DNA from: Candidatus Eiseniibacteriota bacterium
Lineage (GTDB): Bacteria > Eisenbacteria > RBG-16-71-46 > JABDJR01
Length of the DNA stretch: 64,000 bases
Reading direction: 5' to 3'
Assembly: GCA_963783375.1 (NCBI GenBank)
Contig: CAWANH010000028.1
Location: 896,001 to 960,000 of the forward strand
The translations under genes and the position numbers were made by a program. Each line of letters starts with the position of its first letter. The stretch's first letter is position 1. The notes under the pieces were generated by a model. It did no database searches and was not told where the DNA came from. It saw only the letters and a program-made list of their open reading frames with translations. Below are positions 1 to 64,000 of this stretch, in pieces.

Positions 1-1278
1 GCCGACCTCACCGTCTACGGCCGGATGCCGGACGAGGACGGGAACATGGTGGACCTCACCAAGGCGCGCTACAGCGCGTTCCAGGAGTCCCCGGACCGGC
101 GGGTGCGCGAGCAGTCCTGGAAGCTCTTCTACGCTCCCTACGAGGAGTTCGGCCACATGATGGCCAACAACATGGCCGGGAACGTGAAGTCCCACACCTT
201 CTACGCCAAGGCCCGCAAGTACGACTCCGCGCTCCAGGCCTCCCTCGATCGCAACGCCATCCCGACCGAGGTCTACACCAACCTGGTGAAGACGGTGCGG
301 GAGAACATCGATCCCCTCCACCGCTACGTCGCCCTTCGGAAGCGCATGTTGGGGGTGGACACCCTTCAGGTCTGGGACATGTCGGCGCCTCTGGTGACCG
401 GCACCGTGAAGGACATCCCCTTCGAGACCGCGGAGACAATGGTGGTCGACGGGTTGAAGCCCCTCGGGCCCGAGTATCTGACCCCGTTCCGGACCGCGTT
501 CAATTCGGGCTGGATCGACGTGTACGAGACGGCGGGGAAGCGCAGCGGGGCCTACTCGTGGGGGGACTACGACACCAAGCCCTACCTGCTCCTGAACTAC
601 AACGGGACCCTGGAGGACGTGTTCACCCTGGCCCACGAGATGGGCCACTCCATGCACTCCTACCTGACCCGGCACAACCAGCCCTACGTCTACGGCGACT
701 ACGCGACCTTCGTGGCCGAGGTGGCCTCGACCACCAACGAGGCGCTCCTCATCCACAAGATGCTGGGCGAGACCAGCGATCACCAGAAGCGGCTGGTTCT
801 CCTGAACCACTACCTGGAGCAGGTCCGGGGCACGTTCTTCACCCAGGTGATGTTCGCCGACTTCGAGCTCCAGATGCACGAGATGGTGGAGAGCGGGAAG
901 CCCCTGACCAAGGAGTCCCTGGACCAGCTCTACATCGACACCTACAAGACCTACTTCGGGCCCTCGGTGAACGTGGTGGATCTGAACGGGGCCACCTGGA
1001 GCCGGATCCCGCACTTCTACTACAACTTCTACGTCTACCAGTACGCCACCTCCTACGCCGCGGCCACCGCGCTCTCCGGGAAGATCCTCAAGGAAGGGCA
1101 GCCCGCGGTGGACAGGTACCTGGCCTACCTGAAGTCGGGGAGCAGCGACTACCCGATCAACGTGCTGAAGAAGGCGGGGGTGGACATGACCACGCCGCAG
1201 CCGATCGTGGACACCATCAACACCTTCTCCGACGTGCTGGACCAGATGGAAGCGGAGCTGAACAAGAGCGGGGAGTAG
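1..1278 (+). CDS. pepF: Oligoendopeptidase F (peptidase M3B), 5'-truncated by window edge
   Basis: HEMGH zinc motif, KRSGAYS, AEVAST and WSRIPHFY motifs. The frame is open from base 1. Confidence 0.93.
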   Translation, partial: ADLTVYGRMPDEDGNMVDLTKARYSAFQESPDRRVREQSWKLFYAPYEEFGHMMANNMAGNVKSHTFYAKARKYDSALQASLDRNAIPTEVYTNLVKTVRENIDPLHRYVALRKRMLGVDTLQVWDMSAPLVTGTVKDIPFETAETMVVDGLKPLGPEYLTPFRTAFNSGWIDVYETAGKRSGAYSWGDYDTKPYLLLNYNGTLEDVFTLAHEMGHSMHSYLTRHNQPYVYGDYATFVAEVASTTNEALLIHKMLGETSDHQKRLVLLNHYLEQVRGTFFTQVMFADFELQMHEMVESGKPLTKESLDQLYIDTYKTYFGPSVNVVDLNGATWSRIPHFYYNFYVYQYATSYAAATALSGKILKEGQPAVDRYLAYLKSGSSDYPINVLKKAGVDMTTPQPIVDTINTFSDVLDQMEAELNKSGE

Positions 1279-1295
1279 AGGCCGGGTGGGACCGG

Positions 1296-1334
1296 GCGCG
1301 CGGCCGAAGAGGCACCGCCCCTTCGGCCGCGCGC
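1296..1334. terminator. GC-rich hairpin between convergent genes, probable bidirectional terminator
   Basis: Perfect 14-bp stem GCGCGCGGCCGAAG / CTTCGGCCGCGCGC with an 11-nt loop and no U-tract. Confidence 0.55.
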
Positions 1335-1348
1335 GAAGGGCCGGGCTC

Positions 1349-2361
1349 CTACCTGGAGTCCACCCGGAGCGAGAGCGCGTAGGCCCGGATCATCCAGCCC
1401 AGCAGCCCCAGAGCGATCACGAAACACACCGCGAAGATCGCGAACACCGACCACTGGGGCCGGATCGGGATCGACGACGGGCTGAACACCCCGTCGAGCA
1501 CCACCAGGCGGAGAACGTGGCGGTTCAGGACCATGGCGAAGAGCGATGCCCCGAGCATCGTCCCGGATAGGACCCATCGCCGCTGGAAGAAGAAGTAGGC
1601 CGAGCCCAACGATAGAAGGATCGCCCCCAGGACCAGCCAGATCCCGGGTGAGCGCATGTAGGGGAGGAGGTGGTCGCCCAGGGTGGCGATGTAGGCCAGC
1701 CCCAGGAGCATGGTGAGCACCATGCCTCCCAGGAACGCGGTCCGGCCCATACGGAAGGCCGGCTCCTCGTTCCGGCCCACGAGGCCGATCATGAACCCGC
1801 CCACGGTGATCGCCCCCGACACCATGTGGAGCCAGCGGAACCCCCATAGCCCCACCGCCCCGTTCACCGCCCAGCCCGACGGGTTCCCGGCGTAGATGGC
1901 CCGGTAGAGGTCCGGCCGCTCGGTCATCGAGAAGACCGAGCTGTAGACCAGCGACACGTAGAGAAGCCCGAGGACGGCCACCCCCAGGAAGACCCCCGGC
2001 CTCCGGGCCGAGGCCGCGGCGTAGAACAGGTAGTAGGCCAGGATAGCCGCGGCGATGACCAGGAGCCACCACCAGGCGCTGGTGATCGACGCCGCGTAGA
2101 ACTGGCGGTGGTATGCGAGCTGGACGAAGAGAAGCGGGGCCACCCCCAGGGTCACGGCGCCGGCCATGACCGAGGGAAAGAGCCGCACGAACTTCCGGAT
2201 CGTCGGGCTCTCCCATTTCCCCGGCATCCGGCCGAAGAGCACCAGGATCACCCCCCCAGAACGAAGTTCATGGCGATCAGGTGGAGCCCCAGGGTCAGCA
2301 CGTGGAGCACGGTGATGAGCCACAGGGGCCCGGGAAGGAAGTTGTAGTCGGGCAAGCTCAC
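1349..2361 (-). CDS. CydA'-like integral membrane partner of the cytochrome bd-like oxidase (frameshift at G7 run 2251-2257)
   Basis: GTG at 2361 overlaps the upstream stop (GTGA). N-terminus VSLPDYNFLPGPLWLITVLHVLTLGLHLIAMNFVLGG is in one frame; the multi-TM body (RWLHMVSG, MVLNRH) continues in another. One extra G joins them. Confidence 0.7.
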
Positions 2362-3872
2362 TTTGCGCCACCTTCCGCCGGTAGGGACACCAGGTACTCG
2401 ATCAGCGCCTCGCGTTCGGCGGGGTCGCCGGTGAAGGCGGGCATCTCGGGGGCGATGTCCCCGGCCATGTCCAGGATGTCGCCCAGGTCGGCGGCGGAGA
2501 CCCCCACCAGGGAGGCCGACTTGTCGTTGTAGCCGCCGATCTCGTGGCAGCGCCCGCAGCGGATCCCGTAGACCTTTCGCCCCAGCGCGACCCCGCTCAG
2601 CCCGTAGACGTCCTCGAACGGCCGGTGGTCGACCTGGGTCCAGATCGTGTCGGCGATCAGGCGCGCCTCCTCGTCGGTGCCCAGGAACGGCGGCATGTTT
2701 CCCTTCATCGCGCTCGTCCCCTTCACCAGCCCGGCGATGAACGCCGCGTCGGTCCCGTCGAAGGCGGGATGCAGCGCCCGGTAGCCGTCCACGGTGTGAC
2801 AGCTCCGGCAGGCGTGGCGGAAGAGGTCCGCCCCGTCGTTTCCGGTCCGGAACTCGATGTGGGCGAGAAGCCCGTCGGTCCGGTAGGCGTCCGCCTTCGA
2901 GACCTCGGTGGCGTTTCCGTACATGAAGCCGCTGATGACGTAGGGCTTGCGGATCGACTCCCGCATCCACTCGAACCGGCTGAAGTAGCCCAGCGCCAGG
3001 ACCAGGATCACCCCGGCGACGACCGGGTGGAGCCGTTTGGGGAAGAGGAGGCCGAACACCACCAGCATGGCGGCCAGGGCCGCCGCCCACCACAGGGACG
3101 CGCCCAGGTCGGCCACCGGACCGGGCATGGCGGCCAGGGCCTCGGTGGTGATCGCGGTGGGAATCGCCTTCCAGTACCAGGCGAAGGACGGGGCCATGAT
3201 CAGGAGCCCGCCCAGGGCCCAGCCCGCGTTCGATCGCACCAGCCGCTGCTTGAGCTCCCCGGGCCGGCAGGTGGAGGCGACGAGGGCGGCGAAGACCCCG
3301 GCCAGCATGACGCAGACCCCGGTCCGGAACACCAGCGACGGCCAGTAGGTGGGATTGAAGAACCCGTCCCAGAACCCTCCGGTCTGGAGCCAGCGCCCCG
3401 GGGTGAGCATGAAGGCCACGATGCCGTTGATGACCACCAGGGAGAGCCAAGCCGCGCCGAAGTAGATCCATCCCACCGCCAGGTGGCGGCGGGCGGACAG
3501 GGTTCGCCAGCCGTAGTAGTAGATGAGGGCGGCGGCGATCTCGACCAGGAAGAAGGTCCACTCGATGGCCCAGCCCCAGACGAAGTTGTGGATCAGGACC
3601 TCGGTGGCCGCCGGGTTCAGGAGCCCGATGATGAACCAGATCCCCACCCCGGTCAGCGCCCCCAGAACCAGCGTGGTCAGCGCGAAGAACTTGCTCAACC
3701 GCCGGAGGAACTCCAGCCGGTTCTCGTCCGCCTTCCGGCGGGCCCGGGTTTCCATCACCACCAGGTAGAGGCCGCCGCCGATGGCGAAGTGGGAGATGAA
3801 GACATGAAGGACGGCGATGGTTCCCATCAACGCGCCGTACCCGATCCCGACGTCCCAGAACGGATAACCCAT
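2358..3872 (-). CDS. Cytochrome bd-type oxidase subunit I-like protein fused to a dihaem cytochrome c
   Basis: CydA-like motifs HVFISHFAIGGG, WAIEWTFFLVE, EWMRESIRKPY; many TM helices; C-terminal CRSCH and CGRCH, each followed by an MP motif. Confidence 0.8.
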   Translation of the reverse strand: MGYPFWDVGIGYGALMGTIAVLHVFISHFAIGGGLYLVVMETRARRKADENRLEFLRRLSKFFALTTLVLGALTGVGIWFIIGLLNPAATEVLIHNFVWGWAIEWTFFLVEIAAALIYYYGWRTLSARRHLAVGWIYFGAAWLSLVVINGIVAFMLTPGRWLQTGGFWDGFFNPTYWPSLVFRTGVCVMLAGVFAALVASTCRPGELKQRLVRSNAGWALGGLLIMAPSFAWYWKAIPTAITTEALAAMPGPVADLGASLWWAAALAAMLVVFGLLFPKRLHPVVAGVILVLALGYFSRFEWMRESIRKPYVISGFMYGNATEVSKADAYRTDGLLAHIEFRTGNDGADLFRHACRSCHTVDGYRALHPAFDGTDAAFIAGLVKGTSAMKGNMPPFLGTDEEARLIADTIWTQVDHRPFEDVYGLSGVALGRKVYGIRCGRCHEIGGYNDKSASLVGVSAADLGDILDMAGDIAPEMPAFTGDPAEREALIEYLVSLPAEGGAK

Positions 3873-4033
3873 GCGGACCTCCCCTCACGATTCAAGACCG
3901 TTGATGCCGCCGAGCAATTTCATAGCACAGGTTCCCCGGACCGTCTGTACCTTCTAAAATCGATGAGGCTTATCCGGTATCGCCGGGCCGCAGGTGTTAA
4001 TCTCACCCCCCCGCAACCCATCTGGAGAAACTC

Positions 4034-6130
4034 ATGGCGCGGATGTTCCCCGACACCCTGGACGGCAGGAACCCCACCCCCGGGGAAGCCCGGGTCTTTG
4101 CCCACCTGAAGCGTGTCCTTCCCGGCTCCGAACACTGGGCGTGGTACGAACCCACCCTGCGGGTGAAGCGCGGGAAGTCGCCCGAGCCCGACTTCGTCCT
4201 GGTGGGACCGGGCTACGGGGTGATGGTGCTCGAGGTCAAGGACTGGGGTCGGGGGGCGGTGCGGGGCGCCGACGCCTCGACCATGACGGTGCGTGAGGCC
4301 GGGGGGCGCGAGGAGCGCCATACCCATCCCTTGAAGCAGGCCCAGCGCGCGGCCTACGCCCTGAAGGAGCGCTTCGAGAGCGTGCCCGGGCTCACCCACC
4401 CCGCCGGGAAGTACCAGGGGAAGAGCGTCGTGCCGGTGAACTGGGGGGTGGTCTACCCGAACCTCCGGCGCCGCGACCTGGACGAGATGGAGCGGCGGGG
4501 AGTGCCGGTGCGGGTGGAGAGCTGCCTGGCCGCCGAGGACCTGGAACGGGACGACGAGGAGGGGACGCGGCGACTCCTGGGCGCGCTCGAGCGGATGGCC
4601 GGGGTGGCCTTCGCGTTCACCCTCGACGACCCGCTCCGCGACCGGATCCGGACCGCGATCGAACCCCAGCTCCACTTCTTCGATTTCCGCGAGCCGGGGG
4701 CGCCGAAACCGCCCTCGTCCTCCCCGGCGCCTCCGTCCGCCTCCCCCGAGGCCTCGGAGGGACGGACCGAAGCGCCGCGGGTGACCCGGGCCCCGCTCCC
4801 CGAACTCTACGGCCACTGGCTCGACCGCAAGCAGGAGCGAATGGCCCGGGAGCTGGCCTCGCCCCGCACCCTGGTCTACGGCCCGGCGGGTTGCGGGAAG
4901 ACGGTCTTCCTGACCGCGCGCGCCCAGTACTGGCTCGACCGCCGCCCCGAGTCCCGCGTGCTCTTCACCTGCTACAACGCGAGCCTGGCTTCGCACCTCC
5001 GGAACGTCTTCGCCCTGAAGGGGCTTCCCCCCGACGGGGAGCGGTTGACCGTGCTCCACTATCACGATCTGTGCGGCCACATTCTCGGCCGCGACGACAT
5101 CCACGAGCGGCCCGAGGGTTTCTACGCCACGTTGGAGCCCAAGGTGCTCCAGGAGCTGGCCCGCCGGGACGACGTTCCGGCCTACGACCTGATCCTGGTG
5201 GACGAGGGCCAGGACTTCACCCGCCGCATGCTCGAGGTGCTGGTGCGGCTGGCCGCGCCGGGAGGCGAGATCACCGTGGTGTGCGATCCCGCCCAGGACA
5301 TCTACGGGCGCTGGAGCGAGGACAACCTCGCCCCCTTCCGGAGCCACGGAACCGAGCGGCTGGTGGACTGCTATCGGAACACCGCGCCGATCTTCGCCCT
5401 GGCCCTGGCCGTGCTTTCCCCGGAGACCCGGGCCGCGATGGGCCTGGAGCGGTTGGAGCTGACCAAGCCCCAGGACCTGGGGCGGGACGGGCCGGCTCCG
5501 GAGCTGGTCGCCCTGGACGGGCTCGACGCCCTGGTGTCGGTGATCCACGAGGCGGTGCGGGAGTTCGACCGCGAGGGACGTGACCTCTCCGAGTTGGCCG
5601 TGCTCTATCCCGGGCGCGAGTCGATCCCGAACTTCCCCGGCAGGCTCGGGCACTCCAGGTGGGTGGCCGCCGGCGACCCGCGGTTCACGATCGAGTCCGA
5701 CGCCGGGGAACCGGCCGCGGACCCCACCCAGGGCACCCTGGTTCCCGACGACGATCGGGACGGGGCGGCGGCCGCGGCGCGGCCGCACTTCGCCGAGGCC
5801 CTGGAGGCGGAGCTCCTGGCCCGGAACGTGCCGGTGGAGTGGATGGCCCGGGATTTCGCCTCGAAGGCGGCCTACGACATCTCCCGGTCGCGCCTCACCC
5901 TGTCCACCATCCACAGCGCCAAGGGGATGGACTTCCACACCGTGATCCTCCTCGGAGCCGAGAGCCTCTCCACCCGCCCGGGCCGGGACCGGGAGCGCTC
6001 GGCGGCGCTCCTCTTCACCGGGGTGACCCGGGCCCGGGAACGGCTGGTGCTTCCGTACTTCCTGGACCGGGGCTGGGTGCCGGAGATCCGCGAGCGCCTG
6101 GACGCGATCGAGGAGGACGTGGGGGCATGA
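4034..6130 (+). CDS. NERD nuclease + UvrD-like SF1 helicase (Nhi-like architecture)
   Basis: N-terminal EPDFVLV...VLEVKDW (NERD); Walker A GPAGCGKT; DEGQD; CDPAQDIY; YRNT; TIHSAKGMDF; GVTRARE. Confidence 0.85.
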   Translation: MARMFPDTLDGRNPTPGEARVFAHLKRVLPGSEHWAWYEPTLRVKRGKSPEPDFVLVGPGYGVMVLEVKDWGRGAVRGADASTMTVREAGGREERHTHPLKQAQRAAYALKERFESVPGLTHPAGKYQGKSVVPVNWGVVYPNLRRRDLDEMERRGVPVRVESCLAAEDLERDDEEGTRRLLGALERMAGVAFAFTLDDPLRDRIRTAIEPQLHFFDFREPGAPKPPSSSPAPPSASPEASEGRTEAPRVTRAPLPELYGHWLDRKQERMARELASPRTLVYGPAGCGKTVFLTARAQYWLDRRPESRVLFTCYNASLASHLRNVFALKGLPPDGERLTVLHYHDLCGHILGRDDIHERPEGFYATLEPKVLQELARRDDVPAYDLILVDEGQDFTRRMLEVLVRLAAPGGEITVVCDPAQDIYGRWSEDNLAPFRSHGTERLVDCYRNTAPIFALALAVLSPETRAAMGLERLELTKPQDLGRDGPAPELVALDGLDALVSVIHEAVREFDREGRDLSELAVLYPGRESIPNFPGRLGHSRWVAAGDPRFTIESDAGEPAADPTQGTLVPDDDRDGAAAAARPHFAEALEAELLARNVPVEWMARDFASKAAYDISRSRLTLSTIHSAKGMDFHTVILLGAESLSTRPGRDRERSAALLFTGVTRARERLVLPYFLDRGWVPEIRERLDAIEEDVGA

Positions 6131-6537
6131 GGTTCGCGGTGGCGGGTCTGGTCCTGGCGCTCGCGTTCTGTGGCTGCGTCGGAGCCTCGGAGGAGGGGGC
6201 GTACCGGGGAGCGGTGCCGGTGGTGGGGACGGAGGCGCTTCGGACGGAACTCGACGCTCCGGACCCCCCCATGCTGCTCGACGTCCGCACCCCCGGCGAG
6301 TACGGCGAGGGACACATCCCCGGCGCGGTGCTGGTCCCCATCTATTCGCTTTCGGAGAAGCTCTACGGCCTTCGCCGCTACACCCACCGCCGCATCGTGA
6401 CCTATTGCGAGATCGGGGCGCGAAGCGAAGCCGCGGCGCGCATTTTGATCGGCGAGGGCTTCGACCACGTGGAGAACTACCGGGCGGGGATGGCCGAGTG
6501 GCGGCGGATGGAGCCGGTGGAGCGGGGGGGACCGTGA
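6127..6537 (+). CDS. Rhodanese-like domain lipoprotein
   Basis: ATG at 6127 overlaps the helicase stop (ATGA). Signal peptide with Cys (FCGC); LDVRTPGEY..GHIPGA; active-site loop CEIGAR. Confidence 0.85.
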   Translation: MRFAVAGLVLALAFCGCVGASEEGAYRGAVPVVGTEALRTELDAPDPPMLLDVRTPGEYGEGHIPGAVLVPIYSLSEKLYGLRRYTHRRIVTYCEIGARSEAAARILIGEGFDHVENYRAGMAEWRRMEPVERGGP

Positions 6538-6619
6538 GGCGCCGGGGGTTCGTGGTGAGCGCGGGTCGTGCGGCCTCGGCGGCGAGGATGCCGGTGGCGG
6601 GCCGCGACGCACCGCGGGT

Positions 6620-7396
6620 CTAGCGGAACGCCCAGATCTCGACCTTCCGGTCCGGCGAGAGGATCACGAACTGCTCCTCGGATCCCGCCGAGTACTCCGC
6701 CCCCAGGGAGAGCGCCTTCATCCGGGACCGGGGCACCCCGTGGGCGGCGAGCACCGCCTCGGCCGCCTGGGCCCGGGCGAGCGCCAGGGCCCGGGCCCGC
6801 CCGCGCTCCGCGAACCCGTCCGCGTGCCCCACCACCAGGAGGAAGGTCCCGGGGTGTTGCCGCCAGGCGTCCACCGCCGAAACCAGGGTTCCCCGGGCCT
6901 CGGCATCGACGGCGGCGGAGTTCCGCTGGAAGGTGAAGGTCCGGAGCAGGCCGGTCAGCCGGCGGCCGGTGGGGACCGGCGGGTACTCGACGTAGGGCCA
7001 GCCGTCCCGCGAGGGCTGGGCCAGGCGGCTCCAGGGGAGGTACCGGAAGGGGAGCCCGGCCAGGCGGGGGGCCGCCGGGGTGACCGATCCACCCGCCGGG
7101 GCTTCCGCCGTCGTGGCCGTCGGCCCGGGCAAGCGCCCGTCCGCGGGAGTCCCGAGCGGCCGGGGTGCCGTGCCCGCGGCGCCCACGGCCAAAAGGACCC
7201 AGAGCGCCCGGCCCAGGGCGAGCCCGGCCCGCCGGATGCCGCCGTCTCGCTGGATCAACCCGCGTCCTCCTCCCGGGGTCCCATCCCCCGAGCTCCGAGA
7301 ATACAAGACTCCGGCCTCCATCATCGGCCGGCGGGCGCGGGGATTGACGCGATCGGGGCTCGGCCGGGGGGGCTCGGGGGAAACCGCTCGGGCCAC
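6620..7396 (-). CDS. OmpA-like C-terminal (peptidoglycan-binding) domain protein; start uncertain
   Basis: F..NSA....VVGHAD...ALALARA..A...L...GV...RM...SLG....DRKVEI pattern, preceded by a hydrophobic segment. Confidence 0.7.
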   Translation of the reverse strand: MARAVSPEPPRPSPDRVNPRARRPMMEAGVLYSRSSGDGTPGGGRGLIQRDGGIRRAGLALGRALWVLLAVGAAGTAPRPLGTPADGRLPGPTATTAEAPAGGSVTPAAPRLAGLPFRYLPWSRLAQPSRDGWPYVEYPPVPTGRRLTGLLRTFTFQRNSAAVDAEARGTLVSAVDAWRQHPGTFLLVVGHADGFAERGRARALALARAQAAEAVLAAHGVPRSRMKALSLGAEYSAGSEEQFVILSPDRKVEIWAFR

Positions 7397-7402
7397 CGCC
7401 GC

Positions 7403-8164
7403 CTATTCCGGCGGGAGGTCCTGGTAGAGGGCGTCGGCGATCGCCTCCGGGCGGTTGGTGACCACCGCGGTCACCCCGAGCCGGACCAGCCGCGAGGCCT
7501 CGGCAGGATCGTCCACGGTCCACGTGTTGACCTGGAGCCCCCGCTCCCCCGCCCGCTTCATGAGCTTCGGGTCCACCAGGTCGTGGCGGGGATGGATCGC
7601 GACCAGGTTCTCCACGATCTCCTCCTCCTCGAGGTGGTTCAGGTCCTTCATGGACGTGAAGAGAAACGCCAGGAGCACCGAGGCGTCGCGTCGCCGGATG
7701 GCCGCCAGGGCCTCCGGGTCGAAGGAGGAGACCAGCACCGATTCCCGGGGCCGGACCGGCTTCAGCGCGTCCAGGAGCCGGTCGGCCACCGACCCGTGCC
7801 GGCCGGGACCCGGCGGCTTCACCTCCACGTTCAGGAGGCACCGGCCGCGGAGCGATTCCAGCACGTCCTCCAGCCGGAAGACCCGGTACGGGCCGGCCGA
7901 AGACGAAAACGTCTCCCCCTCGATCCGGTCCCACTCGGTGCGTTCCAGGACCAGGGACCCGGCCGCGCCGTCCACCGAACCGTCGTGGTGGACCACCAGC
8001 GCGCCGTCGGCGGTCATCCGAACGTCCATCTCGACCCCGTCGCACCCGGCCTCCAGGGCGGCCTCGAAGGCGGGGGGGGTGTTCTCGCGGGCGGCGGCGG
8101 GGTAGCCCCGGTGCCCGATCAGAAACGGGCCGTGAAGACGAATCCAGGAGAGAATGTCGGACAT
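7403..8164 (-). CDS. Glycerophosphodiester phosphodiesterase
   Basis: IGHRG...ENT..AF, VEMDVRMTADG.LVVHHD, NVEVK, VSSFD, WTVDD motifs. Confidence 0.92.
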   Translation of the reverse strand: MSDILSWIRLHGPFLIGHRGYPAAARENTPPAFEAALEAGCDGVEMDVRMTADGALVVHHDGSVDGAAGSLVLERTEWDRIEGETFSSSAGPYRVFRLEDVLESLRGRCLLNVEVKPPGPGRHGSVADRLLDALKPVRPRESVLVSSFDPEALAAIRRRDASVLLAFLFTSMKDLNHLEEEEIVENLVAIHPRHDLVDPKLMKRAGERGLQVNTWTVDDPAEASRLVRLGVTAVVTNRPEAIADALYQDLPPE

Positions 8165-8350
8165 GGCGGGTATTCCCTATGGCCCGGGCGGGCCGGGACC
8201 CCCGAACGCCGGTGATCGGCCGGTTCGAGGGGCGCCGGAACAGCGCCCGCGGAGCCATGGTATCATCCGTGGTCCCCGTCCTTTTCGGCAAGCGATGATG
8301 GGCGGTCCCCTCGTCCGAAACACTCAATCCACCCCTGAAAGAGGACCTCC

Positions 8351-9364
8351 ATGGCAGAAACGGAAACCCGGAACCTGGAAGCGCTGGAAGAGCTCGCCCA
8401 AGGCCATCGCCGCATCCTGGACGAGCTCCGGAAGGTCATCGTGGGTCAGGACCAGGTCATCGACGAGCTCCTGACCGCCCTCTTCGCCAACGGACACTGC
8501 CTTCTGGTGGGGGTGCCGGGCCTGGCCAAGACCCTCCTCATCCACAGCCTGGCCGACGTCCTGGACCTCAAGTTCAGCCGGATCCAGTTCACCCCCGACC
8601 TCATGCCCTCGGACATCACCGGCACCGAGATCCTGGAAGAGGACCGCACCACCGGGAAGCGGGCGTTCAAGTTCGTCCAGGGCCCCATCTTCGCCAACGT
8701 GGTCCTGGCCGACGAGATCAACCGCACGCCTCCCAAGACCCAGGCCGCGCTCCTCCAGGCCATGCAGGAGCGCCAGGTCACCGCGGGGGGGCAGACCTGG
8801 GACCTGGTGCCGCCCTTCTTCGTGCTGGCCACCCAGAACCCGATCGAGCAGGAGGGGACCTATCCGCTCCCCGAGGCCCAGCTCGATCGGTTCATGTTCA
8901 ACGTCCAGGTGGGCTACCCCTCCGCGGACGAGGAAGTGGCGATCGTGAACCGCACCACCGGCGGCGAGCGGGCGGAGCTCCGGCAGGTCCTCACCGGCGA
9001 GGACATCAACCGCTTCCAGGCCCTGGTGCGGCGGGTGCCCGCATCCCCCTTCGTGGTGGAGTACGCGGTGCGGCTCGCCCGGGCCACGCGTCCCACCGAG
9101 ACCGGGGGCGAGATCGAGTCGATCAAGCAGTACGTGAGCTGGGGAGCGGGCCCGCGGGCCAGCCAGTACCTCATCCTGGGGGCCAAGACCTGGGCCGCCC
9201 TGAACGGCTCCATGGCCCCGTCCTGCGACGACGTCCGCCGGGTGGCGCGGCCGGTGCTCCGCCACCGCGTGGTCACCAACTTCAGCGCCGAGGCGGAAGG
9301 GGTGAGCACCGAGGACATCATCGACAAGCTCCTGGCCGCGGTTCCCGAGTCTCCGGGGAAGTAG
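8351..9364 (+). CDS. moxR: MoxR family AAA+ ATPase
   Basis: GVPGLAKT, RIQFTPDLMPSD, LADEINR, ATQNPIEQEGTYPLPEAQLDRF. Confidence 0.95.
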   Translation: MAETETRNLEALEELAQGHRRILDELRKVIVGQDQVIDELLTALFANGHCLLVGVPGLAKTLLIHSLADVLDLKFSRIQFTPDLMPSDITGTEILEEDRTTGKRAFKFVQGPIFANVVLADEINRTPPKTQAALLQAMQERQVTAGGQTWDLVPPFFVLATQNPIEQEGTYPLPEAQLDRFMFNVQVGYPSADEEVAIVNRTTGGERAELRQVLTGEDINRFQALVRRVPASPFVVEYAVRLARATRPTETGGEIESIKQYVSWGAGPRASQYLILGAKTWAALNGSMAPSCDDVRRVARPVLRHRVVTNFSAEAEGVSTEDIIDKLLAAVPESPGK

Positions 9365-9371
9365 CCCGCTC

Positions 9372-10271
9372 ATGTCCGACTCCGCCCTCCAGTACCTCGA
9401 CCCCCAGATCCTCTCCAAGGTTCGCGGCCTGGACCTGATCGCCCGGCTGGTGGTGGAGGGGTTCATGACCGGGCTCCACAAGAGCCCCTACCACGGGTTC
9501 AGCGTGGAGTTCGCCGAGCACCGCCAGTACATGCCCGGCGACCCGTTCAAGCACGTGGACTGGAAGCTCTACGGGAAGAGCGACCGGTTCTACGTGAAGA
9601 TCTACGAGGAGGAGACCAACCTCCGCTCCCATCTCCTGGTGGACGCCAGCGCCAGCATGGGCTACGCCTCCCCCGGAAGGCTCACCAAGTTCCAGTACGC
9701 CTCGTTCCTGGCCGCCGCCCTGGCCTACATGATGTTCGCCCAGCAGGACGCGGTGGGGCTCCTCACCTTCCGGGACACGGTGGACCGGCTCATCCCCCCG
9801 CGCTCCAGCAAGGGTCACCTGAAGCTGATCCTGAACCAGCTCGAGCGGACCCGACCCGGGTCGACCACCGCCATGGGCAACGCCCTGGAGTACCTGGCCG
9901 AGCGGATCAAGCGGCGCGGTCTGATTCTCCTGTTCTCCGACCTGATGGACGACCCCCAGAAGGTCATCCGTGGTCTCAAGCACTTCCGCCACCGCCAGCA
10001 CGAGGTGGTCGTGTTCCACGTGCTCGACCCCTACGAGATCGAGTTCCCCTTCCGCCAGGAGGCGGGGTTCGTGGACGTGGAAACCGGGCGAGAGCTCATG
10101 ACCCAGCCCTGGGAGGTGGCCCCGGACTACAAGCGGCGCTTCGAGGCGTGGAGCCTGGCCTACCAGCGGGCCTGCCTCGAGAACCGCATCGAGTACGTGC
10201 GCCTCTCCACCGACACCCCCTACGACGTCGCCCTGCTTCGCTATCTGGAGAAGCGGAAGACGCTGTACTGA
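9372..10271 (+). CDS. DUF58 (VWA-like) protein
   Basis: GLHKSPYHGFSVEFAEHRQY.PGD...VDWK, YEEETN, DASASM; directly follows moxR. Confidence 0.93.
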   Translation: MSDSALQYLDPQILSKVRGLDLIARLVVEGFMTGLHKSPYHGFSVEFAEHRQYMPGDPFKHVDWKLYGKSDRFYVKIYEEETNLRSHLLVDASASMGYASPGRLTKFQYASFLAAALAYMMFAQQDAVGLLTFRDTVDRLIPPRSSKGHLKLILNQLERTRPGSTTAMGNALEYLAERIKRRGLILLFSDLMDDPQKVIRGLKHFRHRQHEVVVFHVLDPYEIEFPFRQEAGFVDVETGRELMTQPWEVAPDYKRRFEAWSLAYQRACLENRIEYVRLSTDTPYDVALLRYLEKRKTLY

Positions 10272-10439
10272 CCGGCCGGCGAGTGGACGGCGTCAAGGTT
10301 TGCTGACACGGAGTCGGTCTCAACCAGGATCGAATTTGTCCGTTTACGCTGTAGTGACACCCGCAATCGGGTGTCGGCGAAGTTTTCATAAATCGGCAAG
10401 CACTTGGAATCCATCATCTTGGCAAACCGTTAAAATTGT

Positions 10440-10468
10440 TTGACTTACAGGCTTGAATCCTCCATAAT
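10440..10468 (+). promoter_or_regulatory. Sigma70-type promoter for the PEP-CTERM gene
   Basis: TTGACT (10440-10445), 17 nt, CATAAT (10463-10468) in an AT-rich intergenic stretch. Confidence 0.65.
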
Positions 10469-10638
10469 TATCCTGTGTCGGAGGTGGGTCGAGGTTCGTG
10501 AGAGCCTTGATTCTAGCCCCGATCAGCTTCCGGCTCGGGCCGGAACGGGAGGTGGAAGGGCGGCGGGGTGTCAGGGATCAGCAACACGTGGTCGTTCGGA
10601 TTGTCCGGGTTGTCGTCGCCGGACGGGAGTTGAGTAAA

Positions 10639-11418
10639 ATGTCGAGGCTCACGAAGTTCTCATCGATCTTGATGCTCGCGGGAGGCTTCGCCGTTTGGGC
10701 GGCGGCTCCGGCGTCCGCCACGATCCTGAACCTCACCTCGCTGGGGTCGAGCGGCAACATCGGGACCGCGTTCTTCCAGCAGGTCAGCAACCAGTCCACC
10801 GGGACCGGGGTCATCGATCCGTTCGTGCGCTTGCAGCACAACGGTTCCGAGATGGGGTTCAACACCGATTACCGCCCCTTGAACGGGGACCTGGCCGACG
10901 TGAACAACTCTCCTCAGTTCACCCACTCGCTCAAGGTGGGGGATTTCGGGGTGGTGAACCAGGGCGGGGTCCAGAAGATCCGCTTTCTCCTGGACATCAA
11001 CCAGACCAGCAACAACCCGTATCTTTCCCTGGATCAGCTGAAGGTGTACGTCGCCGATGCCCCGGACCTTCACACCAACGCGTCGCTCTTCTCGCAGACC
11101 CTGATCTACGACATGGACGCCGGTGGCGACAGCAAGGTTCTCATGGACTATCGCCTGGAGAGCGGGAGCGGCTCCGGCGACATGTTCGCCTACCTTCCCT
11201 ACGATCTTCTCTCGTCCTACACCAACAAGTACCTCTACCTGTTCTCGGAGTTCGGGGCCAGCGGCGACAGCCTGGCCACCAACGACGGCTTCGAGGAATG
11301 GGCCCGCGTCGACGGCGAGCCCCCGACGTCCACCGTCCCCGAGCCGACCACGCTGCTCCTTCTGGGCGCCGGTCTCGCGGGGAGCGCGTTCATGCGCCGT
11401 CGCCGCCGCTCGGCTTAG
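10639..11418 (+). CDS. PEP-CTERM sorting domain surface protein
   Basis: Signal peptide ending AAPASA; S/T/N/G-rich body; C-terminal VPEPTTLLLLGAGLAGSAFMRRRRR. Confidence 0.92.
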   Translation: MSRLTKFSSILMLAGGFAVWAAAPASATILNLTSLGSSGNIGTAFFQQVSNQSTGTGVIDPFVRLQHNGSEMGFNTDYRPLNGDLADVNNSPQFTHSLKVGDFGVVNQGGVQKIRFLLDINQTSNNPYLSLDQLKVYVADAPDLHTNASLFSQTLIYDMDAGGDSKVLMDYRLESGSGSGDMFAYLPYDLLSSYTNKYLYLFSEFGASGDSLATNDGFEEWARVDGEPPTSTVPEPTTLLLLGAGLAGSAFMRRRRRSA

Positions 11419-11457
11419 GAACCAATCAGGACCACACCTCGGCTCCTTGAACGACTG

Positions 11458-11492
11458 CCGGGGCGGCCCCATAGGCCGCCCCGGATTTTTTT
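11458..11492 (+). terminator. Rho-independent terminator
   Basis: CCGGGGCGGCC-ccata-GGCCGCCCCGG followed by A and T7. Confidence 0.85.
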
Positions 11493-11514
11493 ACCCCTGT
11501 GCTAGGCTTTGCCC

Positions 11515-13593
11515 ATGCCGTTTTCGTTCCTGAACGCCGCGCTCCTGGCCGGAGCGGCCGCGGCCGCGCTACCCATCCTCATCCACCTCTTCAGCCGCCG
11601 CAAGGTGGCGCGGATCCCCTTTTCCACCCTTCAGTTCCTGGAGGAGATCGCCCGCCGCCGGGTGCGGCGGGTCCGGCTCACCCAGTGGATCATCCTGGCG
11701 CTTCGGGTCCTGGCCCTGGCGCTCCTCGCCCTGGCCCTGGGGCGCCCCGCCTTCCGGGGCGATTTCGCTTTCGGCAAGAGCCGGGGGGAGAGCGCGGTGG
11801 CCGTGGTGCTCGACCAGTCCTACAGCATGCGGGCCGAGGGGGAACGGCGGGCCCTGTGGGAGAAGGCTCTGGCCCGGACCGGTGAGGCGCTGGGGGCCAT
11901 GGAGACCGAGGACCAGATCTTCCTCCTCGGGGTGGACCCCCGGCGGGACGAGGTGGAATCCTACCCCGGACCACACGCCGCCGCCGAAGCCCTTCGCGGG
12001 CGGGAGGCCGGCTTCGGCACCACCGATCTGAGCGGCGCCGTGCACCGCGCGGGATCGGCTCTCACCGACGCCACCGCGCTCAACAAGGAACTCTTCATCG
12101 TCTCCGATTTCCAGCGGACCGGCCTGGGACAGGGGATCGAGCTGGGAAAGACGGACCTTCTCGCCGACCTCGACCCCAAGACCCGGGTGTTCCTGGTGCC
12201 GGTGGACGAGGGCCCCCTCCCCAACACCGCCCTGGAGGACGCCCAGCTGGTGGGAAGCTCCATGGACCAGCGCGTGCACATCCAGGCCGCGCGATACGGT
12301 GAGACCTCGGTGGACGGACTCTCGGTCACGGTCGAAGCGGGAGCGGGGGAGGTGCTGGGGGAGGCGGTGATGAGCCTCGGCCCCGAAGCCCGCGAGGGCG
12401 TGGACGTGGCGCTCACCCGGATGCCCGCCGAAGGGGAGGAACTCCGGGCCCGCCTCGCCCAGGACCGCCTTCCCGACGACGACGCGCATTATATCCCCGC
12501 CCTGGGGAGCGGCCGGGTGTCGACGCTCCTGGTGGAGTCTCCGGCCCAGCCCTCGCCCTACCTGGGCCTGGCCCTCAGCCCCGGAACCGATGAAGGGCGT
12601 TTCGACGTGAAGCGCGTCACCCCCGATGAGCTTCTCTCGGTGGGACTCGGCGACGTCCGGCTGGTCATCCTCGACAACATCACCAACGTCCCGCGCGAGG
12701 CCCTGATGCGGCTCCGTCAGTGGCACGGGGCGGGCGGGGCGCTCTTCATCACCCTCGGGGACCGGGTGGACCTCCGCTATTACAACGAGTCGCTCCTCCC
12801 CGCGCTCTTCCCCGGGGTCGCCCTGGGGAACCTGCTGGGCACCGACGAGGCCACCGGCACGAGCTACAGCCTGATTCCCCGTGCCGCCGGTCACGACGCT
12901 TTCGCCGGGTTCCAGGCCGAGGTCGGCCGGCCGATCACCGGGGCCTCGTTCTGGCGGATCGTGGAGATCAAGAACCAGGAAGGCGTCCGTACCCTGGCCG
13001 AGTTCGCGCCCGGCCTCCCCGCCCTGGTGCAGGGGGACCGCGAACTGTTGTTCGGCTCCTCGCTGGACGGACAGTGGAACAATTTCCCCACCCACGCCGC
13101 CTTCCTCCCGCTGATCCACCAGAGCCTGGACGCGCTCCTCCGCGAGGGATCCGAGGACCGGGTGGTGGTGGGCGAGCCGGTTCAGGGGGTGGTGGACCTG
13201 GCCGCGGTGCCCTCGGGCTCCGACCTGGTCTGCATCGGACCGGAGGGGGTGACCCTGGACGTGACCTCGGAGCCGGTGGCCCGCGGTCTCCAGGTACGAA
13301 GCGCCCCCACCCCGCGCCCCGGCTTCTACACCATCCAGGTGGCCGATCGCGAGATCCTGCGCCGGGCGGTGAACCTCGAGACCACCGCCGAGTCGGACCT
13401 CACCCCGCTCACCCGGGACGAGCTCCGACGGATGTTTCCCGGGAACCGCGTTACCGTGGTGGAGCCGGGCGAGGCCATCGGGACCCCGATCCGCGAAGCC
13501 CGTTACGGGCGCGAGTTCTGGCGGGAGCTGGTGGTGGTGGTCCTGCTTCTCATGATCAGCGAAGGCTGGCTCGCCCGGCGCGGGGTGGCCTGA
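11515..13593 (+). CDS. BatA N-terminal double-TM + VWA domain protein
   Basis: FLN..LL.G...AALPILIHL, FSTLQFL, MIDAS-like DQSYSM, SDFQ, C-terminal RE.W..L TM segment. Confidence 0.88.
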   Translation: MPFSFLNAALLAGAAAAALPILIHLFSRRKVARIPFSTLQFLEEIARRRVRRVRLTQWIILALRVLALALLALALGRPAFRGDFAFGKSRGESAVAVVLDQSYSMRAEGERRALWEKALARTGEALGAMETEDQIFLLGVDPRRDEVESYPGPHAAAEALRGREAGFGTTDLSGAVHRAGSALTDATALNKELFIVSDFQRTGLGQGIELGKTDLLADLDPKTRVFLVPVDEGPLPNTALEDAQLVGSSMDQRVHIQAARYGETSVDGLSVTVEAGAGEVLGEAVMSLGPEAREGVDVALTRMPAEGEELRARLAQDRLPDDDAHYIPALGSGRVSTLLVESPAQPSPYLGLALSPGTDEGRFDVKRVTPDELLSVGLGDVRLVILDNITNVPREALMRLRQWHGAGGALFITLGDRVDLRYYNESLLPALFPGVALGNLLGTDEATGTSYSLIPRAAGHDAFAGFQAEVGRPITGASFWRIVEIKNQEGVRTLAEFAPGLPALVQGDRELLFGSSLDGQWNNFPTHAAFLPLIHQSLDALLREGSEDRVVVGEPVQGVVDLAAVPSGSDLVCIGPEGVTLDVTSEPVARGLQVRSAPTPRPGFYTIQVADREILRRAVNLETTAESDLTPLTRDELRRMFPGNRVTVVEPGEAIGTPIREARYGREFWRELVVVVLLLMISEGWLARRGVA

Positions 13594-13602
13594 CCCCGCC
13601 GT

Positions 13603-14781
13603 GTGATGAGCCGCTCGGCCGCCTTCCGCCTCATCATTCTCTTCGGGGTGGTGAGTCTCCTCGCCGACATGACCTACGAGGGGGCGCGGAGCATCACCGG
13701 ACCGTTCCTCGCCGTGCTGGGAGCGAGCGGGGCCGCGGTGGGGGTGGTGGCCGGCCTGGGCGAGCTGGTGGGCTACGGGCTCCGGTTGCTCTCCGGCTAC
13801 GCCGCCGAGCGCACCGGCAAGGTGTGGGCGTTCACCCTCGTCGGCTACGCGGTCAATCTCTTCTCGGTGCCGTTCCTCGCCCTGGCCGGGAGCTGGCCGG
13901 TGGCCGGTGCGCTCATGATCGCCGAGCGGACCGGAAAAGCCATCCGGGCTCCCGCCCGCGACGCGATGCTGTCCCACGCGGCCAAGGAAGTTGGGACCGG
14001 CAAGGCGTTCGGCATCCACGAGGCCATGGACCAGATCGGCGCGGTGGCCGGCCCCCTCGGGGTGGCCGGGGTGATGTACGTCTTCGGGGGCTACCGCCTG
14101 GGCTTCGGCTGGCTGGTCATCCCTGCGGTGGCGGCGATGGCGGTCCTCTTCCGCACGCGCCGGCTCTATCCCGACCCCCGTCGCCTGGAAGTCGCGGCGG
14201 CCGCCGGCGGGGAGAGCACCGCAATCCCCCGGTTGTTCTGGGTCTACGTGGCGGGGGTGGCGCTCACCGCCGCCGGCTTCGCGGACTTTCCCCTGGTGGC
14301 ATTCCACCTGGAGAAGGCGTCGGTGGTTCCGGCGGGGTCCATCCCGCTTCTCTACGCCCTGGCCATGGCGGTGGACGCCGGGGCGGCGCTGGCCTTCGGG
14401 TACCTCTTCGACCGGGCGGGGATCGGGGTGTTGGCGGTGGCGGCGCTGGTCACCTCCGGATTCGCGCCCCTGGTGTTCCTGGGCGGGACCGCTCTGGCCG
14501 TGGCCGGGATCGCGGTGTGGGGGATCGGCATGGGCGCCCAGGAGTCGATCATGCGGGCGGCGGTGGCCGAGATGATCCCCGCCGCGCGCCGGAGCTCAGC
14601 CTACGGCATCATGAACGCCGGCTACGGCGGGGCGTGGTTCCTGGGGAGCGCGGCCATGGGCTTCCTCTACGACCGCTCGCGGCTCTGGATCACCGCCTTC
14701 GCGGTGGGGATGCAGCTCCTGTCGATCCCGGTGTTCCTGGTGACGGCGCGGATGATGCGGCGGGGGGAGAAGAGGGCATAG
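13603..14781 (+). CDS. MFS transporter
   Basis: About 12 TM helices; VSLLADMTYEG, ERTGKAIRAPARDA, AFGIHEAMDQIGA. Confidence 0.9.
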   Translation: MMSRSAAFRLIILFGVVSLLADMTYEGARSITGPFLAVLGASGAAVGVVAGLGELVGYGLRLLSGYAAERTGKVWAFTLVGYAVNLFSVPFLALAGSWPVAGALMIAERTGKAIRAPARDAMLSHAAKEVGTGKAFGIHEAMDQIGAVAGPLGVAGVMYVFGGYRLGFGWLVIPAVAAMAVLFRTRRLYPDPRRLEVAAAAGGESTAIPRLFWVYVAGVALTAAGFADFPLVAFHLEKASVVPAGSIPLLYALAMAVDAGAALAFGYLFDRAGIGVLAVAALVTSGFAPLVFLGGTALAVAGIAVWGIGMGAQESIMRAAVAEMIPAARRSSAYGIMNAGYGGAWFLGSAAMGFLYDRSRLWITAFAVGMQLLSIPVFLVTARMMRRGEKRA

Positions 14782-14910
14782 CCGGTTTCCCGTACCGCTC
14801 TGCCGGCCGGTCGCTCTAGATGGAATTCCGGTTGTCGAGACGGCGTATCATGATGCAATTGGTGTCCCCTCGCGCAGCATCCCATTACCCCAGCGAAAGG
14901 ATTGACCCTC

Positions 14911-15330
14911 ATGTCCACCGAAGACGAAGTTCGCAAAGCCTCAGACTTGTTCTACTCCGCGTTGAACCGCATGGCCAACGGCAATGCAGGGGCCATGGGC
15001 GACATCTGGTCGCATGGTTCGACCGTGACCGCCATGCATCCGATCGGCGGACGGGAAGTCGGCTGGGAGGCGGTCCGGACCTCGTTCGAACAGGTGGCCA
15101 AGCTGGCCTCGGACGGGAAGATCGAGGTGAAGGACCAGCTCATCCGGGTGGCCGGGGACATGGCCTACGAGCTCGGCATCGAGCACGGGCAATTCAAGCT
15201 CGGCGGACACCAGGTGGCCATCGAACAACGGGTTACGAACGTGTATCAGCGCGAGTCGGGATCCTGGAAGATCGTCCATCACCACACCGACGCCTCGCCG
15301 GCCATGATGGAGGTTCTGAGCAAGCTGTAG
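14911..15330 (+). CDS. SnoaL/NTF2-like (DUF4440-type) protein
   Basis: FYSALN...IWSH....HP.G....GWEAVR.SF...RVTNVYQR..GSWKIVHHH. Confidence 0.85.
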   Translation: MSTEDEVRKASDLFYSALNRMANGNAGAMGDIWSHGSTVTAMHPIGGREVGWEAVRTSFEQVAKLASDGKIEVKDQLIRVAGDMAYELGIEHGQFKLGGHQVAIEQRVTNVYQRESGSWKIVHHHTDASPAMMEVLSKL

Positions 15331-15516
15331 CCGGCCCCGCGCCAGCTGGGCGGCAGGCCGCTCGGGCGCCCGGCAAGGTCCGGCCGAGTCGACCCGACCC
15401 TGTTCCTGCCCCGGTCCGTGGTCAATGCCTCCCGGCTTCCGGCGGCGGCCCGGCGCGCCGGTCAACCCACCGCGGGAACCGTCGCCCTGGGAAATATCGA
15501 TCCTGGTGGTATGAGG

Positions 15517-15537
15517 TGTACCCGGGTACATTTTTTT
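15517..15537 (+). terminator. Weak terminator-like palindrome
   Basis: Perfect palindrome TGTACCCGGGTACA followed by T7, between the SnoaL gene and the convergent HNH gene. Confidence 0.4.
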
Positions 15538-15591
15538 CTGATTGCAACAAGAATTTCCATCAAATGATCCAGGTCCCGGCGATGAGACCGG

Positions 15592-16497
15592 TCAGCCCGC
15601 GCGGAATCGTTCGTAGCGGCGGGAAAGGAGAGCCGGATCCGGGCGAAGCGCCGGATCCCGCGGAAGCACGATCCGGTTTTGATGCATCCCCTTCAGCCCG
15701 TGGAGGAGCATCGGCCCATCCTCTTCCTCCAGGATGACCGGCTTGATCTCGACGACGTAGTCGGGGCGGATGCCGAGGAAGTTCCGGTCGAACGCCGCAT
15801 GGTGAAGCTTGCAGAGCGCCAGGCCGTTGGAGACAACCGGCTCGCCCTCCGGTTCCTTGTCCGGAATGATGTGGGCCGCATCCAGGAGCTCCTCGTGCCG
15901 GAGTCGGCAGAGCGCGCACTGCTCCCGGTAGGCCCGCAGAACGCGCTCCCGGAAGGACCGCTGATGAACGCGCTGCCGGACCACGGCCGTGACGTAGGCG
16001 CGCCGGACGCCGGCTTCCGGCTCGGCGACTAGCGAGAAACCGGTGCTCACGAATTTTGCGTCGTCCGCCTCGACCGTGAAGGACAGGCCTTCAGGGTCGT
16101 CACCCCGGACGTAAACCGGCCAGACCGCCAGGTACTTTCCCTTCACCAGACCGAAGAAATAGATGAGGGGCGTCTGGGTGGCCATCGCCCGCCGCAATCC
16201 CACGTTGTCCCGATGCTGCGGATCGGTGCCCCGATAGCGATAGCTCAGCCGGTCGCTGCCAATGAAGCCATCGTTGTAGGGACCGTTCGGCGTGGTGGTG
16301 ATGGACAGCGGGATTTCGCTGATCAAGCGCGGTTTGAAGATCCCCTGGGGACCCATCAGGGGAACCCGCTCGCCCCGGAAAGTGAACCCCTGAGTCAGGA
16401 GGGACCGGGGCAGAACATCACCGAGGAGATCCACCTGCTCGGCGAGCCAGGCGAACGCAGCCAGTCTGACGGCACGATCCGATTCGGTTCTGTCCAT
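15592..16497 (-). CDS. HNH endonuclease with N-terminal SRA-like domain (putative type IV restriction enzyme)
   Basis: C-terminal FRERVL.AY..QCALC....LLDAAHII...NGLALCKLHHAAFD; N-terminal PY.D......YRYRG......DN.GLR.AM....PLIYF. Confidence 0.8.
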   Translation of the reverse strand: MDRTESDRAVRLAAFAWLAEQVDLLGDVLPRSLLTQGFTFRGERVPLMGPQGIFKPRLISEIPLSITTTPNGPYNDGFIGSDRLSYRYRGTDPQHRDNVGLRRAMATQTPLIYFFGLVKGKYLAVWPVYVRGDDPEGLSFTVEADDAKFVSTGFSLVAEPEAGVRRAYVTAVVRQRVHQRSFRERVLRAYREQCALCRLRHEELLDAAHIIPDKEPEGEPVVSNGLALCKLHHAAFDRNFLGIRPDYVVEIKPVILEEEDGPMLLHGLKGMHQNRIVLPRDPALRPDPALLSRRYERFRAG

Positions 16498-16556
16498 GGG
16501 ATTGCGTCAGATTAGCCGATACGAATGCCAGCCACCAGGCCATACCCGGAAGCCGC

Positions 16557-18095
16557 CTACCCCACCCCCAACCCCGCCTCCAGCGCCCGCACCGTGGTCT
16601 CGAGCACCTTCACCCGCGCGAAGTGCTTGTCGTCGGCCTCGACCAGGGTCCAGGGGGCATAGGGCGTGCTGGTGTGGCGGATCATGTCGCTCACCGCTTC
16701 CAGGTAGCGGGGGAGCTTGGCCCGGTTCCGCCAGTCCTCGTCGGTGATCTTGTAGCGCTTCCGGGGCACGGCCTCGCGCGCCCGGAACCGGCGGAGCTGC
16801 TCGTCCGGGCTCACCTGGAGCCAGCACTTGACCAGGATGATCCCCGCCTCGGAGAGCGTGCGCTCGAACTCGTTGATCTCCTGGTAGGCGCGCCGCCACT
16901 CCGGCTCGGTGGCGAACCCCTCCACCCGCTCCACCAGGACCCGCCCGTACCAGCTCCGGTCGAACACGGTCAGGTGGCCGGCCTTGGGGATCTCCCGCCA
17001 GAACCGCCACAGATAATGGTGCGCGGCGGCGGCGCCCTGGGGCGCGGCGATCGGAACCACCTCGTAGCCCCGAGGGTCGAGCTTCTCGGTCAGGCGCTTG
17101 ATCGCGCCCCCCTTCCCGCCGGCGTCCGAGCCCTCGAACACCGCCACCGCGGCCCGGCGCTTGGCGTAGGCCGCGAACTCCAGCTCGCGCAGGCGATCCT
17201 GGGCCCGGTGGAGCGCCTCCGAGTACGCCTCCGGCTCGAGCTTCTGCGAGAGGTCCAGCCCGGCCAGGGGCGAGTCCCGGGGAATCGGCGGCGGATCGGT
17301 GAGCGGATCCGGATGCGGCTCGAACGCGGCCGCCGCGCCCTCGGGCGGATCCGGCGCGTCGTGTTCCGGGTCGGGAAGGGCCACGCCGCGTGCTTCCAGC
17401 GCCCGTCGCAACGCCTCCGAGGCCTCGGTCAGGATCTTCACCCGCCGGTGGCGGTCGTCCTCCGCCTCCACCAGGACCCACGGGGCGTCGGCGGCGTAGG
17501 TGAGGGCCAGGGTCTCCTCGGCCAGCTCCACCACCCGCTTGTAGCCATGGCGCGCGGTCACCGGCTCCCGCGCCCGCCACTCCTGGTAGGGGTCCTTCGA
17601 CCACGCCTTCACCCGGCGCTTCTGCTCCTTCTTGCTGATGTGGAGCCAGAACTTGACCAGCACGGTGCCGTCGTCCACCACCTGGCGCTCGAAGTCCTTC
17701 GCGGCCTCGACCGCCCGGTCCCATTCCGCCTGGTCCAGCTCGCCGGCCAGGCGCGCCTCGATGAGCACGCTGTACCAGGACCGGTCCAGGATGCCGATTG
17801 CCCCCCGGGCGGGGAGCCGCCGCCAGAACCGCCAGAGAAGTGGCCGGAGCGCCTCATCCTCGGTGGCGGCGCGGGTGGTGTGCACCTTGAACCCGCGGGG
17901 GTCCATGTCCTCGACCAGGCGGGCGATGGCGTCGCCCTTCCCGGCCCCGTCCAGCCCCTCGAAGACGAAGAGCGCCCCCACGCCGTTCTCGTAGGCCGCC
18001 CGCTGGAGGACGGAAAGCTCGAGGCCGAGCCGGTCCATCGCGGCGTGGTACTCGTCCTTCCCGAGCTTGAGGTCGAGATCCAGGGTTTCGAGCAT
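16557..18095 (-). CDS. pap: Polyphosphate:AMP phosphotransferase (two-domain PPK2)
   Basis: Two PPK2 domains with FEGLDGAGKG and FEGSDAGGKG, two DRSWY motifs; start MLETLDL at 18095. Confidence 0.9.
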   Translation of the reverse strand: MLETLDLDLKLGKDEYHAAMDRLGLELSVLQRAAYENGVGALFVFEGLDGAGKGDAIARLVEDMDPRGFKVHTTRAATEDEALRPLLWRFWRRLPARGAIGILDRSWYSVLIEARLAGELDQAEWDRAVEAAKDFERQVVDDGTVLVKFWLHISKKEQKRRVKAWSKDPYQEWRAREPVTARHGYKRVVELAEETLALTYAADAPWVLVEAEDDRHRRVKILTEASEALRRALEARGVALPDPEHDAPDPPEGAAAAFEPHPDPLTDPPPIPRDSPLAGLDLSQKLEPEAYSEALHRAQDRLRELEFAAYAKRRAAVAVFEGSDAGGKGGAIKRLTEKLDPRGYEVVPIAAPQGAAAAHHYLWRFWREIPKAGHLTVFDRSWYGRVLVERVEGFATEPEWRRAYQEINEFERTLSEAGIILVKCWLQVSPDEQLRRFRAREAVPRKRYKITDEDWRNRAKLPRYLEAVSDMIRHTSTPYAPWTLVEADDKHFARVKVLETTVRALEAGLGVG

Positions 18096-18278
18096 GGGGG
18101 GATTATTCCACAAACCCGCGCGCCCGGCGGGAAACAGGACCCCGTTCCTCATGTTTGGCCAATCTCCGGCTTTCCGGGCGCTTTTGGTATAGTCGTATCG
18201 ATCCTCCCGGTCGACCCTCAAACGCGGCCGGACGGCGAGCCGGATCATCCTGCCGCCCGCGCCGGGGAGCGATAGGAC

Positions 18279-18581
18279 ATGGAAGCCAAGCTGACCCAGG
18301 ACGAGGACCGCTACCTTCACGACCTCCTGATCTGGGACGCCCGCCACCGCTCCATCGAATCGGTGTTCCAGCACGCCGCGCTCGGTCTGGGGGGGCTCAT
18401 CATCGTGGGGGCGATCGTGGTCGCTCTCCGGGGACTCACCGACCGGATGATCTACGGGATGCTGGTGCCGAGCATCCTCTGCGGGCTCTTCTTCGTGGGT
18501 CTCTACGTCTTCGGCCGGATCCGCGCCCACGAACGTCATCGCCTGGCCGGGATCGCCCGGAAGCTGATCGAGTACCGCTGA
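18279..18581 (+). CDS. Small two-TM hypothetical membrane protein
   Basis: AGGA RBS before ATG, two hydrophobic segments, upstream TGGTATAGT extended -10. Confidence 0.7.
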   Translation: MEAKLTQDEDRYLHDLLIWDARHRSIESVFQHAALGLGGLIIVGAIVVALRGLTDRMIYGMLVPSILCGLFFVGLYVFGRIRAHERHRLAGIARKLIEYR

Positions 18582-18681
18582 CCCCGCCGCGGCCCGCCGA
18601 CGCGGACCCCGGGCGGTCCGTGAGCACCCGCGGCGGAGCCTCGGGGCCCGATCACCGCGCCGGTGGTATCCTCTGTCCCTC

Positions 18682-21600
18682 ATGTCCGGCGTGAACCATC
18701 ACCCCCCCCAGATCCTGGACCGCCCGGAACCGGTGTGGCGCGAGCGCTTCGGGGAGCTTCCCGCCCTGGGGGAGATCCTGGCCCACCTCGACGCCGAGGC
18801 CGGCTCCGGCGGCGCCCCGCGCCCGATCCACGTCCACAAGCTGGTGGGTTCGGCCAAGGCGCTCCTGGCGGCGGAGATCCGCCGCCGCACCGGCCGCCCG
18901 GTCCTGGTCCTCACCTCGGGGGAGGAAGGGGCCGAGGCCTTCCGCACCGACCTCGAGACGTTCCTCGCCGAGCCCGTCCTCTACCTGGCCGAGCACCAGG
19001 TCCGCCCCTACGAGGTCAAGGTGCCGCATACCGCGGTGGCGGCGGCCCGGCTCGAGGCCATGACCCGCCTGGCCGCCGACGAGGACGGCGTGGTGGTGGC
19101 CACCGCCCGGGCCCTGGCCGAGAAGGTTCCCTCCCCCCGCGTTCTCCGCGAGCACCTGGTCGCCTTCAAGGTCGGGGATCCGGTGGACGTGGAGGAGATT
19201 CTCACCCGGCTCACCTACCTGGGCTACGACCGGTCCCAGGCGGTGGAGGAGGTGGGGGACTTCGCGCTCCGGGGGGGGATCCTCGACGTCTACTCCCTGG
19301 GCGGGGAGCACCCCATCCGGATCGAGATCGAGTACGACGAGACCGCCTCGATCCGCGAGTTCGACGTCCACACCCAGCGCTCGGTCCGCTCGCTGGACCG
19401 GGCGGTGGTGATCCCCCGCTACGAGCTTCTCCTGGACGAGAAGCGCATTCGCGAGGCGGCGGACGCGCTCGGGGCGGAGAGCCCGGAGGCCGGCCGCGAG
19501 CTGGAGAGCGCCTTCGAGGTGGAGATCCACCCCGCGGGGATCGAGCGGGTGGCCGCCCGCTTCGGCCAGGAGCTGGGCTCGTTCCTGGGCTACCTCCCGC
19601 CGGGCGCCGTGGTCCTGGTGGAGGAGCCGGGGATGCTGCGGGCGCGGGTGGAAACGATCTGGGACGAGGTACTCGCCGCCTACGATGCGGTTCACGCCGA
19701 CTTCCCCCACGTGAGCCGCCCGGCCGATCTCTACCTCGATCCCTCGGTCCTCTACGAGGAACTCACCCTGTTCCCCGAGGTGCGCCTGTCCGACTTTTCC
19801 CAGGAGCCCGGCGACGCGGTCCTGGTCAAGGCGCGCTCCTCCCCTCCGGAATCCTTCGGCCGGAAGATCGATCTCTGGCGGGAGTACCTCCGCGGGCTCG
19901 TCCTCCGTGGGCTGGACGTGGTGGTGTTCTGCGACAACGAGGGCCAGCGCACCCGGCTCCACGAGCTCCTGGTGGAGGAGGGAATCGCGGTGCGGCTGAT
20001 CCTGGGGGTGATCTCCGCCGGCTTCCTTCTCGAGGAGGCGGGGCTGGCCGCGCTCACCGACCACGAGTTCTTCGGCCGCCCCCGCCGCCGCGCCCGCGCC
20101 CGCCGGTTCCGGTCCGGCTTCGGGCTGAAGGAGCTCCGCACCCTCAAGCCCGGGTCCTTCGTGGTCCACGTCGAGCACGGGATCGCGCGCTACCTGGGGC
20201 TCAGCCGCCTGGAGGTGAACGGCCACCTCACCGACGTGGCCCAGCTCGAATACCAGGGGAGCGACAAGCTCTACGTCCCGGTGGACCAGCTCGGGCTCAT
20301 CCAGCGCTACTCCTCGGAGGAGGGGAAGACGCCGGCCCTGTCCCGGCTGGGCGGGACCGGTTGGGCCAAGACCAAGAGCAAGGCCAAGAAGGCCATCCAG
20401 GAGATCGCCGGGGAACTGGTCCGGACCTACGCGCTCCGCAAGGCCCACCCCGGCCACGCCTTCGGCCCCGACACCCCCTGGCAGCGGGAGCTCGAGGGCT
20501 CGTTCCCCTTCGAGGAGACCCCCGACCAGCTGAAGGCGGTGGAGGCGACCAAGACCGACATGGAGACCCCCACCCCCATGGACCGGTTGATCTGCGGGGA
20601 CGTGGGGTACGGCAAGACCGAGGTCGCGGTGCGGGCCGCGTTCAAGGCGGTGATGGACGGGAAGCAGGTGGCGATGCTCGTCCCCACCACCATCCTCGCC
20701 GAACAGCACTTCAACACCTTCGCCGAGCGCTTCCGGGACTTCCCGATGCGGGTGGACATGCTTTCCCGCTTCCGCACCGCCCGGGAGCGGGCGTCGATCC
20801 TGGAAAAGGCCGCCGCCGGGACCCTCGACATGGTGATCGGCACCCACGCCCTCCTGGGCAAGGGCACCCGGTTCAAGAACCTCGGCCTCATCGTGGTGGA
20901 CGAGGAACAGCGCTTCGGGGTGGCCCACAAGGAGAAGCTGAAGCGGCTCCGGGCCAACGTGGACGTGCTCACCCTGACCGCCACCCCGATTCCCCGGACC
21001 TTGAACCTGTCGCTTCTGGGGGTGCGCGACATCACGGTGATCCAGACCCCGCCCGAGGGGCGGATGTCCGTCCAGACCGAGATCGCGGAGTTCGACCGGG
21101 AGCTCATCCAGGAGGCCCTGCTCCGCGAGGCCGACCGCGGGGGGCAGTCGTTCTTCGTCCACAACCGGGTCGAGTCGATCCACACCATGGCGGTCTTCAT
21201 CCAGAAGCTCTGTCCCCAGCTCCGGGTGGCGGTGGCCCACGGCCAGATGGCCGAGCGCCAGCTCGAGAAGGTCATGCACGACTTCGTGGAGAAGCGGATC
21301 GACGTCCTGGTGGCCACCATGATCATCGAGAACGGCCTCGACATCCCGTCGGTGAACACCATGGTGGTGAACCGGGCCGACGCCTTCGGCCTCTCTCAGC
21401 TCTACCAGCTCCGCGGCCGGGTGGGCCGGAGCGTGCAGAAGGCGTTCTGCTACTTCCTGGTCCCCGCCAACACCGCCCTGTACCGAGAACGCCATGAAGC
21501 GGCTCCGGGCCATCGCCGAGTTCGACGAGCTGGGAAGCGGCTTCGCCCTGGCCATGCGCGACCTGGAGATCCGGGGGGCGGGCAACATCCTGGGCCGCGA

Positions 21601-22147
21601 GCAATCGGGGCACATCATCTCGGTCGGCTTCGAGATGTACGTCCGCCTGGTGGAGGAGGCGGTCAGGGAGCTCAAGGGACTCCCGACCGAGGAGCGCCCC
21701 GAGCCGAGGCTCACCACCGACGTGGACGCCTACCTCCCCGACGACTACGTGGAGGACGCCGAGGAGAAGGTGGCGTTCTACAAGCGGCTGGCCGACGCCT
21801 CGGATCCGGACGAGATCCAGGCCCTGGAGGAGGAGCTTCGCGACCGGTTCGGCCGGCTGGCCCTCCCCGCCGAGGCCCTGTTCCAGCTCCGGCGGCTGAG
21901 GCTCCTGGGGGGGATGGCCGGGGTCTCCTCAATCTGGCTGCGAGGCAATAAGATCGACTTCGAGCTGGCCGCCCCCCCCGCCCCGGGTACGATCAAGGAG
22001 TGGATGAAACAAATCACGGTTCCGGTAGAGTTTGCGACTTCCGGGCGCTTCGTGCTCAAGGCCAAGGGGGGTCTTCCCGAAGCGCTGGACCTTCTGTCCC
22101 GGATGGCGGGTAATCCCCCCGGGGACGAAACCGGGACCGGGGCCTAG
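18682..22147 (+). CDS. mfd: Transcription-repair coupling factor (frameshift at about 21481)
   Basis: UvrB-like, RID (VHVEHGI), GDVGYGKT, DEEQRFG, QLRGRVGR. The TRG motif (GSGF.LAMRDLEIRGAGN) and TRCF domain follow in a second frame. Confidence 0.93.
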
Positions 22148-22214
22148 TCCCGGGACTCGCGGCGGCCGGCGGGATTCCGGCCCGGCCGGTTGGCAATTCA
22201 CCGAAAGCAGGACC

Positions 22215-23504
22215 ATGAGACGCATTCTCGGCAGCCTGGCGGTCCTGGTGGCCGCCTTCGCGCTCCTCACCGGGGCCGAGCAGATCATCGACCGCATCGC
22301 CGCGGTGGTGAACGACGACATCATTCTCCGTTCCGAGGTGGACGAGAAGATGTTCATCCTCGACTCCCAGAACCAGCTGGCGGGGAAGGATTCCACCGAG
22401 ATCGCCCAGATCCGCTCGGACGTCCTGAACCGGCTCATCGAGGAGCGGCTGGTGGTGCAGCGCGCCAAGAGCCAGGGGATCACCGTGGACGACAGCGAGG
22501 TCACCCAGCAGGTGGACCAGGCCATGGCCAAGGTGAAGGCGCAGTTTCCCTCGGACGCGGAGTACCAGGGCGCCCTCGAGAAGGAAGGCATCACCCAGAC
22601 CATGCTCCGGGAGCGCTACGAGACCGACATCCGCCAGGAGCTTCTGGCCCAGAAGGTGGTGGGACGGGAGATCCGGAGCAAGGTTGAGGTGTCCACCGAC
22701 CAGGTCCAGAAATACTACGGGGAGCACAAGGACGAACTCCCCCAGAAGCCCGACGAGGTCCACCTGGCCCACATCGTGATCTACCCGGTGGACCCGGCCA
22801 AGGAGCAGGCGGCGCTGTCCCGGATCCAGGCCGCCCGCGCGCGCATCGTGAACGGCGAGAGCTTCGAGACGGTGGCCAAGGAGGTATCCGACGATCCCTC
22901 GGCCGGCAACGGCGGGCTTCTCCCCGGCTGGTACCAGCCCGGGGACCTCGACCCCGATTTCGAGGCCGCCGCCGATAGCCTCCAGATCGGCGAGCTTTCC
23001 CAGCCCATCCGCACCCAGTACGGCTACCACCTGATCGAGGTGGTGGACCGGGACGGGCCGAAGTACCAGGTTCGCCACGTCCTGGCCATGGTGAAGCCCT
23101 CGCCGGCCGACGTTCAGACCGCCGAGGCCACCGCGGAGAAGGCCCGTGAGCGGGTGCTGGGGGGCGAGGACTTCGGCAAGGTGGCGGCGGAGATGAGCGA
23201 CGACCCGCTCACCAAGGACCAGGACGGCGACCTGGGGTGGACTCCGATCCAGGCCCTGGTCCCGGCGGTGGCCCAGCTCGTCGACAGCGTGGGGGTGAAC
23301 GGGATCAGCCCGGTGGTGCGCTCCAACCGTGGCTTCCACGTGTTCAAGATCCTGAACCGGAGGAGCGGCGGGGCCTATACCTACGACGAGGTCCAGGACC
23401 GGCTCAAGAACTACCTGGAGCAGCAGGAGCTCGAGAAGGCCTACGACAAGTGGATGACCGCGGTGCGGGACTCCGCCTACGTGGAGATCAAGGCGGCCTC
23501 CTGA
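22215..23504 (+). CDS. surA: SurA-like periplasmic peptidyl-prolyl isomerase
   Basis: Signal peptide; IDRIAAVVND.IIL; two parvulin domains (HLAHI..SDD..GG.L, RHVL..SDD..GDLGW). Confidence 0.85.
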   Translation: MRRILGSLAVLVAAFALLTGAEQIIDRIAAVVNDDIILRSEVDEKMFILDSQNQLAGKDSTEIAQIRSDVLNRLIEERLVVQRAKSQGITVDDSEVTQQVDQAMAKVKAQFPSDAEYQGALEKEGITQTMLRERYETDIRQELLAQKVVGREIRSKVEVSTDQVQKYYGEHKDELPQKPDEVHLAHIVIYPVDPAKEQAALSRIQAARARIVNGESFETVAKEVSDDPSAGNGGLLPGWYQPGDLDPDFEAAADSLQIGELSQPIRTQYGYHLIEVVDRDGPKYQVRHVLAMVKPSPADVQTAEATAEKARERVLGGEDFGKVAAEMSDDPLTKDQDGDLGWTPIQALVPAVAQLVDSVGVNGISPVVRSNRGFHVFKILNRRSGGAYTYDEVQDRLKNYLEQQELEKAYDKWMTAVRDSAYVEIKAAS

Positions 23505-23530
23505 CCGCTCCGTTGGGGGAACCCGACCCG

Positions 23531-23800
23531 ATGCGGATCGACGTCTACCTGAACGCGGTGAACATCCTGAAGAGCCGCACCCTGGCCAAGGAAGCCGCGG
23601 AGCGGGGGAAGGCGACCCTGAACGGGCAGCCGGTGAAGGGAGCCCACCCGGTGGCGCCCGGAGACCGGGTCCGGCTCGACCTGGGGACCCGGGTCCTCAC
23701 CATCGAGGTGGTGGAGATTCCATCCGGACCGGTGGCGAAGAAGCTCTCCGGGGACTACTACACCGTGATCTCCGACGAGAGGGTCTCCCTGGACTTCTGA
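23531..23800 (+). CDS. S4-domain RNA-binding protein (Hsp15/YabO-like)
   Basis: MRID.YL....I.KSRT.AKE....G....NG...K....V..GD. Confidence 0.88.
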   Translation: MRIDVYLNAVNILKSRTLAKEAAERGKATLNGQPVKGAHPVAPGDRVRLDLGTRVLTIEVVEIPSGPVAKKLSGDYYTVISDERVSLDF

Positions 23801-23869
23801 GCGCCCGCGCCCACCGCCGGTTCGCGGCCCCGTTTCATCAAACGATCATTCCCCCGGAAGGAGGACGTC

Positions 23870-25249
23870 ATGGCATCGGGCTACGATGCGATCATCATCG
23901 GGACCGGGCAGGCCGGTCCGGGTCTGGCCGGGCGCCTCACCGCCGCCGGCATGAAGGTGGCTATCGTCGAGCGGAACCGCTTCGGCGGCACCTGCGTCAA
24001 TACCGGCTGCATCCCCACCAAGGCCATGGTGGCCAGCGCCCGCGCCGCCCACGTGGCCCGGCGGGCCGCCGATCTCGGGGTTCGGATCGAGGGGTCGGTT
24101 GCGGTGGACATGGCCGCGGTCAAGGCCCGGAAGGACCGGATCGTGGCGGAGTCCCGGGATCCACTGAAGGGGTGGCTCGATGGGATGGACGGCTGCACGG
24201 TCTACCGGGGGCACGCGCGGTTCGAGAACACCCACGCGGTCCGGGTGGGGGACGATCGGCTCGAGAGCGAGCGGATCTTCGTCAACGTCGGCGGACGGGC
24301 GGCGGTGCCGGAAATGCCCGGGATCGACACCGTTCCGGTCCTCACCAACTCGACCATGATGGACGTGGACTTCCTTCCCGAGCACCTGGTGGTGGTGGGG
24401 GGAAGCTACATCGGGCTCGAGTTCGGCCAGATGTTCCGGCGGTTCGGGAGCCGGGTCACGATCATCGAGAAGGGCCCGCGGCTGATCGGCCGGGAGGACG
24501 AGGACGTCTCCGAGGCGATCCGGGGGATCCTCGAGAACGAGGGGATCGAGTTCCGGCTGAACGCGGAGTGCATCGGCTTCGAGAAGCGCGACGGGGGGAT
24601 CGCGGCGCGGGCGGAGTGCGCCGAAGGACCGCCCGAGGTCGCCGGCACCCACGTCCTGCTCGCGGTGGGGCGGCGCCCCAACACCGACGACCTGGGCCTG
24701 GAAAAGGCCGGGATCGAGGCCGACGATCGCGGCTACATCGTGACCGACGACCAGCTTCGGACGAGCGTGGAGGGGGTGTGGGCCCTGGGGGACTGCAACG
24801 GGAAGGGCGCCTTCACCCACACCTCCTACAACGACTACGAGGTGGTGGCGGCGAACCTGTTGGACGACGACCCCCGGCGGGTGAGCGACCGGATCACCGC
24901 CTACAATCTATACGTCGACCCGCCCCTCGGGCGGGCGGGCCTGACCGAGGCCCAGGTGCGCTCGTCGGGGCGGAAGGCCCTCCGGGGCTACCGGCCCATG
25001 ACCCGGGTGGCCCGGGCCGCCGAGAGGAGCGAGACCCAGGGGTTCATGAAGGTGCTGGTGGACGCGGAGACCGAGCGGATCCTGGGGGCGGCGATCCTGG
25101 GGATCGAGGGCGACGAGGTCATCCACTCGATCCTCGACGTCATGTACGCCGACGCTCCCTACACCGTGATCAGCCGGGCCGTGCACATCCACCCCACGGT
25201 CTCGGAGCTGGTGCCGACGATGTTGCAGGAGCTGGAGCCGTTGGATTGA
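23870..25249 (+). CDS. FAD-dependent pyridine nucleotide-disulfide oxidoreductase (MerA/Lpd-related)
   Basis: GTGQAG, GGTCVNTGCIPTK redox disulfide, GGSYIGLE, C-terminal HPTVSE; no C-terminal Cys-Cys. Confidence 0.9.
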   Translation: MASGYDAIIIGTGQAGPGLAGRLTAAGMKVAIVERNRFGGTCVNTGCIPTKAMVASARAAHVARRAADLGVRIEGSVAVDMAAVKARKDRIVAESRDPLKGWLDGMDGCTVYRGHARFENTHAVRVGDDRLESERIFVNVGGRAAVPEMPGIDTVPVLTNSTMMDVDFLPEHLVVVGGSYIGLEFGQMFRRFGSRVTIIEKGPRLIGREDEDVSEAIRGILENEGIEFRLNAECIGFEKRDGGIAARAECAEGPPEVAGTHVLLAVGRRPNTDDLGLEKAGIEADDRGYIVTDDQLRTSVEGVWALGDCNGKGAFTHTSYNDYEVVAANLLDDDPRRVSDRITAYNLYVDPPLGRAGLTEAQVRSSGRKALRGYRPMTRVARAAERSETQGFMKVLVDAETERILGAAILGIEGDEVIHSILDVMYADAPYTVISRAVHIHPTVSELVPTMLQELEPLD

Positions 25250-25369
25250 ATTCGGAGGCGCGGATCGTTCGCGTTGTCGCCTGATCGATCGGGCCGATGT
25301 TCGTTTTGATCGTGGTTCGTTTGTGTCGTTGTTTGCCGGTACGGAAACCATCATCACGGGAGGTGACCC

Positions 25370-26374
25370 ATGCGACGGGTCCAATTGGTATTGGTGGCAT
25401 CGGCGGTCGCGGCTCTGGCCGGCTGGACGCTCGGCGGGTGCTACGGCCAGAAGAAGCAATCGGAGCGCCTATCCGAAACTCCGGCCGACACCACGGGGCT
25501 CGCCGCCGCCTCGGACTCGGCGTTCGTTCCCTACTGGACGTCGCGCGGGATCGTCTACATCCAGGCGGTCTGCGACTCGACCGGCCGGGTGATCCAGGCC
25601 ACGCCCTACGAGGGGGACGTGACCGGCCCCACCGCCGACTCCCTGGTGGCCCTGGTTCGGGGATCGACCTATTCCCCGGAGGACCTGGAGCGGCGCGAGA
25701 CCGGGCAGTTCGACGTGGTGATCCCGTTCGCACTCAACCGCCGCGCCGAAGGTTTCGGCGGGCGGGAGGGCCCGAGGCTCGCCGCCGCGGTCCGCGACAC
25801 GCTGCGCGAGGGGTCCTTGAAGCCCTGGTACGACCTGTGGCGGGCGGTCGATCCCGGCTTCACCCTGGACGACTTCACCTCCACCGGCCCGCAGCCCATT
25901 CCCCGGGCGGAGTGGCCGCACTTCCTGGACACCCCGGAGATCACGGCCAAGGCGGGGCTGGGGCTCCTGCGGGTCTCCTCCTCCGGCAGGTGGGTGCTGG
26001 ACCCCTACGCCGGAACGACCTTCCCCGGGGGGCAGCCGGCGGCGGACGTCGATCGGGGGTTTTCGCTGAGCGAGGAGGCGACGGGAAAGCGCATCTTCCA
26101 CGTCGTCGCGCCCAGGGAGGACATGTGGCTCGCCGCCTGGACCGGTCCCGACACCTTCGTCATCGTGGGCATGGCGGCGGTGTTGAATCCGAAAGCCCGG
26201 CACGGGCGGGACCTGGACGTCTGGGCCCCCGCGGTCTGGATCGGCGACGCCGATGCCGGGACGCTGGAGACCTTCCACGGCGTGCCGGTGGACCCCCGGG
26301 AGACGCGCGAGGTGGACGCGCGGAAGACGAAGCTCCTGGAAGGGGCGTTTCCGAACGTGAACTGGGCGGGGTAG
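25370..26374 (+). CDS. Hypothetical lipoprotein
   Basis: GGAGG RBS; lipobox LGGC; codon usage consistent with coding. Confidence 0.75.
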   Translation: MRRVQLVLVASAVAALAGWTLGGCYGQKKQSERLSETPADTTGLAAASDSAFVPYWTSRGIVYIQAVCDSTGRVIQATPYEGDVTGPTADSLVALVRGSTYSPEDLERRETGQFDVVIPFALNRRAEGFGGREGPRLAAAVRDTLREGSLKPWYDLWRAVDPGFTLDDFTSTGPQPIPRAEWPHFLDTPEITAKAGLGLLRVSSSGRWVLDPYAGTTFPGGQPAADVDRGFSLSEEATGKRIFHVVAPREDMWLAAWTGPDTFVIVGMAAVLNPKARHGRDLDVWAPAVWIGDADAGTLETFHGVPVDPRETREVDARKTKLLEGAFPNVNWAG

Positions 26375-26476
26375 GGGCGGGGCCGGCGTCCGCCGTCGCT
26401 CGGAGGGCCTTGGTCCCCCGGGGGAACTTCGGGCGCGGCCGTCGGGCGGGCGCACCTTCCGCGCCCGGGTACCGGC

Positions 26477-27067
26477 TCAGCCCCCCGCGGTGACGAGCAG
26501 GCCGAACAGGTTCATCCACCAGAGGAACAGGCACGCCCCCACCAGGATGATCTCGGCGCGGTTGAAGGCGACCCGGACCGGGAGCCGCGGCTCGGCCACC
26601 GACCAGACCGCGTTCATGGCCCCCTGGACGTAGACCAGGGGAAGGATCTGGAGGGCCAGGAGCAACACGTCGATCAGGAACGAGCTCAGGCTCTCCCCGA
26701 TCCCCTTCGGCTTCCAGCGATAGACCATGAGCCACACCGCGGTGGTGAAGAGGTTGATCCCGATGAAGGCCAGGAAAGCCCGGACCGCGGAGAACCCGGC
26801 GATCCCCAGCCGGAGCGCGGTGAGCTGAACGGCGCGGAAGAAGTCGTAGACCAGGTAGAAGTTCAGGAATGGAACGAGGAGCCCGGCGGTTCGCCATCCG
26901 GCGTGGGGCGTCTCCAGGTCGCGCCAGCTCCGCCAGAACCAGTAGAACTGGTACAGGCCGAAGGACGCGAAGATCAGGACCACCAGGCGCCGGACGGGGC
27001 GGGCCCGGGACCAGGCCGGCGGCGGGGCGGCGAGCTGTTCGTCGTTCCGAGGGTCGCGTTCATCCAT
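26477..27067 (-). CDS. DUF4234-like membrane protein
   Basis: L....SFGLY.FYWF, LVPF.N, Q..MN..W pattern; several TM helices. Confidence 0.7.
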   Translation of the reverse strand: MDERDPRNDEQLAAPPPAWSRARPVRRLVVLIFASFGLYQFYWFWRSWRDLETPHAGWRTAGLLVPFLNFYLVYDFFRAVQLTALRLGIAGFSAVRAFLAFIGINLFTTAVWLMVYRWKPKGIGESLSSFLIDVLLLALQILPLVYVQGAMNAVWSVAEPRLPVRVAFNRAEIILVGACLFLWWMNLFGLLVTAGG

Positions 27068-27101
27068 CGCGGCGGTTCCACCCAGTGCCCATCGTTGCCG
27101 T

Positions 27102-28523
27102 CTACTCCCCGTCGAGCTTCACGCTGTCCTTGTCGATGATCCCGGGCTGGGTCCATCGAATCGGATCGAGAAGCTCGCGCGCCCTGGCCTCGGGAATCCC
27201 CAGCACCTCCGCCGCCACCGCGATCACGCTCCGCCTCTCCGCCACCGCCTGCTTCACGATCTCCGCCGCCTTGCCGTACCCCACCACCGGGTTCAGCGCC
27301 GTGGCCAACGACACCGTCCGCTCGGCATAGTTGCGGCACACCTCGGGATCGGCCTCGATCCCCTCCACGCAGAGTTCGCGGAAGACCCGGAGCGCCCGGG
27401 TGAAGATCCCCATCGAGAACAGGATCTCGTAGGCGATGACCGGCATCATCACGTTGAGCTGGAACTGGCCGGCCGCCGACGCCATCGCGACCGCGGTCTC
27501 GGCCCCGATCACGTGGAAGCACACCATGTTCATGTTCTCCGCCATCACCGGGTTCACCTTCCCGGGCATGATCGAGGACCCGGGCTGGACGGCGGGGAGC
27601 ACGATCTCCCCGATCCCGCTGGTCGGCCCCGACGACATGAGACGGAGGTCGTTGGCGATCTTCGTCATCTCCAGGGCCACCCCCTTGAGCGCCCCGGCGT
27701 AGCGGGCGAAGTCGTGGGTGCTCTGGTGCATGGCCACCGGAGTCCCGATGGGGCGAAGCGGGAGGCCGGTGAGCCGCGCCAGCTCCTCGCAGATTTTCGG
27801 GGGATAGTCGGGGTGGCGGTTGACCCCGGTCCCCACCGCGGTTCCCCCGATCCCCAGCTCCTCCAGGGCCCCGGCGGCGGTCTCGAGATCCCGCCGCGCC
27901 CGCCGGATGGTCTCGGCGTAGCCGTCGAACACCTGGCCCAGGGTGATGGGCGTGGCGTCCTGGAGATGGGTCCGCCCCGCGGTCACCAGGTCCCGGAACG
28001 CGTGTCCGCGGTCGTGGAGGCTCCGGGCGAGGTCGTCCAGGGCTCTCTCCAGCTCGCCCTCCACCAGCTGCACCGCGATCCGCATGGCGGTGGGAAAGGT
28101 GTCGTTGGTGGATTGGCCGAAGTTCACGTGGTTGTTGGGGTGGACCGGGTCGTAGGTCCCCTTGGTCCCCCCCAGGATCTCGTTGGCCCGGTTGGCCAGG
28201 ACCTCGTTCACGTTCATGTGGTGGCTGGTGCCCGCCCCGGCCTGGAAGGGGTCCACCACGAACTGGTCGGCCAGCCGTCCGGCCAGGACCTCGTCCGCCG
28301 CCTGGACGATCGCCCCGGCCCGCCGCCGGTCCAGGAGCCCCAGGTCCGCGTTCACCGTGGCCGCCGCCCGCTTGAGGAAGGCGTAGGCCCGGACCAGGGA
28401 GGGATCGGGATCCAGCCCGGAAATGGGGAAGTTGTGCACGGCGCGCTGGGTCTGGGCCCCCCAGTAGGCCCCGGCGGGGACCTCGACCTCACCCAGGGAG
28501 TCGCGTTCGCGGCGGGTTTCCAT
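27102..28523 (-). CDS. aspA: Aspartate ammonia-lyase (class II fumarase superfamily)
   Basis: ERDSLG, YWGAQTQRA, HPN.HVN.GQSTND, GRTHLQDA, GSSIMPGKVNPV. NPV is closer to AspA than to the FumC NPTQ; substrate uncertain. Confidence 0.8.
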   Translation of the reverse strand: METRRERDSLGEVEVPAGAYWGAQTQRAVHNFPISGLDPDPSLVRAYAFLKRAAATVNADLGLLDRRRAGAIVQAADEVLAGRLADQFVVDPFQAGAGTSHHMNVNEVLANRANEILGGTKGTYDPVHPNNHVNFGQSTNDTFPTAMRIAVQLVEGELERALDDLARSLHDRGHAFRDLVTAGRTHLQDATPITLGQVFDGYAETIRRARRDLETAAGALEELGIGGTAVGTGVNRHPDYPPKICEELARLTGLPLRPIGTPVAMHQSTHDFARYAGALKGVALEMTKIANDLRLMSSGPTSGIGEIVLPAVQPGSSIMPGKVNPVMAENMNMVCFHVIGAETAVAMASAAGQFQLNVMMPVIAYEILFSMGIFTRALRVFRELCVEGIEADPEVCRNYAERTVSLATALNPVVGYGKAAEIVKQAVAERRSVIAVAAEVLGIPEARARELLDPIRWTQPGIIDKDSVKLDGE

Positions 28524-28925
28524 GCTGGGGCTCCTGACGACGGGGGAGGTTGGCTTGCGCGCCCCGGTCCCGAACCCGGGCCGCCCGGACGGGGATCGCG
28601 GGGAGCGCGAAAACGCAACCCATGCTAGCACAGGGAAATGGCGGGGACGAGGGAGCCGGTGGGGCCCGGTTCGAAGTCCCGGGAACCGCCGATCGCCCCC
28701 CCGGGTTCCCCCCGCGCCGACCCGGCGAAGCCGTTCATTGTCCGGCGGTGTGGGCTGTGATAGCCTCGGGCCTCCAGCCCACGATCGCCGGAGCGGATCA
28801 TCCAACCAGAATTCGCTACGGCCCAGCCTCGGCGCGGACGAAAACCCTTGGAGGGGGGGAATCGCTATCGCGAGCGATCCCTGTTGCCCTCCCCCGGCAT
28901 CACCGCGTTACCGACCACAAGGCAC

Positions 28926-29615
28926 ATGATCAAGTTTTTCCACGTCACCAAGGCGTACCGGAACGGCGCCCCGCCCGCGCTCGTGGACGTGAACCTCACC
29001 GTCGAGGACGGGGAGTTCGTCTATCTCGTGGGCCCGAGCGGCGCGGGCAAGACCACGATCCTGAAGCTCATCCACATGGAGCAGTTCCCCAGCGAGGGGG
29101 AAGTGGTGGTGGCCGGCTTCACCACCGCGGCCATGACCCGGAAGAAGATCCTCACCCTGCGCCGGCGGGTGGGGGTGGTCTTCCAGGACTACCGGCTCCT
29201 CCACGACCGGTCGGTCTACGAGAACGTGGCCTTTCCCCTCCGGCTCTTCGGCGAGTACGGCGAGACGGAGATCCGCGACCGGGTGGACTTCGTCCTCGAC
29301 CAGGTCGGCCTCCTCCACCGGGCCGAGGACCGTCCCCGCGAGCTTTCGGGGGGCGAGCAGCAACGGATCGCCCTCGCCCGCTCGGTGGCCAACCGCCCCT
29401 TCGTGCTCCTGGCCGACGAGCCGACCGCCAACCTGGACCCCAGGACCTCGGACGAGATCATCGACATCATCCGCCGCATCCACCTGGGCGGCACCGCGGT
29501 GATCCTGGCCACCCACAAGATGGAGCTGGTCATGAACTCCGGCGAGCGCTACGTCCGCATGGACGGCGGGGCCATCGTCGAGGACTGGGTGGATCCGCTC
29601 CGGGGGGTGCGCTGA
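28926..29615 (+). CDS. ftsE: Cell division ATP-binding protein FtsE
   Basis: GPSGAGKT, RRRVGVVFQDYRLL, LSGGEQQR, LADEPT; upstream of ftsX. Confidence 0.92.
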   Translation: MIKFFHVTKAYRNGAPPALVDVNLTVEDGEFVYLVGPSGAGKTTILKLIHMEQFPSEGEVVVAGFTTAAMTRKKILTLRRRVGVVFQDYRLLHDRSVYENVAFPLRLFGEYGETEIRDRVDFVLDQVGLLHRAEDRPRELSGGEQQRIALARSVANRPFVLLADEPTANLDPRTSDEIIDIIRRIHLGGTAVILATHKMELVMNSGERYVRMDGGAIVEDWVDPLRGVR

Positions 29616-29684
29616 CATGATCGCGTACCCGGAACCGACACGCCGGAGCGGCCCCGCCGGGCCGCCTCACGGGGGACCCCGGCC

Positions 29685-30560
29685 ATGAAGATCCGCACCC
29701 TGCGCTACCTGGTGAACGAAGGCGGCCGCGGCCTGGGCCGCCACCGCGGCCTCACCATGACCGCGATCCTCACCATGACCGCCAGTCTCCTGGTGCTGGG
29801 GGTGTTCCTGGTCACCACCTACAACGTCCGCCGGGTCCTGACCGGGCTCGAGGACCGGAAGGAGGTGGTGGTGTACCTGAAGGACGGCCTCACCGACCGG
29901 GACCGGGACATGGTGAAGGAACGCCTCGAGATGCACCCCGCGGTGGCCGGCGCCCGCTTCGTCTCCAAGGAAGAGGCCTGGGACGCGTTCTCGAAGGACA
30001 TGCAGGTGGACGGGCTCCTGGAGACGGTGGGCGGAAACCCGCTCCCCGACAGCTACCACCTGATCCTCGCCCCCGACCGTCGCGACGCCGCCACCCTCGC
30101 CGGGCTGGCGTCGGAGGTCGGGAACTGGGACGAGGTGGACGAGGTCCTGACCGGCGGCGAATGGGTGGGCCGCATGGACCGGTTCGCCCACTCGGTGCTG
30201 CTCTTCACCCTGGCCATCGGGATCGCGGTGGCGCTTTCCATCGTGGTGATCGTGGCCAGCACGGTGCGGCTCACCGTGGTGGCCCGCCAGGACCTGATCC
30301 ACATCATGAAGGCGGTGGGGGCCAGCGAGAGCTTCATCCGCCTCCCGTTCCTGAGCGAGGGCGTGCTCCAGGCGGTGATCGCCGGGGCCCTGGCCCTGGG
30401 CTCCCTCTACGGCGCCACCCTGCTGGTCGCCCACCGGTTCACCGGGCTCGAGTTCTTCTCCCCGGCCTGGTGCCTGGGCTTCGTGGGGCTGGCGCTCGGT
30501 CTGGGTCTCCTGGGGAGCGCGCTCTCCGTCCGACACGTGCTCCGGCAGGCGGGGCTCTGA
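29685..30560 (+). CDS. ftsX: Cell division permease FtsX
   Basis: TM1, periplasmic loop with NPLPD, then three TMs; IMKAVGA..SFIRLPFL.EG. Confidence 0.92.
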   Translation: MKIRTLRYLVNEGGRGLGRHRGLTMTAILTMTASLLVLGVFLVTTYNVRRVLTGLEDRKEVVVYLKDGLTDRDRDMVKERLEMHPAVAGARFVSKEEAWDAFSKDMQVDGLLETVGGNPLPDSYHLILAPDRRDAATLAGLASEVGNWDEVDEVLTGGEWVGRMDRFAHSVLLFTLAIGIAVALSIVVIVASTVRLTVVARQDLIHIMKAVGASESFIRLPFLSEGVLQAVIAGALALGSLYGATLLVAHRFTGLEFFSPAWCLGFVGLALGLGLLGSALSVRHVLRQAGL

Positions 30561-31789
30561 TGATCCGGGCCAGGGTGCGCGCCTCGCGGTTCCTGGTCTG
30601 GGGGGGCTTGGCCGCGGCGGTTTGTTGGACCGCGGCGGGACCGGCGCCGAGGCCTCGAACCGCCTTCGCCCAGAGCCAGTACGACGACGCCATCGGCGAT
30701 CACCAGAAGCAGCTCGAGGAGTTGAAGCGCCAGGCCGCCGAGAAGCGGCAGAAAGCCCGCGAGTTCGCCAAGCAGGAGCGGGGGGTCCTGGCCCGGCTCA
30801 ACAGGGCCGAAGAGGCCATCGCCGCCACCCGGAACTACCTGGACCGGCTCGGGGACCGGCAGGTCGATCTGGAGAGCCAGATCCGGCGGAACGAAACCGA
30901 TCTGAACCACGCCGAGACCGTTCTCGCCGGGCGGAAGCAGGACCTTGGCCGGCGGCTCCGCTACTCCTACATGTACGGGAAGGCGCGGGCGCTGGAGGTG
31001 GTCTTTTCGGCCGATACCTTCGCCGACCTCCTCCAGCGGGGGGCGTTCCTGAATCGCGTGCTCCAGGAGGATCAGCGGCTCATCACCGAGGTGGAGGAGC
31101 GCGAGGCCGAGGTACAGGACAAGCTCGACCGGCTTCACCGGAAACAAGACGAGCTGGCCCATCTGAAGTCCGAGAAGGAAGACCAGCGCCGCCAGTACGA
31201 AGCCCTGAAGGCCCAGCGCGGCCACGATCTGGCCACGGTGCGGAACCATAAGACGGAGAACGAGGCGGCGGCGCGGGAGCTGGAGGCGGCGGCGACCCGG
31301 ATGCAGAAGGTCCTGGCCGAGCTGGAGCGCAAGCGCCGCGCCGCCATGACCCGCCACAGCCCGGTCCTGGCCGAGCTGGACCGGAACGATTTCGGGAAGA
31401 ACCGCGGGCGGCTTCCCTGGCCGGTCCAAGGCGAGATCATCGACGCCTTCGGCCGGCACGAGCATCCCAAGTACCACACCATCATCCTGAACAACGGCGT
31501 GGACATCGCCGCCGACATCGGAACCCCGGTGATCTCGGTGGGGGACGGGGTGGTGGACCTGGTGCAGTGGCTTCCCGGTTACGGACAGACGGTGATCGTG
31601 AACCACGGCCGCGGGTTCTACACGGTCTACGCTCACCTCTCCGCGGTGTCGGTGGCCCAGGGCGCGAGGGTGGCCCCCGGTCAGACTCTCGGCGCGGTGG
31701 GGGACACCGGAAGCCTCAAGGGGGCCTGCCTCCACTTCGAGGTGCGAAACGGCGGCTCCGCCGAGAACCCCACCGGCTGGCTCAGATAG
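30560..31789 (+). CDS. envC: Murein hydrolase activator EnvC-like (coiled coil + M23)
   Basis: Signal peptide, long coiled coil, GRLPWPV.G, NNGVDI, YAHL, LHFEVR; follows ftsEX. Confidence 0.87.
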   Translation: MIRARVRASRFLVWGGLAAAVCWTAAGPAPRPRTAFAQSQYDDAIGDHQKQLEELKRQAAEKRQKAREFAKQERGVLARLNRAEEAIAATRNYLDRLGDRQVDLESQIRRNETDLNHAETVLAGRKQDLGRRLRYSYMYGKARALEVVFSADTFADLLQRGAFLNRVLQEDQRLITEVEEREAEVQDKLDRLHRKQDELAHLKSEKEDQRRQYEALKAQRGHDLATVRNHKTENEAAARELEAAATRMQKVLAELERKRRAAMTRHSPVLAELDRNDFGKNRGRLPWPVQGEIIDAFGRHEHPKYHTIILNNGVDIAADIGTPVISVGDGVVDLVQWLPGYGQTVIVNHGRGFYTVYAHLSAVSVAQGARVAPGQTLGAVGDTGSLKGACLHFEVRNGGSAENPTGWLR

Positions 31790-31916
31790 CCCTCCTCACG
31801 CCGGAAATCCGCCCGCCGGACGATCCCCCCGTTTACGGTAGAATCATGATCCGCCGAAGGGGGGAACCGCGGGGCCCGGGATAACCGGGCGGCCCGCCGA
31901 CGGGGAGGAGAGGACG

Positions 31917-32933
31917 ATGGGGAGCCTGCGAGCGCGAATCACCGGCACCGGATCCTACGTGCCTCCGCGCGTCGTCACCAACCAGGAGCTGACCCGGCTC
32001 ATGGACACCACCGACCAGTGGATCGTCCAGCGCACCGGGATCCGGGAGCGCCACTGGGTGGAGGGCGCGGTCACCACGTCGGACCTCGCGCTCGTGGCCT
32101 CGAACCGCGCGCTCACCGCGGCCGGAATCGCCCCCGGCGACCTCGACATGATCTTCCTGGCCACCCTGAGCCCCGACCACGAGTTCCCCGGGACCGCGTG
32201 TTTTCTCCAGGCCAAGCTCGGCCTGGCCGGGATTCCCGCCGTCGACGTGCGCCAGCAGTGCACGGGGTTCGTGTACGCGGTCTCCATGGCCGACCAGTAC
32301 GTCCGGAACGGCGCCTGCCGGCGGGCGCTGGTGGTGGGGGCGGAGATCCACTCCAAGGGTCTGGATGTCTCCACCCGGGGCCGCGACCTGGCCGTGCTCT
32401 TCGGCGACGGCGCCGGGGCGGTGGTGCTTGAGGCGGTCGAGGTGAGCGACCCCGCGCGCGACGCCCACGTCCTCTCCACCCATCTCCACGCCGACGGGCG
32501 CCACGCCCGGGAACTCTGGGCCCAGGCTCCCTCCCAGGCCTACGACGGGCCGCGGGTGAGCCGCGAGATCCTCGACCGCGGCGAGCACTATCCGAAGATG
32601 ACCGGCCGCGCGGTTTACGTGCACGCGGTCAAGCGCATGCCCGAGGCCGTCCACGAGGCGCTCGACGCCAACGGATACGCGCCCGGGGACGTGGACCTGT
32701 TTCTGTTCCACCAGGCCAACCTCCGGATCAACGAGGCGGTGGCCCAGAACCTGGGGGTGGACCCCGACCGGGTGTTCAACACCATCCACCGCTTCGGGAA
32801 CACCACCGCGGCCACGATCCCCCTGGGGCTGGACGAGGCGGTCAAGGCCGGGGCGCTCCGGCCGGGGATGCTGGTGGCCTTCGCCGCCTTCGGGAGCGGC
32901 TTCACCTGGGGCTCGATGCTGGCGCGGTACTAG
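31917..32933 (+). CDS. fabH: 3-oxoacyl-ACP synthase III
   Basis: GTGSYVP, WI.QRTGI.ER, QCTGF, LFGDGAGA, HQAN.RI, GNTTAA, FGSGFTW. Confidence 0.93.
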   Translation: MGSLRARITGTGSYVPPRVVTNQELTRLMDTTDQWIVQRTGIRERHWVEGAVTTSDLALVASNRALTAAGIAPGDLDMIFLATLSPDHEFPGTACFLQAKLGLAGIPAVDVRQQCTGFVYAVSMADQYVRNGACRRALVVGAEIHSKGLDVSTRGRDLAVLFGDGAGAVVLEAVEVSDPARDAHVLSTHLHADGRHARELWAQAPSQAYDGPRVSREILDRGEHYPKMTGRAVYVHAVKRMPEAVHEALDANGYAPGDVDLFLFHQANLRINEAVAQNLGVDPDRVFNTIHRFGNTTAATIPLGLDEAVKAGALRPGMLVAFAAFGSGFTWGSMLARY

Positions 32934-32973
32934 TCCGACCCGTCGGTGAAGCGGACCCCAGGTACGGCGGGGC

Positions 32974-33417
32974 TCAGCGACTCCCCGCCGCCGGCCCCCC
33001 CCGCTCCGCCTCCTTCCGGCGCTGCCGGTGGGTCACCGCCGCGTAGATGATGAGCCCGATCCCCACGAACATGGCGGGGATGGCCCAGAGCATGAGGAAG
33101 AGCGCGAACTGGCGCATGTCGGCGCCCCAGTCCTGTTCGATCACGAAGGTGGCCGAGGTCATGAGCCCGAAACCGATCGCCGCCCAGATCACCCCGTGGA
33201 GCCCCACCGAGCGCCCGTTCCGCTTGGGCCGGGCCGGGGTATCCTCCGTCTCCTCCCGGTCCTTGAGCTCGGCGGGGAGATCGGTGAGGCCCATCTCGAT
33301 GGCCCGGAGCCGCTCCTTGTGGAGGTACTCCCGCTGCTTGACCTTCTTGATCCCGTTCACGATCAGATAGGTGATGGGGATCAGAAGCGCGGTCACGAAG
33401 ATGATTACCGGTTCCAT
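32974..33417 (-). CDS. DUF6249-like small membrane protein
   Basis: TM followed by HKER..AIE.G and two C-terminal TMs; start MEPVIIF at 33417 with GAGG RBS. Confidence 0.75.
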   Translation of the reverse strand: MEPVIIFVTALLIPITYLIVNGIKKVKQREYLHKERLRAIEMGLTDLPAELKDREETEDTPARPKRNGRSVGLHGVIWAAIGFGLMTSATFVIEQDWGADMRQFALFLMLWAIPAMFVGIGLIIYAAVTHRQRRKEAERGGPAAGSR

Positions 33418-33494
33418 AGTCTGTTGTACCTCTTGGACTTGAGTCCAGAACGCCTCCCCGCGAACGCGGCCGCCGTCCGCTGCCGCACTCCGAT

Positions 33495-33524
33495 GGACCC
33501 TCCCCGGCCGCCCCGGGTTGCACC
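33495..33524 (-). promoter_or_regulatory. Putative ECF-sigma promoter for the DUF6249-like gene
   Basis: Minus strand reads GGTGCAAC-N17-GGTCC and mirrors the plus-strand copy. Confidence 0.6.
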
Positions 33525-33574
33525 GCGGAGTCCCGGCTTGCGCGGGCCGGGGCCCGGGGCGCACCCTTCCCCCG

Positions 33575-33604
33575 GGTGCAACCCGGAGCCCCTCCCCGCG
33601 GTCT
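33575..33604 (+). promoter_or_regulatory. Putative autoregulatory ECF-sigma promoter
   Basis: GGTGCAAC-N17-GGTCT upstream of the ECF sigma gene. Confidence 0.6.
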
Positions 33605-33651
33605 TACCGGTTGAGCCCCGACCGGGGCCGGCACCGGAGCGGAGTGCGTGA

Positions 33652-34221
33652 TTGAGCGAGAGCATCATGGTCGATGAGGAACAACCGTCCCTGCGCGCGC
33701 TCCTCGACGGGGGCGACGTGGGGACGGCCTATGCCCGGGTGGTCGAGACCACCCAGGACAGCCTCTACCGGTTCCTCCGTCACATGCTCCGCGACGACGA
33801 AGCGGCCCGGGAAGTGTTCCAGGATACCTACCTCCGGGTGTTCCGGGCCCTGGGGAGTTTCCGGGGGGAGGCGAGCCTCACCACCTGGGTGCTCACCATC
33901 GGGCGGAACACCGCGCTCAATCGGATTCGGGGGAGAAGGGGGCGCGAGGACCGGACCACGTCCCTGGACGATCCGGACGCCTACCACCGCGAGGTCCCGG
34001 TGGAGGCGGACGAGCCCCGGGTGACCCGGTCGGTGACTGCGGCGCTGGAAACTCTCCCCGAAGCCCAGCGCGAGGCGGTGCTGTTATTCTACGGGGAGGA
34101 TCTCCCGCTGGCCGAGGTGGCGGCCCTGACCGGCCGGCCGGTGAACACGGTGAAGAGCGATCTCTTGAGGGCGCGGAAGCGCCTGAGGGACCTCCTGGAG
34201 GGCGGAAGCGCTCTCGGGTGA
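33652..34221 (+). CDS. ECF RNA polymerase sigma factor
   Basis: EVFQDTYLRVF, FRGEASLTTWV..I.RN, LPEAQREAV, NTVKS.L.RARK.L. Alternative ATG at 33667. Confidence 0.92.
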   Translation: MSESIMVDEEQPSLRALLDGGDVGTAYARVVETTQDSLYRFLRHMLRDDEAAREVFQDTYLRVFRALGSFRGEASLTTWVLTIGRNTALNRIRGRRGREDRTTSLDDPDAYHREVPVEADEPRVTRSVTAALETLPEAQREAVLLFYGEDLPLAEVAALTGRPVNTVKSDLLRARKRLRDLLEGGSALG

Positions 34222-34670
34222 GGGCCTCCCCCGCGAAAGGCGGCGTCATGGATCGGGAAGAACGCGAGCTCGGAAACGACCGGCTGGGGCAGAGCCTTCG
34301 CGCCGCATTGGGCGCCGAGCGCGCTCCCCGCGACTGGGTGCGCGACGCCCTGGCCGCCCCCCACGCCGGCGCCGTCTTCGCGCCCCGCCCGGTTCCCGCG
34401 CCTCCGGCCGAACCGTGGTATGGGGACGTTCTCCCGCACCTCTGCGGGCTGGCGCTCCTCGTCGGCCTCGGCCTGGCCGCCCTCCTTCGCCCCGACGTGT
34501 TCCAGAACCTGGCCGTCGGATTCGGCGCCCTGCTTCCCGCCCTCACGCGCACCCGGGCCGACGCCTCGGCGGACGTCGCCCGCTACCTTCCCCAGCTCCT
34601 CCTCATCTCCCCCCTCATTCTCTTCGCGTGCTACGAGGGGGCCCGCGCCCTGGCCACCCACCGCCGCTAG
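34218..34670 (+). CDS. Putative membrane anti-sigma factor
   Basis: Overlaps the ECF stop; short cytoplasmic N-terminus plus two TMs. Alternative ATG at 34248. Confidence 0.6.
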   Translation: MRASPAKGGVMDREERELGNDRLGQSLRAALGAERAPRDWVRDALAAPHAGAVFAPRPVPAPPAEPWYGDVLPHLCGLALLVGLGLAALLRPDVFQNLAVGFGALLPALTRTRADASADVARYLPQLLLISPLILFACYEGARALATHRR

Positions 34671-34741
34671 CCGCCGCTCCCCGGGGCGCCGGCCCGAGCC
34701 CCGAGGCATCGCCGCGCCCCCCCTGGTACAATGCCCGGCCT

Positions 34742-35908
34742 ATGCCGCGCTTCGCCGACATACGGGGCCAGGACCGCGCCCACGACCTGCTTCGTCGCGC
34801 CGCCGGGCGCGGGCGGCTTCCCCACGCCTATCTCTTCCACGGCACCAAGGGGGTGGGCAAGACCTCCACCGCCTTCGCCCTGGCCCAGTTCGTGAACTGC
34901 GCGGCCCCGGCCGGGCCCGAGCCCTGCGGTCAGTGCCCCTCGTGCCGGAAGTACAACCATCTTCACCATCCCGACTTCCACTGGATCTTCCCCATGGCCG
35001 GCTCCGCGGGGGGGAAGCGCCTCAAGGGGGACGCGCGGGCCGAGCACGTGAAGCGGACCCGGGAGGAGCGGCTCACCCCGGGGATCCACGGGCTCTCGTA
35101 TACGGGGAGCGCGGGGATCGCCATCGGGCGGGACGAGGACACGATGGTGGGGAGCGTGGGGGAGCTCCGGCGGGAAGCGGGATACGCCCCGGTGGAATCC
35201 CGGGTCAAGGTGTTCGTGATCACCGAGGCCGAGCGGATGACCCAGGAGGCCTCGAACAGCCTGCTCAAGGTGCTGGAGGAGCCGCCCCCCGACAACCTCC
35301 TCGTCCTCACCACGGATCGCCCGTCCGGACTTCTCGACACGATCATCTCCCGCTGCCAGTCGGTGCGCTTTCGCGACCTCTCCGAGGAGGAGATCGTGGG
35401 GTTGCTGAAGGAGCGGGTGCGCATCCTGCGGGATCCCAGGAAGAAGAAGACCTCGGAGAGCGATCCGCCCTCCGACGAGGCGGCGGCCCTGGCCGCGGCC
35501 CTGGCCGGGGGGAGCCTCACCCGGGCCGCGGATCTGGTGACCGAGGACATCGTGAGGGACCGCGACGACGCGGTGGGATTCCTGGGGCTCGAGCCCGGCG
35601 ACCCCCGGATCCACGAGAAGGTGAGCGAATTGAACGCCGCGAAGGACCGGCGGCTCATCTCCCGGCTGATCGAGTTCGGGCTCCTCTGGCAGGGAGACCT
35701 GCTCCGGGCGGCCACCGGCGCTCCGGTGTCCCTGGCCAACCGGGACCGCGAGGCCCAGGTTCGCGGCCAGGCCGCCGCGGCGGGGATCGAGGAGATCCGC
35801 CGCCGCACCCGCGCGCTGGAGGAGGCGAAACGGGCGCTGGAGGGAAACGGGTTCGTTCCCCTCGTTCTCTACGCCCTGGTCCACGGTATGGAGGTCCCCG
35901 CGCGATGA
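34742..35908 (+). CDS. holB: DNA polymerase III delta' subunit
   Basis: HAYLF.G..GVGK, Zn finger C...CGQCPSC, HPD, NSLLK.LEEPP, TIISRC. Confidence 0.9.
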   Translation: MPRFADIRGQDRAHDLLRRAAGRGRLPHAYLFHGTKGVGKTSTAFALAQFVNCAAPAGPEPCGQCPSCRKYNHLHHPDFHWIFPMAGSAGGKRLKGDARAEHVKRTREERLTPGIHGLSYTGSAGIAIGRDEDTMVGSVGELRREAGYAPVESRVKVFVITEAERMTQEASNSLLKVLEEPPPDNLLVLTTDRPSGLLDTIISRCQSVRFRDLSEEEIVGLLKERVRILRDPRKKKTSESDPPSDEAAALAAALAGGSLTRAADLVTEDIVRDRDDAVGFLGLEPGDPRIHEKVSELNAAKDRRLISRLIEFGLLWQGDLLRAATGAPVSLANRDREAQVRGQAAAAGIEEIRRRTRALEEAKRALEGNGFVPLVLYALVHGMEVPAR

Positions 35909-37467
35909 CCGCGAAGACGTACTACATCACCTGCGCCATCGACTACGTGAACTCGAACCCCCACCTGGGAACGGCCTACGAGAAGATCGCCGCCGACGCG
36001 CTCGCGCGCTATCACCGGCTGGCCGGGACCGACGTCTACTTCCTGATGGGGACCGACGAGCACAGCTTGAACGTGGAGCGGGCGGCGCGGAAGCAGGGGC
36101 TCGATCCCCTGGCCTACACCGATCAAATGGCCGCCCGGTTCGAGGAGGTGTGGCGGAGCCTCGAGCTTTCCTACGACGTGTTCATCCGCACCACCGAGGA
36201 GCGGCACCAGGCCGCGGTGCAGGAGCTCTTCCGGCGGATCCACGACGCCGGGGACATCTACAAGGGCAAGTACACCGGCTACTACTGCGTGTCCTGCGAG
36301 GCGTTCAAGCAGGAGAAGGACCTGGTGGACGGGCTCTGCCCGGTTCACCGCACGAAGCCGGAGTGGATCGAGGAGGAGAACTGGTTCTTCCGGCTCTCCA
36401 GGTACCAGGAGCCCCTGCTCGCGCACTTTCGCGCCCACCCGGAGTTCCTGGTGCCGGCGTCGCGGCGGAACGAGATCGTGAACCTGATCGAGAGCGGGCT
36501 CGACGACATCTCGGTGTCGCGCCCGGGAAGCGGGTGGGGGGTGCCCCTTCCCCTGGATCCCGAGCAGCGGGTCTACGTCTGGTTCGACGCGCTCATCAAC
36601 TACATCACCGCGGTGGGGTTCGGCTCGGAGGATCCGGCCGAGACGGCGCGGTTCGACCGCTGGTGGCCAGCCCAGCTCCACGTGATCGGGAAGGACATCA
36701 CCCGCTTCCACGCGGTGATCTGGCCGGCCATGCTCCTCGCCGCGGGGGTGGCGCTCCCGGAGCGGATCCTCGGCCACGGCTGGGTGACGTTCAAGGGGGA
36801 GAAGCTCTCAAAGTCGCTGGGGAACATCGTGGAGCCCCTGGAGGTCACCGCGAAGTTCGGCCCCGATCCGCTCCGCTACTACCTGCTCAAGGAAGTGCCC
36901 CTGGACCGGGACGGCGACTTCACCTGGGATCTCTTCATCGAGCGCTACAACACCGAGCTGGCCAACGACCTCGGAAACCTGGTGAGCCGCACGGTCTCGA
37001 TGGCGGTGAAGTACTTCGGGGGGGAGATGCCCGCGGTGTGCTCCATCGAGGCGTCCGGACCGGATGCGGATCTCCGCTCGACCGCCGAGGCGGCGATCGC
37101 CGGCTGTCGGGCCGGGTTCGAGTCCCTGGCCGTGGACGAGGCCATCGCCTCGGCGTGGACGCTGGTGCGCCGCGCCAACCAGTACATCGAGGAGACCGCG
37201 CCCTGGAAACTGGCCAAGGACCCCGAGACCTCCGACCGGCTGGCCACGGTCATGAACGCGCTCCTGGAGTCGGTCCGGATCTCGGCCTTGCTCTTGACCC
37301 CGGTCATTCCGGGGAAGTGCGCGGAGATCCGCGCGCGGCTCATGAGCGGGGTGTCCGAGGACGCGATCTCCCTGGAGGAGGCGAGATGGGCGCCCCTGGA
37401 GTTCCGTCCGGCCTCGACCCTCGTCCGCCCCGAGCCGCTCTTCCCGCGGATCGACACCGGGTCCTGA
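35905..37467 (+). CDS. metG: Methionine--tRNA ligase (short form)
   Basis: PHLG, GTDEH, CVSC...CPVH, YVWFDALINY, GKDI.RFH, KLSKSLGN. Confidence 0.95.
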   Translation: MTAKTYYITCAIDYVNSNPHLGTAYEKIAADALARYHRLAGTDVYFLMGTDEHSLNVERAARKQGLDPLAYTDQMAARFEEVWRSLELSYDVFIRTTEERHQAAVQELFRRIHDAGDIYKGKYTGYYCVSCEAFKQEKDLVDGLCPVHRTKPEWIEEENWFFRLSRYQEPLLAHFRAHPEFLVPASRRNEIVNLIESGLDDISVSRPGSGWGVPLPLDPEQRVYVWFDALINYITAVGFGSEDPAETARFDRWWPAQLHVIGKDITRFHAVIWPAMLLAAGVALPERILGHGWVTFKGEKLSKSLGNIVEPLEVTAKFGPDPLRYYLLKEVPLDRDGDFTWDLFIERYNTELANDLGNLVSRTVSMAVKYFGGEMPAVCSIEASGPDADLRSTAEAAIAGCRAGFESLAVDEAIASAWTLVRRANQYIEETAPWKLAKDPETSDRLATVMNALLESVRISALLLTPVIPGKCAEIRARLMSGVSEDAISLEEARWAPLEFRPASTLVRPEPLFPRIDTGS

Positions 37468-37596
37468 GGCCGAACCACGGTCGCACCGAGTTCCGAGCGG
37501 GGGGGGGCGCGGAAGGCCACGGGTTCCGCAACCTCCCGGAATGACCTCCTGCCCGGCGTCCGGAAGGAGATCGATCGGGACCGGCGTGACCGATTA

Positions 37597-37605
37597 TGCT
37601 ATCAT
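37597..37605 (+). promoter_or_regulatory. Extended -10 element upstream of the sugar cassette
   Basis: TGCTATCAT in an AT-richer intergenic stretch. Confidence 0.4.
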
Positions 37606-37778
37606 TGTGGGTCGATTGACCGTCCGCGCTCTTTCCGTCAATGAGGAAGACCCGTGTCCCCGACCACCACGATCCCGGCGACGCGGATCGCGCCCGGCTT
37701 GGTTTGTCAGGTGGTCACAGCACGCCGGTCGACCGTGAACGCTCGGTCCTGTGACAGGAGAGCGGCATGGGAGAGACC

Positions 37779-38828
37779 ATGAAGTTTGCCTTGATTGGTT
37801 GCGGGGCCATCGCCAAGAAACACATTGAATCCCTGAAGCGCATCCCGGAAGCCGAGATCGTCGCCGTATGCGATGTCAACAAGGACATTGCGGAGTCGGT
37901 GGCGAAGGCGTACGACCTCCCCTATTACCTGGATCATCGTCGGATGGTAGCGGACGAGCAGATAGACGTGCTCTGCGTGCTCACCCCGTCCGGTGCGCAC
38001 TCCAGCGTCATTCTCGATCTGGTTGAATTCGGCAAGCATTTCGTGGTGGAGAAGCCTCTGACCTTGAAGCTCTCGGATGCGGATGAAATCATCGAGGCCT
38101 GCGACCGGGCGCAAAGCATGCTATTCGTCGTCCAGCAAAACCGGTACAACCCCCCCATCCAGAGGTTGAAGAAGGCCTTGGTCGCCGGTCGGTTCGGGAA
38201 ACTGGTCATGGGTACGGTCCGGGTGCGATGGTGCCGGAACCAGGGCTACTACGATCAGAAGCAGTGGCGCGGCACGTGGGCGTTCGACGGCGGGGTTCTA
38301 GCCAACCAGGCCAATCACCACATCGACATGCTTGCGTGGCTGCTGGGTGACGTGAACAGCGTGATGGCGATGAGCTCCACGCGCCTGGCGGAGATCGAGA
38401 CCGAGGATACCGCGGTGGCGATCCTCAAGTTCCGAAGCGGCGCCCTCGGAGTCATCGAAGCGACCACGGCCACCCGTCCCAAGGACCTTGAGGGATCCAT
38501 CAGCGTGTTGGGGGAAAAAGGGGCGGTCGAGGTAGGCGGTTTCTTCATGAACGAACTCAAGACATGGAACTTCACGGAGCCTCTTCCCGAAGACGAAAAC
38601 GTCTTCGAAGAGGCCGGACACACCCCGGCCGAGTTCGCCTGGAGCCACACCGAGTATTACAGAAGTGTGATGGACTCGATCAAGGAACGAAAGAGAGGCT
38701 TGGTGGATGGGTTGGAAGGCAGGCGTTCGTTGGAGCTCATCAACGCCGTCTATGAATCCATCGAGACCCGGAAAGAGGTCCGCCTCAGATACATCCCCCA
38801 GTTCACCAAACTGGGTCTCGAAAGCTGA
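37779..38828 (+). CDS. Gfo/Idh/MocA oxidoreductase (WbpB/WlbA-like UDP-GlcNAcA 3-dehydrogenase)
   Basis: IGCG.I, TPSG.H, EKP, QNRYN, VRWCR...YY....WRGTW..DGG...NQA.HH.D. Confidence 0.85.
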   Translation: MKFALIGCGAIAKKHIESLKRIPEAEIVAVCDVNKDIAESVAKAYDLPYYLDHRRMVADEQIDVLCVLTPSGAHSSVILDLVEFGKHFVVEKPLTLKLSDADEIIEACDRAQSMLFVVQQNRYNPPIQRLKKALVAGRFGKLVMGTVRVRWCRNQGYYDQKQWRGTWAFDGGVLANQANHHIDMLAWLLGDVNSVMAMSSTRLAEIETEDTAVAILKFRSGALGVIEATTATRPKDLEGSISVLGEKGAVEVGGFFMNELKTWNFTEPLPEDENVFEEAGHTPAEFAWSHTEYYRSVMDSIKERKRGLVDGLEGRRSLELINAVYESIETRKEVRLRYIPQFTKLGLES

Positions 38829-38855
38829 TAGCTTCCTGCGGGGGGTGAGCGACGA

Positions 38856-39458
38856 ATGGTCGGCAATCAGAGCATCATCAACACGAAATTCGGCTCCGAG
38901 CCCGTCATCGGGGAGTTCGTCCTGATCGGTGTGGCTCCCCGGGGAAAGAATCCCGGCGAGTTGGAGACGGTGGTCGGGACGGGGGCGGTGATCCGGTCGC
39001 ATACCGTGATCTATGCCGGCAACGTGATCGGAAACAATTTCCAGACCGGACACGGCGTGATGATTCGCGAGTCGAACGAGATCGGTGACGACGTCAGCGT
39101 CGGTACCGGATCCGTCGTCGAGCATCACGTGAAGATCGGGAACGCCGTACGGGTACACTCTCAGGTCTTCATTCCGGAATTCTCAACTCTGGAGGACGGT
39201 TGCTGGTTGGGCCCCAATGTCGTCCTCACGAACGCCAAGTATCCCTTGTCCCGCGGGGTCAAGGAGCACCTAGTCGGTCCCGTGATCAAGAAGCGGGCGA
39301 AGGTGGGAGCCAACAGCACCCTTCTGCCGGGCGTGGTCATCGGCGCGGACGCTCTGGTGGGCGCGGGCAGCGTCGTCACCAAGGACGTCCCGGACCGAAC
39401 GGTGGTCGCGGGGAATCCGGCAAAGGTCATTGGGAACATTGGGGAGTTGCCGTACTAG
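38856..39458 (+). CDS. Hexapeptide-repeat N-acetyltransferase (WbpD/WlbB-like)
   Basis: Left-handed beta-helix repeats, GPNVVLTN.KYP, GAGSVVTKDV, GNPA. Confidence 0.85.
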   Translation: MVGNQSIINTKFGSEPVIGEFVLIGVAPRGKNPGELETVVGTGAVIRSHTVIYAGNVIGNNFQTGHGVMIRESNEIGDDVSVGTGSVVEHHVKIGNAVRVHSQVFIPEFSTLEDGCWLGPNVVLTNAKYPLSRGVKEHLVGPVIKKRAKVGANSTLLPGVVIGADALVGAGSVVTKDVPDRTVVAGNPAKVIGNIGELPY

Positions 39459-39518
39459 GGGGTGGATTCGGCCGGCCGCACGTCAAGCGGGCCGGTCTTC
39501 ATACGGAAGGGGTTCTCG

Positions 39519-40619
39519 ATGAAGGTTCCATTCGTTGACTTGAAGGCCCAGTACTCATCCATCAAGAACGACGTCGACGCCGCCATGGCCAAGGTGATCC
39601 AGAACACCGCCTTCATCGGCGGCGATGAGGTGAGGGAGTTCGAAAAGGCCTTCGGTCAGGCGTGCAACCGGAACTTCTGTGTCGGCGTTGGAAACGGGAC
39701 CGACGCGTTGTTCATCGCCATGATGGGCCTTGGAATCGGTTCGGGCGACGAGGTCATAACCGCTGCGAATTCCTTCATCGCGACATCGGAGGCGGTGACC
39801 CGGACGGGGGCGAAGGTCGTTTTCGTGGACGTCCAGGCCGAGACCTACACCCTCGATCCGCAGCTCGTGGAGAAGGCGGTGACCCCGAAGACGAAGGCGA
39901 TCCTTCCCGTCCACCTGTACGGACGGATGGCCGACATGAACGCCATTCTGGAAATCGCCGGAAGGCACAATCTGTTCGTGATCGAGGACGCGGCGCAGGC
40001 ACACCTCTGCCGGTACGAGGACCAAGTCGCCGGGAGCATGGGGGACGTCGCCTGTTTCAGCTTCTACCCCGGAAAGAACCTGGGGGCGTACGGCGACGGC
40101 GGAGCCATGGTAACCAATGACGAGGATCTGGCCAAGAGGATGCGGATGTTCGCCAATCACGGCCGGGTCTCGAAGTACGACCACGAGTTCGAGGGTGTGA
40201 ACAGCCGGCTGGACGGGCTGCAGGTGGCGGTTCTGCGGATCAAGCTCGGGCATCTGCAGGAATGGAACGACCGGCGATACCGGAACGCTCTCTTGTACAA
40301 GAAGTATCTCGAGGGTGTCGACGGCGTCGTCCTGCCGGAGATTCCCGCCGCCGGTTCCCACATCTTTCACCTGTTCGTCGTCCGCGTGAAGAACCGCGAC
40401 GAATTGCAATCGTATCTCAAGGAAAAAGGTGTCGCTACCGGCGTTCACTACCCGATCGCCCTGCCGAACTTGCTGGCCTACCGGTATCTCGATCATGCGC
40501 CATCGGACTTCCCGGTATCCAGCCGGTATCAGGGGGAGATCCTGAGCCTGCCCATGTATCCCGAGCTTCGCGAGGAACAGATCGCGTACGTGGCCGAGTG
40601 CATTAGGAGCTACGCCTGA
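39519..40619 (+). CDS. DegT/DnrJ/EryC1/StrS sugar aminotransferase (WbpE/WlbC-like)
   Basis: VPFVDL, GNGTDAL, PVHLYG, EDAAQAH, SFYPGKNLGAYGDGG, NSRLD. Confidence 0.9.
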   Translation: MKVPFVDLKAQYSSIKNDVDAAMAKVIQNTAFIGGDEVREFEKAFGQACNRNFCVGVGNGTDALFIAMMGLGIGSGDEVITAANSFIATSEAVTRTGAKVVFVDVQAETYTLDPQLVEKAVTPKTKAILPVHLYGRMADMNAILEIAGRHNLFVIEDAAQAHLCRYEDQVAGSMGDVACFSFYPGKNLGAYGDGGAMVTNDEDLAKRMRMFANHGRVSKYDHEFEGVNSRLDGLQVAVLRIKLGHLQEWNDRRYRNALLYKKYLEGVDGVVLPEIPAAGSHIFHLFVVRVKNRDELQSYLKEKGVATGVHYPIALPNLLAYRYLDHAPSDFPVSSRYQGEILSLPMYPELREEQIAYVAECIRSYA

Positions 40620-41575
40620 TGTACAAGGGAAAGCGGGTAGCCCTGGTAATTCCGGCCTACAACGAAGCCCGGTTGATCAAGCCCACCCTGGAGGCCGTGC
40701 CACAACTCGTGGATACGGTCTACGTGGTCGACGATTGCAGTCCCGACGACCAGAACTCCGTCATCGCCGGATGCGCGGAGAAGGATCCCCGGATAAGACT
40801 GTTGAAGCACGAGGTCAACCAGGGACCGGGTGGCTCGATCATAACGGGATACCTTCAGTCGTCCCGGGACGATCACGATCTCACCGTGGTGGTCGGCGGG
40901 GACAATCAGATGCCTCTCGAGGAGATCGAGAATCTGCTCGACCCGCTTCTCGAGGGAAACGCCGACTACACCAAGGGCAACCGGTTCCTCCTGTCCACCC
41001 TGGAAGACACCCTGGGGAAGATGCCCAGGTTGAGGCTCGTGGGAAACTGGCTCATCACCGCATTGACCAAGGTGGCCTCGGGGTACTACAAGACGATGGA
41101 CGTGGTGGACGGGTACACGGCCATCACCAAGAGGGCGATTGACACGATCGACTGGTCGCGGGCGTGGAAGAAGTACGGATACCCCATGGACTTCCTCATC
41201 CGGCTCAATGCATACGGATTCAAGATCATCGACGTGCCGAGAACGGCGGTATATCTCCCCGGAGAACGCCAATCCCAGATCAAGAGTTTTGACTATGCAA
41301 TCAAGGTCTCCCCCATGCTAATCAGGAACATGGTGTGGCGCCTGAATTTCAAGTACTTCTATCGGGACTTCCATCCGCTCGTCTTCTTTTACTATCTGTC
41401 GTTCATACTGGTCCCCCTAGGCTTGATCTCCGGTCTGTACCTGGTTTTGAACAAGCTGTTCTTCGGCGGGGCCGGGGTCACGGGACCCCGATCCATCTTC
41501 GTGGCCCTCATGTTGATCTCCGGCCTTCAATTCCTGCTGTTCGCGATGCTGTTCGACATGGAAGAGGGCAAGTGA
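40619..41575 (+). CDS. GT2 glycosyltransferase (polyprenol-phosphate sugar synthase type, two C-terminal TMs)
   Basis: VIPAYNE, VVDDCS.D, N.G.G, KGNRF, GYTAI, two TMs at the C-terminus. Confidence 0.88.
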   Translation: MYKGKRVALVIPAYNEARLIKPTLEAVPQLVDTVYVVDDCSPDDQNSVIAGCAEKDPRIRLLKHEVNQGPGGSIITGYLQSSRDDHDLTVVVGGDNQMPLEEIENLLDPLLEGNADYTKGNRFLLSTLEDTLGKMPRLRLVGNWLITALTKVASGYYKTMDVVDGYTAITKRAIDTIDWSRAWKKYGYPMDFLIRLNAYGFKIIDVPRTAVYLPGERQSQIKSFDYAIKVSPMLIRNMVWRLNFKYFYRDFHPLVFFYYLSFILVPLGLISGLYLVLNKLFFGGAGVTGPRSIFVALMLISGLQFLLFAMLFDMEEGK

Positions 41576-42945
41576 CGGGGGGAAAGCCCCTGATTTCGAC
41601 CAACCGGGGTCGCCTCCTCCTGGCCCTGCTCGCCTGCCTCGCGATCAGAATCCTGTACGTCCATTTCCTGGGATGGCATTCGATTCCCCCCAACTCGGAC
41701 GCCCAAAGCTACAACGGGTACGCGTTGGCGATCCTGCAACAATCCGACTGGCTCACGCACCCCGGCTTCATGGGCGACTACCGCCCTCCCGTCTACCCCT
41801 TGTTCATCGCACTGGTCTACCGGCTCTTCGGAGAGGGGAACCTGTTCGCCGTCTTCTGCGCTCAATCCCTCATCGGTACTCTTACCGTGTACTACATCTT
41901 CAGGTTGTCGGCGGAGTTGTTCGGCGTGCGTCGCTCGGTGCTCGTTCTGATCTGGGCCGGGGTCTACTACTTTTACCTGTTCTACACGGGATTGCTCCTT
42001 CGGGAGACCCTGATCTTCTTCCTCATCGTCGTCCAGTTCTACCACCTGAAGCGGTTCTTCGACACCGGGCCCGGGCGGCGGGCCGTCTCCTCCCTCCACC
42101 TGTGGACGTTCCTGGTCGCGTTCGTTCTCCTGATACACACCGATGCCCGATATCTGTTCTACATTCCGTGTCTGGCGGCCTTGTTCGTCATATTCCGGGG
42201 TTTGAGAGCCGGGATCCGGGACTACGCGGTCATGGCCAGCCTTCTCCTGGTCCTGATGGTTCCCTGGTTGGTCAGGAACTACGTCGCCTACGGAGGAGTC
42301 GTCGTGGTGAACACCCGGACCCTCGACTTGAGGGGTTCACAAGCCAGCATGCGCCTGGAGCTGCTGAGTACGAAACCGCTGACCGAGGTGAAACAGGATC
42401 CTCACTGGCAGGCAAATCGAAACTACCCTACCGATCGAGAGAGAGCGGCGATCAAGAGCGGGGAGAATCCGAGCCACCGGAAGGCCTATGAGGTGCATAT
42501 GATCCGGAAGAACGAGTACCCCGCCTCGACCTTTCTGGGCAGGAAACTCTTCTACGCCCTCGAGATGTGGCGCCCCTTCCGGTTCGATTACAGCTACTCG
42601 CCGTTTCCCTCCGCTGCCATCGTCCCACCGTGGTCCATGAAGCACAATGTCGCCTCGATCCTCTTCTACGGCACGTTGCTGCCGTTCGCGGCCTTCGCCG
42701 TTGCCCTGCTGCTGCGCGAGGGACGGAGAGACGTTTGGTTCCTCCTCTTTCCAATCGTGGTGCAGTCGGTGATGCATTTGCTGACCTTCGGTCTCGAACG
42801 ATACCGGACCCACATCGATGCCTTCCTGCTGATCCTCGGCTGCTACGGCATCGTGGAGCTGGGGAGCCGACTCCGAAGCCGGAGGCGCTCCGCTGGCCTC
42901 CCCGGAGACGTTGCGGCCGACGGCGCCTCGGTGGGACGCTCCTGA
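41572..42945 (+). CDS. GT-C fold membrane glycosyltransferase (ArnT/PMT-like)
   Basis: First loop DA.SY...A, RPPVYP.F, LLRETL, PWLVRNY, RY near the C-terminus; many TMs. Confidence 0.8.
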   Translation: MTGGKPLISTNRGRLLLALLACLAIRILYVHFLGWHSIPPNSDAQSYNGYALAILQQSDWLTHPGFMGDYRPPVYPLFIALVYRLFGEGNLFAVFCAQSLIGTLTVYYIFRLSAELFGVRRSVLVLIWAGVYYFYLFYTGLLLRETLIFFLIVVQFYHLKRFFDTGPGRRAVSSLHLWTFLVAFVLLIHTDARYLFYIPCLAALFVIFRGLRAGIRDYAVMASLLLVLMVPWLVRNYVAYGGVVVVNTRTLDLRGSQASMRLELLSTKPLTEVKQDPHWQANRNYPTDRERAAIKSGENPSHRKAYEVHMIRKNEYPASTFLGRKLFYALEMWRPFRFDYSYSPFPSAAIVPPWSMKHNVASILFYGTLLPFAAFAVALLLREGRRDVWFLLFPIVVQSVMHLLTFGLERYRTHIDAFLLILGCYGIVELGSRLRSRRRSAGLPGDVAADGASVGRS

Positions 42946-42946
42946 C

Positions 42947-44881
42947 ATGTGCGGCATTGCGGGTGCATACCACTACGGGCGGCGAAAGCCGGTGGACTTC
43001 GCCGTGGTCAAGGGGATGTGCGAGAGCCTCATCCACCGCGGACCGGACGCGGAAGGCTATTTCCCGGCGGAGGGCGAGAACGACGGACGGGGCGCGGCCG
43101 GCGGGCGGGTCGCCCTGGGCATGCGCAGGCTGAGCATCATCGATCTGGAGACGGGGTTCCAGCCCATATTCAGCGAGGACAAGAGGTATGTGGTCTTCCA
43201 GAACGGGGAGATCTACAACTATCTCGAGTTGCGCGAGGTCCTGGAGAAGAAGGGGCATCGGTTCCATACGGAAAGCGATACGGAAGCGATCGTGCACCTG
43301 TTCGAGGAGCATGGAGAGGACGCCTTCACGTACCTGAACGGGATGTTCGCCATAGCGATATGGGATACGTCGAAAGAAATTCTATATTTGGCGAGGGATC
43401 GGTACGGTATCAAGCCCTTGTATTACACGGATCACGAAGGGGCGTTCATGTTCGCTTCGGAAATTCCCGCCCTACTCGAGGCGGGCGGGGTTTCCCGGGA
43501 GATCGACTGGACCGCCGTCGACGACTATTTCGCCCTGTACTACATAAACGCCCCCAAGACGATCTTCAAGCATATCCGCTGCCTGGAACCGGGCCACTAC
43601 ATGGTGATCGCCAAGGGGGGCGTCCGGAAATACGAATACTGGGACTTCGACTACACCGACAAGCTGAATCTGACGGAAGAGGAGTACGCGGAAGGCGTCA
43701 GAGAGCACCTCAAGGAGGCGGTGCGCAGGCAGCTTCGAAGCGATGTGCCGCTGGGGGTGTTCCTTTCGAGTGGGTTGGACTCGACCAGCGTGATGGCCTA
43801 CATGAGCCTTCTCAAAGACTCTTCGAAGGCGGGAAACGGTCCGCTCAAGAGCTACACGATCGGCTTCAAGGAGCGGACGTACGACGAACGCGGGCCTGTT
43901 CAATCGATCGTGAAGGCCTACGGATCGGATCACAGGGCGACGGAGATGGGTCCCGACTGCGTCCCTCAGTACCTGGAACAGATGATCACGAGGTTCGGAC
44001 AGCCGGTGGGGGCGTGGAATGCCGTCCCCCTGCTTCTGGTTTCCAGGCTGGCGAAGGAAGACGTCACCGTGGTGCTTACGGGGACCGGGGGCGACGAACT
44101 GTTCGGCGGGTACCCGACGCTCAGTGCCTACTCGATCAACAAGCTGTACTCGCGGTTTCCGGGGCCGGTGCGGAAAGCGGTCAAGTCCTTGTTGAACAAG
44201 ATTCCCCCCCAGTTCGAGAGGACAAGCTGGGAGTTCATGTTGAAGAGCCTCGTCAACGGCGCCGACCCGGATCCGTTCCGGGCTCATTTCAACTGGAAGC
44301 TCATATTCAATGCCGACGAGAAGGAGCGCTTGTACGGCTCGAAGTTGACGAACCTGGTAGGTGAGTACGAGGACTTCGACATATTCCGAAGGTACCTGGA
44401 CAAACTCGCGCGTTTCGAGGATCTGGAGCAGCTTCTCTATATGGACCAGAGGGTCTTCAACGCCGGCAACACGCTGCCGTTGACGGATTTGACCTCGATG
44501 ATGGTGTCTCTGGAGGCTCGGATTCCCTTCTTCGACAACGACCTCGTGGAGTTCGCGAGTCGGATCCCCATGAATCTGAAGGTGCGGGGGCTGCAGACGA
44601 AGTACATCCTGAGAAAGGCGATCATGCCCGTACTGCCCAAGGAGATCGTGGGCTTGAAGAAGATGGGGTTCGTCATTCCTGAAAACCGCTGGCTGGCCGA
44701 GGAACTGAAGGACTACGTGACGGGCTGGCTTCAACACGGGGTGATCCGAGACGGCGGGTTGTTCAACCCTGAGTACGTCGACCGGGTATTGGACGAGCAC
44801 GTTGGCTACAGGAGGGACCACGGCCGGAAGCTCCAGGCGCTGGTGTCCTTTTGCATCTGGTGGGAGCAATACGTTCGGTGA
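42947..44881 (+). CDS. asnB: Asparagine synthase-family glutamine amidotransferase (probably sugar-amidating)
   Basis: N-terminal MCGIAG, HRGPD, RRLSIID, NGEIYNY, DRYGIKPLY, LSSGLDS, G.GGDELFGGY. Confidence 0.92.
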   Translation: MCGIAGAYHYGRRKPVDFAVVKGMCESLIHRGPDAEGYFPAEGENDGRGAAGGRVALGMRRLSIIDLETGFQPIFSEDKRYVVFQNGEIYNYLELREVLEKKGHRFHTESDTEAIVHLFEEHGEDAFTYLNGMFAIAIWDTSKEILYLARDRYGIKPLYYTDHEGAFMFASEIPALLEAGGVSREIDWTAVDDYFALYYINAPKTIFKHIRCLEPGHYMVIAKGGVRKYEYWDFDYTDKLNLTEEEYAEGVREHLKEAVRRQLRSDVPLGVFLSSGLDSTSVMAYMSLLKDSSKAGNGPLKSYTIGFKERTYDERGPVQSIVKAYGSDHRATEMGPDCVPQYLEQMITRFGQPVGAWNAVPLLLVSRLAKEDVTVVLTGTGGDELFGGYPTLSAYSINKLYSRFPGPVRKAVKSLLNKIPPQFERTSWEFMLKSLVNGADPDPFRAHFNWKLIFNADEKERLYGSKLTNLVGEYEDFDIFRRYLDKLARFEDLEQLLYMDQRVFNAGNTLPLTDLTSMMVSLEARIPFFDNDLVEFASRIPMNLKVRGLQTKYILRKAIMPVLPKEIVGLKKMGFVIPENRWLAEELKDYVTGWLQHGVIRDGGLFNPEYVDRVLDEHVGYRRDHGRKLQALVSFCIWWEQYVR

Positions 44882-45300
44882 TCCCCGGGGGACCCGGACC
44901 TTCGACGGCGGGGTGGGGTCCTGCGTGGGGACCGCGGCCGGGCTGGAAGGGGACTACCCGCTCTGGTGCGGCGTCCACCCCCACGAGGCCGACTTCCCGT
45001 GGTATGCGGAGACCTACGGTTACGGCAACAACCGGTTCGTCTGCCGGGAGCGCGGGTTCACCACCGATGGGAGCGGCGCGGTGAGCCTGGGGTTCGACTA
45101 CCGGGTGGACCTCCCGAGCGCCGCCGGCTCCTAGACGATCAGGTTCCGGGTGAGCTCCTACGGCGCCCATTCCGACCAGGACGGGTTCAACCCCGCCGCC
45201 CGCAGCGCCCTGGCCCTGGACGAGGTTTCGGTCCAGGGCGGGGGTTCCCACTTCGCCGACTTCGAAGGCGGGGTCGACGGGTGGTTTCTGAGCCCGACCC
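44882..45300 (+). pseudogene. Remnant of a secreted beta-sandwich protein gene
   Basis: One frame reads LWCG...GYGNN, an in-frame TAG at 45132-45134, then IRFRVSS.GA.SDQDG...LDEVSV.GG....DFEGG..GW. No start codon or signal peptide. Confidence 0.5.
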
Positions 45301-45442
45301 GGGGGGCCCGATTTCCGAGCCCCCGGCTTCCCGATTGGTACCCGCCGGGGATTCGTGGCACAATACCCGGCTGGCGCCGGGGGGGCGAGGAACCCCGGCG
45401 CTCGCCGTCTGAAACGAAATCCTCCCGGGTCCGCGGGCCACG

Positions 45443-46249
45443 ATGATCGACACCCACTGCCATTTCTCCCATCCGGATTTCGACCCCGACCGCGAGGCGG
45501 TGATCGAGCGCTGCCTGGCCGGCGGCGTGGCCGCGGTCCTGGAGGTGGGGTACTCCGCGGAGTCGAGCCGGAAGGCGGTGGACCTGGCGCGCCTCCACCC
45601 CCTCCGGTTCCGGGCCTCGGTGGGGATCCACCCCCACGAGGCGGGCCGCTTCACCGAGGACGAGTTCCGGGCCGTGGAGGCCATGACCGCCGAGCCCGAG
45701 GTCATCGCGATCGGTGAGACCGGGCTCGACTTCTATCGCGACTGGGCGCCCAAGGACAAACAGCTCGAGCTCTTCGCCCGCACCGTGCGCCTGGCCCGCG
45801 ATCGCGACCTTCCCCTGGTCGTTCACGATCGCGAGGCCCACGACGAGACGCTCCGGATCCTGGAAGCCGAAGGCGAGCGGAAGGTGCGGGGGATCTTCCA
45901 CTGTTTCTCCGGCGACCGCGACGTGGCCGACCGGGCCGTGGACTTGGGGTTCTACCTGGGGCTGGGGGGGAGCATCACCTACATGAACCCGCGAAAGAAG
46001 AAGGGCCGGATGATCGGAGAGCTTCCCCTGGACCGCATCCTGCTGGAGACCGACGCCCCCTGGCTCGCGCCGGTTCCGGAGAAGGGGACGCGGAACGATC
46101 CGGCCAAGATGCGCTACGTGGTGGCCCGCCTGGCCGAATCCCAGGGGGTGTCCGAGGCGGAGATCGTCCGCCGCACCAGCCGGAACGTGGCCACGCTCTT
46201 CCCTCATGCCGCCCCCTGGCCCCCGGCCGACGATGCCCCCCAGGCGTAA
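45443..46249 (+). CDS. tatD: TatD family hydrolase
   Basis: IDTHCH, GIHPH, IGETGLD, H.REA, HCFSG, LETDAP. Confidence 0.93.
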   Translation: MIDTHCHFSHPDFDPDREAVIERCLAGGVAAVLEVGYSAESSRKAVDLARLHPLRFRASVGIHPHEAGRFTEDEFRAVEAMTAEPEVIAIGETGLDFYRDWAPKDKQLELFARTVRLARDRDLPLVVHDREAHDETLRILEAEGERKVRGIFHCFSGDRDVADRAVDLGFYLGLGGSITYMNPRKKKGRMIGELPLDRILLETDAPWLAPVPEKGTRNDPAKMRYVVARLAESQGVSEAEIVRRTSRNVATLFPHAAPWPPADDAPQA

Positions 46250-47213
46250 CCGCCCCGACGTCGCCTCGGGGGGAGGCGGCCGGAGGCGCGACCGCGGCCG
46301 GTCCGGGCCGGGAGGAGCCCACGAAGACCGCCCCCGCCGTCCCCGCGCCAAGAAGCGCTTCAGCCAGAACTTCCTGGTGGACACGAACATGGCGCGGAAG
46401 ATCGTGGACCTCTGCCAGATCCGCCCCGGGGACACGGTGATCGAGATCGGGGCGGGGACCGGGGCGTTGACCGGGCTCCTCCTCGATCGGGCGGCCCGGG
46501 TCCACGCGGTGGAGGTGGACCGGGAACTTTTCGCCGGGCTTCGGGTGCAATTCGAGTCGGAGCCGCGGCTTACGCTTCACGAAGGCGACATCCTGAAGCT
46601 TCGGGTGCGCGACCTCGTCCCCGAAGGGAACGCGGTGGTGGTGGGAAACCTCCCCTACAACATCACCGCCGATCTCGTGCTCTGGCTTCTCGATCAGTAC
46701 ACGGATATCCGCCGGGCGGTGGTCCTCATGCAGCGGGAGGTGGCCCGGCGGCTCACCGCGGAACCCGGGGAGCGCGAGGCGGGAAGCATGACCCTGGTCG
46801 TGAACTACCGGGCCGAGGCCGAACGGGTTCTGGACGTACCCCCGAGTTGCTTCCGTCCCATCCCCAAGGTGACCTCGAGCCTGGTGGCGTTCCGGTTCCG
46901 CGATCGGCCCGCGGTCCGGCCCCTCGACGAACCGCGGTTCTTCCGGGTGATCCGGGCGGCGTTCGGGGAGCGGCGGAAGACCCTGGTGAACGCGCTCGCC
47001 GCCGGCCTGGGCGAGCCGCGGGAGCGGATCGAGCAGGTGGTGGCCGCGGCCGGGCTCGACCCCCGGGTGCGGGGGGAGCGCCTCACCCTGGAGGATTTCC
47101 GGCGCCTGGCCGATCACCTGGGGGAGCCGGACCCGAACGGGGACGACACCGCGGCAAAGCCCCGGGAAACGGGGTCGGAGACGGATCCATCGGCGGAGGA
47201 AGGCCAAGGGTGA
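46206..47213 (+). CDS. rsmA: 16S rRNA adenine dimethyltransferase
   Basis: KKRFSQNFL, EIGAG.G.LT, GNLPYNI, MQREVA.R, F.ERRKTL.N. Start may be 46233. Confidence 0.93.
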   Translation: MPPPGPRPTMPPRRNRPDVASGGGGRRRDRGRSGPGGAHEDRPRRPRAKKRFSQNFLVDTNMARKIVDLCQIRPGDTVIEIGAGTGALTGLLLDRAARVHAVEVDRELFAGLRVQFESEPRLTLHEGDILKLRVRDLVPEGNAVVVGNLPYNITADLVLWLLDQYTDIRRAVVLMQREVARRLTAEPGEREAGSMTLVVNYRAEAERVLDVPPSCFRPIPKVTSSLVAFRFRDRPAVRPLDEPRFFRVIRAAFGERRKTLVNALAAGLGEPRERIEQVVAAAGLDPRVRGERLTLEDFRRLADHLGEPDPNGDDTAAKPRETGSETDPSAEEGQG

Positions 47214-49225
47214 CACGGTTGGCGAGGAGCAGGCCGGGGACGTTCCGCGCGCGCGGCCCTCGGGGCGATGCCCGCTCGTCCCGGCGCTCGACGCTCGTTT
47301 GGGATCAGGGCCGTCCCCCGGGTCGCGCGCTCCCGGTCCTTGTCCCGTTCGCGCTTCTGGCCTGCCTGCTCACCGCGCCCCGGCCCGCGGCCTCCCAACC
47401 CCGCGGACAGGCCCAGGCCGACTCCAGCCGAGTGACCCAGATCATGCAGACCCTGAGCCCCAGCTACTCCACCGGCTACCAGGTCGCCCGCCAGCGGACG
47501 ATCTGGAGCCAGGACTTCAACTTCGGGACCGGCTTCGGGTTCATGAACTTCAACAACAAGACGAGCTTCTCGATCCGCCACGACAGCGACCGGAACGAGG
47601 AGACCCGGGACGGGAGCAACTCCACCGATCTCCGGTGGTACTTCATCCCGGGGCTTCCCATCACCAGCAGCATGAAGCTCGGACGGCTCTCCATCACCCG
47701 GCCCGAGAGCCAGACCGAGACCAACAACTCGGGATTGAACCTCTCGGCCCGGTACCAGAAGAATCTCCTCGGAATCGATCACGTCCTGGACGGCGGGGTA
47801 GGATACAACCGGCGGACGGATCTGAACGTCATCGCCGACGGCCGCTCCCGCACCCAGGATGCGGGCGTCAACGGGAGCATGAACTGGAAGGGCTCGTGGT
47901 CCCCGTCCGACCCGCTGACGCTGAACGCGCACTACCAGGAGTCCCGAACCCAGAAACGGCTGCAGCTCGAATCCACCGACGGCTCGGTGGACAAGCGGCC
48001 CAGTTCCAGCCGGAGTCGCACCACCGGCGCCGACCTGGGCTACGAGCCCGTCTCCTGGCTCAGCGCCACCGTTTCCGCCAACGACGTCACCAAGCGCGAC
48101 GAGTTCTTCCGGGCCCAGGAGGAGGCGCTGGAGAAGCAGGTGAGCGGGAGCACCAATCTCTCCGGGCAGTTCAGCATGAAGCGGCCGGGCAAGGCCCTCT
48201 TGGAACTGGGTCCCCTCCAGGTCTCCGAGATGAGCGCGGACCTCTCCTACAACGCCCACGACCTGACCTTTCAGGTACGCCCCGACGTTGCCTCCTCGGG
48301 GAATACCGCTTCCTGGAAGGGGCGCACGAAGGGAAGCATGCTCGGAACGTCGATCGAGGGGAGCCTGGCCAACGAAAACTCCCGTCTGGAGCCCGCGACC
48401 AGCGATACGACCGTGACCTATACCCACACCTTCGAAGGGAAGCTGAGTCGAAGCCTCTCCTCGAAGATCAGCGTGCGGTTCGACTGGCTGGTCCGGTCCA
48501 CCCAGGTCTTCTTCGAGACCTTCGACCCCAAGGATCGCCTGGACCGGGACGAGCTCAAGACCAAGTTCCAGCCCGCCCTCACCTACACCCCGAACAAGAG
48601 GTGGTCGGTGACCGCCTCCTATATCCGGACCGGCTCCCGGCAGATCCAGCTCAACCCCGCCCGGGCCAGCCAGACCCGGGACGACGTGGACTACAGCGTG
48701 GACATGGCGATCCGCTGCCAGGTGAGCACCCGGACCTCTTTCACCCAGAACTACTCGATCAAGGCCCGCTACACCACCCTGGACTTCAACCCCTCCGGGA
48801 ACCAGCTCATCGCCACCCAGCGCATCATCACCAGCGTGCGCTCGCAGATCACCCCCCGGGTGAAGCTCTCCATGGACCACCGCTTCACCCTTCAGGATTC
48901 GGGCCCGTTCAGTTTCGGCCCGGGGGGAGAGCGGCTCTTCGGGCGCTCGGTCCGGAAGTACACCCAGGAGATGAAGCCCCACGTCGAGTATCAGATCACT
49001 CCCTGGGGATCGATCTACGTCAACTCGACTTTCCGCCGGATCGACAACGACAACGAGCTGAGCCGGAGCCGGGCCACCGCCCGGACCCTGGAGCTGGAGG
49101 AGGGGTTCAAGGTGACGCGGGAGGTGGGGGCCGGGGTAGACTTGCAGGCCACCGGGAGTTTCAACCGGAGCAACGTCCGGGACTCCTACTGGAACATCAC
49201 CTCGAAGCTGAGCAAGGACTTCTAG
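47210..49225 (+). CDS. Predicted outer-membrane beta-barrel protein, family unknown
   Basis: Signal peptide ending PAAS-Q; alternating amphipathic S/T-rich strands throughout; C-terminal YWNITSKLSKDF ending in Phe. Start uncertain. Confidence 0.72.
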   Translation: MTRLARSRPGTFRARGPRGDARSSRRSTLVWDQGRPPGRALPVLVPFALLACLLTAPRPAASQPRGQAQADSSRVTQIMQTLSPSYSTGYQVARQRTIWSQDFNFGTGFGFMNFNNKTSFSIRHDSDRNEETRDGSNSTDLRWYFIPGLPITSSMKLGRLSITRPESQTETNNSGLNLSARYQKNLLGIDHVLDGGVGYNRRTDLNVIADGRSRTQDAGVNGSMNWKGSWSPSDPLTLNAHYQESRTQKRLQLESTDGSVDKRPSSSRSRTTGADLGYEPVSWLSATVSANDVTKRDEFFRAQEEALEKQVSGSTNLSGQFSMKRPGKALLELGPLQVSEMSADLSYNAHDLTFQVRPDVASSGNTASWKGRTKGSMLGTSIEGSLANENSRLEPATSDTTVTYTHTFEGKLSRSLSSKISVRFDWLVRSTQVFFETFDPKDRLDRDELKTKFQPALTYTPNKRWSVTASYIRTGSRQIQLNPARASQTRDDVDYSVDMAIRCQVSTRTSFTQNYSIKARYTTLDFNPSGNQLIATQRIITSVRSQITPRVKLSMDHRFTLQDSGPFSFGPGGERLFGRSVRKYTQEMKPHVEYQITPWGSIYVNSTFRRIDNDNELSRSRATARTLELEEGFKVTREVGAGVDLQATGSFNRSNVRDSYWNITSKLSKDF

Positions 49226-49227
49226 TT

Positions 49228-49869
49228 ATGGAGACAAAGCGGGGACGGGGAACCCGGGGGGCGGCCCGGGGTTCAATCTGGGGAGCCGGGGTTCTGCTCC
49301 TGGCCGGGCTCGTCGGGTGCGGGTTCTTCTCGATCCGGGACCCGATCCGGCCCCCGGGAACGGGAGTGGGCTGTCCCCAACACGCGGCCAGCTCGCCGGA
49401 TAGCGTGCTCTTCAACTTCGGGGCCGCCATGGGGTGCAAGGGGGACGGGACCAGCTTCTACGAGCAGGCGCTGGGGCCGGACTTCGTTCTGGTCCTGGAT
49501 CAGCTGGACGTCATATCGCTCCAGCTCCCGGATTCCCTGAATCGGAACCAGGATCTCCAGGCCCACGAGATCATCGTGTCCGCGGAGCCGGACTCGTTCC
49601 ATTTCGCCTTCGCGGCGGTGACCGCTCAGCGGGGCACCGACGGCCAGGGGAACTCGTACGCGTTTTTCGAGAACATGCCCTACAGTCTGCAATTCATTGG
49701 AACATCCGGGGATACGACAGTCGTGAACCAGACCTACTCCGGAAGAGTGGACCTCACCGTGACGGAGGAAACCGCGGCCAACTGGGTATTCAGCCGATGG
49801 AAGGACTATCGGGACGACTCCGGCAACCCCACCCTGGGGTCCCTGCACGCCGGCAGAGCCCCCCTGTAG
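49228..49869 (+). CDS. Hypothetical lipoprotein (NTF2-like, distant relative of the downstream array)
   Basis: Lipobox LVGC; SSPDSVLFNF..A......Y...L..DF; W....W.D near the C-terminus. Confidence 0.75.
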   Translation: METKRGRGTRGAARGSIWGAGVLLLAGLVGCGFFSIRDPIRPPGTGVGCPQHAASSPDSVLFNFGAAMGCKGDGTSFYEQALGPDFVLVLDQLDVISLQLPDSLNRNQDLQAHEIIVSAEPDSFHFAFAAVTAQRGTDGQGNSYAFFENMPYSLQFIGTSGDTTVVNQTYSGRVDLTVTEETAANWVFSRWKDYRDDSGNPTLGSLHAGRAPL

Positions 49870-49967
49870 AAGTGCTAAACTGATTTGGCTGGGGTGGCCC
49901 GTCTGAGGTTTCGGGATTTCCGGCCGATAATCAACGAGGCTGGAAGTCCCCTCTGGAGGTTCGATCT

Positions 49968-50654
49968 ATGAAGCGCGCATTGAGGTTCTTGGTCATCGCC
50001 GCGGTGGCCGGGATATTCATCAAGGGATGCATCTTTTCCCCGACGACGAAGCCCCCGGTGGAGATCAAGGCCTACAAGGCCGCCACCACCCCCGAGAACG
50101 TGGCGTTCAACCTTCAGAACGCCTACGCGAGGAAGGACATCGAGGCCTACGGGAAGCTCATGGCCCCGGAGTTTCGTTTCTACTTCCAGGAGGCGGACGT
50201 GCCCGCGGAGCTGGGCCGGGACTACTGGGTCCACGACGAGGACTCCACCCATACCGACATTCTCTTCCGCACCCCCGAGGTGAACAGCATCAGCATCACC
50301 CTGACCTACGGGGCGGCCACCGTGCCGACCGAGCTGGACAAACCCGCCGGGTCCATGAAGATCCACGTGACCGCCCACCTCGATGTGGACGACGTGAACG
50401 GCACCACCTACGTGGTGGACGGCGACTTCGAGGACATGTATTTCCGGAAGGGGCTGATGGAGAACGCGGACGAGGACACCACCCTCTGGTACCTCTTCGA
50501 ATGGCACGACATCAAGAATCCCGGCGGGACCGGCGCCGCCCCCACCGGCGGGCTGAGTCCGGCCGGCGCGGTCTCGGACGTGTCCGGCGGAGTGCAGACG
50601 GTGTCCTGGGGCGAGCTCTTGAAGGAAACCGGAGTAGAGCCCCCGACACCTTGA
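49968..50654 (+). CDS. Tandem lipoprotein paralog 1
   Basis: GGAGG RBS; lipobox IKGC; core PENVA.NL..AY..D...Y..L.APEFRFYFQ...WYLFEWHDI; tail SWGELLK. Confidence 0.85.
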   Translation: MKRALRFLVIAAVAGIFIKGCIFSPTTKPPVEIKAYKAATTPENVAFNLQNAYARKDIEAYGKLMAPEFRFYFQEADVPAELGRDYWVHDEDSTHTDILFRTPEVNSISITLTYGAATVPTELDKPAGSMKIHVTAHLDVDDVNGTTYVVDGDFEDMYFRKGLMENADEDTTLWYLFEWHDIKNPGGTGAAPTGGLSPAGAVSDVSGGVQTVSWGELLKETGVEPPTP

Positions 50655-50860
50655 TACATGGCGGCCACGTACCCCCGGTCGCCTGACGGCCGTTTCCCCC
50701 GGCCCTGACAGAGTCCGTCCCGGCGGCGCAATGCGTCGCGCGGGTCCGGTGTGGCCGTGTCATTCCCGCGGCTGCCCGGGACGTTTCCGCTCGCCCATCC
50801 GAGGCTCCGGCGCCCCCACCGCCGCCCCGGGCGAGGCCGGGCGTCGATGGAGGAGTCGCC

Positions 50861-51529
50861 ATGAAGCTGCTCGCCCGATCCGGATTCGGGGCGTTGATCG
50901 TGTCCGTCGTCCTGGGGTTCGTGGGGTCCGGCTGTGCCGACAAGGTCACGGATTCGGGCCGGAGCCCCGACTATCGGCCCCGGACGTCCCCCGAGAACGT
51001 CGCCAGCAACCTGGCCGAGGCCTATCGGGCCCGGGACGCCGAGGCCTACGCCAGGCTCCTGGCCCCCGAGTTCCGCTTCTACTTCCAGAGTCGGGACGTG
51101 CCCCCGGACCTGGGACGGGATTACTGGATCCGCGACGAGGACCTGAGCCATACCGGGAGCCTCTTCGCGGCCGGCGAGGTGAGGGGGATCGACGTCGACC
51201 TGCTCTACGGGCCGGCCACCGATCCCACCGAGCTGGACAAGGCCAGCGGGACCAAGAAGATCCACGTGACCGCCCGGGTCCAGGTGCGGGACCGGTACGG
51301 CGTCGATTACCAGGTGAACGGGGACTTCCAGGATCTCTTCTTCCGGAAGGGGCTCCCGGCCGGCGCCGGCGAGGACACGACCCTCTGGTACCTCTTCGAG
51401 TGGCGCGACATCCGGAACCCCGGCGGGACCGGGTTCGCGCCCGGGGGCGGGATGGATTTGGCGGGGGCGCCGGGGCCGACCCCGGTCGAGCGGATCACCT
51501 GGGGGAAGATCAAGCAGCTGTTCCCGTGA
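50861..51529 (+). CDS. Tandem lipoprotein paralog 2
   Basis: AGGAG RBS; GSGC lipobox; same core; tail TWGKIKQLFP. Confidence 0.85.
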   Translation: MKLLARSGFGALIVSVVLGFVGSGCADKVTDSGRSPDYRPRTSPENVASNLAEAYRARDAEAYARLLAPEFRFYFQSRDVPPDLGRDYWIRDEDLSHTGSLFAAGEVRGIDVDLLYGPATDPTELDKASGTKKIHVTARVQVRDRYGVDYQVNGDFQDLFFRKGLPAGAGEDTTLWYLFEWRDIRNPGGTGFAPGGGMDLAGAPGPTPVERITWGKIKQLFP

Positions 51530-51579
51530 GCCCGCCCACGGCGGCGCGGGACCGGACGGGCCAGAGAGGGGGAACGATC

Positions 51580-52245
51580 ATGAAGCCGCGTGTTCGAACC
51601 GCGTCGCGGGTTCTCTTCGCCGCCGTTCTGCTCGGGGCGGTCGGAGGCGGGTGTAAGGACAAGTCCACCAACGTCATCGTGGAGCCCTTGATTCCGCCGT
51701 ACAAACCCGCCACCAGCCCGGAGAACGTGACCTACGATCTTCAGATCTGCTACCAGCACCGGGACATCGAGGTCTACGGAAAGCTTCTGGCTCCCGAGTT
51801 CCGGTTCTACTTCCAGGCCGCGGACGTGCCCGCGGAGCTGGGCCGGGACTACTGGCTCCACGACGAGGACTCGACCCACACCGACATCCTCTTCCGCACC
51901 CCGCAGGTGAACAACATCAGCATCACCCTGACCTACGGGGCGGCCACCCCGCCGACCGAGCCGGACAAGCCCGCCGGATCCATGAAGATCCACGTGACCG
52001 CCCACCTGGAGGTGGGCGACGTGAGCGGCATCACCTACATCGTGGACGGCGACTTCGAGGATCTCTACTTCCGCAAAGGGCTTCTCCAGAGCGCGGGCGA
52101 GGACACCACGAAGTGGTACCTCTTCGAGTGGCACGACATCCGGAACCACGGTTCCTACGGCGCTTCATCCGGCGGCCCGGCCGGCGTGGAGTTCGCGGCG
52201 GTCCGGGGGACGACCTGGGGAAGGCTCAAGACCCGGTACAACTGA
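51580..52245 (+). CDS. Tandem lipoprotein paralog 3
   Basis: Start MKPRVRTAS; GGGC lipobox; same core; tail TWGRLKTRYN. Confidence 0.85.
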   Translation: MKPRVRTASRVLFAAVLLGAVGGGCKDKSTNVIVEPLIPPYKPATSPENVTYDLQICYQHRDIEVYGKLLAPEFRFYFQAADVPAELGRDYWLHDEDSTHTDILFRTPQVNNISITLTYGAATPPTEPDKPAGSMKIHVTAHLEVGDVSGITYIVDGDFEDLYFRKGLLQSAGEDTTKWYLFEWHDIRNHGSYGASSGGPAGVEFAAVRGTTWGRLKTRYN

Positions 52246-52268
52246 GCCCCGTGGAGGGAGTTCGGGCA

Positions 52269-52916
52269 ATGAAAACATGGATGCGAAACGGACTCGGGTT
52301 CCTGGCCGCGGCCGCCCTGATCACGACCGCGGGCCTGGGCTGCAAGGACAAGACCACGGAGCCGGCGCCGGACACGACCCAGGTCTCCCCCGAAATGGTG
52401 GCGGAGAGTCTCCAGATGGCGTACCGGGACCGGGACATCGATCTCTACGACAAGCTCCTGGCCCCCGAGTTCCGGTTCTACTTCCAGGACGCCGACGTGT
52501 CCCAGGACCTGGGCCGGGTCTACTGGATCCACGACCAGGACTCCACCGCCACCGGCATCCTCTTCCGCACCCCCCAGGTGAATGGGATCTACGTGACCCT
52601 GACCTACGGAGAAGCCACCGCCGCCACCGAAGTGGGCATGCCCCCCGGAGCGATGAAGGTCCACGCCACCGCCCATCTCGATGTGGACGACGTGAACGGC
52701 ACCACCTACGTGGTGGACGGGGACTACGAGGACTTCTACTTCCGCAAGGGGCTCCTCCAGAACGCGGGCGAGGACACCACGAAGTGGTATCTGTTCGAGT
52801 GGCACGACATCAATCATGCCCGGGGCAACGGCGCCGGACCCGGCGGCCTCTCCGGGGTGGAGTCCACGGCGACCGAGAGGACGACCTGGGGCTCCATCAA
52901 GCTGATGTATCGGTGA
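52269..52916 (+). CDS. Tandem lipoprotein paralog 4
   Basis: Start MKTWMRNG; GLGC lipobox; same core; tail TWGSIKLMYR. Confidence 0.85.
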   Translation: MKTWMRNGLGFLAAAALITTAGLGCKDKTTEPAPDTTQVSPEMVAESLQMAYRDRDIDLYDKLLAPEFRFYFQDADVSQDLGRVYWIHDQDSTATGILFRTPQVNGIYVTLTYGEATAATEVGMPPGAMKVHATAHLDVDDVNGTTYVVDGDYEDFYFRKGLLQNAGEDTTKWYLFEWHDINHARGNGAGPGGLSGVESTATERTTWGSIKLMYR

Positions 52917-52963
52917 TCCGGGAGGCGGACGGGTCTTCGGCTCCCCGGGATCGGTCCGCCCGC

Positions 52964-52993
52964 TTGACACTCCCGCCCCCTCCTCCGTAGCCT
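52964..52993 (+). promoter_or_regulatory. Sigma70-type promoter
   Basis: TTGACA-18 nt-TAGCCT upstream of the deacetylase gene. Confidence 0.5.
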
Positions 52994-53104
52994 GCCTGGG
53001 CTCGTCGTGAACCGCGCGGTGGGCGCCGATCCCGGAACCGGCCCGATTTGCCATGACCCGGGCCCTCGACCCGGCGGCGCCCCGAGCGCGACCCGAACCG
53101 GAAT

Positions 53105-54331
53105 TTGAACCCGCTCTCACCCGGGAGGCGCGCCATCTCTCGTCGTCATCGCCGCCGCCGCCGCTCCCCGCTGCGGGTGATCTTCCTCCTGGTCCTGGTG
53201 GCCGCGGCGGCGTACTTCGGCGGCCGCTACCTGCTCTCCCCGCCCGGCCGCTACCTGGTGGCCACCCGGCTCTGGAACGGGAAGCCCTCCCGCATGAAGC
53301 CGGTCCTGGAGGAGGCCATGGCCCGGGCGGCGCGGCGCCTCGATCTTCCCCCCCCCATGCCCCAGCTCATCTGCAAGCCGGACACCACCGGATCGAGCAT
53401 CTGCCGCTCCACCATCGCTCTTCCCCCGGGGGTGAGCACCATCCAGGCCAACGCCGAGCTCACCCGGGCGCTCACCGGGCTGGGGACCCAGTTCGTCTCC
53501 GGCGCCCAGAGCCCCGACGGCACGGTGGAGATCAGCTTCCGGGCCGGGAAGCGGGTGACCCTGGCCCTCACCCTCCTCCCTCCGGTGGGGACCGGCCTCG
53601 ACACCATGATGGCCCCCGCCCCCAACCTCCCCCAGGTCGAGGTCCGGGCGCGGCTGGCCCTCATCATCGACGACTACGGGGAGGACGCCGGGGCCTCGGC
53701 CCGGTTCCAGGGGCTTCCCGGGACCTTCACCGCCGCCGTCCGCTCCAACCTGGACGACCCCGGGCGGATCGCCGACCAGGCCCGCAAAGCCGGTTTCGAG
53801 GTGATCCTGAACCTCCCCATGGAGCCCGAGAACTACCCCACCCGGACCCCCGGCTCCGACGCCATCCTGGTCGATCTCTCCGGCCGCGAGATCCGAAAAC
53901 GGGTGGACGACGCCCTGGACCGGGTGGGTCCGGTGCCCGGGGTGAAGTCCTACATGGGCGCCCTGGCGGTGGAGGATCGCGACGTCGTCCGGCCGGTCCT
54001 GGAGGAGATCAAGAAGCGCGGGCTCTTCTTCGTGGACGCGGCCATGTCCAACTACTCCACCGTTCCCGAGCTGGCCCACGAGATCGGGGTTCCCAGCCTC
54101 TCCATCACCTCCCAGTCCGAGGTGGACCTGGGGCGGCACGACGCCGGCACCATCGGGATCCGGTTCGAGGACCTGGTCAACACCTGCCGCCGCCGGGGCT
54201 ACGCGGTGGGCATCATCCACGCCCGGGAGGGCACCCTGAGCGTGCTGCGGGACCGGCTCCCGGGCCTGGCCCGGGAGGGGATCGTGGTCATGGGGCTTTC
54301 CGAGGTGATGAAAGCCCACGAGCTGGAGTAA
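53105..54331 (+). CDS. Divergent polysaccharide deacetylase (YibQ-like) family protein
   Basis: N-terminal TM; ALIIDD.G, LPMEP..YP...PG, YMG, FFVD, A.GI.H. Confidence 0.85.
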   Translation: MNPLSPGRRAISRRHRRRRRSPLRVIFLLVLVAAAAYFGGRYLLSPPGRYLVATRLWNGKPSRMKPVLEEAMARAARRLDLPPPMPQLICKPDTTGSSICRSTIALPPGVSTIQANAELTRALTGLGTQFVSGAQSPDGTVEISFRAGKRVTLALTLLPPVGTGLDTMMAPAPNLPQVEVRARLALIIDDYGEDAGASARFQGLPGTFTAAVRSNLDDPGRIADQARKAGFEVILNLPMEPENYPTRTPGSDAILVDLSGREIRKRVDDALDRVGPVPGVKSYMGALAVEDRDVVRPVLEEIKKRGLFFVDAAMSNYSTVPELAHEIGVPSLSITSQSEVDLGRHDAGTIGIRFEDLVNTCRRRGYAVGIIHAREGTLSVLRDRLPGLAREGIVVMGLSEVMKAHELE

Positions 54332-54435
54332 CGGGGGGCCTCCCACCGGCAACCCGCCCCGGGGGCGCGATTTAGCCTCGTCGATCTAAGTGATTGCGCG
54401 CCAAGGAGCCGCGAGGGCAAGGCACCGGCTTTTCG

Positions 54436-54464
54436 TTGACAGACCCGGGGGGGTGGCGTAGCAT
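54436..54464 (+). promoter_or_regulatory. Sigma70-type promoter of secDF
   Basis: TTGACA-17 nt-TAGCAT. Confidence 0.65.
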
Positions 54465-54512
54465 GTGGCGCCTTGTGTTCCATCCCCTGATTGCTCCCAC
54501 GGAGTGTTCTTG

Positions 54513-56153
54513 ATGAGTAACCTGCGCTGGAAATGGGCCCTCCTGGTCATCGTGCTCGCGGTGTTCGGGTGGTACCTGGTCCCCACGATCCGCTACTACT
54601 CCATGCCCCCGGACGTTCAATCCTCGAACGTCCCCCGGGTGGAAAAGATCCGTGAAGGGGCCATGAAGCTCGGCCTCGACCTTCAGGGCGGTTCCTACCT
54701 GGTCTACGAAGTGGACCTGGCCAAGATCCCCAAGGAGCAGCGCCGGGGGGACGAGGTGGACCGGGCCATCGAGATCATCCGGAACCGCATCGACCAGTTC
54801 GGGGTGAGCGAGCCGGTCATCCAGAAGCAGGGCCAGGACCGGATCGTGGTTCAGCTCCCGGGCCTGACCGACCCGGAGCGGGCGAAAGAGCTGGTCGGGA
54901 AGACCGCCCGGCTGGAGTTCCGGCTGGTCAAGACCAAGCAGGAGTTCTACCAGGCCCTGGCCGCCATGGACGTGGCGGTGGCCCGGCGGGAGAAGCTGGG
55001 CGACTTCGCCGACACCGCTTCCGTGGCCGCCGGCGACAGCGCGGCCGCGGCGGACACCACCGCCGCCTCCACCAACCCCTTCACCCGGCTCCTCACCCAG
55101 GCCCAGAACGCCGACGCCGGGTACGCCTACGTCCCCGCCGAGAACTACGACAAGGCCCACGCCATGTGGGAGGCGGTGGCCTACGACTCCACCAAGGAGG
55201 AGCCCCGGGTCCTGGCCGGGAACACCGTGCTTCTCTGGGGGGACCGGCAGTTCGGTTCGGGGACCGAGAACCCCGGCCGGTATCTCTACGCCCTGAGCGG
55301 CCGGCCGGATCTCACCGGGGATCAGGTGGCCGACGCCAAGGTGGCCTTCGGTCTGGAGCCGGCCCGGCCCAACGCCCCCGGGGTGAGCCTCACCCTGGAC
55401 AAGCGCGGCGCGGGCATCTTCACCCGGCTCACCGGGAACAACGTGGGACGCCAGCTGGCCATCGTTCTCGACAACACCGTGAAATCGGCCCCGGTCATCC
55501 AGGACAAGATCCGGGGCGGCCGCGCCTCGATCACCGGTCTCCAGGGGGACAACGAGGCCAAGGACCTGGGGATCGTGCTCCGGGCGGGGGCCCTGCCCAC
55601 CGACCTCATCCTCCAGGAGGAGCGGACGGTGGGTCCGTCCCTCGGGAAGGACAGCATCCGGGAGGGGCTTCAGGCCTCGCTGTTCGGGCTGATCCTGGTG
55701 GTGGGGTTCACCGCGATCTACTACCGGCTTTCCGGGATCGTCGCGGTGATGGCGCTCCTCATCAACCTCTTCTTCATCGTCGCCACCCTGAGCATGCTCC
55801 GAGGGACGTTGACCCTGCCCGGCATAGCCGGCGTGGTGCTCACCATCGGTATGGCGGTGGACGCCAACGTGCTCATCCTGGAACGTGTGCGCGAGGAGCT
55901 TCGAAACGGCAAGACGGTCCGGGGGGCGATCGAGGCGGGCTACGGCCGGGCCTTCATCACCATCCTGGACTCGAACCTGACCACCCTGATCTCCTCGGTG
56001 GTGCTGTTCCAGTTCGGCACCGGTCCCATCAAGGGTTTTGCCATCACCCTGATGATCGGGATCATCGCCAACGTCTTCACCGCGGTCTTCGTGACGCGGC
56101 TGGTCTACGACTCCTTCATGGCCAAGCGGCCGATCAAGAAGCTGAGTATCTAG
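54513..56153 (+). CDS. secD: Protein translocase subunit SecD
   Basis: LGLDLQGG, RNRIDQFGVSEP, LAIVLD, LRAGALP, VGPSLG, GMAVDANVLI.ER, DSNLTT. Confidence 0.96.
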   Translation: MSNLRWKWALLVIVLAVFGWYLVPTIRYYSMPPDVQSSNVPRVEKIREGAMKLGLDLQGGSYLVYEVDLAKIPKEQRRGDEVDRAIEIIRNRIDQFGVSEPVIQKQGQDRIVVQLPGLTDPERAKELVGKTARLEFRLVKTKQEFYQALAAMDVAVARREKLGDFADTASVAAGDSAAAADTTAASTNPFTRLLTQAQNADAGYAYVPAENYDKAHAMWEAVAYDSTKEEPRVLAGNTVLLWGDRQFGSGTENPGRYLYALSGRPDLTGDQVADAKVAFGLEPARPNAPGVSLTLDKRGAGIFTRLTGNNVGRQLAIVLDNTVKSAPVIQDKIRGGRASITGLQGDNEAKDLGIVLRAGALPTDLILQEERTVGPSLGKDSIREGLQASLFGLILVVGFTAIYYRLSGIVAVMALLINLFFIVATLSMLRGTLTLPGIAGVVLTIGMAVDANVLILERVREELRNGKTVRGAIEAGYGRAFITILDSNLTTLISSVVLFQFGTGPIKGFAITLMIGIIANVFTAVFVTRLVYDSFMAKRPIKKLSI

Positions 56154-56162
56154 GGAGCGTCC

Positions 56163-57110
56163 ATGTTTGAGATCTTCGTCGGCGCCAAGTTCAATTTCAT
56201 GGGACACCGGCGCTTCGCGTACTTCATCTCCGGGTCCCTGATCCTGATCAGCATCCTCTCCCTGGTCCTCCACGGGGGCCCGCGGGAGTCGATCGACTTC
56301 ACCGGGGGCACCGTCCTCTACCTCGGGTTCAATCCCAAGGTGGCGGTGGGGGACATCCGCTCCGCGGCCCAGAAAGCCGGGCTGGGCGGGGTGCAGGTCC
56401 AGATGGCCGAGGACGGGAGCCAGGCCATCCTTCACTTCGGCAAGAACGAGACCTCGGGGGACGCCTTCCAGAACTTCCAGGGCCAGCTCGATCTGACCCA
56501 TCCCGAGGTGACCCTGACCCTCCTGAGCCAGGAGACGGTCGGGCCCAAGGTGGGGAGCGAGCTGGAAGAGAAGGCCACCCTGGCCATCCTCTGGAGCCTC
56601 GTCCTCATCCTCATCTACATCGCCTGGCGGTTCACCCGCTTCAGCTTCGGTTTTGGCGCGGTGCTGGCACTCTTCCACGACATCCTCATCACCCTGGGCC
56701 TCTTTTCCGTCCTGAACCGGGAGATCAGCCTCACCGTGGTGGCGGCCTTCCTCACCATCGGCGGGTACTCGATCAACGACACCATCGTGGTGTTCGATCG
56801 GATCCGGGAGAACATGGGGCTCATCCGCCGGATGAGCTTCGCCGAGGTCATCAACAAGAGCGTGAACCAGACCCTGAGCCGCACCGTGCTGACCGCGGGA
56901 ACCACGCTCCTGGCCGTTCTGGCCCTCTTCTTCCTGGGCGGGCCGGTCATCCACGAGTTTGCCCTGGCCATGCTGGTCGGGGTGGTGATCGGAACCTACT
57001 CGTCCATCTTCGTGGCCAGCTCCCTGGCCCTGGACATCTCCAGCTGGTGGACCCGGCGGAAGCAGACCAAGACCGCCGGAACCTCGGCCAAGGCGGTGGC
57101 CACCCGCTAG
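56163..57110 (+). CDS. secF: Protein translocase subunit SecF
   Basis: IDFTGG, VGP.VG.EL, L.HD, GYSINDTIVVFDRIREN, QTLSRT, GTYSSIF. Confidence 0.96.
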   Translation: MFEIFVGAKFNFMGHRRFAYFISGSLILISILSLVLHGGPRESIDFTGGTVLYLGFNPKVAVGDIRSAAQKAGLGGVQVQMAEDGSQAILHFGKNETSGDAFQNFQGQLDLTHPEVTLTLLSQETVGPKVGSELEEKATLAILWSLVLILIYIAWRFTRFSFGFGAVLALFHDILITLGLFSVLNREISLTVVAAFLTIGGYSINDTIVVFDRIRENMGLIRRMSFAEVINKSVNQTLSRTVLTAGTTLLAVLALFFLGGPVIHEFALAMLVGVVIGTYSSIFVASSLALDISSWWTRRKQTKTAGTSAKAVATR

Positions 57111-57309
57111 TTGCCCGGGTCCGGCCCCGCCCGCTCCGGGGGCCGGTGGGGTCCCTCCCCCCCGGAATTCGGCCGTCGCCTCCGCTTCGGGTGGAATCCC
57201 GACCCGCCCGATCCGTTATACTAAGAGGTTACAATCAGCTTTCGAGGCCGCCCCCTCACGGCTTCCCGGGAACTCCTTCCCGCTTTCGAGCGTCCAATGG
57301 GTTGAGCCT

Positions 57310-57996
57310 ATGAAGCTTAGAATACTGATTCCCACCCTGGTCCTTGCCTCCTCCCTGGCCGTCGCCGCGGCCTGGGTCCCGCCGGCCCACGCCCTGGACC
57401 AGGGATTCCGCATCGCCCGGCTCAAGTACGGGGGCGGAGGGGACTGGTACTCCAACCCCACGTCGCTCCCCAATCTCATGAAGGCGCTGCGGAGCCGCAC
57501 CGCGATCGAGGTGGCCGGCGACCAGGAGGCGCGGGTGGAGCTTCTGGACGAGAACCTCTTCTCGTATCCGTTGATCTACATGAACGGCCACGGGGAGGTC
57601 CGGTTCAGCCAGGCCGAGGTCGATCGCCTGCACCAGTACCTGGACCGGGGAGGCTTCCTGTGGGCGGACGACAACTACGGGATGGACCGCTCGTTCCGGC
57701 GCGAGATCGCCAAGGTGTTCCCCGGACACGATCTGGTGGAGATCCCTTTCAATCACAATGTGTTCCACGACTTCTACGATCTGCCCCAGGGAACCCCGAA
57801 GGTCCACGAGCACGACGGGTTGCCCGCCCAGTCCCTTGGGCTCTTCGACAAGGGGAGGCTCGTCGTCCTCTACACTTACCAGTCGGACATCGGGGACGGC
57901 ATGGAGGATCCGGAGGTTCACAACGACCCGGCCCCCATCCGTGAGAAGGCCATGGAGTTCGCGGTCAATCTCGTGGTCTACGTCATGACCCACTAG
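57310..57996 (+). CDS. DUF4159 domain periplasmic protein
   Basis: Signal peptide; IARLKY.GGGDWY, YP..YM.GHG, GGFL.ADDNYG, PKVHEHDG. Confidence 0.88.
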   Translation: MKLRILIPTLVLASSLAVAAAWVPPAHALDQGFRIARLKYGGGGDWYSNPTSLPNLMKALRSRTAIEVAGDQEARVELLDENLFSYPLIYMNGHGEVRFSQAEVDRLHQYLDRGGFLWADDNYGMDRSFRREIAKVFPGHDLVEIPFNHNVFHDFYDLPQGTPKVHEHDGLPAQSLGLFDKGRLVVLYTYQSDIGDGMEDPEVHNDPAPIREKAMEFAVNLVVYVMTH

Positions 57997-58005
57997 GAGC
58001 GAGCC

Positions 58006-61000
58006 ATGAACGATCCCGGCTACAGCCAGATCATCGAAGCCCTGGACGGAGGACGTCGGGCTCTGGCCCGCGCGCGTCTGACCGCCGGACTCTTCCGCTT
58101 CCTGGGGATCGCCGTGACCACCGTGGCCGGCCTGGTGCTGTGGGCGGTGCTGGTGCGCTTCCTGCGGTTCTACAGCGTGCCGGTGGCCGCCGGGGCCTCG
58201 ATCCTGGGGGCGGGGGTGGTGGTGTTCGCCCTCATCCGATGGATCGTCGTGCCCCTGGTGCGGCTCCCCGGCCGCGACGCGTTCGTGACCCTGGTGGAGC
58301 GCCGGTTCCCCCGGGAGAAGAACCTCATCGTCAACGCCTACCAGCTCGGCGAGGCCGGCCGCACCCCCCAGGCCGACCGAGCTCCCGACCTGGTGGACGC
58401 CCTGATCGCCCGCGCTTCGGAGCGGGTCCGGGAGATGGACCTCAAGCGCTGGCGCGACCCGGCCCCCGACCGGCCGTACCTGTGGGCGGGGGGCGGCGCG
58501 ATCGCGGTCATGGCGATCCTCGGCCTCGTCTCTCCCGCGCTCCTCACCGGGGCGCTGGGGCAGGTGCTCAGGCCTTCCCGCGCCGAGGCGCCGCCGGTCT
58601 CCCTCACCGTCACCCCCGGCGACATCGAGGTGGACCGGGGGAGCGACGTCACCGTCTCGGTCGCGATCGACGGCACCGGCCACGCCCCGGTGTTGCGCTT
58701 CCGGGAGCACGGGGGCGAGTGGCGGGTCCGCGAGTTCGGGCCCCACGCCGCCGACGCGGTGAACCGGGAGGGCGGGCTCTGGGACACCGTGCTTCCCCGG
58801 GTGGACCGGAATCTCGAGTACCGGGTGGAGGCGCCCCGGGCGGAGAGCGGCGTCTTCGCCATCACCGTGCGCGAACCCCCCCGGCTGGCCGGCTTCCGCG
58901 CCCACCTCACCTACCCCGCCTACAGCGGGCTCGGAAACGAAACCCTGAACTCGGGAAGCGGCGACGTCGCGGCGCTGAAGGGCACCGACGTCGACCTTCG
59001 GGTGCTCACCAACCGGCCCATGGCCGAGGCCTGGCTGGAATGGCGGGACGATCGGGCGGACAGCGCTCGGCGGGTGGAGCTCGCCTCGACCGACGGCACC
59101 ACCTGGAAAACCGACTTCCGCTTGATGGAGCCGGCCAGCTACGCGGTGGTGCTCGGGGACGACGGCGGTGAGGCGCGCCTGCGCTCGCCCCGCTACCGGG
59201 TGGACCCGGTGGCCGACCGGGCGCCCTACCTGACCCTCCACTACCCCCAGGACGATCACGACCTCACCCAGGACATGATGGAGCGGATCGTGGCCGACGC
59301 CGCCGACGACTACGGCTTCAGCTCGGCTCGGGTCGTCTACAAGGTGGGCGACGGCCCCGAGCGGGCCACCAGGTTTCATCCCTACACCGAGGGCCAGAAG
59401 GAGTTCCGGCTGGACACCCTCTGGGACCTCAAGGGACTCGACCTCATTCCCGGGGCGGTTCTCACCTACTACGTGGAGGTGAAGGACAACGACACGGTGA
59501 GCGGTCCCAAGGCGGCGCGTTCGCCGGTCCGGCGGGTCCGCTACCCCACCGTGGCCGAGCTCTACGCCGACGTGGCCGACGACCACAAGCGCGAGATCGG
59601 GAGCCTCTCCGACCTGCACAAGGAGCAGAGCGACCTCCGGGAGCGCCTGGAGAAGCTCCAGAACGAGCTCAAGCAGGGGAAGCAGATGGACTGGGACGTC
59701 CGTCAGGACGTGCAGAAATCGGTGGACCAGCAGAAGAGCCTGGAAGAGCAGCTGTCCGAGGTGGTGAGCCGGCTCCAGGAGACGGTGTCCAAGGCCTCGG
59801 ACCGGGCCCAGATGAACCCCGATCTGGTGCAGAAGATGGGTGAGATCAACGACCTACTCCAGGGTCTCAACAACGAGAACCTGAAGCGCTCCTTCCAGGA
59901 ACTCTCCAAGGCCCTGGAGAAGATGGACCGGGACGCGGTGCGAAACGCCCTGGAGAAGCTCCAGGCCAATCAGGACGAGATGCTGAAGGGGCTCGATCGC
60001 ACCATCGAGCTTCTGAAGCAGATCCACCGCGACGAACAGGTGGAGGACGTGGTGCGCCGGACCGACGAGATCGCCGAACTCCAAAACCAGATCGCCAAGG
60101 AGCTGGAGAAGATGGGGGCCAAGCCGCCGGACCCGGCCGCCGAACCCTCGCCCGGCGAGCAGGAGCAGAACCCCGACCAGAAGGCCGGCGATCAGGAGAA
60201 GGCGTCCGACCCGAGCCGCAAGGGGGACGAGAAGTCCGCCGAGGAGGCCAAGAAGGCCGACCAGTCCGAGAAGCAGGACGAGGCCTCGGCCGGGGACAAG
60301 CAGGACGCCGAGGCCAAGGATCAGGAGCAGGGTCAGAACCAGAACCAGGATCAGAAACAGGATCAGAAACAGGATTCCGCCCAGGACCAGAAGGGTGACC
60401 AGAGCTCCAAGGACCAGAAGGGCGAGAACGACCGGAAAGACCGGCAGGACCAGAAGGGTTCGAAGGATCAACAGGGGGAGCAGGGTCAGAAGGACCAGCA
60501 GAGCCCGAAAGACCAAGAGAACCAGATGGAGCCGGGGAAGGAGAATCAGCAGAACCAGGACTCGGAGAAGGCGCTCGAGGATCTCAAGAAGAGCCTGGAG
60601 AAGCTCCGCGACCAGCTGGCCAAGAAGAACCAGTCGCAGAGCGGCGACCAGAAGGGGAGCAAGAGCGGCCAGGAGAAGAAGAAGGAATCGGGGGACCAGA
60701 AAGACCGGCTCCAGCAGCTGGCCGAGCAGCAGGAAGAGGCCCAGAAGAAGCTGGCCGAGCTCAAGCGCCAGCTCGAGACCCTCCAGAAGATGAACAAGGA
60801 CAAGCCGGGTTCCATGGACAAGATGAGCGAGATGCAGAAGAGCAAGCTCATGCGGGACCTGGAGCAGAACATGAAGCAGGCCCAGCAGGGGATGAACCAG
60901 GGGCAGCCCCAGCCCGCGGCCGACTTCGCCTTCCGGGCCCGGGATGAGGCGGCGGGGCTGGCCGACATGGCCAAGTCCATGAAGCAGCAGATGCAGCAAC

Positions 61001-61947
61001 AGCTGACCGACGACACCATCCAGAAGATGGAGAAGATCATCCGGAACCTGATCGACGTGTCCAGGGATCAGGAAGGTCTGGCCGCGGCGTCGGACGCCGA
61101 CTCGCGTCTCCAGGCCCAGCGCCAGTTCGACCTGACCGGGGTGACCCAGGCCCTGGCCGAGAGCCTCGATGCGGTGGCCAAGCAGAGCCTGGCCATCAAG
61201 AACACCCAGCAGGCCAAGCTCGGCTCGGCGGTGCAGAGGATGGACCGGGCGTCCCAGCTCTACGAGCAGGGGAACTCCCAGGGGGCGGAGTTCCAGGGTC
61301 GGGAGTCGGCCTCGGACCTGAACGAGGCCATCGTCCAGCTCATGAAGTCCCACGCCCAGATGTGCAGCGGCTCATCGGGGGGCGAGAAGTCGAAGCAGAT
61401 GAAGGAGCAGCTCACCGGGCTCAGCGAATCCCAGGAGCAGCTCAACCGGGCCACCCGCCAGATGCTGGAACGGCTCCAGGGAAAGGGCCGGCTCAGCATG
61501 ACCGAGGCCCAGCGGCTCCAGCAGATGGCCGCCCAGCAGGAGATGATCCGCAAGGGGCTGGATGAGCTTCAACAGAACTTCGACCAGGCCAAGGACCTCC
61601 TGGGCGACGTCGATCAGCTCAAGCGGGAGATGGAGGACGCCCAGAAGGACCTCGCCGAGAAGCACGTGGACCCGCGGCTAATGGAACGCCAGCAGAAGAT
61701 CCTCTCCCGGCTCCTCGACGCCCAGCGCTCCATCCGCCAGCAGGAGATGAGCCCCCAGCGGGAGAGCAAGACCGCGACGCTGGCCGAGCGGCAGTCTCCG
61801 CCCCCCATTCCCGAGGAGCTTCTGAAGAAGGACCGCACCCTGGAGGAGGACGTCCTCCGGGGATCCGACGACCGCTATCCGTCCCAGTACCGGAAGCTGG
61901 TCGAGGAGTACTTCCGGGCGCTATCCAAGGAGACCCGCAATCCGTAG
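58006..61947 (+). CDS. DUF4175-like large membrane-anchored coiled-coil protein
   Basis: Three N-terminal TMs, Ig-like region (YP.Y, D..P, DDYG, DND..SGPK), long Q/E/K coiled coil, C-terminal P..YR.LVEEYF. Confidence 0.82.
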   Translation: MNDPGYSQIIEALDGGRRALARARLTAGLFRFLGIAVTTVAGLVLWAVLVRFLRFYSVPVAAGASILGAGVVVFALIRWIVVPLVRLPGRDAFVTLVERRFPREKNLIVNAYQLGEAGRTPQADRAPDLVDALIARASERVREMDLKRWRDPAPDRPYLWAGGGAIAVMAILGLVSPALLTGALGQVLRPSRAEAPPVSLTVTPGDIEVDRGSDVTVSVAIDGTGHAPVLRFREHGGEWRVREFGPHAADAVNREGGLWDTVLPRVDRNLEYRVEAPRAESGVFAITVREPPRLAGFRAHLTYPAYSGLGNETLNSGSGDVAALKGTDVDLRVLTNRPMAEAWLEWRDDRADSARRVELASTDGTTWKTDFRLMEPASYAVVLGDDGGEARLRSPRYRVDPVADRAPYLTLHYPQDDHDLTQDMMERIVADAADDYGFSSARVVYKVGDGPERATRFHPYTEGQKEFRLDTLWDLKGLDLIPGAVLTYYVEVKDNDTVSGPKAARSPVRRVRYPTVAELYADVADDHKREIGSLSDLHKEQSDLRERLEKLQNELKQGKQMDWDVRQDVQKSVDQQKSLEEQLSEVVSRLQETVSKASDRAQMNPDLVQKMGEINDLLQGLNNENLKRSFQELSKALEKMDRDAVRNALEKLQANQDEMLKGLDRTIELLKQIHRDEQVEDVVRRTDEIAELQNQIAKELEKMGAKPPDPAAEPSPGEQEQNPDQKAGDQEKASDPSRKGDEKSAEEAKKADQSEKQDEASAGDKQDAEAKDQEQGQNQNQDQKQDQKQDSAQDQKGDQSSKDQKGENDRKDRQDQKGSKDQQGEQGQKDQQSPKDQENQMEPGKENQQNQDSEKALEDLKKSLEKLRDQLAKKNQSQSGDQKGSKSGQEKKKESGDQKDRLQQLAEQQEEAQKKLAELKRQLETLQKMNKDKPGSMDKMSEMQKSKLMRDLEQNMKQAQQGMNQGQPQPAADFAFRARDEAAGLADMAKSMKQQMQQQLTDDTIQKMEKIIRNLIDVSRDQEGLAAASDADSRLQAQRQFDLTGVTQALAESLDAVAKQSLAIKNTQQAKLGSAVQRMDRASQLYEQGNSQGAEFQGRESASDLNEAIVQLMKSHAQMCSGSSGGEKSKQMKEQLTGLSESQEQLNRATRQMLERLQGKGRLSMTEAQRLQQMAAQQEMIRKGLDELQQNFDQAKDLLGDVDQLKREMEDAQKDLAEKHVDPRLMERQQKILSRLLDAQRSIRQQEMSPQRESKTATLAERQSPPPIPEELLKKDRTLEEDVLRGSDDRYPSQYRKLVEEYFRALSKETRNP
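60346..60375 (+). repeat. 12-bp coding tandem repeat (QDQK) within a low-complexity linker
   Basis: CAGGATCAGAAA x2.5. Confidence 0.7.
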
Positions 61948-61966
61948 GCCAAGGACGAACCGCTTC

Positions 61967-63582
61967 ATGATCCGAATGAGCCGGACGGTCGGGCTCCGCA
62001 TGGTCTTGGCGCTCCTGGCCGCGGGGTTCCTGGCCGCCGCCGCCGCCCCCCCGCGCGGGCGGTGGACGCTCTCTACCGGAACAACATCCAGACCGCGCGG
62101 CAGTTCATGAGCCGGGGCCAGCCCGAGCCCGCGGCCCAGCTCTATCAGCGGGTGCTGAAGGACCACCCTGACGACCCCACCGCTTCCGGGGGCTACGCCG
62201 AGGCCCTGATCGCCATGGGGAAACTCGAGGACGCGGACACGTTCCTCGCCGACGCGCTCGGCCGGATCGCCAAGAACATCGATCTCTACCGCGTGCGCTA
62301 CGAGTTGCGGGTGGCCCAGAAGCGATACGGGGACGCCTTCAGCGACGTGCTCCGGGTGCTGGAACTCGACCAGGCGCGTTCCACCTGGGCCATGCGGCGC
62401 GCCCAGGAACTCCTCGAGACCGGACTCGAGGCCAGGAAGGCGGAGAAGCTGACCGCCGAGGAGCGGAAGAGCCACCCCGAGATGGCCGGCCTGGCCATCA
62501 TGGAGGGGGTGATCGTGAACCTGGGGGGACGGCCGGACGAGGCGCTGGCGCTGGTGACCAAGGCCGACGACGACGGAAAGATGAAGGGGCAGGCGGTGTC
62601 CACCTTCGCCGACGTCCTGACCGCGCTCGGGAAGGAGGACGACGCGGTGGCCGCGCTCCAGAGCGCGGCGGACCGGGTGGACCAGCCGGCCATCCGTTCC
62701 AAGATCCTCTACCGGGTGGCCGAGGTCCAGGTGAGCCGGGACCGGTACCGGGACGCCCTGGCCAGCCTCGACCGGATCGTCACCGAACGCGAGGGCACGA
62801 GCGCGGCGGGGAAGGCGCTCCTCATGGCCGCGGACATCTACCAGAAGCACCTGAATGACCCCAAGGGCGCCCTGTCGGTCTACACCAGGATCAAGGACGA
62901 CCCCATGCTCGGGCACCGGAAATCGGAGATGCTTCTCCAGATGGGCGAGTGCTACCTCCGGCTCGGCCGCTTCGACGAGGCCGGCGCCACCTACCACGAG
63001 GTGGCGCCCCTGTCGGTGGATCCCGAGGAGGTGGAGAAGGCGGCCTTCGAACAGGCCGAGGTCCAGTTCTTCCGCGGGGACTTCGACTCGGCCATGGTCC
63101 TCTATCAGGACATGGCCCAGGACCATCCGCGAAGTCTGCTGGCCGACGACGCCGCCGGACGCTACATCATGTTGAACAAGTATCAGGCCCTGGGAGGCGG
63201 GGCCGCGGTCCAGGCTCTGGGCCGGATGGACTGGGCCCGAGCCTCCGGAGACACCGCGGTGGTGGACTCCGTGGCCGACCTCCTGATCGCGACCTATCCG
63301 GGGGGTGAGCTGGCCGCCGAGGCGCTTCTGGCCAAGGCGGACGTGGCCGCAACCCCCGAGACCGCCCTGGGCTACCTGGACCGGCTGGTGGACGAGTACA
63401 AGGACGACCGCCGGGCCCCGGCGGCGCTCATGCGCGGGGGAAACCTCCTGCTCGAAAAGCTCGATCGCTCCGGCGAGGCCCTGGTCCGCTTCGAGAGCAT
63501 TCTCACCGACTACCCCGAGAGCCTGGAGGCCCCCGAAGCCCGCCGGCTCGTGGAGAAACTGCGTCGTGACGTCAAATCCTGA
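61967..63582 (+). CDS. Periplasmic TPR-repeat protein (frameshift at C7 run 62046-62052)
   Basis: Signal peptide from ATG 61967 is in another frame; one added C gives ...APPARA-VDALY. Many TPR repeats; C-terminal YPES.EA..AR. Confidence 0.8.
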
Positions 63583-64000
63583 CTCGCTCCTGGCCCGGTT
63601 CCGGGGCCTCGGTCTGGCCGCCGCGGCGGCCGGGATCCTCCTCGCCCTCATACCCGCGCCCGCTTCCGCCAAGATCCTCGTCCCCATGGACCTCAAGCAG
63701 ACCGACCACCTGAAGGCCTACGGCCTGGCCTACTGGGAACTGGCCCGCGGGCACAACGTGGAGTGGCTCCTCAACTACCGCGGGGGGTCGTTCTTCTTCG
63801 AGGACGACCCCGCGGTTCTCCGCGAGGCGAAGATCCGGGGGGTGCTCACCCAGGCGGTTTCCGACGCCGACGTGACCTCGATCTACGCGGAGATCGAAAA
63901 GAACAACATGGACGTCGTGCTCCTGGAGAAGGCGCCCCGGGTGGCCATCTACATCCCGCCGGGCTTCGTGCCCTGGGACGACGCGGTGACCCTGGCCTTC
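63566..64000 (+). CDS. Conserved secreted hypothetical protein (often labelled asparagine synthetase B), 3'-truncated
   Basis: Not in the ORF track. GTG 63566, signal peptide ending PASA, then KILVPMD..Q.DHLKAYGLAYW......VEWLLNYRGGSF; open to the window end. Confidence 0.75.
   Translation, partial: MTSNPDSLLARFRGLGLAAAAAGILLALIPAPASAKILVPMDLKQTDHLKAYGLAYWELARGHNVEWLLNYRGGSFFFEDDPAVLREAKIRGVLTQAVSDADVTSIYAEIEKNNMDVVLLEKAPRVAIYIPPGFVPWDDAVTLAF

Follow-up and report, generated by a model that had tools for sequence, protein, structure and literature searches.

The locus studied here occupies positions 47210 to 52916 on the forward strand of the window, the 64,000-nucleotide stretch of DNA that was analyzed. 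Its first gene (47210-49225, +) begins with GTG and encodes a putative outer-membrane beta-barrel of 671 aa with a C-terminal Phe. The start of this gene overlaps by 4 nt with the stop of a housekeeping ORF (46206-47213, +), considered only as context, which is probably rsmA, its label in the original prediction. Only 2 nt separate the barrel stop from the start of the gene for a lipoprotein termed LipoA (49228-49869, +), which is followed by LipoB (49968-50654, +) and by three additional lipoprotein genes (50861-51529, 51580-52245 and 52269-52916, all +). Each of the five lipoproteins displays a hydrophobic signal and a G-C lipobox. This layout agrees with that originally described, in which a barrel ORF overlaps the rsmA stop, a lipoprotein starts 2 nt on, and four more same-strand lipoproteins have a signal peptide with Cys; likewise, the core residues quoted for the five lipoproteins correspond to invariant alignment columns. 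No promoter or terminator signal exceeding shuffled sequences was found within the barrel-LipoA-LipoB unit.

The AlphaFold model of the barrel (pLDDT 95.8, pTM 0.83) contains 28 long strands, with a backbone diameter, computed from the model, of 52-55 Å. At the N-terminus, a single 9-residue helix leads directly into the strands, and both plug and POTRA domains are absent. Pfam and NCBIfam scans of the barrel and the five lipoproteins gave no match above cut-off, in keeping with the original remark that the barrel lacks a TonB plug, POTRA domains and a recognizable family. Among barrel homologues, 6 of 63 have Pfam matches, either to generic barrel families or to an appended domain, and 2 of 20 distant ones have weak NCBIfam matches; the best hit in a profile search of PDB sequences has an E-value of 0.36. 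Structural neighbors recovered by Foldseek and VIA are generic large barrels only, from which novelty of the fold does not follow. The best of these, 6R2Q chain B (VIA Z 19.3, 502 residues aligned, TM 0.42), superimposes with an rmsd of 10.1 Å and 8% identity. Overall, the barrel is predicted to be an unclassified outer-membrane pore of 28 strands.

The LipoB model matches the NTF2-like fold in Foldseek (E 1e-6, target TM 0.78) and aligns with an NTF2-like structure in VIA (Z 13.8, rmsd 2.3 Å, 122 residues). Judged by this model, in which a curved mixed sheet and three helices packed against it form a cone, LipoB is NTF2-like, as had been suspected for the lipoprotein core. LipoA is 25% identical to LipoB and homologous to it by HHalign (99.3%, E 3e-20), and as its homologue is NTF2-like too. 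In profile searches of PDB sequences, the best E-values are 0.8 for LipoA and 0.022 for LipoB, the latter involving the signal peptide only. The three lipoproteins at 50861-52916 show 53-66% identity to LipoB (49968-50654). They cluster with the LipoB of the same genome and are lineage-specific LipoB duplicates. The original claim of five related lipoproteins holds insofar as all are homologous and share a core, but only the first two occupy conserved positions. The further idea that the five are interchangeable partners fails, as LipoA and LipoB are fixed and distinct and the extra copies are missing from 53 of the 62 loci with at least 5 kb of downstream sequence.

Comparison among genomes places the barrel among the core genes of the phylum: it is present in 143 of 151 Eisenbacteria genomes (115 of the 118 of high quality) and in 72 of 72 genera, mostly as one match. 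LipoA resides next to the barrel in 122 of 125 loci with room for it, and LipoB comes in order after LipoA in 114 of 116. Because this gene order recurs in more than 100 other loci, the arrangement is not due to chance, and the conserved unit is three genes (barrel, LipoA and LipoB), not six. The proposed neighborhood check, across more than 100 loci, thus bore out both co-location of barrel and lipoproteins in relatives and variable copy number (1-9 matches per genome). The unit is surrounded by housekeeping genes, near secD-secF, and homologues of the ORF at 46206-47213 are frequent neighbors, even of distant barrels. The range outside the phylum is drawn from ESM Atlas leads and unassigned contigs. 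LipoA and LipoB also adjoin barrels on metagenome contigs, from a group that shares 24-29% identity with any barrel sampled in the phylum. No real loss of the barrel was found among five genomes checked; five other barrel-negative genomes are 81-88% complete. An apparent co-loss of the barrel and SprA in one genus (g14) was rejected: of the five genomes checked, four have rsmA at a contig end, and a search of the remaining one did not recover rsmA.

The last three lipoproteins of the locus carry a C-terminal tail of the form TWGx[IL]K (TWGKIK at 51497-51514, TWGRLK from 52213 and TWGSIK from 52884, respectively), and the first two carry degenerate versions, namely TLGSLH directly after the core of LipoA (49831-49848, +) and SWGELLK in LipoB (50604-50624, +); the original description mentions none of these tails. 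Across this genome, the tail is found on many proteins: TWGxIK ends 56 ORFs, and its reversed control none. A signal-like start is present in 47 of these ORFs, which have a median length of 230 aa (at most 320 aa in 43 of the 47) and fall into 27 sequence families; two tailed proteins are large, at 854 and 880 aa. The pattern occurs in 148 of 151 genomes, with controls at 0-2 per genome. One genome that is 92% complete (G091) retains the barrel, LipoA and LipoB with no strict tail match, and with two matches to a relaxed pattern vs three in the control, and the unit is also retained in family f5, whose genomes have only 0-5 tails each. The number of paralogues does not scale with tails per Mb (rho 0.10, 17 families). 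The main texts of the open-access literature yielded no description of the barrel, the lipoproteins or the tail.

Similar tails are present on the fixed lipoproteins of other genomes. In 84 of 128 loci the C-terminus of LipoA resembles the tail (strictly TWG in 43), and HHalign aligns this built-in tail with that of LipoB. A canonical TWGx[LIVA][KR] motif is present on LipoA in 38 of 115 triads and on LipoB in 29, and on both in only 2 (Fisher p 4e-4, with kinship ignored); since kin are not independent, this avoidance is not counted as proof. LipoA Glu79 is paired with an Arg or Lys at position 177 in 101 of 113 cases, and the matching position 92 of LipoB is Asp or Glu in 76 of 76 tail-less LipoBs. 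Covariation between the LipoA tail and core (top z 6.4, above 20 permutations) offers a hint in the same protein, from an analysis that is underpowered and ignores phylogeny.

Modeling suggests that LipoB recognizes a TWG tail borne by another protein. When residues 30-186 of LipoB were modeled with the C-terminal 34 residues of a tailed protein unrelated to LipoB, the complex scored 0.89, vs 0.02 for the best of three controls, which were unrelated peptides rather than mutated tails. Of 157 solved complexes, 116 attain the mark reached by this score, as do 2 of 215 mismatched pairs; the score may reflect tail-bearing homologues that the model knows, in which the geometry is formed in cis. Contacts agree across runs to at least 96%, with a partner pLDDT of at least 64. 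The predicted contacts (tail to LipoB) are Lys30-Asp92, Gly27-Asp77 and Trp26-Asp181/Val150, such that the tail Lys is placed on Asp92, the acidic residue expected beforehand. LipoB's own SWGELLK tail lacks a lysine at the position predicted to face Asp92. In tail-less LipoBs, the closest-contact residues are more conserved than other core positions (0.52 vs 0.36).

Covariation was also sought between the chains, using about 113 sequences. The LipoA-LipoB and barrel-LipoA signals are not clearly above shuffles, and one or two barrel-LipoB pairs exceed them (z 9.2 and 8.0 vs at most 7.8), all under a positive control that failed: of the 40 highest-ranking barrel pairs, 4 joined adjacent strands. 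This failure indicates that the method is underpowered, and the corresponding test of barrel closure is therefore uninformative. The proposed link between the barrel and LipoA and LipoB is drawn from gene order.

Taken together, we somewhat favor the view that the three-gene unit serves specifically to export TWG-tailed proteins across the outer membrane, a view in which both export and the contact between barrel and lipoproteins are inferred. Candidate cargo is recognizable in the sequence as proteins with a signal-like N-terminus and a C-terminal tail. The tail strand is predicted to join the edge of the LipoB NTF2 sheet and the tail helix to rest in the pocket mouth, with its Lys on Asp92, completing the LipoB fold as the built-in tail of LipoA would do in cis. 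LipoA and LipoB would lie within or beneath the plugless barrel and keep it closed, a built-in or weakened tail would act as a placeholder to be displaced by cargo, and folded cargo of ~15-35 kDa would then pass a pore of ~52-55 Å backbone diameter. A canonical tail on LipoB itself counts against export, since its pocket would already be filled, and so do the retention of the unit in G091 and f5, the two large tailed proteins and the lack of scaling between paralogue and tail numbers; the full-tailed LipoB duplicates are most likely clients or self-filled variants rather than core subunits. The stronger proposal, to which we would give slightly less than even chances, is that Eisenbacteria and relatives possess a new class of secretion system, parallel to type IX and without a known motor, in which two NTF2 lipoproteins recognize a C-terminal TWGxIK tag of 10-16 residues that completes their fold, and folded proteins no larger than ~35 kDa leave through a 28-strand translocon.

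The predicted fit of tail and pocket would be identical if the unit were a docking scaffold, with the NTF2 lipoproteins anchoring tailed proteins by a cohesin-dockerin logic, whether on the periplasmic side or on the cell surface, and with the barrel serving, or plugged by, the lipoproteins. Tailed paralogues have a pocket as well as a tail, and might form chains by swapping tails; tandem two-domain forms retain an internal tail (P0068, P0070, P0072, P0073 and L002:13331-14593), and type V pilins are lipoprotein precursors linked via C-terminal donor strands (PMC8512630). In those pili and in chaperone-usher systems, as predicted here, an incomplete fold is completed by another protein's short peptide, although the predicted fold here is NTF2 and receives a strand plus a helix; ushers have 24 strands (bioRxiv 10.64898/2026.03.07.710327). 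However, a scaffold would set one or two tail-less anchors against 56 different clients, the extra copies are absent from most loci of the phylum, and the fixed, wide, plugless barrel alongside would need a separate reason. We regard this explanation as unlikely.

Less likely again is that the unit belongs to type IX secretion as an accessory, in which case LipoB would take TWG cargo and pass it to SprA, and the barrel would be a lineage-specific shuttle or attachment part. Like type IX, the proposed exporter has a C-terminal address on Sec-exported cargo and a large barrel with separate partners, and the two occur in the same genomes. SprA is found in 140 of 151 genomes, nearly as widespread as the barrel, and so the link between tail and barrel is not provable by co-occurrence within the phylum. 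The genome encodes a separate SprA (a 2048-aa frame; PF14349 only at C29:766884-768215), and has 103 FlgD-Ig matches and 4 PorV-like matches, the PorV-like genes also being separate from the barrel; a GldN search gave no match, its controls being silent too, and is uninformative. The barrel has a weak match to PorP/SprF (TIGR03519, E 1.3e-4), but at 21.5 bits, vs a curated cut-off of 90.55, and over 109 residues (101-209) of the about 290 positions on which that family is judged. Unlike SprA, a barrel of ~2000 aa with SprA_N, the barrel here has 671 aa, no PF14349 match and no homology above cut-off to type IX proteins, and its predicted receptor is an NTF2 lipoprotein. No type IX gene was recognized in the loci with ORFs listed, and the tail is a 10-16 residue strand-plus-helix peptide, in contrast to the Ig-like C-terminal domain of type IX cargo (PMC11285876).

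It also seems doubtful, and slightly more so, that the barrel is a housekeeping envelope pore for lipids, glycans or large solutes, plugged by LipoA-LipoB, with the tail a structural helix borrowed by other proteins for an unrelated purpose. Its retention as a core gene in f5 and G091, its housekeeping surroundings and the lack of real loss in the five genomes checked are consistent with such a role. In LptD-LptE, too, a lipoprotein plugs a large barrel that is conserved in single copy. However, LptD is encoded separately (PF19838 only at C29:1233441, E 2e-60), and the barrel here has no jellyroll domain in its model, no LptD profile match and 28 predicted strands, vs 26 for LptD-like barrels (bioRxiv 10.64898/2026.03.07.710327). 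Nor does this role explain the predicted tail-binding acid in all 76 tail-less LipoBs or the same terminal peptide on 27 unrelated families.

The original prediction of a SusC/D-like barrel for uptake or ligand capture, served by five lipoproteins that can replace one another, for which variable copy number and the common binding of small molecules by NTF2 pockets could be cited, is very improbable, as the predicted occupant of the pocket is a peptide tail rather than a small ligand, LipoA and LipoB are fixed, the TonB plug is absent, and the near-identical pocket residues of the four LipoB-type proteins argue against varied specificity. SusC, a 22-strand plugged barrel with the TPR-type partner SusD, and Slam (type XI), a 14-strand barrel with N-terminal TPRs, resemble the locus in linking a barrel gene to lipoproteins. 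In contrast, the barrel here has 28 strands, with no TPRs or plug in model or profiles and no Pfam or NCBIfam TBDT match, and its partners are the NTF2-like LipoB and its homologue LipoA rather than a helical TPR lipoprotein. POTRA domains, which accompany 16 strands in Omp85 proteins (BamA, TamA, TpsB), are likewise missing from both the barrel model and its profile matches. MtrB/PioB porins, like the proposed exporter, are large plugless barrels holding a partner protein (6R2Q chain B), but have 26 strands, and the barrel here has no matching profile and its five downstream proteins no CxxCH. LipoB shares its fold with NTF2-like and SnoaL proteins (3ROB, 3B8L, the CaMKII hub), from which it differs in being 7-17% identical, a lipoprotein, and predicted to bind a peptide tail at its pocket mouth.

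Throughout this uncultured phylum, each genome encodes tens of proteins with an orphan C-terminal tag, for which the three-gene unit supplies a candidate receptor and a candidate pore; a single peptide and a 17-kDa domain are enough to test the tag directly. In a recent survey of 571,760 predicted barrels, strand counts of 8-26 were kept, and 28 belonged to the rare labels that were discarded (bioRxiv 10.64898/2026.03.07.710327); the predicted single-chain barrel of 28 strands falls outside the counts kept. If export is correct, a tag of ~15 residues and three genes would constitute a new secretion route for folded proteins across the outer membrane, and would make a useful engineering tool.

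An ORF for a predicted outer-membrane β-barrel (47210–49225) overlaps by 4 nt the stop of the upstream gene, which we take to be rsmA, and is followed 2 nt later by a lipoprotein, LipoA (49228–49869), and then by LipoB (49968–50654), the first of four downstream lipoproteins whose identity to LipoB is 53–66%. The ORF coordinates agree with the original prediction of a barrel followed by five lipoproteins. LipoA is 25% identical to LipoB, yet the two are homologous (profile comparison, 99.3%). Upstream, positions 38001–45000 have reduced GC (57–62% vs ~69%) and include a membrane protein (41335–42945) and a presumably asparagine-synthase-like ORF (42911–44881); this is probably a surface-glycan locus. 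Downstream of the unit, 53105–57996 is a gene block kept in close relatives, in which we assume a polysaccharide-deacetylase-like ORF, secD, secF and a further ORF, and a sigma-70-like site lies at 54436–54464.

Gene order and conservation can be read directly from the phylum. A barrel profile built from 113 sequences matches 143/151 genomes, 115/118 high-quality genomes and 72/72 genera, mostly once each; genome tallies for the barrel, tail pattern, SprA and paralogue number include one unpublished genome, G015, and no conclusion depends on it by itself. Of the 137 barrel loci surveyed, 123 come from genomes and 14 from metagenome contigs; LipoA directly follows the barrel in 122 of the 125 with room, and LipoB comes next in 114/116. 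The exceptions comprise two loci where the barrel is matched only in part (L093, L159), a LipoA barely beyond the distance window (L097), and L094, where a duplicated LipoA displaces LipoB. The same order occurs on metagenome contigs, without taxon assignment, whose barrels are 24–29% identical to any sampled phylum barrel; the gene upstream is the same as well, and secD-secF follows the unit on two long contigs. Among distant barrels, those of 780–840 aa (P0171, P0175, P0182, P0190, P0199, P0212, P0232) have a long low-complexity N-terminal stretch and common DRD, QxY and QDxG motifs. True barrel loss in genus g14 is unsupported, since in its five genomes with no or weak matches the upstream gene lies at a contig end (four) or is also missing (one). 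ESM Atlas look-alikes, which are leads only, point to Krumholzibacteriota for LipoB (0.97) and, for the barrel (0.96), to clusters from Acidobacteriota and Cloacimonadota.

The three remaining lipoproteins are further LipoB duplicates. Such tandem extras occur in 9 of 62 loci with at least 5 kb downstream, one of the nine being the shifted LipoB of L094, and the 9 include 4/4 such loci from the window's own family. In a tree of 29 domains, the extras form starred clades with their own genome's LipoB for the window and for L003, L004 and L049; a domain of L002 on a long branch has no placement. Because extras are rare and cluster in this way, the array is, on sequence grounds, a lineage-specific LipoB expansion, and the single interchangeable set of five lipoproteins first proposed is not supported: the conserved unit has three genes. 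Other paralogues lie outside the locus, with 1–9 matches per genome. A distant, tail-less paralogue of the lipoproteins (26–35% identity; contig C3 of the window's genome, 195412–196281, minus strand, locus L148) is near what is presumably an ssb-like gene. Several proteins (P0068, P0069, P0070, P0072, P0073, L002:13331-14593) contain two NTF2 domains in tandem and retain between them an internal TWG motif, which is degenerate in some cases; P0068 looks like a fusion of a LipoB-type to a LipoA-type domain. A LipoB duplicate at L003:13320-13772 is internally shortened with a perfect tail, and the LipoA of L004 (11862-12582) is split over three frames, reflecting either an assembly error or a broken gene.

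All three extras terminate in TWGx[IL]K. Of 37,892 six-frame ORFs in the window's genome, 56 carry this tail at their end (reversed control, 0). A simple hydrophobicity rule assigns a signal-like start to 47 of the 56; these have a median of 230 aa (43/47 at or below 320 aa) and belong to 27 families. Pfam domains appear in 2 of 19 tailed proteins scanned. Across the phylum, the distribution was likewise observed directly: the tail DNA pattern matches 148/151 genomes, with up to 95 per genome (controls, 0–2).

In the barrel model (pLDDT 95.8, pTM 0.83), a single short N-terminal helix precedes 28 predicted long strands ending in a final Phe (DSSP list count, two 3-residue strands left out), and there is no plug. 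The uninterrupted strand pattern and the alignment of 502 residues to MtrB, itself a single barrel, suggest closure as one barrel, with a backbone diameter of ~52–55 Å (standard geometry; shear assumed 32–36). Conservation is concentrated in strands 17–24 and at both ends. MtrB is the best structural match (Z 19.3, rmsd 10.1 Å, TM 0.42), and part of SprA also aligns (Z 16.3, 9.8 Å); at the level of models, these matches are generic. According to a predicted-barrel survey, 8–26 strands were retained and 28 discarded as a rare label (bioRxiv 10.64898/2026.03.07.710327).

LipoB is predicted to be NTF2-like (pLDDT 85), its tail forming a strand (209–211) and helix (214–221) after a disordered linker; several structural alignments reach 216–225, which suggests that the tail packs against the domain. 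Locus-bound LipoBs are mostly tail-less (tail in 37/118), and the LipoB tail in the window's family has no key lysine. LipoA carries a tail-like motif immediately past its last strand in 84/128 loci (strict TWG in 43), perfect in distant metagenome contigs and aligned by HHalign with the LipoB tail. LipoA Glu79 is paired with Arg/Lys177 in 101/113 sequences, and 76/76 tail-less LipoBs have an acidic residue at the corresponding position, 92; a tail lysine was therefore expected on Asp92 before the outcome of the complex prediction was known.

The complex prediction combined LipoB residues 30–186, its own tail deleted, with the C-terminal 34 residues of a tailed protein that is unrelated to it and comes from the same genome (L130), without the barrel. 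It scored 0.89, versus 0.02 for the best of three controls; this mark is reached by 116/157 solved complexes and 2/215 mismatched pairs, counts that are approximate for the alignments used here. Runs agreed in at least 96% of contacts, with partner pLDDT of at least 64, and contacts were confined to tail residues 19–34. Thr24-Thr25 are predicted to pair with LipoB 148–150, Trp26 to contact Val150, Asp181 and Leu138, Gly27 to contact Phe73 and Asp77, and Lys30 to contact Asp92, as expected, with His95, Thr96 and Leu99. Conservation among tail-less LipoBs is higher at the closest-contact residues (0.52) than at other positions of the core (0.36), and the contact residues are nearly identical across the window's four LipoB-type proteins. 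The model may echo the in-cis geometry of tail-bearing homologues.

On balance, we favor an exporter in which barrel, LipoA and LipoB would join in one complex, LipoB would bind the tail, a built-in or weakened tail would act as a placeholder, and cargo would cross through the barrel pore. Against this reading, a canonical tail is present on LipoB itself in 29/115 cases (on both lipoproteins in only 2/115, kin not being independent), two of the tailed proteins are longer than 850 aa, and paralogue number does not track tail number per Mb across families (rho 0.10; 102/151 genomes entered). The two long proteins (854 and 880 aa; C28:1096922-1099546 and C29:1344187-1346853 in the window's genome) each adjoin shorter related tailed genes. 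That the unit is instead a docking scaffold seems unlikely, if worth keeping in mind.

In its C-terminal address and large barrel with partners, the proposed exporter would be analogous to type IX secretion (PMC11285876), and its working might resemble donor-strand systems (PMC8512630). SprA being equally widespread also counts against a separate exporter, and a branch of type IX is a distinctly less probable reading. LptD, SprA and four PorV-like genes were found at other loci of the window's genome, where SprA (C29:766884-768215), the PorV-like genes and 103 FlgD-Ig matches form a type IX-like set parallel to the tailed set. The unit lacks the testable defining features of TonB/SusC, LptD, SprA, PorP, MtrB, Omp85 and Slam, a comparison that takes the numbers of strands in SprA, MtrB, Slam and SusC from general background. 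No account of the barrel, lipoproteins or tail was found in searches of the open-access literature.

Genome G091 retains the unit (its loci are L166, L098 and L103) with 0 strict tail matches, and family f5 retains it with 0–5 tails per genome, which again argues against the exporter. A housekeeping pore is improbable. Interchangeable ligand capture, among the options originally envisaged, is very improbable.

G091 and family f5 are natural test cases for other things that the unit may handle. Barrel, LipoA and LipoB make up a real envelope unit that spans the phylum and belongs to no described class; it includes a predicted receptor for a C-terminal tag that was so far an orphan, and its role in export is a proposal.
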